Positions 1 to 35,607 are shown, counted from the stretch's first letter. The stretch is DNA of 35,607 bases from a bacterium (GCA_046757025.1 JBHHXN010000040.1:1-35607), one strand, 5' to 3'. The notes: generated by a model not told the origin, from the sequence alone. Numbers and translations are program-made.

Positions 1-2
1 CG

Positions 3-839
3 TGCAAATTAGTGGCCACTATGAAAACCATGCATGCTTTCACCAACGCGGCCGCTCTGACGCCCGCAACTCGAATCTATCGAAGATTTATGTACCGCTG
101 GACGGCCAGGAAGGCGGATGCCATTATTTCGAATTCAACCAGTCAGACACAAGACCTGAAACGGTTTCTCAATTATGAAGAAAGTAAAATAAAACTGGTC
201 TATGAAGCCATCGATCACCAAACATTCAGACCTGCCAGCTCTGCTGATTTGAAAAAAAATAAACAGTATCTCAAAAAACTTGGTATTCATTCACCGTTCA
301 TTCTGTTTGTTTCTTCACTCTACAAATACAAAAACGCGGAGACTTTGATCGAGGCCTTTGCCGGTATTGAAAATCGTAAATATCTTTTAGTCATCGTAGG
401 TTATCCCAGAGAAAAAGCGTATTTTGAGCGGTTGAAAAATCTGGTCAGCAAATTAAATCTAACCGAAAAAGTAATATTTACAGGTGGGGTGTCGCATGAT
501 GAAACCGCCATATTTTACCAATCAGCCGAACTGTTTGTTTATCCTTCTAAATATGAGACTTTTGGATTAACCGTACTTGAAGCTATGGCATGCGGTTGTC
601 CGGTCATCACCTCCAATGTCAGCTCCATGCCGGAGATTGCCGGCGGTGCCGCCTGGTTCTTTGACCCACTTAGCCCTGCTGAACTGGCTTTCTCGATTCG
701 AAAAATATTGGGTGAAAGTCGGTTGCGCAATGAATTGATCGACAAAGGATTGAAAAGAGCAAAAGAGTTTACCTGGCGCAAAACCGCTGAAAAAACTCTG
801 GAATCTTTTAGATTCGCTTATTCTGAAAATCACAAGTAA
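3..839 (+). CDS. Glycosyltransferase family 4 (GT-B), 5'-truncated by the window edge
   Basis: Frame is open from the window start; FVYPSKYETFGLTVLEAMACGCPVI is the E-x7-E motif of retaining GT4s. Confidence 0.9.
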   Translation, partial: CKLVATMKTMHAFTNAAALTPATRIYRRFMYRWTARKADAIISNSTSQTQDLKRFLNYEESKIKLVYEAIDHQTFRPASSADLKKNKQYLKKLGIHSPFILFVSSLYKYKNAETLIEAFAGIENRKYLLVIVGYPREKAYFERLKNLVSKLNLTEKVIFTGGVSHDETAIFYQSAELFVYPSKYETFGLTVLEAMACGCPVITSNVSSMPEIAGGAAWFFDPLSPAELAFSIRKILGESRLRNELIDKGLKRAKEFTWRKTAEKTLESFRFAYSENHK

Positions 840-907
840 TGTTCTTGTATCTCATTGGGCATTTGAAAGCGTCACACTTTGTTTCCAGAATCTCGATTCG
901 GTATTTA

Positions 908-1038
908 GTGTCTGAACGAAAACTCGACAAATATGTGCTATAAGAACCTCTTCGTGAAGGCGTCTCCGCAGAGTCAGGCAGGTATTCACCCTCAACCAGG
1001 AGGCCTTCGGGAAGATAGAGTTGTTTTCGTTCAATCAC
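908..1038. mobile_element. MITE-like element, family A copy 1 (131 bp)
   Basis: Imperfect TIRs GTGTCTGAACGAAAAC / GTTTTCGTTCAATCAC; flanks TATTTA / TATCTA; interior is homologous to 5632-5786 and ends are shared with 13300-13451. Confidence 0.75.
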
Positions 1039-1061
1039 TATCTAGCTAAATTCACACTCCT

Positions 1062-2246
1062 ATGAAAATATTATGTTTGAGCCACGCCCAATATATCACG
1101 GTGGCTTTGCCCAAGATAATTGAACAGGCTGAGGCCATCGCCGGCTTAGGGCATGAGATCACCCTTGTCTGCACGTCAAAAACCGATCGCCTCAAAGTTC
1201 GACGCTTCACACGGAATGGCGTCCACTACATAACCACGCCGAGCTGGTTGTGGGGAAAGTTCCGTCACGGCGCCGATTTGTGGGATGTCCTCGTCCGAAT
1301 CGTGGTTTTGCTCAATTGCGAATCGTTTGATGTGATTCACGCCGTTGATTCGAGACCGACGGTAATTTTACCGGCCTTGTTATTGAAAAAATTGCGCCGA
1401 ATTCCACTTATCCTCGAGTGGTCGGATTTGTTTGGAAAGCGAGGCACCATTAGTGAAAGATCGGGGAAATTTTATGCGCTTACTTTCGGAAAAGTCGAAT
1501 CGTTTTTTGAAAGGGCGTTTCGCAAATATGCAGAAAATGCCATCGTTGTCTCCAATCTGTTAACCAAACAATTGCACGCCATTGGCTATCCAGAAAACCG
1601 AATTTATGTGCAGCGTTATGGCTGCAACACCCGAAATGCCCTGCACTATGAAAAGTCCGTCGCTAGAATAAAACTCAAGTTTCCTCAAGATAGCGTCATT
1701 CTGATTTACGTGGGGCTGCTGTTTCCATCCGATTTGGAGCTTTTGGTCAAAGCCGCTCGAATTGCTCAAGAAAAATATTCTGGTACATTGCAATGGATTT
1801 TGATCGGCAATCACCATTTGTCCACAGATGTATGTCAGGAGCTGAATTTCGAGCTGCCAGGCAGAGTCAGCCACGAGCAATTGCAGTGGTATTTTTCGGC
1901 TTCCGATCTTTGCTTGATTCCCATGCGGGTCTCCAGGGCAAATAAAGCCCGGTGGCCGTCCAAAATTGCGGATTATCTGAGCGCTGGCCGACCAACCGTT
2001 GCCACAAAAGTCAGCGATTTTGAGGAATTGTTTACTCGTTATCATTTAGGCTACCTGTCCGAGTCCGATTCCCCCCAACATTTTGCAGAAGCGGTTTTAA
2101 GTGCCATTCAAGATCGTGAAAATTGGGCGCGACTCGGCCAGACTTGTAAAGATTTTGCAAGAAGCTATCTGGACGTCCAAAAACTGGCGATAGACAGGAT
2201 AGCGCTTTATGAGCGAACCATTCAGGAATATCGCAAAGTCGCCTGA
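1062..2246 (+). CDS. Glycosyltransferase family 4
   Basis: 394 aa; C-terminal ASDLCLIP...PSKIADYLSAGRPTVAT is a GT4-like nucleotide-sugar binding motif. Confidence 0.85.
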   Translation: MKILCLSHAQYITVALPKIIEQAEAIAGLGHEITLVCTSKTDRLKVRRFTRNGVHYITTPSWLWGKFRHGADLWDVLVRIVVLLNCESFDVIHAVDSRPTVILPALLLKKLRRIPLILEWSDLFGKRGTISERSGKFYALTFGKVESFFERAFRKYAENAIVVSNLLTKQLHAIGYPENRIYVQRYGCNTRNALHYEKSVARIKLKFPQDSVILIYVGLLFPSDLELLVKAARIAQEKYSGTLQWILIGNHHLSTDVCQELNFELPGRVSHEQLQWYFSASDLCLIPMRVSRANKARWPSKIADYLSAGRPTVATKVSDFEELFTRYHLGYLSESDSPQHFAEAVLSAIQDRENWARLGQTCKDFARSYLDVQKLAIDRIALYERTIQEYRKVA

Positions 2247-2323
2247 TAGTACCCGTCGTGACGATAGGTTTCTTGTTCATGAAAGTCGTGTTGAAAGTCC
2301 GTTAAACTGGAGGCAAAGTTAAG

Positions 2324-3031
2324 TTGGAAATAGTCAATGATGAACTACTTTCTGTGGGACACCAAATTTTGGGTTCCAGCAAAGTCGGTGCGGACACTCT
2401 GATCGGCCAAGGGGTGATCATCGGCTATCCGGTCAACACATCCCTGCGCAAAAACGGTGCGTTCTTACCCTGCGATGGCGCCGTTGTTGGGGAAAACAGT
2501 CTCATTCGCTCCGGTACCGTTATTTATGAGAGAGCCCGTCTTGGAGACGAGATTCAAACAGGACACGGCGTCGTCATTCGGGAAGACGCTTGCATTGGTT
2601 CGGGAACGGTCATCGGCAGCTATACCACCATAAAAGACCGGGCCAGTCTGGGAACGGGGTGCCGCTTACAGGAAGCGGTTCAGGTGTGTGAGCGAGCCGT
2701 GGTGGGAAATTATGTTTTCATCGGACCACATGTGGTTATGACCGCGGAAAGGTACATGTTGGGCGCCCTGTTAGCCAGAGGAGAAATGACCGCTGAAGAA
2801 TTCGAGCAAGCTGAAAAACAGTATCGTGAAAAACCATCTGTGGTGATCGAAGATGATGTGCGCATCGGCGGCAACGCGGTGTTGATTGCCGGGACCCATC
2901 TGGGACGGGGATGTATGGTGGCGGCCGGCGCCGTGGTTTCCACGAAAGTCCCGCCCGGCTGCACGGTGGCGGGTAACCCGGCGCGCATCATCCGCAAACC
3001 CGAGCCCGAGAAACAGGAGCTGCCCGTTTGA
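2324..3031 (+). CDS. Left-handed beta-helix (hexapeptide-repeat) acyl/acetyltransferase
   Basis: [LIV]G-x4 repeats; C-terminal VAAGAVVSTKVP...VAGNPARII; TTG start with GGAGG upstream. Confidence 0.85.
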   Translation: MEIVNDELLSVGHQILGSSKVGADTLIGQGVIIGYPVNTSLRKNGAFLPCDGAVVGENSLIRSGTVIYERARLGDEIQTGHGVVIREDACIGSGTVIGSYTTIKDRASLGTGCRLQEAVQVCERAVVGNYVFIGPHVVMTAERYMLGALLARGEMTAEEFEQAEKQYREKPSVVIEDDVRIGGNAVLIAGTHLGRGCMVAAGAVVSTKVPPGCTVAGNPARIIRKPEPEKQELPV

Positions 3032-3432
3032 TTGAATTGCATCACATCGGCATTGCCACCGACAACGCACAACAAGAAGCCCAAATGTGGAGCGAGATCT
3101 ACCCCAATCCTGTACTCAGTGCGTTGATTCATGACCCGGTACAACGTGTGAACCTGATTTTTCTGTCATCCGAAACTGGCCGGCAGGTGTCTCTGGAATT
3201 TGTCGAACCCGCTAACAAGGATTCGCCGGTTAACAATCTCATCAAAAAGGGTGGGGGCTTCTACCATTTGTGTTATGAGGTGAACGATCTCGAAGCAGCC
3301 CTGGTTGCGGTGAAAAAAAACGGCGCTCTCATTTTACAAAATCCCGTAAACGCTGCCGCATTTGATGGCCGAAGAATCGCCTGGTTTTACACACGCAATC
3401 GAAGATTAATTGAATATTTGGAACGCGAATAA
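3028..3432 (+). CDS. VOC superfamily protein, methylmalonyl-CoA epimerase-like
   Basis: LHHIGIA, LEFVEP, GGGFYHLCYEV and LIEYLE metal-ligand pattern; start overlaps the upstream stop (TTGA). Confidence 0.85.
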   Translation: MIELHHIGIATDNAQQEAQMWSEIYPNPVLSALIHDPVQRVNLIFLSSETGRQVSLEFVEPANKDSPVNNLIKKGGGFYHLCYEVNDLEAALVAVKKNGALILQNPVNAAAFDGRRIAWFYTRNRRLIEYLERE

Positions 3433-3449
3433 TTGATTTTGGGAGAAAC

Positions 3450-5378
3450 ATGAACGGGAAGGTGGAAAACATCTTACGCCAATCTCAACAAAACAAAATG
3501 AGCTGGCGAGAAGAAATTATCGGTTGTCTGGATAAAGGCGAGCACAGCAAGGCCATGGCTGCGCTGTTAGAAGGCTTGCCAGCTCAGCCATCCATTGCAG
3601 AAAGTAATTTTGTCCATCAAATAATCAATCGTTTTGATTTCAGCGAGCTGAATTTCACAGCCGTGCGCGTTGCTTTGCTGGGCTCGTTTACTTTGGAACC
3701 GCTCATACCCCTGTTAAAAACAAAAGCGTTGCAGTCTGGAATTAATATATCGGAGTATCTTGCCGGGTTTAACAAATGGTTGTTGGAACCTACACAAGCC
3801 GATAGTTCTTTATATGCCTCTGAACCGCAGGTTGTTTTTTTAATTATTCGGCCCGAAGATATCTGCCCAAGTTTGGTTTTTTCCTTCATGTCGCTTTCCG
3901 GGGAGGAAAAGGAACAAGCCATTTCTCAGGTTGAACAAGATATCCGCTCGGTACTGGAAACACTTCGCGCTCGTTCCAGAGCGAAGATCGTCGTCACAAA
4001 TTTACCTGTTCCTGCTTACCCTGCTCTTGGCATTTTGGATTACCAGCATGGCGCAGGACAAACATCGTTATTTCGTCAGCTAAACATGCGTTTGATTGCC
4101 CTGGTTGATAAAATTGAAAGCGCCTGGATACTGGACTGGGAGAGCCTGCAAGCGCGCATCGGTCAGCAAGCTTGGTTCGACCGAACCAAATGGAGCGCAG
4201 CACGGGCGCCGTTGTCGTTTCAAGCCATGCAAATACTTACACAAGAAATGATGAAATTCCTTCGAGCGGCACTGGGACTGAATAAAAAGTGTCTGGTGCT
4301 GGATCTGGACAATACGCTCTGGGGAGGCATCCTGGGGGAAGATGGTCCGGATGGCATCCAACTTGGACCGGAATATCCGGAAAAAGCATTCATGGAATTC
4401 CAGCAAGCAATTTTGGAATTATATCACAAGGGGATAATTCTGGCGGTGAATAGCAAAAACAATTCTGCCGATGTGTTACCTGTTCTGGAGAAACATCCGC
4501 ACATGCTTTTGCGGCCAAATCATTTTGCTGTTATGAAGATAAACTGGCAGCCAAAGGTTCAAAACATGCGCGAAATCGCAGATGAGCTGAACATCGGTTT
4601 GGACAGCATGGTCTTTGTGGATGACAGCGCTTTTGAATGCGAAATGATGAAAGAGATGTTACCTCAAGTGATGACCGTGCAATTGGGGCCAGACCCGTTA
4701 ACCTACGCACCCGCCCTGCAGAAATTAGGCGTATTCGACAGCCTGACTTTTTCCGAAGAAGATAAACTTCGGGGTCAGCTTTATCAAGCACAGGTTGCTC
4801 GCAAAAAATTAATGCAGGAATGCACATCTCAGGAGGATTTTTATCGATCTCTAAATATGGAGATCACTCTGCAGCGGGTAAAGCCGCCTACTCTCAAACG
4901 GGCTGCCCAGTTGACTCAAAGAACCAATCAATTTAACCTGACCACCCAACGTTATTCTGAAGCCGAAATCGAGCATTTTTTGCATGCCCCAGACTATGAG
5001 GTGTTTGTACTTAAACTTATCGACCGATTTGGCGATAACGGAATTGTGGGATTAGCTATTTTGCAACGCGAGATTACTGAAGTTATAATAGATACGTTTT
5101 TGCTCAGTTGCCGGGTCATTGGTCGCAAAGTAGAAACCGCCTTTCTTACTTTTCTCCTGCATAAAGCTAAACAGGATGAGGCAGAAGCGGTGATCGGGTT
5201 GTACCGTCGTACAAAGAAAAATGGGCAGGTGGCGAATTTTTATCAACAACACGGATTTGAGCTGCTTGAAGAAGGACAGGATATTTATAAATGGCGTTTG
5301 CCGCGAGAGCGATTTTTTTATACTTATCCGGATTGTTTTAAAATGAACATCGAAATGGAGGAAGCCGTCTATGCATGA
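3450..5378 (+). CDS. FkbH-like HAD-IIIC protein (glyceryl-ACP synthase-like), long form
   Basis: KCLVLDLDNTLWGG, FVDD, RTNQFNLT, DRFGDNGIVG and LLSCRV motifs. Confidence 0.9.
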   Translation: MNGKVENILRQSQQNKMSWREEIIGCLDKGEHSKAMAALLEGLPAQPSIAESNFVHQIINRFDFSELNFTAVRVALLGSFTLEPLIPLLKTKALQSGINISEYLAGFNKWLLEPTQADSSLYASEPQVVFLIIRPEDICPSLVFSFMSLSGEEKEQAISQVEQDIRSVLETLRARSRAKIVVTNLPVPAYPALGILDYQHGAGQTSLFRQLNMRLIALVDKIESAWILDWESLQARIGQQAWFDRTKWSAARAPLSFQAMQILTQEMMKFLRAALGLNKKCLVLDLDNTLWGGILGEDGPDGIQLGPEYPEKAFMEFQQAILELYHKGIILAVNSKNNSADVLPVLEKHPHMLLRPNHFAVMKINWQPKVQNMREIADELNIGLDSMVFVDDSAFECEMMKEMLPQVMTVQLGPDPLTYAPALQKLGVFDSLTFSEEDKLRGQLYQAQVARKKLMQECTSQEDFYRSLNMEITLQRVKPPTLKRAAQLTQRTNQFNLTTQRYSEAEIEHFLHAPDYEVFVLKLIDRFGDNGIVGLAILQREITEVIIDTFLLSCRVIGRKVETAFLTFLLHKAKQDEAEAVIGLYRRTKKNGQVANFYQQHGFELLEEGQDIYKWRLPRERFFYTYPDCFKMNIEMEEAVYA

Positions 5379-5628
5379 TATTCAGAATCAAATTCGAGAA
5401 ATTATGGCGGATATATTCAATGTTTCACCGCAAATTATCGACGAGTCCAGCTCTCCGGAGACCATTGAGTCGTGGGATTCGCTGCAGCATTTGAATCTGG
5501 TGCTGGCTTTAGAGGAATCGTTCGGCATTCAATTTTCTATTGAAGAAATTCAAAGCATGCGTTCATTTTTAACCGTACTGGAAACCGTTGAGAATCGTTT
5601 GAGTCCGGCTTTTACAGTGGAATGTTAA
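5371..5628 (+). CDS. Acyl carrier protein
   Basis: 85 aa, acidic; WDSL phosphopantetheine attachment motif; overlaps the FkbH stop. Confidence 0.9.
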   Translation: MHDIQNQIREIMADIFNVSPQIIDESSSPETIESWDSLQHLNLVLALEESFGIQFSIEEIQSMRSFLTVLETVENRLSPAFTVEC

Positions 5629-5631
5629 CTT

Positions 5632-5786
5632 GTGTCGGAACGAAAACTCTAGAAAAGAGCGATACAAACACCTCTTCGCGAAGGCGTCCCTGCGACAAGG
5701 CTTAGGACAAGCCCCGTTGAGCCAGGCAGGAATTCACCCGCGGCCAGGCGGCCGTCGGGAAGAACGGGTCGTTTTCGTTTACACAG
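5632..5786. mobile_element. MITE-like element, family A copy 2 (155 bp, with 24-bp insert)
   Basis: GTGTCGGAACGAAAAC ... GTTTTCGTTTACACAG; aligns to 908-1038 apart from the insert at 5689-5712; flanks TAACTT / TAACGA. Confidence 0.7.
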
Positions 5787-5824
5787 TAACGAATAGTTGG
5801 AGAAACTGACGGGAGTAATTTGAA

Positions 5825-6556
5825 TTGAATTTATTCGACATAAAAACCGCCAGAGACCTCAGCGTGTGGACTCTTCTCAAGCGGGATAAGTTGTCAGAAA
5901 ATTCAGCAGGTTGGGAATATACGGTTATTAAGCGCCTGCTAGACCTGCTGCTCAGTTTTGTTTTATTGATTCTTTTCTCACCCATCATGCTAATTGTGGC
6001 AGTGGCCATCAAGGTGACGTCCAAAGGTCCGGTCATTTTCAGCCAGCGCCTGGCCATTGGCAAAGATGAAAAGCCTTTTACGCTGTACAAATTTCGAACC
6101 ATGTACACACATCTGGATGATTCAATTCACCGGGATGCCACGAAAAAATTTGTCAAAGGGGAGCCGATTGTGGAAGTGAAAGATAAACATGGCCCCCAGA
6201 AAGTGTACAAAATAATAAACGATAAGCGCGTCACTCCCATCGGTCAGATTTTACGTAAGACCGGTTTGGATGAGGTACCGCAGTTTTACAATGTGTTGAA
6301 AGGGGAGATGTCCATCGTGGGGCCGAGACCTCCGCTGCGCTATGAATATGAGTTGTACCATGCTGAAGCCAAAAAACGCTTGCAAGTATTACCCGGCATA
6401 ACCGGCCTTTACCAGGTGACGGCCAGAAGCCGATTGACTTTTGATGAAATGGTGAAGCTGGATCTCTCCTATATTCAAAATCGCGGACTCTGGCTGGATT
6501 TGAAAATAATTTTCATGACGCCGTGGGTGATGGTCACCGGCAAAGGCGCCCATTGA
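5825..6556 (+). CDS. Bacterial sugar transferase (priming polyprenyl-phosphate sugar-1-phosphate transferase); start uncertain
   Basis: KRLLD, YKFRTM, LDEVPQFYNVLKGEMSIVGPRP and PGITGLYQV motifs. Confidence 0.9.
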   Translation: MNLFDIKTARDLSVWTLLKRDKLSENSAGWEYTVIKRLLDLLLSFVLLILFSPIMLIVAVAIKVTSKGPVIFSQRLAIGKDEKPFTLYKFRTMYTHLDDSIHRDATKKFVKGEPIVEVKDKHGPQKVYKIINDKRVTPIGQILRKTGLDEVPQFYNVLKGEMSIVGPRPPLRYEYELYHAEAKKRLQVLPGITGLYQVTARSRLTFDEMVKLDLSYIQNRGLWLDLKIIFMTPWVMVTGKGAH

Positions 6557-6568
6557 TTTCTTGATTTA

Positions 6569-7651
6569 ATGGTTCTGGAGATGGAAATGACCATTCATTC
6601 GTTGAAAAAAGAAAAATCAACCGAAAGTGAAAGTACCATAAAAGTGGGCATTATCGGGGCGGGCTACTGGGGGCCCAATCTGATACGCAACTTTCGTGAA
6701 CTGCCAGAATGTACGCTGGTCAGGGTTTGTGATAAAAGCTCAGGTCGATTGAATTATATTCACCAGCAGTGGCCGGAATTGCAATTGGTTCAACAAGCTG
6801 AATCCATTATTCAAGATTCAAATATAGATGCCGTGGTTATTGCCACCCCGGTATCCACACACGGTCAAATTGCGGAGGCGGCGCTGGAAGCCGGCAAGCA
6901 CGTTTTCGTGGAGAAACCTTTCACCAGAACCACAAATGAAGCTTGCCGCCTCATCGATCTCGCCGCAAGCAAACAATTAAAAATCGCCACGGGTCATATC
7001 TTTGTTCATCATCCCGCTGTCACCAAAATGAAGGAGACCATTAAACAAGGAGAGGTTGGTGACCTGTGCTATGCTGAATCAAGCCGGGTCAATCTGGGGC
7101 CGCCGGCTTCGGAGGTGGACGTGATCTGGGATTTAGCCGTGCATGATATTTCAATTCTTCTTTATCTTTGGGAAAAGGAGCCGGTTACCGTCACCGCTTT
7201 TGGCAGAAATTATCTACATCCGCATCTCATGGACACGGCATTTATTCATATTGGATTTGCCGATGGAACCATAAGCCAGCACCATGTGAGCTGGCTCTCT
7301 CCTGAAAAAGTCAGAAGCTTTTTTGTGGCGGGCAGTCAGGGCTCGATGAAATTTGACGATGCGAAGCAAAACGAAAAATTGCGGATTATCGACCAGGGGG
7401 TCGACAGTCGAATAGGTTTAAAAGAGGATGAAGTCAAAGACCTTTACTACCGGCCTGGTAAGTTAAGCTCACCAGATTTGCCGATTCTCGAACCGCTACG
7501 AGAAGAATGCCGGGACTTTCTGAAAAGCATAAATAACGGCCACCAACCAAAAGCCGACGGGCAGGCTGGTATGGCGGTCGTTAAAATACTGGAAGCAGCC
7601 GAGAAATCGATTGCAAAAGGTAACCAAACCCTACACTTCGCTCAGGAATGA
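6569..7651 (+). CDS. Gfo/Idh/MocA family oxidoreductase
   Basis: IGAGYWG Rossmann motif, HVFVEKP, DLAVHD. Confidence 0.88.
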   Translation: MVLEMEMTIHSLKKEKSTESESTIKVGIIGAGYWGPNLIRNFRELPECTLVRVCDKSSGRLNYIHQQWPELQLVQQAESIIQDSNIDAVVIATPVSTHGQIAEAALEAGKHVFVEKPFTRTTNEACRLIDLAASKQLKIATGHIFVHHPAVTKMKETIKQGEVGDLCYAESSRVNLGPPASEVDVIWDLAVHDISILLYLWEKEPVTVTAFGRNYLHPHLMDTAFIHIGFADGTISQHHVSWLSPEKVRSFFVAGSQGSMKFDDAKQNEKLRIIDQGVDSRIGLKEDEVKDLYYRPGKLSSPDLPILEPLREECRDFLKSINNGHQPKADGQAGMAVVKILEAAEKSIAKGNQTLHFAQE

Positions 7652-7655
7652 AACC

Positions 7656-8768
7656 ATGAAAATTCTCGTCACCGGCGGCGCCGGTTTTATCGGTTCACAC
7701 ACTGTGGATGCGTTGCTGAATGAAGGCCACGAGGTAAGAATATTAGATAATCTGCAACAGCCCGTTCATTTAAAAGGCAAACCATCATATCTATCCAACG
7801 AGGCAGAGTTTGTGCTGGGAGATGTGCGCAACAAATCGGATTGGGAAAAATGCCTGCAAAATATGGACGCGGTTTATCATTTGGCAGCTTATCAGGATTA
7901 TTTGCCGGATTTCAGTACCTTTTTCCATGTAAACAGCGTGGGTACCGCGCTTTTGTACGAAGTGGCTGTGGAACGAAAATTAGAGTTACAAAAAATCATC
8001 GTGGCTTCTTCGCAGGCGGTGTACGGCGAAGGGAAATATTCGTGCCATTCCTGTAAGACGGCTACGTTTGCGGAACAACGCACACTGGCGCAATTGCAGC
8101 GAGGAGAATGGGAAATCAACTGTCCGGATTGTCAACAGGAGATGGCGTACCAGCCCGGCTGTGAGAACTTTGCCAATCCGCAAAATCAATATGCTTTATC
8201 CAAGCACAGTCAGGAAAAAATCGCCTTGAATCTTGGCAGGCGTTACAACATCCCCACTGTGGCTATGCGTTATTCCATCGTGCAGGGACCGCGACAATCG
8301 TTTTACAATGCCTACTCAGGGGCGAACCGAATCTTTTCACTCAATCTGTATTTCAATAAACCGCCGTTGATATACGAAGATGGCCAGCAGCTACGGGATT
8401 ATGTCAACATTTTTGATGTGGTAAGGGCCAATTTAATGGTTTTGAAATCAGAAAAAGCCAATTTTAAAGCTTTTAACGTCGGCGGCGGCTACGCTTTTAC
8501 CGTGCTGGAATTTTATGAAATTGTGCAAAAGGTGTTTGAGAAAAATATCCCACCAAGATTGAATAACTGCTATCGAGTGGGAGATACCCGGCACGCGATA
8601 TCGGACATCGCCTTGCTTTCCGAACTGGGATGGTCGGCTCGCTACTCGCCTGAAAAGAGCGTTTCAGACTACCGAAACTATTTAGAGCAGCAAACCAATA
8701 TCGAAGACATTCTGGCGTATTCGGAAAAGATGATGCATAAACTAAATGTTGTAAAACAAATAAATTAA
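7656..8768 (+). CDS. NAD-dependent epimerase/dehydratase (extended SDR) with a Cys4 insert
   Basis: MKILVTGGAGFIG, catalytic YALSK, RDYVNI; start placed at ATG 7656. Confidence 0.88.
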   Translation: MKILVTGGAGFIGSHTVDALLNEGHEVRILDNLQQPVHLKGKPSYLSNEAEFVLGDVRNKSDWEKCLQNMDAVYHLAAYQDYLPDFSTFFHVNSVGTALLYEVAVERKLELQKIIVASSQAVYGEGKYSCHSCKTATFAEQRTLAQLQRGEWEINCPDCQQEMAYQPGCENFANPQNQYALSKHSQEKIALNLGRRYNIPTVAMRYSIVQGPRQSFYNAYSGANRIFSLNLYFNKPPLIYEDGQQLRDYVNIFDVVRANLMVLKSEKANFKAFNVGGGYAFTVLEFYEIVQKVFEKNIPPRLNNCYRVGDTRHAISDIALLSELGWSARYSPEKSVSDYRNYLEQQTNIEDILAYSEKMMHKLNVVKQIN

Positions 8769-9083
8769 AATTGATTAAAGTTACCCCGAAATTTGTCGAT
8801 GCCTTGAGTGGCTTGATTGCAATTTATGTGAATATCGCTCTCTCAAAATTATCAATAACACCCGTAGCAGTCAATTAGCAATTAAAAAAACGACCATTAT
8901 TCTCGTTAATATTCAATGGGGCTTCCCAATTACATGACATATTACAAACGCATCCCCCCGATTTTTGATTAATGTGAACACCCATTCAAAGCCGTGACTT
9001 TATGATAACATTCGTTAAGTGAGCGTGAAAAGTTTGCGAAAGATAATTACAACAGAGAAATGTGAGATTACAAGGAGGTATCG

Positions 9084-10079
9084 ATGATAATTTCTCAAAC
9101 GCCACTTCGCATTAGTTTTGCAGGTGGTGGAACCGATCTCTCAGTTTTTTACAAAGAAGAAGAAGGCTGGGTCATTAGCTCATCCATAGATAAGTATGTG
9201 TATGTCATCATCAAAGAACGCTTTGATGATAAAATTTATGTGAATTATTCAAAGAATCAGGAAATAGTCGATTCGGTTGATGAAATACAACATGATCTGG
9301 TTCGGGAAGCCATGCTGCGGGCGGGCATCGTCAACGGTGTGGAGATTTCCACTCTGGCAGATATTCCGTCGGAAGGTTCGGGTCTGGGTTCCTCGAGCAG
9401 CGTCACCGTTGGCTTGTTGAACGCGTGTTATACTTACATGGGCATTTCGAAACCCGCAGAGGATTTAGCCCGTGAAGCCTGCGAAATCGAGATCGACGTG
9501 GTGGGCAAGCCCATCGGCAAGCAGGACCAGTATATTGCGGCTTACGGCGGGATTCGTTTTTTTCGATTTAAGCCGGACGATACCGTTGAAGTGGAGAAGA
9601 TCAATCTGGAAAACGGTATCAAAAGAAAATTCGGTTCTAACCTTCTATTGTTTTTCACCGGCACCACGCGAGACGCCAACGCCATTTTGGAGAAACAAAA
9701 AGAGAGAAGTACCAACGGCGCTTTTACCGCGTTAAAAGAGATAAAAAGTCACGCGAAAATGACCCGTGAGCTACTGGAAAGCCGGCGTTTTGAGGATGTC
9801 GGCAATTTGCTACACCAAACCTGGCTCTCTAAGAAAACGCTCACCGACGGCATCAGCAATTTTACTATTGAAACAATGTACGAAAAAGCCAGAAAGGCGG
9901 GCGCCCTGGGCGGCAAAGTTTCGGGCGCTGGCGGCGGCGGCTTTTTGTTGCTCTACGTTCCCAGAGAAAAGCAGGATTCCGTTCGGGAAGCACTCAATCA
10001 GTATCGTGAATTTCCGTTCTTTTTAGAACAGTACGGCAGCAAAATCATATTTAATTATGGCGGCTATGAATGGAAATAA
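9084..10079 (+). CDS. hddA: GHMP kinase, D-glycero-D-manno-heptose-7-phosphate kinase-like
   Basis: PLRISFAGGGTD, GSGLGSSS, GKQDQY, GAGGGG; strong AGGAGG RBS; adjacent to gmhA. Confidence 0.8.
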   Translation: MIISQTPLRISFAGGGTDLSVFYKEEEGWVISSSIDKYVYVIIKERFDDKIYVNYSKNQEIVDSVDEIQHDLVREAMLRAGIVNGVEISTLADIPSEGSGLGSSSSVTVGLLNACYTYMGISKPAEDLAREACEIEIDVVGKPIGKQDQYIAAYGGIRFFRFKPDDTVEVEKINLENGIKRKFGSNLLLFFTGTTRDANAILEKQKERSTNGAFTALKEIKSHAKMTRELLESRRFEDVGNLLHQTWLSKKTLTDGISNFTIETMYEKARKAGALGGKVSGAGGGGFLLLYVPREKQDSVREALNQYREFPFFLEQYGSKIIFNYGGYEWK

Positions 10080-10310
10080 ACAGCTGAGGTTTCACTCATT
10101 TTAAAATTCTCAAATCCTTGTTTTCGCAAAACCCGATTTTACCAACGTAGCTTATTTGTGGATCGTTCCCATTATTCATTCGGTTGTAAAATAACATTTG
10201 CCCGCAACGATTCATTTCAACCCCAATAATCAAAATCCACAATTCATCTGGTAAGTAGCACTGACACGTCACACCTATGTTAAACTTTTACAAATCAGGA
10301 GAAATCCAAA

Positions 10311-10949
10311 ATGGAGCTTACCCAGAACTTAATTGCCAGAACCGCGCAAATTTGTCAGAATCTCAACATGAACGAATCAAACAACTTAGTGCTGATTCTG
10401 GAGCGTGCTTATTATACAGGAAATCAAATTTTTATTTTTGGAAACGGTGGCAGCGGAGCCACGGCTTCGCATTTCTGTGAGGACCTGGGCAAAGGCACAC
10501 TAAAGAGTCTCCACGATGAGACTCGCTTCAAAGTCATGAGCCTAACGGATAACGTTCCGTATATTCTGGCCTGGGCAAACGATGAAGGATACGACACCGT
10601 TTTTGAACAGCAGCTTCGTAATTTTGCGGAACCACACGATGTGGTCATCGGCATCAGCGGATCCGGCAACAGCCCGAATGTGCTCAAGGCCATCGATTAT
10701 GCCAACGCTCATAACATGATAACCGTCGGCATGACGGGGTTTAACGGCGGCGAGCTGAACAAACGGGTCATGCACCGGGTGCACGTACCGGTGAATGACA
10801 TGGGCATTGCCGAGTCCGTGCATCTGATCATCGTACACTACGTCGTTCAGGAGCTGGTTAGAAGGCTGCACACCAATGGCAAGTCGGCCATGAAGAAAGA
10901 AGAATTGGTGAAAAGCCAATCCCAGCCAGTGACGGTAGTCGAATTGTAA
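10311..10949 (+). CDS. gmhA: Sedoheptulose-7-phosphate isomerase (SIS domain)
   Basis: FGNGGSGATASH, AND.GY...FEQQL, ISGSGNSPNV, GMTG. Confidence 0.82.
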   Translation: MELTQNLIARTAQICQNLNMNESNNLVLILERAYYTGNQIFIFGNGGSGATASHFCEDLGKGTLKSLHDETRFKVMSLTDNVPYILAWANDEGYDTVFEQQLRNFAEPHDVVIGISGSGNSPNVLKAIDYANAHNMITVGMTGFNGGELNKRVMHRVHVPVNDMGIAESVHLIIVHYVVQELVRRLHTNGKSAMKKEELVKSQSQPVTVVEL

Positions 10950-10960
10950 TTTCTAAGAAA

Positions 10961-12538
10961 ATGAAAGTAAGATTAAAAGTATTGTTTTTGCTGCCTTTCC
11001 TGATCATTTTTGTGGAAACGGCACAGGCTGCTCAGGATGAAACGCTGCCAACCTACCACTGGGCGTACGAGTATCTGGATCAGCTCTGGCTGCGCGGCCA
11101 TTTTCAGGAGTTGTTTATCTTAAACCGTCCGTTCACTCGCGGCCAGATCGCTTCTGCGGTGGTTCTGCTCCGACAGGAAATGGCGGCGGGAAAGGTAGGT
11201 GAAAATGCCTACGAGCGCTGGCTTCTGCAAAAGCTGGAACAGGAATTTCGGACCGAAATAACCCAGCTCCGGCAAGACACTGCAAATGATTTGCTGATCG
11301 GAAGTTACATCAATCAGGGTGTGCACATTCGCAAAAGCAAATTCAACGATCAGACACAGCTCCGCAGCCGAATGAGTTTCAGTCCGTTGAAAAATCTCGC
11401 CATCATCAACACCATTTTGATCGACAATCGCCTGGATGAAAACCCATTTTACCAGGGCAAAAGGCGCTACAACATTGCCGGCTACACCGAGCAAGCCTAT
11501 CTGCGCTTTAGCTGGAAGCTGTTTCATGTCACCGTAGGTAGAGAATTTGTACGATGGGGCGCCGGCCACTCGGCAACCCTGCTGTTCTCCGATTCGGTGC
11601 GTCCGTTCGATTTGTTCAAGTTTAATCTTGGCCTTAAAAAGATCAAATTTACTTTCTTTACTGCCATGCTGGATGGCGTCACCGAGGACGTCATGATCAA
11701 CGATCTCCCACAGAGTGCGTTCGCCAACCGCTATCTGGCGGCGCATCGCCTTGATATAAAATTGACGAGCTGGTTTAATCTGAGTTTTACGGAGTCCATA
11801 CTTTACGGGGGCGTGGATCGCAATTTTGAATTTGCTTATTTGAATCCATTTTTATTTTATCACGGAAATCTGCTCAACGGTCCGGGACCGGGCAACACCA
11901 TTGGCGTGGTCGATTGGTACCTGACGCCGGTAAAAAACGCCGGATTTTATGGCTCCTTTATGATCGACGACATTCAATTAGACCACAAGCAAGTGGATGA
12001 CCTGGAACCCAACGAGCTGGGCTTGATAGTTGGAATAAAAGCCGCAGACTTGTTCTCTGTTGCTGGCAGCAACGTGCTGCTGGAATACACGCGCATCACC
12101 AACCGCACCTACAATTCCATGCACCGGCACGAGAAATATTTACACCGCAATTTTCCCATCGGCCACTATCTCGGCAATGATTTCGACCGCTGGCAGATTG
12201 AATGGCGGCAGTGGCTGAAAAAAAATCTCGAAGCAGCCGTCTCCATTGAGCAGATTCGCAAAGGAGAAGGCGACATGCGAAAGTCGTTCGACATGCCCTG
12301 GCGGAACTCCACTGTGGAGCAGGGGTATCGCGAACCGTTCCCCACCGGTGTCGTTGAACGCACACGGCTGGTTAATTTGCAGGTTTATTTTCATCCGCTT
12401 CGGCAACTGCGGTTTGCGGCCAGCACCCAGTACCAGAAAATAAGCAACTATTTGAATCAAACCGGTGTCAACCAGAGCGCCTGGACCTGGCAGCTCCGTG
12501 TTTGGTGGGCGCCTGAAATCAACATCGGCTTGCACTGA
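10961..12538 (+). CDS. Capsule assembly Wzi-family outer-membrane protein
   Basis: Signal peptide; RPFTRGQIA, GREFVRWGAG...LLFSD, AHRLD, FTESILYGG; beta-strand-rich C-terminus. Confidence 0.7.
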   Translation: MKVRLKVLFLLPFLIIFVETAQAAQDETLPTYHWAYEYLDQLWLRGHFQELFILNRPFTRGQIASAVVLLRQEMAAGKVGENAYERWLLQKLEQEFRTEITQLRQDTANDLLIGSYINQGVHIRKSKFNDQTQLRSRMSFSPLKNLAIINTILIDNRLDENPFYQGKRRYNIAGYTEQAYLRFSWKLFHVTVGREFVRWGAGHSATLLFSDSVRPFDLFKFNLGLKKIKFTFFTAMLDGVTEDVMINDLPQSAFANRYLAAHRLDIKLTSWFNLSFTESILYGGVDRNFEFAYLNPFLFYHGNLLNGPGPGNTIGVVDWYLTPVKNAGFYGSFMIDDIQLDHKQVDDLEPNELGLIVGIKAADLFSVAGSNVLLEYTRITNRTYNSMHRHEKYLHRNFPIGHYLGNDFDRWQIEWRQWLKKNLEAAVSIEQIRKGEGDMRKSFDMPWRNSTVEQGYREPFPTGVVERTRLVNLQVYFHPLRQLRFAASTQYQKISNYLNQTGVNQSAWTWQLRVWWAPEINIGLH

Positions 12539-12704
12539 TTCTTTTCTAAAATTACCTGCTTGCCCTGAAGCGTCCATTTGTGGTGGGTAGTCTCCCCGTT
12601 TTTCTTCCCTCATCCCCCCCCCAAAAAACTTTCCTGAATCGTTAATTCGTAATGGTTTCCCTGGTTTCACAAATTCCAGATGAAGAAGGTAAAATTCGTG
12701 TGCG

Positions 12705-12782
12705 GTCATTCCCGCAATCTTTTGAGCGGGAATCCATGCTGCCCGGCGCGACAAATGGATTTCTGCTACAAGCACGAATGAC
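12705..12782. repeat. REP-like palindrome (GTCATTCCCGC...GCGGGAATCCA...TGGATT...GAATGAC)
   Basis: Nested inverted repeats with GTCAT / ATGAC termini. Confidence 0.7.
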
Positions 12783-12927
12783 ATGGTGCTGAACTGTTAC
12801 GTTATTTCAAAGGCTGCGGTTTTTAAGTTGATTTTCGGTTTTTTTATTCTGGTTATTTCCCCATGGCCAGAATCTTAATTTTAGTGAAGAAACCGTGAGA
12901 TTACTCGGGCCGGGTGTTCACGCTTTA

Positions 12928-13106
12928 GAGGCTGTGTGAAAAATCGAAATGGTACCGAAAAACCCATTTCGCCGTTACTGTCATCCCGCAACCGCGGGCT
13001 CTTTTTAATAAACAGCACTTTACGTCCAAGCTAAAAAGATTCCTCCTGCTTGTCCCGCAAGGCGGGGAATGACAAAAGTCCGGAATCGGACTTTTCACAC
13101 AGGCTT
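12928..13106. mobile_element. MITE-like element, family B (179 bp) with TTTA target-site duplication
   Basis: TIRs GAGGCTGTGTGAAAA / TTTTCACACAGGCTT (13/15 match); TTTA at 12924-12927 and 13107-13110; contains a GTCATCCCGC...GGGAATGAC palindrome at 12980-13073. Confidence 0.78.
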
Positions 13107-13225
13107 TTTAGCGTGTTACTTTCTTCACCCCGGCTTGCTGAATTTCACCGATTTGCCATCGCGAATCTCCTGCGTTTTCATTACGACAATTCTCAAATTA
13201 TTGTAGGAATTACCACAAAAACTCC

Positions 13226-13253
13226 TTGACTTTTATCCTCAAAACATTAAATT
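13226..13253 (+). promoter_or_regulatory. Putative sigma70 promoter for the tRNA pair
   Basis: TTGACT-16 nt-TAAATT. Confidence 0.45.
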
Positions 13254-13299
13254 TGAGATGTCTTTTTTATAGATACTTCCGCACAGCGGAAATTGATTG

Positions 13300-13451
13300 G
13301 TGATTGAACGAAAACTATTAATAAAGTTGTCATTGCGAGTCCCGCGTTTTGTGCGGGACGAAGCAATCTCCTACCGAGCCTAATAGTGAGATTGCTTTCC
13401 CGAGAATCGGGACTCGCAATGACATGAATAATCGAGTTTTCGTTCAGACAC
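13300..13451. mobile_element. MITE-like element, family A copy 3 (inverted), carrying a GTCATTGCGAG...CTCGCAATGAC palindrome
   Basis: 13432-13453 is the exact reverse complement of 906-927; the other end GTGATTGAACGAAAAC is the reverse complement of 1023-1038; the interior is unrelated to copies 1 and 2. Confidence 0.78.
13329..13423. repeat. REP-like long palindrome
   Basis: Perfect 16-bp outer stem GTCATTGCGAGTCCCG / CGGGACTCGCAATGAC; 10-bp inner stem AAGCAATCTC / GAGATTGCTT. Confidence 0.85.
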
Positions 13452-13457
13452 TAATTA

Positions 13458-13530
<73 letters not shown>

Positions 13531-13602
13531 CGGAGGGTGGAGTTGTCGCGAAACCATTGTCGGGAATTTTTTTCCAAACCCAAATTGCATGATGTCCACA
13601 CT

Positions 13603-13675
13603 GCCACCGTAGCTCAAATGGTAGAGCAGCTGATTCGTAATCAGCAGGTTTCCGGTTCAAGTCCGGTCGGTGGCT
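13603..13675 (+). tRNA. tRNA-Thr(CGT), CCA not encoded
   Basis: Acceptor stem GCCACCG/CGGTGGC; anticodon loop TTCGTAA; T-loop TTCAAGT. Confidence 0.95.
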
Positions 13676-13726
13676 CAACCAAAAAACAGATCGCCATCCT
13701 ATTTAACCCAAAACCAAGAAAATAAA

Positions 13727-14656
13727 ATGTCGATGTACAAACGCTTGCCGTTCATATTGATTTTATCTTTGATTATTATTCTGCCTCTGCAATTAAAATC
13801 GCAGAGCGCCACCGGCTTTGAATTCTTACGAACGTCGGTTGGGGCGCGGCCCTCGGCCATGGCGGATGCCTTTATCGCCATCCCCGGCGACATTCACGAT
13901 ATCGTGTACAACCCCGCTGGTTTGGCCGCCCTTAGTGAGCGCCAGGGCACCGTCACCTATCTCAACCACCTTCTGGATTTTCAATCGGGCTTTTTTGCCT
14001 ATTCACAGCCATTCTCCAAAGGCAATTTAGCGCTGGGTTTGCATTTCATGGACTTCGGGCAATTTGAAGGCAAAGATGAAAACAATAACGATACTTCCGA
14101 TTTTAGCGCCAACAGTTTATCGTTTTCGGTGAGTTACGCTCGAAATGTTCTAAAAAATTTGTCGTTGGGAGGCAGCGCCAAATATATTCGTTTTCAAATC
14201 GATAATTTAACTGAAACCGCGGTGGCGGTTGATATTGGGGTCATTTACTCCTTACCAGATAAAAAGTTGAATTTTGGCGCCGGCGTGTTCAATTTGGGAA
14301 AAACAACCAGCGCTTTTCTGGTTACAAAAGACGACCTGCCGCTGAATATTCAAATAGGCGCTTCCAAAGAATTGGAACATCTACCGCTGATGGTCAGCGC
14401 CGCTCTGGTAAAATTTAAAGATGAAAGCATCGATTTCCGTATAGGGGGAGAATTTCTACTGTCGGAGAAATTGTTTTTACGACTTGGCTACAATTCTGTG
14501 GGGCAAGACCAGAAAGTGAAAACCGGCAAAGATGACTTGGCGGGATTTTCCGTAGGTCTGGGATTTAAATTAAACACTTTCAATATTGACTACTCATTTT
14601 CTTCTTTTGGCGAAGTCGGTTCTCTAAATCGTATTACTTTGATCGGACAATTTTGA
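13727..14656 (+). CDS. PorV/PorQ-family outer-membrane beta-barrel (T9SS-associated, FadL-like)
   Basis: Signal peptide; FL..SVGARPSAMADAF...YNPAGLA N-terminal motif; alternating beta-strands; terminal Phe. The ORF-track start at 13670 overlaps the tRNA, so ATG 13727 is preferred. Confidence 0.75.
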   Translation: MSMYKRLPFILILSLIIILPLQLKSQSATGFEFLRTSVGARPSAMADAFIAIPGDIHDIVYNPAGLAALSERQGTVTYLNHLLDFQSGFFAYSQPFSKGNLALGLHFMDFGQFEGKDENNNDTSDFSANSLSFSVSYARNVLKNLSLGGSAKYIRFQIDNLTETAVAVDIGVIYSLPDKKLNFGAGVFNLGKTTSAFLVTKDDLPLNIQIGASKELEHLPLMVSAALVKFKDESIDFRIGGEFLLSEKLFLRLGYNSVGQDQKVKTGKDDLAGFSVGLGFKLNTFNIDYSFSSFGEVGSLNRITLIGQF

Positions 14657-14675
14657 GCAGTGAGCACAAAGACTC

Positions 14676-14712
14676 AAAAAAAAATCAACACCCTGGGTGT
14701 TGATTTTTTTTT
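14676..14712. terminator. Bidirectional intrinsic terminator
   Basis: A9-TCAACACC-CTG-GGTGTTGA-T9 between convergent genes. Confidence 0.85.
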
Positions 14713-14761
14713 GGCCGGTTCTAAGAATCCGACGATTATTGGTAAGTAATGAGAGGAAATT

Positions 14762-15958
14762 TCAAGCCACGGCGCGATGGTACTCGTAATTTTGCGCCAG
14801 CAAATTTCGGTATTTATAAAAATGCTTTGCCTGATTTTGAATCATCTGTTCGGAGGTGATGTGGTCTTTTTCTAACGTTTGTTTAATGAACGAAACCACC
14901 CTGCCAAAATAAAGCGACTTCATGGCCTCGATGAGATGCGAGTTCAAATCGGTGGTGTCGTAGGTGTAAATCAGATTGTACACGATTTTTGTCCACAAGT
15001 CCACACCGATATTGATTTTTCTATCTGCGTACATTTTGGTTATTTTGTCAAAAATAGCCGGATTTAACGCCGCTTCCAGGATGTCGCGGTTGATCTTGAA
15101 TTCATAGAGCGCCGTTTCTTTCATGCCTTTATAATCGACGCCCAGACCCTGTGGCTTTTCCAATTCTTTTTCTCCAAACAAAGGATATTTTTTTAGTGTG
15201 ACCTGCCCCAGCCATTTATCTTTCTGAGCTAAAATGGTTTGGAACAGCGTATCCACCACCTGGGTGAACATGGGTCCCAACTTGGGTGCACTGGGTTTGT
15301 GCACTTTGGCGCCCAGAGCCACCTGACAACATTCAAATCCACCCAGTACCGCATTCAGGGTCATGAAAATGTCGATGCCGTACTGGCGGGTGGTTTTGGT
15401 CCATTTCTGCTGCAGGTAATATTGAGCCAGATTTTGAGAAAACGCAAAATCCCCGCCAATGGGCTGCCGAATATCTTTACCTAACAAGCCCATGATCACG
15501 GGATAGCAAATATTGTTGGTGATGGTACCGTCGTATTCGTTTCTTGAATACAGAGGCGTGACGTAATCGTAACCGTTCAAAATGGGGGAAGCCAATTCCT
15601 TGATCCATTCCGGGGTGATACTCTGGAGGTCGGCGTCCACCACCACTGCTGCTTTGGAATTGAGCTGGAGCATTTCCTGAAACAAGTTGTAAAAATTGTT
15701 GCCCTTGCCTTTCACGCCCTCGGGTGTGGAAATGTACATTTTCGGTACGCCATTTGGAGCATTTAAAAAGGCTGATTTTGTATCGTCGGGGGAGTTGTTG
15801 TCCACATTGATTATCACCGAAGTGAAATCGGGAAAGTAATTATGCAAACCTTCAATGATTTGTTTCACCACAAACGCGATGTTATCCGCTTCGTTGTAGG
15901 ATGGGATACCTACAACCAGATCTGCACGAGTCACATTATCAGGATTGAGCTTGATCAT
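14762..15958 (-). CDS. GT-A fold glycosyltransferase, glucosylglycerate/mannosylglycerate synthase-like
   Basis: VVGIPSYNEA, GKG, VDADL (DxD), IRQPIGGDFA, YGIDIFMT, LGPMF; GGAGG RBS before ATG 15958. Confidence 0.7.
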   Translation of the reverse strand: MIKLNPDNVTRADLVVGIPSYNEADNIAFVVKQIIEGLHNYFPDFTSVIINVDNNSPDDTKSAFLNAPNGVPKMYISTPEGVKGKGNNFYNLFQEMLQLNSKAAVVVDADLQSITPEWIKELASPILNGYDYVTPLYSRNEYDGTITNNICYPVIMGLLGKDIRQPIGGDFAFSQNLAQYYLQQKWTKTTRQYGIDIFMTLNAVLGGFECCQVALGAKVHKPSAPKLGPMFTQVVDTLFQTILAQKDKWLGQVTLKKYPLFGEKELEKPQGLGVDYKGMKETALYEFKINRDILEAALNPAIFDKITKMYADRKINIGVDLWTKIVYNLIYTYDTTDLNSHLIEAMKSLYFGRVVSFIKQTLEKDHITSEQMIQNQAKHFYKYRNLLAQNYEYHRAVA

Positions 15959-16316
15959 CCGAGCCTCCGAAAGAGAATATAAAGTACCAGAATCTAAGTT
16001 CATTTTAGTTTTTTGCAATAATTACAATTATTATGCCATTTATATTAATTTAATTCTAATATTTAAAGATGCTTCTAAATTACTGTTTACAATAGACGCT
16101 TGAATCTCTCATTTTATTTTATAAAAAATACCTTTGTCTTATCTTTCGTAACTGAAATTCACAATGTTTCAGGGCGAAACAGGCTTCTTTTTTTATCCCT
16201 TTGAAAATATTTACCATAGCTCTGTTTCAAGAATTCTCTTGAAATTATCGGCTAATTTGAATATTTTAATCATCGAATTTGAATTAAAAATTATTAATAT
16301 ACTGAACGGGGTTTAC

Positions 16317-16634
16317 ATGACCGAATTTATCGTGATTTTCGTGACTGCCAGCTCGCCGGAGGAAGCTCAAAAAATTGCGCACACGCTGGTCGAAGAAAAA
16401 TTGGCAGCCTGTGTAAACGTCCTGTCTCCGGTGCAGTCGATTTTTCGCTGGCAAAACCAGCTTTGTAATGAGCAGGAAACCCTTTTAATTCTCAAAACGG
16501 CTTCGTCAAAAGCCAATGCCGTCATCGAAAGAGTGCAGCATTTGCACAGTTACGATGTGCCGGAGGTAATCGCTTTACCGATTATCACGGGCTCGCGCGA
16601 GTATTTGAATTGGGTTCAATCCGAAATCGAATAA
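16317..16634 (+). CDS. cutA: Divalent-cation tolerance protein CutA
   Basis: LVEEKLAACVN, FRW, HSYDVPEVIAL, YLNWV; start at ATG 16317. Confidence 0.92.
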   Translation: MTEFIVIFVTASSPEEAQKIAHTLVEEKLAACVNVLSPVQSIFRWQNQLCNEQETLLILKTASSKANAVIERVQHLHSYDVPEVIALPIITGSREYLNWVQSEIE

Positions 16635-16678
16635 TTTGAGGACGCGGTGGCGGTTGCAGGAATAGAAAATGCAGGAAA

Positions 16679-17527
16679 ATGTATAATAGCCTGAAAGTGT
16701 CAAAAGCCGTCATTCCGGCGGCGGGTCTGGGTTTGCGGATGCAGCCCATGAGTCGCATCGTGCCCAAAGAGCTGCTGCCGGTGGGGCGACTTCCCATGCT
16801 GCATTATGCTTTGTCGGAAGCCGTGGCTGCGGGCGCTACGGAAATTTTCATCATCGTAGATGAAAATAAAAAGCCGTGGTTGGTGGATTTTTATGCAGGC
16901 GCCGAGTGGAAAAACCTTTTGCTCTATCAGTCAGAAAGTGAATACAACCGGCGATTGACAAATATCGAGATCACTTTTATCGAACAGAAACAAATGAAGG
17001 GAGTGTACCATGCGGTGACTTTGTCTAAGAAACATATCGGGAGTGAGCCATTTCTTTTGCTCATGCCCGATAATGTGTATTTTGGCGACAGCCCCATAAG
17101 CTCCGCGTTAATAAAATGTTTTACGGAATATAAAAAGAACGTAATTGGGTTGAAAGAAGTTAAAAAACAAGAAGCCGAATTGTTTGGAAACAGCGGCAGG
17201 ATCACGTATCGTTTGCTGGAAAACGGGGTGTATGAAATTTTGACTTTGCACGATAAATCCGCCGGTACGTTTCAAACGGGCAATGCTGAATGCGCCATCC
17301 GCGCATGCGGTCGCTGTGTGCTTGGCCCGGATTTTTTTGAGGAAGCCGAAAAAATCTCGAAAGAGCGGTTGCAAAAACACGATGAAGTGCCGATACTTCA
17401 GAATTTAGTTAGAAAGAAAAATATGCTGGGTGTGCTATTGAAAGGTCAACTTTTCGATTGTGGACATTGGAAAGGGTACTGGGCAGCTAACCAATTTTGG
17501 ATGCAAAAAAACACGACATGCAGTTGA
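16679..17527 (+). CDS. Sugar-phosphate nucleotidyltransferase, GalU-like (divergent)
   Basis: KAVIPAAGLGLRMQP...PKELLP; EPFLLLMPD; FDCG. Confidence 0.75.
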   Translation: MYNSLKVSKAVIPAAGLGLRMQPMSRIVPKELLPVGRLPMLHYALSEAVAAGATEIFIIVDENKKPWLVDFYAGAEWKNLLLYQSESEYNRRLTNIEITFIEQKQMKGVYHAVTLSKKHIGSEPFLLLMPDNVYFGDSPISSALIKCFTEYKKNVIGLKEVKKQEAELFGNSGRITYRLLENGVYEILTLHDKSAGTFQTGNAECAIRACGRCVLGPDFFEEAEKISKERLQKHDEVPILQNLVRKKNMLGVLLKGQLFDCGHWKGYWAANQFWMQKNTTCS

Positions 17528-18270
17528 TTATCATCGGAAGCGGGACCGGCGCGGTGCAGCCGCACAGAGGTCCGGCCGGCTATATTTTGAAACGTGACCA
17601 CCAGACTTTTTTACTGGATGGCGGCGCAGGAACCATCAAAAAGTGTCTGGAAGCCGGCATTTCGTATAAAGTTATCGATAAGATTTTCTACACGCACCTG
17701 CATCCCGACCACACGCTGGATTTGATCACGTTTTTATTCGCCACCAAGCACACACCAGGTTTCAAGCGCACCAAAAAGCTTGAAATTTACGGTCCTTCTG
17801 GCTTTCTTAAATTCTACAAGCAAGTAACCGCGCTGTTTGGCGCCGGCCTCACCGAGGCGACGTACCGAATTCAGATACAAGAGCTGGAAGAGGGGATGGT
17901 GCAAATAGATGGCTGGCAGGTGGAAGTCAAAAAGATGCAGCACACCGAAAATGCCATCGGCTATCGATTTGAAATGGATGGAAAGGTTTTGGTCTATTCG
18001 GGAGACACCGATTACGGCCGGGAAATCATCGAGCTGGCCGCCGCCGCCGACGTGCTGGTACTGGAATGCTCATTCCCCGATCAAATGAAGGTGGCCGGGC
18101 ATTTGACACCCACCGAGGCCGGCAAAATTGCCGCCGCGGCCAACGTCAAAAAATTGATTCTCACCCACCTTTACCCGCCTTGTGATGCAGAAGATATTTT
18201 AACGCCCTGTCAAAGACAATTTTCAGGCACCACCGTCATCGCCGAGGATTTGATGCGGGTGGATATCTAA
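17518..18270 (+). CDS. MBL-fold metallo-hydrolase (RNase Z/BN-like)
   Basis: IIGSG, THLHPDH, YSGDT, HLT, LILTH. Confidence 0.8.
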   Translation: MQLIIIGSGTGAVQPHRGPAGYILKRDHQTFLLDGGAGTIKKCLEAGISYKVIDKIFYTHLHPDHTLDLITFLFATKHTPGFKRTKKLEIYGPSGFLKFYKQVTALFGAGLTEATYRIQIQELEEGMVQIDGWQVEVKKMQHTENAIGYRFEMDGKVLVYSGDTDYGREIIELAAAADVLVLECSFPDQMKVAGHLTPTEAGKIAAAANVKKLILTHLYPPCDAEDILTPCQRQFSGTTVIAEDLMRVDI

Positions 18271-18274
18271 ATGA

Positions 18275-19183
18275 GTGACCATGCGATCTAAATCCTTTCA
18301 TAAAAAGTATTTGTTGTTGTCCATGATTTTTCATCTTCTCCTGTTCAGCATCTGGGCGGGAATGGTGCGATTCAACATTTGGGACACGCACACACCTTTG
18401 GACGATTTGGCCGAGAAGGCGCCGATCGTATTTGAATTGCAGGCGGACGAAAAATTTCCCGAAGTAGTGGAAACGCCGGAGGATACCAGGCTGAAAGACT
18501 TTCAGAAAGAGGCTGAGTTAGCTTCGGACAAAAATGCCGCTGCCAGAAATTCGGAAGCCGACCCCAATCTCGATTTAGGCGAGGCTTTTTTAAAAGGGGA
18601 GTTTGAGTTCAGGGAATTGCCACAAAACCAGACGCCGCTGGGTGGACCGGTCCCAGCCGCGCAAAATGAAGTTCCGAATGAAGCCGGGAAGAAAGAGGAA
18701 TTTCAGGATGAAAATGCCACGGAAATTTTTGCAACCAACGGCGGCGACAAATTCAGCAAAGAATACTTGACAGATAAAAATTACCCGCAGCAAGCCGGCC
18801 AACGTCTCCCGAAGGGCCAATATGACAACCAGGAGTCCCGAGCTGAGGAGATGGGTGGTTTTTCATTCAACACTTATGATTGGGACTTTGCGCCCTACAT
18901 GCTGGTTTTGAAAAAGAAGGTTGAAGGGAATATTTTTCCGCCACCGGCGTTTATGAGATTGGGAATCATCAGTGGTACGACATTTTTAAAGTTTAAAATT
19001 TACCCGAATGGCGAATTAAAAGATCTGGAGCTGTTAAAATATGAAGGGCATGAATCGTTGATGCAAACCAGCATGCGCGCCATAGAAATATCCGCGCCGT
19101 TTGCGCAATTGCCTTCAAACTTTCCAGAAGCCTATTTAGAAGTCACAGCAAAATTTCATTATTCAATATCAAGACAACCTTAA
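18275..19183 (+). CDS. TonB/TolA-like energy transducer
   Basis: N-terminal TM with S-x3-H motif (SMIFH), acidic/Pro-rich linker and a TonB-C-like domain; lies upstream of exbBD. Confidence 0.65.
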   Translation: MTMRSKSFHKKYLLLSMIFHLLLFSIWAGMVRFNIWDTHTPLDDLAEKAPIVFELQADEKFPEVVETPEDTRLKDFQKEAELASDKNAAARNSEADPNLDLGEAFLKGEFEFRELPQNQTPLGGPVPAAQNEVPNEAGKKEEFQDENATEIFATNGGDKFSKEYLTDKNYPQQAGQRLPKGQYDNQESRAEEMGGFSFNTYDWDFAPYMLVLKKKVEGNIFPPPAFMRLGIISGTTFLKFKIYPNGELKDLELLKYEGHESLMQTSMRAIEISAPFAQLPSNFPEAYLEVTAKFHYSISRQP

Positions 19184-19199
19184 TTTAGAAAGGATCGAT

Positions 19200-19850
19200 A
19201 TGGAAGAAGTCTGGCAATTTCTGGTAAAAGGCGGTATTATTATGATTCCGCTGGCCATTTCCTCAATATTGGGATTGGCGATAGTTATAGAAAAACTTTT
19301 TTCTCTGCAGAGGAAAAAAGTGATTATCCCCGAAGTGGTGTCCGTGTTAGATAACATCAAAGGGCCGGATGATATCGGTCTGGCGCTGTCCATATGCGAA
19401 CAGCACGAGGGGCCATTTTCAAACATCATTCGTGTTGCCCTGGAAAACCGCGATTTGTCCCGGGAAGAAATTAAGGAAGAGCTGGTGGATCAGGGGCGGC
19501 AGGAGGTGCGGACGCTGGAACGCGGTTTGGTCATCATCGAAACCGTGGCCGGCATTGCCCCGTTGCTCGGTTTGTTGGGAACGGTAATCGGTATTCTCAA
19601 AGTGTTTAACGTGATTTCAACTCTGGGCGTGGGGCAGGCAGCTGCGCTTTCCGGCGGCATTTCAGAAGCCCTCATCACCACCATTGTCGGTCTGTCCATC
19701 GGAATTCCCGCGCTGGTGGTTTATAATTATTTTACCAACCGCGCCGAAGATCTGGTTCTGGAAATCGAAAAGTATTCATCGGCACTGTTAAAAAAGGTCA
19801 CTTCTTTTCAATCAAATAGCAAGGTGGAAGCGGATGCAATTCAAAGTTAA
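19200..19850 (+). CDS. exbB: MotA/TolQ/ExbB proton channel
   Basis: APLLGLLGTVIGI, GISEALITT. Confidence 0.85.
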   Translation: MEEVWQFLVKGGIIMIPLAISSILGLAIVIEKLFSLQRKKVIIPEVVSVLDNIKGPDDIGLALSICEQHEGPFSNIIRVALENRDLSREEIKEELVDQGRQEVRTLERGLVIIETVAGIAPLLGLLGTVIGILKVFNVISTLGVGQAAALSGGISEALITTIVGLSIGIPALVVYNYFTNRAEDLVLEIEKYSSALLKKVTSFQSNSKVEADAIQS

Positions 19851-20235
19851 ACAAAAACGAAAAGTGTTTCTCAACATCACGTCGTTGATCGACGTGCTGT
19901 TTTTGCTGCTGATTTTTTTCATGGTTTCATCGACTTTTTTGGAGCAGCCGGGAATCAAATTGGAGCTGCCGCACGCACAAAGCGCGGTGATTGCTGAGCA
20001 GAAAGATTTTACTTTGTTTGTTGACAAAGACGGAAAAATGTTTTTAAACGAGGATGAAGTGGATATGGAAAAGCTAAAGGAACAGTTGCAGCAGGTTTTA
20101 CCTAATTTGGTGGATGGTGCGCTCATATTGAAAGCCGATCAGGACGTGTCACATGGAATCATCGTGCACGTGATGGATATCGCGAAACAAAGCGGCGTCA
20201 AGAAGCTGATCATCGGTACCAAATTAGAGGAATAA
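19834..20235 (+). CDS. exbD: ExbD/TolR biopolymer transport protein
   Basis: NITSLIDVLFLLLIFFMV; ILKAD; VMD. Confidence 0.88.
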   Translation: MQFKVKQKRKVFLNITSLIDVLFLLLIFFMVSSTFLEQPGIKLELPHAQSAVIAEQKDFTLFVDKDGKMFLNEDEVDMEKLKEQLQQVLPNLVDGALILKADQDVSHGIIVHVMDIAKQSGVKKLIIGTKLEE

Positions 20236-20249
20236 ATAAAAACAATTAC

Positions 20250-20278
20250 TTGCATTTTTTGATTTTTTTTTGTATTAT
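20250..20278 (+). promoter_or_regulatory. Putative sigma70 promoter of rpmB
   Basis: TTGCAT-17 nt-TATTAT. Confidence 0.6.
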
Positions 20279-20340
20279 GGCAGTCGTTATTTTTTAGGCA
20301 AAGAGACTATTATTTTTGGAATTGAAATAGGAGAATGATT

Positions 20341-20532
20341 GTGGCAAAAAGGTGCGAAATTTGTGGCAAAGGCCCGATGGTTGGGAATAACGTCAGCCAT
20401 GCTCATAATTTGACCAAACGGCGCTGGCTACCCAATTTAAAGAAAATACGCGCCCAGATTGATGGTCAGGTTAAGCGAATAAAAGTCTGTACAAACTGCA
20501 TCAAAAGTGGACGCGTGGTCAAAGCGGCTTAG
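20341..20532 (+). CDS. rpmB: 50S ribosomal protein L28 (Zn-ribbon form)
   Basis: [19 protein letters not shown]...TKRRWLPNL...CTNC; GTG start 7 nt after AGGAGA. Confidence 0.95.
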
Positions 20533-20568
20533 TGACTGATACCGAGCTGCTGCATCAAGGTTGGGGGA

Positions 20569-21744
20569 TTAAACTTTTCTTCTTAAATAAGCTGGCACAT
20601 CGTAGTCCTCATTGTTTTCTGTATCCGTTTTTTCTTCCGTAATTTGCTCATCAACGCTATCGGAGACCGCTCTTGGCGGCATGCGTTTAAAGGCCGGAAT
20701 ATCCAGATCATTCATGAAACTCTCCTGGATTTCCAGATAGCGCTTGCGGCCGTTGCCATTCAGCCCGCCGAATCGGCCGTTGCGGTTGAATCCCGTGGCG
20801 ATGACCGTCACTCGCAGCTCCTGCTCCATGCCCGGATCGATAACCGCGCCGAAGATCAAATTGGCCTCCGTACCTGCGGCCTCGGAAATGACCGAAGTGG
20901 CGTCGTTGACTTCATGCAGCGTCATATTCTCGCCCCCCGTCACATTCACGAGCACACCCAACGCCCCTTGAATATTTACATCCTCCAGCAGCGGACTGGC
21001 AATGGCCTGCTGGGCGGCTTCCAAAGAGCGATGTTCACCGGAGGCCACACCGGAGCTCATCAGTGCGTCGCCCATTTCCGACATGACGGTTTTGACATCG
21101 GCAAAATCCAGGTTGATCAGGCCGGGAATGGCGATTAAATCTGAAATGCCTTTGGTGGCCTGCAGCAACACTTCATCGGCAATTTTAAACGCCGAATTCA
21201 GCGGCGTGTCTTTGGGCACCACCGATAGCAGCCGCTGATTGGGGATCACAATCAAAGTATCCACCCGTTCCTTTAATTCATAGATGCCGTCGTCAGCCCG
21301 GCGCTGTCTTTTAGGACCTTCGAATTGAAATGGTTTGGTCACGATGCCGACGGTTAGCGCCCCCAAATCTTTGGCGATTTCCGCAACGATGGGCGCGGCG
21401 CCGGTACCGGTGCCACCGCCCATGCCAGCCGTGACAAATATCATGTCGGCATCGGAGAGTGCTTCGTACACCGATTCCCGGTCTTCTTCGATGGCTTTGC
21501 GGCCGATTTCGGGATTGGCTCCGGCTCCCAGGCCTTTGGTCAAATCGCGGCCGACCTGAACACGACTGGTGGCTTTGCACAAATTCAAGGCTTGCAGATC
21601 GGTATTTACGGCAATGAATTCGACCCCGTTTAAATTGGCTTCGATCATTCTGTTTATAGCATTGTTGCCGGCCCCCCCAACTCCAACGACTTTCATTTTG
21701 GCCGTCGAAGTCATATTTTCTTCAAAATCAAATCTGATATTCAT
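20569..21744 (-). CDS. ftsZ: Cell division protein FtsZ
   Basis: GGGTGTG tubulin signature; NLDFADV; C-terminal DVPAYLRR. Confidence 0.98.
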
Positions 21745-21796
21745 GGTTTACTCCTGATTTAATTTTCCTGTTTGACTTTCCCTTTTTGAAAATTTG

Positions 21797-23041
21797 TTAA
21801 TGATTAAATCTTTGAATGCTGCCGATCCAGCGGCGCATGCGCCCGATTATCCATTTAAACACATTGTGTTCATCTTTTTTTAGAAGATCATTTGCTTCGA
21901 ATTTGTGGTGGATACCGTAATGAACCAGTCCCACGCCGGTGGCGTGAATGGGACTCTGAGCCAGGTCTTTCAAACCGTTAAAATTACCGGGCACACCCAG
22001 CTTCACCGGCATGTCGAATATTTCTTCGGCCAGCTCCACGGTTCCGTTGAGCATGGAGCCGCCGCCGGTCAGCACCAGTCCCGACGTCATCAAATGCACA
22101 TAGTTCGATTTTTTGATTTCGCGATAAGCCAGACTCAGTATTTCCTCCATGCGCGGTTGGATGATGTCCACTAAATAGGCCTTGGAAATGCGCCGGGGTG
22201 CGCGGCCGCCCACGTCGGGCACTTCAATAGTTTGATCGCGGTCGCCGGGTTTATGAATGGCGCAGCCGTTGTGGATTTTAATCAACTCTGCCTGGTCCAC
22301 GGGTGTGCGAAAGCCGATAGCGATGTCGTTTGTGACGTTTTTACCACCGAGTCCCACCACCGCGGTGTGACGGATGCATCCTTCAAAAAACATGGCGATA
22401 TCGGTGGTGCCGCCGCCCAGGTCCATGACGATCACGCCCAGCTCTTTTTCGTCTTCACCCAGAACCGCATAACTGGAAGCCAGAGGCTCCAAAACCAGGT
22501 CCATCACATGAATGCCGGCGCGATCGATGCTGCGATAGATGTTTTGCGCCGAGGTGACGGCTCCGGTGACGATGTGTACCTCCGCTTCCAATCTCACGCC
22601 GGACATCCCTACCGGTTCTTTGATACCGTGCTGATCATCGACGGTGAACTCCTGAGGCAGAATGTGCAGAATTTCTCTATCGATGGGCAGCGCCACTGCT
22701 TTGGCCGCATCGATGACCCGGCGCACGTCGGCTTTGGTGATCTCGTTATCCGGTCCGGCAACCGCCACCACGCCGCGGCCATTGATGCTGCGTATGTGGT
22801 CGCCTGCGATGCCAGCAAAGACTTCTTTGATTTGCACGCCAGCCATTCGTTCGGCTTCTTCGAGCGCGTTTTGGATGGAGCGTACGGTTTTGTCTAAATT
22901 GACGACCACACCCCGTCTCAGGCCGTCTGAAGGACTGGTGCCCACCCCGATGATGGTGGGATCCATGTCCTCGTTGACTTCCGCGATAATGGCCCCGATT
23001 TTAGTAGTTCCAATATCAAGTCCAGTTACATACTCTGGCAT
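21797..23041 (-). CDS. ftsA: Cell division protein FtsA
   Basis: GLDIGTTK, PVGMSGVRLE, DLGGGTTD; amphipathic C-terminal helix. Confidence 0.97.
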   Translation of the reverse strand: MPEYVTGLDIGTTKIGAIIAEVNEDMDPTIIGVGTSPSDGLRRGVVVNLDKTVRSIQNALEEAERMAGVQIKEVFAGIAGDHIRSINGRGVVAVAGPDNEITKADVRRVIDAAKAVALPIDREILHILPQEFTVDDQHGIKEPVGMSGVRLEAEVHIVTGAVTSAQNIYRSIDRAGIHVMDLVLEPLASSYAVLGEDEKELGVIVMDLGGGTTDIAMFFEGCIRHTAVVGLGGKNVTNDIAIGFRTPVDQAELIKIHNGCAIHKPGDRDQTIEVPDVGGRAPRRISKAYLVDIIQPRMEEILSLAYREIKKSNYVHLMTSGLVLTGGGSMLNGTVELAEEIFDMPVKLGVPGNFNGLKDLAQSPIHATGVGLVHYGIHHKFEANDLLKKDEHNVFKWIIGRMRRWIGSIQRFNH

Positions 23042-23080
23042 TTAATTTATACCTCCTTTAGAACCACCGCTGATGGTGAA

Positions 23081-23869
23081 TTAGCTTTGAATAGCATTTT
23101 TTACGACAACCTGTCCTTCAAACCGCAAATCTAAATATTCGATTTCAGACCATTTTTTTTCCTGATCTAAAATGTTCAGTACTTCCTGTAGATTGTGGCC
23201 TTTTGTCCGGTAATCATTTTCTCCCATAAAAACCGGTATGGCGCCTTGCGCCAGGTAGCAGTACACCCCGTATTTAGGGGAATAGGATATTTCAGAGATT
23301 TCGCTGTAAAAAGTGAACTGGTGCTCCTTGATTTCTTTTAAAAATCCCAGAATGATGGCCAGCTCATTGTTTGGCGCGCTGCTATCGTCCACTTCGCTGA
23401 TATGTGAGATGATGGGATAATCGTGCAGCATGCTCAGACGATACTTTGTGAAGATGTTGCCGTTTTCATCGATGGGAAATAACGTCGATTTGTTTAGCAG
23501 GGCAATGGGCTCGTTTTCCACGACCTCGATAACGATGCTCGACGGCAACCGCCGGCTGACTTCGGCACGGTTTATCAACGGATGCTGCTCCACGCTTTTT
23601 TTGATTCTACTCAGATCGATATTGAAAATATTTTTTGATGAATCGACGGCCACCAGACTTAACACTTCAGTGTCCGAAAGCAGCCGATTGCCCTCTACTT
23701 TCATTTCTTTGAATTTCAGCACTTCGTTTGCGATCATCCAGGCGGAGAATTTCAAAATTAAAAGCGTGGTGGTGGTGAGGATTAAAAATAACCAGCCCAA
23801 CCCACGCAGGGTGATGAGTCTTGCGTTGGTTTTTTTGTGAAGCGTGCCGTATTTTGAGTAAACCATCAT
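23081..23869 (-). CDS. ftsQ: Cell division protein FtsQ/DivIB
   Basis: Single TM, POTRA domain (V.GN..LS...V; P.I..AEVSRRLP), C-terminal YLDLRFEGQVVV; upstream of ftsA. Confidence 0.9.
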   Translation of the reverse strand: MMVYSKYGTLHKKTNARLITLRGLGWLFLILTTTTLLILKFSAWMIANEVLKFKEMKVEGNRLLSDTEVLSLVAVDSSKNIFNIDLSRIKKSVEQHPLINRAEVSRRLPSSIVIEVVENEPIALLNKSTLFPIDENGNIFTKYRLSMLHDYPIISHISEVDDSSAPNNELAIILGFLKEIKEHQFTFYSEISEISYSPKYGVYCYLAQGAIPVFMGENDYRTKGHNLQEVLNILDQEKKWSEIEYLDLRFEGQVVVKNAIQS

Positions 23870-23900
23870 TTTGTATGTTTCTGATTAAGAATTAAGCAAA

Positions 23901-25007
23901 TCATTGAATTAGCGTGGCAATTTTATCCATGATGTCGCGCGCGGCGTGCGGCCTGGCCAATTTTAGTGCCGCCGCAGACATGGCCGTTCGTTTCTGGGGA
24001 TCGTCTAAAAGTTCTGCCACCGTTTGAGTTAATGTTTCTGCGTTTAAATTTTTTTCCAGAATCATGATGGCGGCGCCCACCTGCTCCATGGTGCGAGCGT
24101 TAAATTCCTGGTGGCCGGCTGCCGCATAGGGGTACGGAATCAAAATCGCTGGTAAGCCGCAGATGGCGATTTCTGCCAGGGCCGAAGCGCCCGCCCGGCA
24201 AAGAACCAGGTCCGCGGCAGCATACGCCGCACCCATGTCTTCGATGAAAGCCAGGGCACGCACCCGTTCCTGGAATTTTTCACATCGGGTTTTGATGTCC
24301 GACAAATCTTTGGCTCCGGAGGCCCAGAGAATTTGGAGATCTTTTAATTTCATCAGAGATTCAAGGCTCTCTAACACTTGTCTATTTATGGCATATGCCC
24401 CCTGACTACCGCCGAATATGAGCAGGGTGGTTTTATTCATATTTAATTGAAATTTTTTCAACGCCGCGGTTTTGTCCAGTTTGGAGATTTCACCGCGCGA
24501 AGGATTGCCGCTCACGAATACATTTTTTTGTTTTTTAAAATGCGATTCAGAAGCCTCGTAGGTTAGGTGAACCTGATTTACCCGGTTGCCGAGCACTCGG
24601 TTGACCAGTCCCGGATAGCTGTTCTGCTCTTGAATGACGGTGGGTATGCCGAAAGCCAGACCCATCATGAGCGCCGGCCCACTCACGTAACCACCGGTGC
24701 CGACAACCACGTGGGGTCGGAAGCGCAGCAGGTAAAATGCGCACTGTAAAAGGCTCACCAGCAGGCGCAGCGGGAACATCAGATTGCTGAAACTGATTTT
24801 ACGCTGCAAGCCGCGCATCCATATTTTTTTGAAAATGTAGGACGTTTGGGGAAGTACTTTGCTTTCGATCCCGTATGACGTCCCGATAAACATGATTTCT
24901 GTTTTCATTCTTTTTTCAAACTCCTGTGCCAGCGCGATGGCCGGATACAGATGCCCGCCGGTGCCACCGCCAGCAAAAAGTACTCTAATGACGCCGGAGC
25001 TGCCCAT
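23901..25007 (-). CDS. murG: Lipid II N-acetylglucosaminyltransferase MurG
   Basis: GGGTGGHLYP, GTGGYVS, EQN, GGSQGA, RAGAS, HQEFNA. Confidence 0.97.
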   Translation of the reverse strand: MGSSGVIRVLFAGGGTGGHLYPAIALAQEFEKRMKTEIMFIGTSYGIESKVLPQTSYIFKKIWMRGLQRKISFSNLMFPLRLLVSLLQCAFYLLRFRPHVVVGTGGYVSGPALMMGLAFGIPTVIQEQNSYPGLVNRVLGNRVNQVHLTYEASESHFKKQKNVFVSGNPSRGEISKLDKTAALKKFQLNMNKTTLLIFGGSQGAYAINRQVLESLESLMKLKDLQILWASGAKDLSDIKTRCEKFQERVRALAFIEDMGAAYAAADLVLCRAGASALAEIAICGLPAILIPYPYAAAGHQEFNARTMEQVGAAIMILEKNLNAETLTQTVAELLDDPQKRTAMSAAALKLARPHAARDIMDKIATLIQ

Positions 25008-26160
25008 AACCACCCGATGGATGATTGCTTTGATAGCGGTTTTTTTTGCGATACAAACGACTTCGTTCTCGAAGCTGTAATGTGATATTCAGGAGAATTC
25101 CCATGCCGAACAAGTTCACGATGAGCGCGGATCCGCCATAGCTCAGAAAAGGCATGGGGAGGCCGGTCGTGGGCAATAGATTGACCACCACGCCGGCGTT
25201 GGCAATGGCGTAGATGGCGATGTTCAAAACAATGCCCACGCCCAGTAGTTTGCCCGCCGGCTCCGGCATTTGCATGGATAATTTGAATCCACGCCAGATC
25301 AAAATACTAAAGAGGAGTAGGATGGCGAGGGTTCCCACCAGCCCCAGCTCCTCGCCGATGATGGCGTAGATAAAATCGGTAAAAGGGTCGGGCAAAAAGT
25401 GATATTTCTGCCGGCCGCTGCCCAAGCCCAGCCCCCAAAAACTGCCGTTACCCAGCGCGATGAGCGATTGTTGAATCTGCCAGCTCACATCCTCGCCTTT
25501 GAGGGAGGCGAGGTACTGCAGCACCCTTTGTTTCTGATAGCTGTTTTGAGATAACATCATTAAAAAAGCCGGAAATATGGTAAAGCAGAGCAGAAAAAGA
25601 TAGCGCAGTTTGTCGCCGGCGATAAAAATCAACGTCAAGGCGATCAGAATGATCAAAGTGGCAGTACCGACATCCGGCTGAAAAAAGAGGGGGAAAACCA
25701 TGACACCGATGATGCCGAGATTTAAAAAGAAGCGGTTTTCAGCATTTTGATGAATAAATAATTGCCGTCCTAAAGTGGCGCTCAAAAAGAGAATCAATCC
25801 GATGCGCGCAAAATCAGAAGGTTGAACTTGAAATGCCCCGATTGTGAGCCAGCGCTTGCTACCTCGAATGGCTTCCACGCCGGGCGCAACCACCAGATAA
25901 ATTAACGCCAGTAAGGTCAAAAATAACAGTCCGGGCGATATTTTTAACCACAAATGGTAATCGATGCGCGAAACGATCAACATCAGAAAAAAACCAAACA
26001 AGACCTTGTAAAAATGACTGGTTAAAAAATAACGACTGTCCTTGTGGGTTTCCAGAGCTTTGAAAGAGCTGGCGCTGTAAACCATCACCACTCCCAGCAC
26101 CAGAAGCACCACCACCACGATAAAAAGGGTCGAATCAAATTTGAAGGTGTTTTCAAACAT
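24985..26160 (-). CDS. ftsW: SEDS peptidoglycan polymerase FtsW
   Basis: Multi-TM; MVYSAS, QPSD, QPDVGT, TDFIYAIIGEELG, MPFLSYGGS. Confidence 0.93.
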   Translation of the reverse strand: MFENTFKFDSTLFIVVVVLLVLGVVMVYSASSFKALETHKDSRYFLTSHFYKVLFGFFLMLIVSRIDYHLWLKISPGLLFLTLLALIYLVVAPGVEAIRGSKRWLTIGAFQVQPSDFARIGLILFLSATLGRQLFIHQNAENRFFLNLGIIGVMVFPLFFQPDVGTATLIILIALTLIFIAGDKLRYLFLLCFTIFPAFLMMLSQNSYQKQRVLQYLASLKGEDVSWQIQQSLIALGNGSFWGLGLGSGRQKYHFLPDPFTDFIYAIIGEELGLVGTLAILLLFSILIWRGFKLSMQMPEPAGKLLGVGIVLNIAIYAIANAGVVVNLLPTTGLPMPFLSYGGSALIVNLFGMGILLNITLQLRERSRLYRKKNRYQSNHPSGGYGQLRRH

Positions 26161-26168
26161 AAACGTAC

Positions 26169-27254
26169 TCAACGAATTTTAAAAGTACTAAGACTGAACA
26201 GCACCAGTAAGATGGCGATGATCCAGAACCGCACCACCACTTTCGGCTCGGCCCAGCCGGATAATTCAAAGTGATGATGGATGGGCGCCATTTTAAACAG
26301 CCGTTTGCCCGTTCGTTTGAAATACAAAACCTGAATGATAACGGACAGACTCTCAGCCACAAACACGCCGCCAATGATGATCAGCAGCAGTTCCTTTTTT
26401 AATAAAATGGCCAGGGTGCCGACGGCGCTGCCCAGGGACAAGGCGCCGGTGTCGCCCATGAACACCTGTGCCGGGTGAGCATTGTACCAGAGAAATCCCA
26501 GCGCGCCTCCCACCAGAGCCGCACAGTAAACCGTGAGCTCGCCTGCCCCATCCAGATAAATGATGTTCAGATAATCGCTGAAATCCACGCGACCGGAAAC
26601 ATACGCGATGGCGGCCCAGGCCAAACCGGAAATGCCGATCAAACCGATGGCGAGGCCATCTAATCCGTCCGTAAGATTGACGGCGTTTGAGGTGGCGGTG
26701 ATGACAAATATCACCATAGGAATGTAAAACACTCCGAAATCGATTTCATAGTCCTTAAAAAAAGGCATAGTGCTTAGCGTGTTGATGCCTTCATACCGAG
26801 GTGAAAAATACAGGGTCAGCCCGATAATCGCGCCCAAACTTAATTGGCCCAGAAGCTTGTATCGGGCCACCAAACCTTTGGGGACTTTTTTAACGGATTT
26901 TAAATAATCGTCCACAAAACCAACCACTCCCATCCAAATGGTTGAAATTAGAATGAGCGTAATGTAGATGTTGTCTATTCTTGCCCACAGCAAGGTGGGG
27001 AGCACCACCGCTGCCAGAACGATCAAACCACCCATGGTGGGGGTGCCGGCTTTTTTTAAATGCGACTGGGGTCCGTCTTCGCGAATCTCTTCACCGATTT
27101 GATGCTGCCGCAGTTTTTTGATGATATACGGCCCCACGATAAAACTGATGAGTAAGGCCGTGATCGCGGCCCAGGCAGAGCGAAAGGTGATGTATCGAAA
27201 AAGGTTGAAACCCGAGATGATCTCTCTTAACGGATAAAACAGATAGTAGAACAT
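26169..27254 (-). CDS. mraY: Phospho-N-acetylmuramoyl-pentapeptide transferase MraY
   Basis: GTPTMGG, GFVDD, NAVNLTDGLDGL, VFMGDTG, MAPIHHHFE. Confidence 0.98.
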   Translation of the reverse strand: MFYYLFYPLREIISGFNLFRYITFRSAWAAITALLISFIVGPYIIKKLRQHQIGEEIREDGPQSHLKKAGTPTMGGLIVLAAVVLPTLLWARIDNIYITLILISTIWMGVVGFVDDYLKSVKKVPKGLVARYKLLGQLSLGAIIGLTLYFSPRYEGINTLSTMPFFKDYEIDFGVFYIPMVIFVITATSNAVNLTDGLDGLAIGLIGISGLAWAAIAYVSGRVDFSDYLNIIYLDGAGELTVYCAALVGGALGFLWYNAHPAQVFMGDTGALSLGSAVGTLAILLKKELLLIIIGGVFVAESLSVIIQVLYFKRTGKRLFKMAPIHHHFELSGWAEPKVVVRFWIIAILLVLFSLSTFKIR

Positions 27255-27284
27255 GTCACGATATATAGTTAGTTAATTTTACTA

Positions 27285-27313
27285 AAGATACCATATATTG
27301 AACCAAATGTCAA
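27285..27313 (-). promoter_or_regulatory. Internal sigma70 promoter upstream of mraY
   Basis: Minus strand TTGACA-17 nt-TATCTT with extended -10 TG. Confidence 0.7.
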
Positions 27314-27384
27314 GAAAAATAATCTAAATATCGATTATAGTTGTTTGTTTAAAAAATACTTAACAAGCTTTTTTCAGGAAAAAT

Positions 27385-28791
27385 TCAGCCATGGATTTGA
27401 TCATCCCGCTCTTCCTGCAGCAGCGCTTGGATCACTTCCTCCATTTTCATGCCGCGGGAACCTTTCACCAGCACTAGATCGCCTTTATCGAGATGCGTTT
27501 TCAGGAAACTCACGAGTTCGGCCTTGTCTGTAAAATGCTCAGCAGTGATAACAGGTGTCTTCCTTCTGGCGCTATCCACTGCGGCTGCCGTTTCCGGGCC
27601 AAACGCCAGAAACACCGCCACGCCGAAATCGTTCAGCGCCGCACCGATGCGGGTGTGCTCCGTTTTGGACTGCTGCCCGAGCTCTAACATGTCTCCAAAC
27701 ACAAAGATTTTTTTACCAGCAACCGGGGTATTTTTTAAAATGCTCAATGCCGCCAGCGTCGAGTCCGGATTGGCGTTGTAGCTGTCGTTTAAAATCAACA
27801 TTTTTTCTTTGCGAATGATTTGCATGCGCTTCGATGGCAATTGGACGTTTTCAAGGGCCTGTTTGATGTCGGGCATGTCCACACCGAATTCCAAGCCAAC
27901 AGCCACCGCTGCCAGGGCGTTGGACAGATTGTGCTCACCGGGCATATTCAGCACGATGGTCTGATTTTCTACTCGCATCCCGATGGTCTGTGGATCGTCC
28001 AGGCTTAGCTTTTGCGCTGAAATATCGGCTTCATCCTTGAAGCCGTAAGTGACACAACGGCGCAGCTTCGGTACCTGTTTTGTTATCAAGGCGTCATCCA
28101 AATTGATGAACGCCAGGCCTTCTGGCTGTAAATATTCAAACAACTCTATTTTGGCTCTAGCCACCCCTTCCAGGCTTTGTAGAAATTCCAGATGCCCGTG
28201 CCCGATATTGGTGATCAAGCCACAGGTGGGCGCCGCAATTTCGCACAATTGCCGGATTTCTCCGAAATGGTTCGTGCCCATTTCTAACACCAGCGACTGG
28301 TGCGAAGCACGCAGTTGGAAAAGCGTCAGCGGTACGCCGATATGGTTGTTGAAATTGCCTTCGGTTTTACAAACGTTACCTGACCTGGAAAGCACGGCTG
28401 CGATCATTTCTTTGGTAGTGGTTTTACCGTTGGTGCCCGTCAACCCTAAAATGGGGATGGCGAACTTTTTTCTGTATGCATGTGCCGCCTGTTGCAGCGC
28501 CGTCAGAGTATCCTCCACCGCCAGAAGGGCTTTGCCAGCCAAGTCCTTAGGGTGTTTTTGCCGCCATTTTTTTTCTACCACTGCGGCGATGGCCTGTTTG
28601 TTAAAAATCTCCCGCAAAAATTTGTGCCCATCGTGGTGCTCACCCTTGATGGCAAAATAAAGTTCGCCAGGCTGAATTTCCCGCGAGTCGATGGAGATGC
28701 CGGCGATCACCATTTGCAAAGCTTCCGTTGGACCGGAGTACAGAAATCGGTAGTCCGGGTTGTCGTAGATTTCTTGCAGGGTCAATTTCAT
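27385..28791 (-). CDS. murF: UDP-MurNAc-tripeptide:D-Ala-D-Ala ligase MurF
   Basis: TGTNGKTTTKE, GNFNNHIGVPLT, EMG, NDSYNANP, GDMLELG, LVKGSRG. Confidence 0.95.
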   Translation of the reverse strand: MKLTLQEIYDNPDYRFLYSGPTEALQMVIAGISIDSREIQPGELYFAIKGEHHDGHKFLREIFNKQAIAAVVEKKWRQKHPKDLAGKALLAVEDTLTALQQAAHAYRKKFAIPILGLTGTNGKTTTKEMIAAVLSRSGNVCKTEGNFNNHIGVPLTLFQLRASHQSLVLEMGTNHFGEIRQLCEIAAPTCGLITNIGHGHLEFLQSLEGVARAKIELFEYLQPEGLAFINLDDALITKQVPKLRRCVTYGFKDEADISAQKLSLDDPQTIGMRVENQTIVLNMPGEHNLSNALAAVAVGLEFGVDMPDIKQALENVQLPSKRMQIIRKEKMLILNDSYNANPDSTLAALSILKNTPVAGKKIFVFGDMLELGQQSKTEHTRIGAALNDFGVAVFLAFGPETAAAVDSARRKTPVITAEHFTDKAELVSFLKTHLDKGDLVLVKGSRGMKMEEVIQALLQEERDDQIHG

Positions 28792-28826
28792 GGCATTTTA
28801 TCGTAGATAGCTCAGAAAGCCGCCCC

Positions 28827-31001
28827 TTAGCTTTGATTTAGTTTTTGGATGTTGATTCGAGGTGCGCATTCGATCATGCAGCGAGCGCCCACTTTGAGTT
28901 TCGTACCCACTGCCGGTTCCTGTCGCACCACTTTTCCTTCCCCATAGATTTTCACTTTTAAGCCACGAATGGTCAGTTCTGTCACCGCTTTGCGCAGAGA
29001 AAAGCCTCGCAAGTCGGGCATGGTTGTGTAGCCTGACGCATCCGGAAAAGATGTGAGCTTGATTCGAATTTGAGGTTTTTTATTTTTTTCTGTTGCGATT
29101 ACCAGTTTCAAATGCTCAACAATATCGCCCTCGCCTTCGATTTCCGGTTGAATATCGAGATCCTTTAAAATATGCAGAGCCGTTTCGATTCGCCTTCCCT
29201 GTAAATCGGGAATGAGTCGGGTGTTTAAGATTTGTGGCGCTGGCGTCGCTTCAGCGTAGTGCCTTTTTACTGGCTGGGCGTAAATTTTCAAAATTTGCTG
29301 CAGAATATTTCGGAATGCCGGCGCCGCGACGTTTCCGCCCGAATGCACCGGAAATGGCTCGTCGATGTTGATGTAAATGAGCAGTCTGGCATTTTCAGCT
29401 GGATAAAAGCCCGCAAACGAGGCCACAAATTTCGAATCGGAATAACCCAGTCGGCCGCGCAGCGGTTTTTGAGCGGTGCCGGTTTTACCTGCAATTTTGA
29501 GGTTTGGGATTTTTGCTGAAGTACCTGTACCCATCTCTACCACCTCTTCCAGAATGTCTATCATTTTGACCGCACTGGTTTTGTCCATCACCTGCCGAAT
29601 TTTTTGCGGATGATAGCTTGCCACGATTTTGTTTTCCTGATTTCTAATTTCCTTGATGATCATGGGTTTCATGAGTTTGCCGCCGTTGGCGATGGCGCCG
29701 TAGGCCATGGCCACCTGCAGCGGCGTTACAGCCACTTCGTGTCCGTATGAGATAGCCGCCAGTGAAAAGTCCGACCACTCAAACGGTTTTTTCAAAATCC
29801 CGCCAACTTCACCGGGCAGCTCAATGCCGGTTTTAATTCCGAATCCGAAATATCGAGAGGCGTTGAACAGGGCATCTTTTCCGACTTCACGGGCAATCTT
29901 GGCGGTGCCAATGTTACTGGAATAGGTGAACACTTTGCGCACGGTCAGCCATGCATGCTTTTTGGAATCGTTGATCTCTTCTCCGAACATGGTCACTTTG
30001 CCGTTTTCACAGTAAACGATATCGTTGAGATCTTTTTTGCCCTCGGTAATGGCGGCCATCATGGTGACGATTTTATAAGTTGATCCCGGCTCGAAAATAT
30101 CTGTGATGGCACGAATTCGCCAGTTCTCAGGTGGGTAGTTTTTCGCGTTGTTGGCGTCGAATCCCGGCGCCGATGCCAATGCCAATATTTCACCGGTATT
30201 GGGATCGGTGATGATGACGCTGCCGCCTTTGGCATTGAATTTCTTGACGGTTCTGTTTAATTCGTCCTCCGCAATGGTTTGCAGCACATTGTCGATAGTC
30301 AGAATGAGGTTTTTACCGCTTTTTTGTTTTTCCGTTTCCGCCACAATGGGTGCGATAAAATTGCCTTTGGCGTCCTTCTGGTAGAGACTTTTGCCGTCCT
30401 TGCCAGTGAGGACCGTGTCGTACGCCAGCTCGAGCCCGCTGATGCCGCGACCGTCCACATCCACGAAACCGATCACCTGAGCTAATTTATCATTCAGAGG
30501 ATAAATGCGTTCACTGGTTTCAGCAATGCTGATGCCGGGGATGTTCAAGAGCTGAATCAACGACACTTTTTCTTTTTCGACTTTTCTTGCCACCATGATA
30601 AAATCATTCCCATCCCGAATCTTTGCGTACAATGCGCGTTGGTTCAGATCCAATATTTTTGCTAATTTCTGTGAAGTGGCAGCCAGATCTTTCGCCTGCC
30701 GCCTGTGCAGTCCGATGTCGTAACAAGCTCGATTTAAGGCTACCGGCATCATGTTGCGGTCGTAAATTAAACCCCGCTCAGCTTTATCCATTAAAATCCG
30801 TGTGTACTGTTCCTTTGCCAGCTTAATATATTTTTTGTTGTCGATCACCTGGATTTGCACCAGACGCACGAATATCGTCAGGATGGCCAGAATCAGAAAA
30901 GTGCGAACCAGATAAAATCGCCAGACTTTTTCCGTGGGAACCTCAGAAATAGCTACCCTGCGGCGCCGGGGTTGTTGCGAAGAAAATTTACGGTATCTCA
31001 T
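28827..31001 (-). CDS. ftsI: Class B PBP FtsI/PBP3 with two C-terminal PASTA-like domains
   Basis: RGLIYDR, EPGSTYK (SxxK), SSN, KTGTAQ; IPDLQG and MPDLRG PASTA starts. Confidence 0.93.
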   Translation of the reverse strand: MRYRKFSSQQPRRRRVAISEVPTEKVWRFYLVRTFLILAILTIFVRLVQIQVIDNKKYIKLAKEQYTRILMDKAERGLIYDRNMMPVALNRACYDIGLHRRQAKDLAATSQKLAKILDLNQRALYAKIRDGNDFIMVARKVEKEKVSLIQLLNIPGISIAETSERIYPLNDKLAQVIGFVDVDGRGISGLELAYDTVLTGKDGKSLYQKDAKGNFIAPIVAETEKQKSGKNLILTIDNVLQTIAEDELNRTVKKFNAKGGSVIITDPNTGEILALASAPGFDANNAKNYPPENWRIRAITDIFEPGSTYKIVTMMAAITEGKKDLNDIVYCENGKVTMFGEEINDSKKHAWLTVRKVFTYSSNIGTAKIAREVGKDALFNASRYFGFGIKTGIELPGEVGGILKKPFEWSDFSLAAISYGHEVAVTPLQVAMAYGAIANGGKLMKPMIIKEIRNQENKIVASYHPQKIRQVMDKTSAVKMIDILEEVVEMGTGTSAKIPNLKIAGKTGTAQKPLRGRLGYSDSKFVASFAGFYPAENARLLIYINIDEPFPVHSGGNVAAPAFRNILQQILKIYAQPVKRHYAEATPAPQILNTRLIPDLQGRRIETALHILKDLDIQPEIEGEGDIVEHLKLVIATEKNKKPQIRIKLTSFPDASGYTTMPDLRGFSLRKAVTELTIRGLKVKIYGEGKVVRQEPAVGTKLKVGARCMIECAPRINIQKLNQS

Positions 31002-31308
31002 GAAAAGCCTCACTATCAAGAAAAATCAATCCTAAATCTTCCTGAGCTATTTTATGAATGCGATCGAAGCTGGAAAGCTTGATATATTCTGCTTGCAGCC
31101 GATCGTTTTCTCGCTTTTGTTGGCGGATGGTTTGCTCAAGCAATTGGATTTCCGCTAATTCCAAATTGATTTGCACTTTTAACCAGACGTAGAAAATCAT
31201 CACTACCAGTCCGAAAAAAATGCTTCCAAATAGTTTGAGTTTTGGAAATCTCTTCTTCGACGGTGAAACGATCCGCGATTTGACTATGGGAATTTTTTTG
31301 TATTTCAC
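30988..31308 (-). CDS. ftsL: Cell division protein FtsL
   Basis: Basic N-terminus, one TM, coiled coil, LSS.DRI.KIA..LGL; directly upstream of ftsI. Confidence 0.8.
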   Translation of the reverse strand: MKYKKIPIVKSRIVSPSKKRFPKLKLFGSIFFGLVVMIFYVWLKVQINLELAEIQLLEQTIRQQKRENDRLQAEYIKLSSFDRIHKIAQEDLGLIFLDSEAFHEIP

Positions 31309-31338
31309 GATTTCCCTGTGCCGGCATAATGGCGTTGA

Positions 31339-31530
31339 TTAGCGAAAATTCCAGAATAAAATCAATACCATACCGAACCATCCAAAAAACAGCACAAGTT
31401 TAACTGCTCTGTTTAGAGTAAGAGACGGCTGAGTTCTTCTGAATTCCAATAAAATCGGGAATGCCAAAAACACCACCGCAATCAAAATCAGTCCCCAGAT
31501 AAAAACATTGCCTATGATCACTTCCAACAT
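31339..31530 (-). CDS. Small hypothetical two-TM membrane protein (63 aa)
   Basis: AAGGAG RBS before ATG; two hydrophobic segments; co-oriented inside the dcw cluster. Confidence 0.6.
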   Translation of the reverse strand: MLEVIIGNVFIWGLILIAVVFLAFPILLEFRRTQPSLTLNRAVKLVLFFGWFGMVLILFWNFR

Positions 31531-31631
31531 TCGGTTACTCCTTTACTTCTCTTGAATTTCGATTTTTTCATTCTCCAGTTTGATTTGTCTCTTCTATTGG
31601 TGCAAAAGCTAATGGATCTTTTTTAGTTGCC

Positions 31632-32579
31632 TCAACTTGATGTGTGCGAAACAGTCGGCAGCAATTCGGCCGCCCGCAAGCGAACACTGCGGCTTCTTGG
31701 GTTGCATTGTATTTCCTGCTCGCTGGCTTGAACGGCGCGCTTGGTCAATATTTTCAACCGCCCAGTATGTCCGCAAACGCACAGCGGTAAATTTGGCGGG
31801 CACACACATCGTTCCGCTTCGCGTTTAAAAAAGTTTTTAACCATGCGATCTTCTAACGAATGGTAGCTCAGAACCACAATGCGACCGGATTCGGCAAGAT
31901 AATCCAGGCACGTGTTCAACACTTCGGATAAATTACTCAGCTCGTCGTTTACCGCAATGCGCAAAGCTTGAAATATTCTTGCCAGCGACTTGACTCGCTG
32001 CTGAAATGGCAAAGCGCGGCTGACCACTGCCTGAAGATCCCTTGTCGTGCAAATTGCCGCCCGTTGTCGTTCTTTGACGATCATTCTGGCCACGCTTTTG
32101 TATCTTTTTTCCTCGCCAAATTCACGAAACAATCGCGCTAACTCTTGCTCTGAATAGGTGGTGACGATATCAAAAGCGGTTAATGATTGTTTTTTACTCA
32201 TCCGCATATCGAGCTTTGCCGTTGAAGAGAAGCTAAAACCACGTTCTGCGGTGTCGATCTGGTGCGAGGAAACCCCCAGGTCCAGCAAAATGCCATTTAT
32301 TTTGTCGATGTTTAAACTGTGTAAAATTTTATTAAACTCTTTATAATTAGCTTGTTTGATAACCAATTTATTTTTATATTTCCGCATCAGCTGTTGATTT
32401 GCAAAGCGGACGGCTTCTTCATCCAAGTCCAGTGCGATCAGCCGGCCCGGTTTATCCAATCTTTCCAGGATGGCGCGCGCGTGGCCGCCGCCGCCGAGGG
32501 TCCCGTCGACGTAAACGCCATCAGGCCGGGTGACCAGCAAGTCAACCGCCGGCGTTAGTAAGACGGGCTCATGAAACAT
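31632..32579 (-). CDS. rsmH: 16S rRNA m4C1402 methyltransferase RsmH/MraW
   Basis: HEPVL, DGTLGGGGH, DLGVSS, LDMRM, FQALRIAVN, SYHSLEDR, NPRSRS. Confidence 0.97.
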   Translation of the reverse strand: MFHEPVLLTPAVDLLVTRPDGVYVDGTLGGGGHARAILERLDKPGRLIALDLDEEAVRFANQQLMRKYKNKLVIKQANYKEFNKILHSLNIDKINGILLDLGVSSHQIDTAERGFSFSSTAKLDMRMSKKQSLTAFDIVTTYSEQELARLFREFGEEKRYKSVARMIVKERQRAAICTTRDLQAVVSRALPFQQRVKSLARIFQALRIAVNDELSNLSEVLNTCLDYLAESGRIVVLSYHSLEDRMVKNFFKREAERCVCPPNLPLCVCGHTGRLKILTKRAVQASEQEIQCNPRSRSVRLRAAELLPTVSHTSS

Positions 32580-32728
32580 GGCCTTGTTGCATGGTTTTCG
32601 ATAACAAAATTCATCGCTGGTTTACTCACCGGCATCCGTCTAAAAAATTGGCCGATTTTGTGTTACTTTATATTAAGTTGATAACTGTAAGGTGAACGGT
32701 TACAAATCCCCGTTAAGTTCGCGTTAAA

Positions 32729-33175
32729 TTAAATTCCAAATTCCTCGAATTCTTCGCGTATAGATTGTTCTTCAGGTTCTTGGGAGATTTCATCGTAGGA
32801 TTCAGGATTCCAAAGTTGCAATGTATCCACGGCGCCGATAATCTTCACTTTTTTTTCGATGCCTGCGTGTTTGTAGTAGTCGGTTGGAATGTTAATTCTT
32901 CCTTGATTGTCCAGGTTTATCTCAGTCGTGTTCGCACCAATTAAGCGTCGAAATCGTTTCGCTTTGGGCCCGCCATGGGGCAGGTCAGCGATTTTTGCGC
33001 CAATTCGTGCATTCCAGACGTTGTTGGGATAGAGCGTTAAATAATTCTCAGGTTCTTTGGTAATAAAAAAATGGCTATGGCCGAGATCTTCCATGATTTT
33101 CCGATACTTCGCCGGAATACTGAGCCGGTTATTGTCATCGATGGTATTCTCGTATGTGCCAAGAAAATATGCCAT
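32729..33175 (-). CDS. mraZ: Division/cell wall cluster transcriptional regulator MraZ
   Basis: FLGTYENTIDDNNRLSIP and LDNQGRINIP repeats; first gene of dcw; start at ATG 33175. Confidence 0.93.
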   Translation of the reverse strand: MAYFLGTYENTIDDNNRLSIPAKYRKIMEDLGHSHFFITKEPENYLTLYPNNVWNARIGAKIADLPHGGPKAKRFRRLIGANTTEINLDNQGRINIPTDYYKHAGIEKKVKIIGAVDTLQLWNPESYDEISQEPEEQSIREEFEEFGI

Positions 33176-33210
33176 GCTGATTTTACTTGATTTAGGAAAA
33201 ATGATTGGGG

Positions 33211-33278
33211 CGATCTCCATCTCTTCCCGGATTATCCCATTACATCCCAAACGTAACCAAATTATCCCAAAAAGTCAA
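33211..33278 (-). promoter_or_regulatory. dcw promoter with a 10-bp-phased array of MraZ boxes
   Basis: Minus strand TTGACT-17-TACGTT; repeats TGGGA, TGGTT, TGGGA, TGGGA, CGGGA, TGGAG at exact 10-nt period. Confidence 0.75.
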
Positions 33279-33539
33279 GTAATATTTTTATTTTTAGAGA
33301 AATAAAATAACTTAAAATTTATGTAAAAACAGGCGATTAATGCAGACATGAACCCGCGGTTTGCTGGTTTCGACTGCACAAACGGCACATTAGGGGGACG
33401 CGGTTGATTTGTAACATCCTCCACCTCAATAATGTTGCGTTCATTGATATGACTTTACCCTAATTTCAAACGCGATATTTGACACTCCGATTTAAAAATC
33501 CGCCTTGTTACATTTTGGATAAAAATTGTAAAATGGCTA

Positions 33540-33568
33540 TTGCAAAACGGAAAATTTTTTATTATATT
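33540..33568 (+). promoter_or_regulatory. Putative sigma70 promoter upstream of the structured intergenic region
   Basis: TTGCAA-17 nt-TATATT. Confidence 0.5.
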
Positions 33569-33574
33569 CCGGCA

Positions 33575-33778
33575 AATAAATCGGATCCCGTGGCGAAACG
33601 TTGCTTGATTGACTGCGCGGTCTGTTAAAAACCAGTTCATACCTTTCAAGAAAAAATAAAAGCTGGAGGCAAACCGCGAGTAGCTTAATATCTAGGCGCC
33701 CGCTGATGGTATTTACTCGTCGGGCTGGTGCCACCTCAATGTGGGAGACTCACCAGCGCCTCCGGCTCTATTCTTTTC
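33575..33778. ncRNA. Candidate structured non-coding RNA, family and strand unassigned
   Basis: Stems AGCTGGAGGC/GCCTCCGGCT, GCTGGTG/CACCAGC, CCAC/GTGG, CGAGTA/TACTCG; alternative stem CGCGGT/ACCGCG. Confidence 0.4.
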
Positions 33779-33854
33779 GCTGCAATTATTCTTCAATCTA
33801 CCTTCAATAGGCGTCGATTATAAACAATCGAATGGAATTCCCCTAGCATTTGTC

Positions 33855-33883
33855 TTGACTTTATGGACGCTTGAATTTATATT
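33855..33883 (+). promoter_or_regulatory. Putative sigma70 promoter of the SH3 lipoprotein gene
   Basis: TTGACT-17 nt-TATATT. Confidence 0.6.
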
Positions 33884-33935
33884 AAGGGACGTTTCAAGAA
33901 AAATACACGTCTTGACAAAAGTTGAAGGAGGAATA

Positions 33936-34655
33936 ATGAGTCATTCCAGAATTCTATTTGTCTTCCTGAGTTTGATGTTGTTTTTTTTCACGACTGGCTG
34001 CCAGAAACAATCCGAGCAAAAGGTGGAGGCGCTTCCGCCAGAACCCGTTGCGCAGGAACAGCCGGCCGTTTGCATCTGGGACGGTGCTTCGGTGCGTGCA
34101 CAGCCTTCCCGAGCCGCACGCATGCTGTCGTCTTTGTCGTTGGGCGAAACCCTGACCTTTCTTGGCCACTCCACTGTCGATTCAACCGACAAGAACCGCG
34201 AATATTACAAAATCAGACTGTCAGATGGCAAAGAAGGCTGGACTTCATCCTATCTCGTCGTAGTGGATGCCAGGGCCGCGGCCGTGGTTAAAAAATCGTA
34301 TCTTTACAAACGGCCGGACCTGCTCACCGTTACCGACGAAACTTTTGAACCCATGAACATGGTAGCAGTGGTTAGCGAACAGAGCGACTGGTTGGAAGTC
34401 ATTGGCGAAAAAAGAAAGAAAAAAGGCTGGATCAAAAATCGCGACCTCTCGTTCAAAGACATCGATGTGGCGGTGGCGATTTTGGCCGTAAAAGCCATGC
34501 GCGTAAACGATGATGCAAAGCAAAAAGAGCAGCTCAGCGCCATTGTGGAAAATCCCGTTTTTTCAGAGTCGGTTTTTATCGAGGAATTGCAGCAGCGGTT
34601 ACATCCTGAAGGCGTCATGAATACGCAACCTGAAGATAGTACCCGTACCTATTAA
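33936..34655 (+). CDS. SH3b-domain lipoprotein
   Basis: AAGGAGG RBS before ATG 33936; lipobox FTTGC; two SH3b-like repeats (VRAQPS...YYKIRLSDGKEGW; LYKRP...WLEV...GWI). Confidence 0.7.
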   Translation: MSHSRILFVFLSLMLFFFTTGCQKQSEQKVEALPPEPVAQEQPAVCIWDGASVRAQPSRAARMLSSLSLGETLTFLGHSTVDSTDKNREYYKIRLSDGKEGWTSSYLVVVDARAAAVVKKSYLYKRPDLLTVTDETFEPMNMVAVVSEQSDWLEVIGEKRKKKGWIKNRDLSFKDIDVAVAILAVKAMRVNDDAKQKEQLSAIVENPVFSESVFIEELQQRLHPEGVMNTQPEDSTRTY

Positions 34656-34656
34656 T

Positions 34657-35451
34657 ATGGCCGAATCGTCGATTTACAAAGGGGGACCCGTGGGATGCTT
34701 GTTGATACACGGGTTTACCGGAAGTCCCAATGAATTATTGGATTTGCGTGATTTTCTTGTCAGCAAGAATTTGACCGTGTCCGTGCCGACTTTGCCCGGT
34801 CATGGCACCTACTCAGGTGATTTGTTCAACTACACCTGGAAGCACTGGTTCGAACAGGTTAAGGCGGCTTATTTTGAATTGTGTGAACAATGTGAAGAAA
34901 TTTATGTGTGTGGGCTGTCTATGGGCGGTACTCTGGCTCTGCATCTGGCTGCGCACAAACCCGTGAATGGGGTGGTGGCACTTGCCGCACCGGTTAATTT
35001 TCCCACCTGGAAAAAACTGAGCGTCCGTTTGCTAAAAGGCGTGTATAAATATCGCCACAAACGCGGTGGCGAGGATGTTCGCGATCAGTCTGCCAAGCCA
35101 AAATTAGGAAGTTATCAGCGCTATCCCTATATTGCGGTGGTTCAGCTTTTTCGGTTGGTGGAACATGTACGGGAGGATCTCTCTGAAATTTCACAGCCGA
35201 TTTTGGTTATGCATTCCCAACAGGATCACACGGTAGATTTTCACAACGCGCAAATAATCATGGAATCCGTGCACTCCACCGCAAAGCGTCTGGTGGAGCT
35301 GCGAAATTCGTATCATGTCATCACGGTGGATTATGATAAAACCACGGTCATGGAAGAAGTGTTCAAGTTTGTTCAAATGCATTCGAAAAGTTTGAAAAGA
35401 AAGGCAGGATCATCGAAACTAACCTCGGTTGGCAAACAGCGCGCTCAGTAA
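34657..35451 (+). CDS. Alpha/beta hydrolase (carboxylesterase / monoacylglycerol lipase-like)
   Basis: HGFTG oxyanion motif, GLSMGG nucleophile elbow, Asp (QDHTV) and His (SYHVI). Confidence 0.88.
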   Translation: MAESSIYKGGPVGCLLIHGFTGSPNELLDLRDFLVSKNLTVSVPTLPGHGTYSGDLFNYTWKHWFEQVKAAYFELCEQCEEIYVCGLSMGGTLALHLAAHKPVNGVVALAAPVNFPTWKKLSVRLLKGVYKYRHKRGGEDVRDQSAKPKLGSYQRYPYIAVVQLFRLVEHVREDLSEISQPILVMHSQQDHTVDFHNAQIIMESVHSTAKRLVELRNSYHVITVDYDKTTVMEEVFKFVQMHSKSLKRKAGSSKLTSVGKQRAQ

Positions 35452-35526
35452 ACCCGTTCCACCGCTGCTGACTTCAAAAGACCTTTCTTGCAGACTCATT
35501 CTTAATTATTATTGCAACAATTTGCA

Positions 35527-35550
35527 ATTGCGAGCGCAGCGAAGCAATCT
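35527..35550. repeat. Partial REP-like unit of the same family as 13329-13423
   Basis: ATTGCGAG-CGCAG-CGAAGCAATCT matches the left arm of the 13329 palindrome. Confidence 0.5.
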
Positions 35551-35607
35551 ATGGCTATCCAGTTAGCTCAGAAACGGGGTTATTACTGAATTCAGTATTT
35601 TAAAGAA

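Follow-up and report, generated by a model that had tools for sequence, protein, structure and literature searches.

The window analysed here is a 35,607-nucleotide stretch of DNA (GCA_046757025.1 JBHHXN010000040.1:1-35607) from an uncultured bacterium whose genome, G000, is 94.8% complete. Its minus strand carries a dcw cluster in the order mraZ-rsmH-(63-aa ORF)-ftsL-ftsI-murF-mraY-ftsW-murG-ftsQ-ftsA-ftsZ. The longest mraZ ORF (32729..33250) scores 98.1 bits against NCBIfam TIGR00242 (cut-off 98.35) with a match that begins at residue 29, and the true start probably lies ~25 codons downstream of the longest-ORF start. It is followed by rsmH (31632..32579; above the TIGR00006 cut-off), a 63-aa hydrophobic ORF (31339..31530; listed simply as "orf" in the original prediction) with no homologue in the fetched loci of relatives, ftsL (30988..31308; identified by position and a TIGR02209 score of 39.9 bits, slightly below the cut-off of 42.45) and ftsI, which encodes a class B PBP (28827..31019; profile search). 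murF (27385..28791) encodes 468 aa and reaches 444.9 bits against TIGR01143 (cut-off 288.6), while mraY (26169..27254) exceeds the TIGR00445 cut-off. The top match of ftsW (24985..26172) is TIGR02614, at 327.5 bits and slightly below cut-off; murG (23901..25013) is above the TIGR01133 cut-off, ftsQ (23081..23869) is recognized by PRK05529 (E 7e-11) and position, and ftsA (21797..23041) and ftsZ (20569..21744) are above the TIGR01174 and TIGR00065 cut-offs, respectively.

The usual slots of murE, murD and murC-murB are closed. The ftsI/murF junction (28792..28826), where murE usually sits, measures 35 nt; mraY and ftsW overlap by 4 nt (26169..26172) at the usual murD slot; and 31 nt separate murG from ftsQ (23870..23900), the usual place of murC-murB. 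Logan contigs span these junctions in 4/4, 3/4 and 3/4 runs, respectively, the four runs belonging to one study and three of them possibly being the source of the window DNA. These bridging contigs, together with the identical order in relatives, rule out misassembly, and the profile scores of the window ORFs rule out a Mur-ligase fusion, with MurF matching murF only and scoring under the cut-offs of the murE, murD, murC and mpl profiles. The gene order, the tight junctions (given as 35 nt, abutting and 31 nt) and the lack of any fused neighbour stand as originally predicted, and the misassembly considered there as a possible refutation is dispelled.

The bacterium and its relatives form a class that is probably KSB1/Zhuqueibacterota, a label taken from the source names of close homologues of the transferase described below; the phylum is described in PMC11683472 as having no cultured member. 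Of 12 class members examined, 11 directly show a run of ftsI-murF-mraY-ftsW without murE and murD; the genes of the remaining one were masked in ORF calling, yet the spacing there fits murF and mraY only. The canonical cluster, including murE, murD and murC, is found in both genomes compared from families f17 and f20. The order is genuine rather than an assembly artefact, and the class shares it.

A profile search of the G000 contigs finds only four Mur-domain genes, encoding MurF, a MurD, an Mpl-type ligase and FolC. The murD gene is full-length (452 aa; 418.5 bits against a cut-off of 212) and lies on contig C213 directly 3' of a murE that the contig end has cut down to its final ~37 codons and whose product is 76% identical to a relative's MurE. 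The murE-murD pair adjoins dapA-dapE-dapB-dapD at a read depth equal to that of the dcw contig, and murB adjoins murA on contig C189. Three clean losses, as first proposed, are therefore wrong for this genome: murD and murE have been relocated, and it is murC that is not found, with tblastn using MurC from two relatives retrieving Mpl only, at 29%. The suggestion that the gaps betray a different route to the tripeptide accordingly fails for murD and murE in G000 and holds class-wide. The genome also retains murA, murB, ddl, an ordinary alr and dapA/B/D/E/F; lysC and asd were not found. As for a source of D-Glu, neither murI above cut-off nor a D-amino-acid transaminase (Dat) was detected, and the genome contains an Asp-racemase-like gene (C5) and a sub-cut-off DgcA/YcjG-like gene (C100).

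Genomes of the lineage carry one Mpl-type ligase each. The G000 protein, encoded on contig C49, scores 430 bits against TIGR01081, above cut-off, versus 350 for the murC profile, and Mpl likewise outranks MurC for G075, G027, G029 and one verrucomicrobial protein, the type in the remaining genomes being assigned by E-value band. Class Mpl proteins are 43-65% identical, and the Mpl-specific Y-x-A-F-F-D-K loop, D-F-A-H-H, E-P-R and S-N-G motifs (residue list from PMC3060825) are invariant or nearly so in 22/22 aligned proteins. The neighbourhoods of mpl in 22 genomes contain no peptide ligase.

One reading of G000 is simple relocation, in which Mpl would add L-Ala for MurC, the relocated MurD and MurE would act as usual and a racemase would supply D-Glu. 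The intact murD and its linkage to dap genes at dcw-like read depth agree with this, as do G171 and G181, which keep murD and have neither murC nor the transferase. The TPDH and NDSK motifs of the G000 MurD, placed on E. coli numbering, are D-Glu-type residues in the account of MurD specificity in PMC8788868, the G000 Mpl also exceeds the murC cut-off (350 versus 335 bits), and Psychrobacter arcticus Mpl (PaMpl) is reported in PMC3060825 to have slight L-Ala activity (0.7 versus 260 per min). However, the tripeptide-site motifs specific to Mpl are present in the G000 protein, murE is seen as a partial gene only, and the explanation is inapplicable to the 83/87 class genomes that have the same Mpl and no murD. 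We consider it quite unlikely, and the relocated murE-murD pair is probably redundant or a salvage remnant. Ten further Mur-domain matches in relatives, inspected as candidates for a hidden MurD, proved to be CapB-like, MurF itself or MurF-like proteins in redox/glycosylation loci, with no MurD2-type ligase among the matches inspected. A diverged murD-like ORF (30%), below cut-off, occurs in G125. A MurD tree of nine rows did not separate inheritance from transfer.

Contig C161 of G000 carries a co-linear set of three genes: a PurD-derived ATP-grasp ligase (5328-6659), a second Alr-type racemase (6709-7842) and a putative tRNA-dependent transferase with an ATE1 fold (7927-8730). In the closed genome G075, the ligase and transferase follow dapB-dapA-dapF-dapL-lysA as the last genes of one same-strand run, and in G071, G073 and G074 dapB is on the same strand less than 9 kb from the set; this location of the ligase in a DAP gene run is seen in one family, f9. 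Among 84 transferase loci, the racemase lies within the fetched flank in 63 and the ligase in 36, and the set is close to mpl in only one. We infer the functions of all three proteins by guilt by association. The ligase is homologous to PurD over its whole length, and PurD enzymes are its only PDB relatives; it scores 113.6 bits against the PurD profile TIGR00877 (cut-off 288), the N-terminal GGREHA motif of PurD is replaced, and the true purD is separate, on contig C3. The racemase exceeds the alanine-racemase (Alr) cut-off of TIGR00492 (352 versus 168 bits). Relative to the ordinary Alr of G000, cluster racemases carry R308G, C310A, Q313A and S291R in 66-68 of 68 sequences, at positions that presumably line the Alr substrate pocket, and these substitutions suggest that the enzyme may be specific for Glu.

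The transferase model (pLDDT 83) has human ATE1 as its top Foldseek match (E 3e-9; VIA Z 13.4, rmsd 3.4, 201 aligned), followed by aaPGS/MprF and FemX. The protein scores under the Pfam cut-off (PF04377), and its profile found no match in a PDB sequence search. It resembles Ate1/Bpt (PF04377; as described in PMC9351520) and FemX in fold, in the catalytic Tyr-Lys pair and in predicted formation of a non-ribosomal amide bond from aminoacyl-tRNA. The pair (Y201/K202; Y303/K304 in klAte1), mapped via canonical Bpt, is invariant in 36/36 sequences. Unlike Ate1/Bpt, the transferase lacks the Cys-rich motifs of Bpt, is encoded together with a racemase and a ligase, and has a different donor pocket, which maps to Tyr/Met/Ala/Ile; bulkier than that of either Ate1 or Bpt, this pocket would fit a small neutral donor. 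It also lacks the acidic-acceptor Arg: klAte1 R80 (GFRR) is replaced by Leu (GFLP) in 36/36 sequences, in a register aligned by eye on the GF motif beyond the hhalign-matched region, so family membership argues only weakly for an acidic acceptor. No fused form occurs among longer proteins, a weak line of evidence. The count leaves out G169, whose weak match proved to be a canonical Bpt.

We surveyed 113 genomes at least 90% complete, comprising 87 of the class, 6 of families f14/f15 and 20 of f16-f22, which are other members of the same phylum. All 20 of the last group have true murC, murD, murE and murI, and none has an Mpl-type match, the transferase, the PurD-derived ligase or the cluster-type racemase (E<1e-100). 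For the class and f14/f15, respectively, true murC is present in 0/87 and 1/6, murI in 0/87 and 0/6, murD in 4/87 and 1/6, and murE in 33/87 and 2/6; the counts are 84/87 and 6/6 for the Mpl-type match, 57/87 and 3/6 for the transferase, 51/87 and 2/6 for the ligase, and 35/87 and 2/6 for the racemase. All 37 genomes with the cluster-type racemase also have the ligase or the transferase. The window's dcw cluster is typical of its lineage, where MurC and MurI go undetected and most members have lost MurD and MurE.

Among 93 Mpl-type genomes, the ligase is anticorrelated with murE, occurring in 43/57 murE-negative and 10/36 murE-positive genomes, although surveyed genomes share ancestry and Fisher p-values for such associations are overstated. 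Of the options in the original prediction, these distributions favour two: attachment of a preformed tripeptide by an Mpl-type ligase, and a correlation of ATP-grasp genes with the loss. Four genomes (G000, G001, G013 and G172) combine the transferase with retained murD and murE. Neither ligase nor transferase occurs in 31/93 Mpl-type genomes. All of these but G041, which has both murC and murD, are also without those two genes (30 genomes), and murE is missing as well from 9; the set is therefore not needed for the loss. The set-less families f4/f6/f13 carry Dat. Beyond the phylum, 4 of 50 Mpl-bearing genomes have the transferase, all of them Verrucomicrobiota without murD above cut-off; it is found in 0/41 murD-positive genomes and is absent from 5/9 murD-negative ones. 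The three-gene set recurs in Verrucomicrobiota without murC, where homologues carry the label Limisphaerales.

Alternatively, the product of the set could be a side-chain bridge or some other peptide containing a D-amino acid, and the set would then be linked only indirectly to the Mur losses. The enterococcal D-Asp ligase system offers a parallel for the combination of a Fem-like transferase, a racemase and an ATP-grasp ligase; FemX is close in fold (Z 10.6 versus 13.4 for ATE1), the racemase scores as Alr, and the acidic-acceptor Arg is missing. This would not explain, however, why the set complements murE and is missing from murC/D-complete genomes of two phyla, and an ordinary alr, separate from the set, and a ddl are already present in G000; we rate this account very unlikely.

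We propose that the set makes L-Ala-γ-D-Glu-DAP, which Mpl joins to UDP-MurNAc, a proposal whose chances we regard as even. The racemase would make D-Glu in MurI's place, and the ATP-grasp ligase would couple the γ-carboxyl of D-Glu to meso-DAP (or Lys) in place of MurE. An aminoacyl-tRNA donates the α-carboxyl of an L-amino acid only, which in a standard stem limits the transferase to forming the Ala-Glu bond; in place of MurC/MurD, it would transfer the L-Ala of Ala-tRNA to the α-amine of Glu. Mpl would then ligate the tripeptide to UDP-MurNAc from MurA/MurB, and MurF, Ddl, MraY and MurG would act as usual. The absence of both murI and Dat from G000, while set-less f4/f6/f13 have Dat, supports this route. 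The third residue poses a difficulty: 27/53 ligase-positive genomes lack dapB and would need imported DAP or another third residue. No correspondence between DapB and murE is seen. The closed genome G075 has no enolase-family match, so an Ala-Glu epimerase route cannot be universal. A BshC-like lead, followed in genomes outside the set-less families, yielded ordinary BshC only, in 5/5 genomes, plus one E 0.019 match.

The proposed route has partial counterparts in known systems. The class ligase shares family and motifs with the Mpl of murein tripeptide recycling in E. coli and Psychrobacter arcticus (TIGR01081; as described in PMC3060825) and would, like it, join L-Ala-γ-D-Glu-DAP to UDP-MurNAc, feeding MurF; there Mpl is an add-on to MurC/D/E, whereas in the class it is the sole candidate for the first bond and the peptide is likely biosynthetic. 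MurD2/MurL of Xanthomonas, according to PMC8788868, is also an alternative early stem-peptide route without MurI, but its steps still take place on the UDP-sugar, through MurC, a MurD paralogue and MurE.

Recycling alone could also account for the gene losses, with imported wall fragments re-attached by Mpl and the set doing something else. Such a lifestyle is described for Fidelibacter multiformis. Its strain IA91 and class AB16 (Fidelibacterota; PMC11652737) are free-living FCB-group bacteria reported to lack peptidoglycan synthesis genes and keep recycling genes, and culture in this neighbouring phylum showed muropeptide dependence. Salvage is consistent with the absence of both murE and dapB from 30/93 Mpl-type genomes, with 23 murE-positive genomes without dapB, and with G000 matches to ldcA, ampD, nagZ, anmK, murQ, a NamZ-like gene and two peptide ABC systems. 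The DNPR motif of MurE, which we take to be DAP-specific, is kept in all 18 MurE sequences examined. AmpG-like genes occur in 4/5 genomes tested, but G000 has no ampG match. IA91, in the description of PMC11652737, is unable to synthesize MurNAc, D-Ala, D-Glu or DAP, whereas G000 has murA/B, alr, ddl, most dap genes and the three-gene set. Salvage also gives no account of the set's absence from 20/20 murC/D/E/I-complete genomes and from 41/41 murD-positive genomes outside the phylum, nor of its location in the DAP run of f9. We judge salvage alone unlikely.

MurC, MurD and MurE are regarded as near-universal and essential for peptidoglycan. With murC and murI in 0/87 class genomes, which belong to free-living bacteria and span 2-10 Mb, the wall peptide must start otherwise. 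Somewhat short of even confidence, we suggest that de novo synthesis of the stem tripeptide proceeds by means of the set in whole lineages of two or more phyla, with no need of MurC, MurD, MurE or MurI and with Mpl as an essential biosynthetic ligase. In a literature search whose scope excluded most subscription papers, neither this loss in KSB1 nor the three-gene set was found described; the title of Youssef et al. 2019 on LCP-89 reportedly names an "atypical cell wall structure" and may bear on novelty. If the proposal is wrong, the class would probably represent scavengers of wall fragments, a group both large and new. If it is true, three small soluble enzymes would give bacteria a second way of making the stem peptide de novo and would tie wall synthesis to Ala-tRNA at its first bond, and genomes called "wall scavengers" from absent mur genes may have been misread.

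The dcw cluster occupies the minus strand of the window in the order originally described: mraZ-rsmH-small ORF-ftsL-ftsI-murF-mraY-ftsW-murG-ftsQ-ftsA-ftsZ. Its sole Mur ligase is MurF (444.9 bits against a cut-off of 288.6), which is no fusion, and the junctions are as tight as had been claimed (ftsI/murF, 35 nt; mraY/ftsW, a 4-nt overlap; murG/ftsQ, 31 nt). Metagenome contigs bridge these junctions, so the order is not a misassembly; the bridging runs (4/4, 3/4 and 3/4, respectively) are public hydrothermal-vent metagenomes from one study, three of which may be the source of the window DNA. The arrangement ftsI-murF-mraY-ftsW, lacking murE and murD, recurs in 11 of 12 examined members of the surrounding class, and a canonical cluster is present in both genomes examined from families f17 and f20. 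A 63-aa ORF in the rsmH/ftsL interval (31339-31530, minus strand) contains two hydrophobic stretches; none of the loci retrieved holds a genuine match to it. Positions 12-14656 form a surface-polysaccharide region with glycosyltransferases, FkbH, heptose kinase and isomerase, Wzi and a PorV/PorQ-family gene.

The genome holding the window is G000 (5.96 Mb, 374 contigs, 94.8% complete). One of its proteins has close homologues that bear the label candidate division KSB1, which makes Zhuqueibacterota the probable lineage. Mur domains are encoded by four of its genes: murF, murD, folC and the gene for an Mpl-type ligase. The murD is whole (452 aa) and lies on contig C213, with dapA-dapE-dapB-dapD downstream and the last ~37 codons of a murE, cut by the contig end, upstream; C213 and the dcw contig have equal read depth in each of the three runs covering C213, and the assemblies of those runs end 33-207 nt beyond its edge. 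Contig C189 carries murB and murA, C21 ddl and C13 an ordinary alr; searches of the genome turned up no murC, murI or D-amino-acid transaminase. Simple relocation thus covers murD, murE and murB in G000, leaving murC and the D-Glu supply unaccounted for; among the "three clean losses" first proposed, that of murC stands, and those of murD and murE do not. A second Ddl-like ATP-grasp gene adjoins a gamma-glutamyltranspeptidase-like gene (C18:30885-34496), and a second Ddl-like match of this sort occurs in three of five genomes tested.

Losses across the phylum were surveyed with seven queries in 113 genomes at least 90% complete, comprising 87 of the class, six of families f14-f15 and 20 of the remaining families, f16-f22 (counts follow in this order). 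True murC, called at E 1e-123 or better, is found in 0, 1 and 20 genomes, murD in 4, 1 and 20, murI in 0, 0 and 20, murE in 33, 2 and 20 (leaving out the G000 fragment) and dapB in 37, 3 and 15. An Mpl-type ligase, recognized as a single weaker match, is present in 84, 6 and 0. Incomplete assemblies are ruled out as the cause by the scale of absence, and the closed genome G075 has murE, murA and murB and lacks murC, murD and murI. A second wall-gene locus sits behind a PorV-like gene (L021, G075; L279, G073; L022, G001; L005, G000) and variously combines murE or murD with lysC-murA-murB or dapA, which suggests early relocation and then piecemeal loss. The murE tree contains a separate long-stemmed clade (support 100/100; families f4, f6, f7, f11, f13 and f15; loci L017, L285, L283, L284, L282, L288, L287, L286, L290, L020 and L289), mostly in genomes without the three-gene set described below, murC, murD or murI. 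MurF-like proteins lacking the N-terminal domain lie within ETF/hydrogenase regions in f5 genomes and G026 (L015, L307, L308).

The Mpl score exceeds the MurC score in four class proteins scanned individually, and 22 aligned class proteins share the Mpl-specific residues listed in PMC3060825; the other Mpl-type proteins were assigned from E-value. The same source reports that Mpl favours the DAP tripeptide ~200-fold over L-Ala-D-Glu, and still more over L-Ala. Mpl acting in MurC's role, a reading applicable to G000 alone, is improbable. A conserved ~160-aa protein that looks R3H-like by eye is encoded after mpl in 19 of 22 loci (L006, L019, L028-L047), and Maf-like and helix-turn-helix genes lie upstream in most of the loci.

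A loose ATE_C search gave one weak match per genome in five class genomes. In G000, the weakly matching gene, an ATE1-fold transferase (C161, 7927-8730), is third in a same-strand set after a PurD-derived ATP-grasp ligase (5328-6659) and an Alr-type racemase (6709-7842). Transferase, ligase and cluster-type racemase occur in 57, 51 and 35 class genomes, in 3, 2 and 2 of f14-f15, and in none of f16-f22; families without the set carry the D-amino-acid transaminase Dat. The 93 Mpl-type genomes divide into 57 that lack murE, of which 43 carry the ligase, and 36 that have murE, of which 10 do (Fisher p 1e-5, counting genomes as independent despite kinship). Ligase and transferase end the run dapB-dapA-dapF-dapL-lysA in G075, and dapB lies at most 9 kb away in three further f9 genomes. 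Across 84 transferase loci, mostly metagenomic and often incomplete, the racemase appears in 63, the ligase in 36 and mpl in one.

The predicted transferase model (pLDDT 83) best matches ATE1, then L-PGS/MprF and FemX, all aminoacyl-tRNA-dependent. Residues were mapped in two steps, via canonical Bpt (a related transferase), to klAte1: catalytic Y303/K304 correspond to invariant Y201/K202, acceptor-binding R80 is Leu, and the donor pocket S255/S273/E277/Y289 becomes Tyr(Phe)/Met/Ala/Ile(Leu). This mapping suggests that the donor is small and neutral and that something other than a protein N-terminus acts as acceptor. With 594 representatives at 50% identity, the family is broad; a distant 809-aa member, P0356, is fused to PEP-utilising (PPDK_N) domains. 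The ligase has PurD as its sole PDB relatives, scores far below the PurD cut-off and lacks the GGREHA motif; a true purD lies elsewhere in G000. The racemase, a second copy in addition to the ordinary alr, passes as Alr by score and has near-invariant changes at four positions, presumably near the substrate. That the set serves a side-chain bridge is a slightly poorer prospect than Mpl replacing MurC.

Fifty whole genomes of other phyla, chosen from 79 Mpl loci and listed without completeness values, included four with the transferase, all Verrucomicrobiota and none with murD over the cut-off; in one, G125, a diverged murD falls below it. None of 41 murD-positive genomes carries the transferase, which is also missing in five murD-negative ones; one of the 41, G141, is marked as unpublished and enters no other count. 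The order to which G121 belongs has 121 genomes, 45 of them with the transferase; among the first five carriers listed, none has murC and one has murD, and among the first five non-carriers two have murC and four murD. This trend, from a small sample, agrees with transferase-murC/D complementarity, with exceptions: G172 retains murD and murE, and G177 has only murF, mpl and folC. In two transferase-positive Verrucomicrobiota, G125 (L305) and G174 (L324), a strongly diverged murD follows mraY, and murF is preceded at the edge of the locus by a murE-like stretch; this is possibly decay under way.

Aminoacyl-tRNA provides the α-carboxyl of an L-amino acid, which in a standard stem limits the transferase to L-Ala-Glu; this product it would form, the racemase would supply D-Glu, in line with murI loss, and Mpl, with its tripeptide preference, would be the attaching ligase. 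ATP-grasp enzymes can activate a γ-carboxyl, where the ligase would act, consistent with murE complementarity and the dap gene link. We consider such a de novo stem-peptide route, its enzyme roles predicted from genes, about evenly balanced. Against it, 31 of 93 Mpl-type genomes lack both ligase and transferase, dapB is missing from 27 of the 53 genomes with the ligase, and G000 retains murD and murE. The main rival, salvage of wall fragments, for which Fidelibacter (PMC11652737) provides a precedent, is unlikely; G000 does carry ldcA, ampD, nagZ, anmK, murQ and peptide ABC genes. Whole-genome tblastn and HMM searches of G000 found no lysC, asd, ampG or IlvE/Dat-family transaminase, possibly through assembly gaps. 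C86:14293-20963 holds a MurNAc salvage cluster, anmK-murQ with upstream genes resembling amgK and murU by eye. De novo synthesis, salvage, Mpl as MurC and a bridge role can operate together. The papers searched describe neither murC/murI loss in KSB1 nor the three-gene set, and peptidoglycan precursor synthesis in these bacteria may, at a likelihood just short of even, follow an undescribed de novo route.
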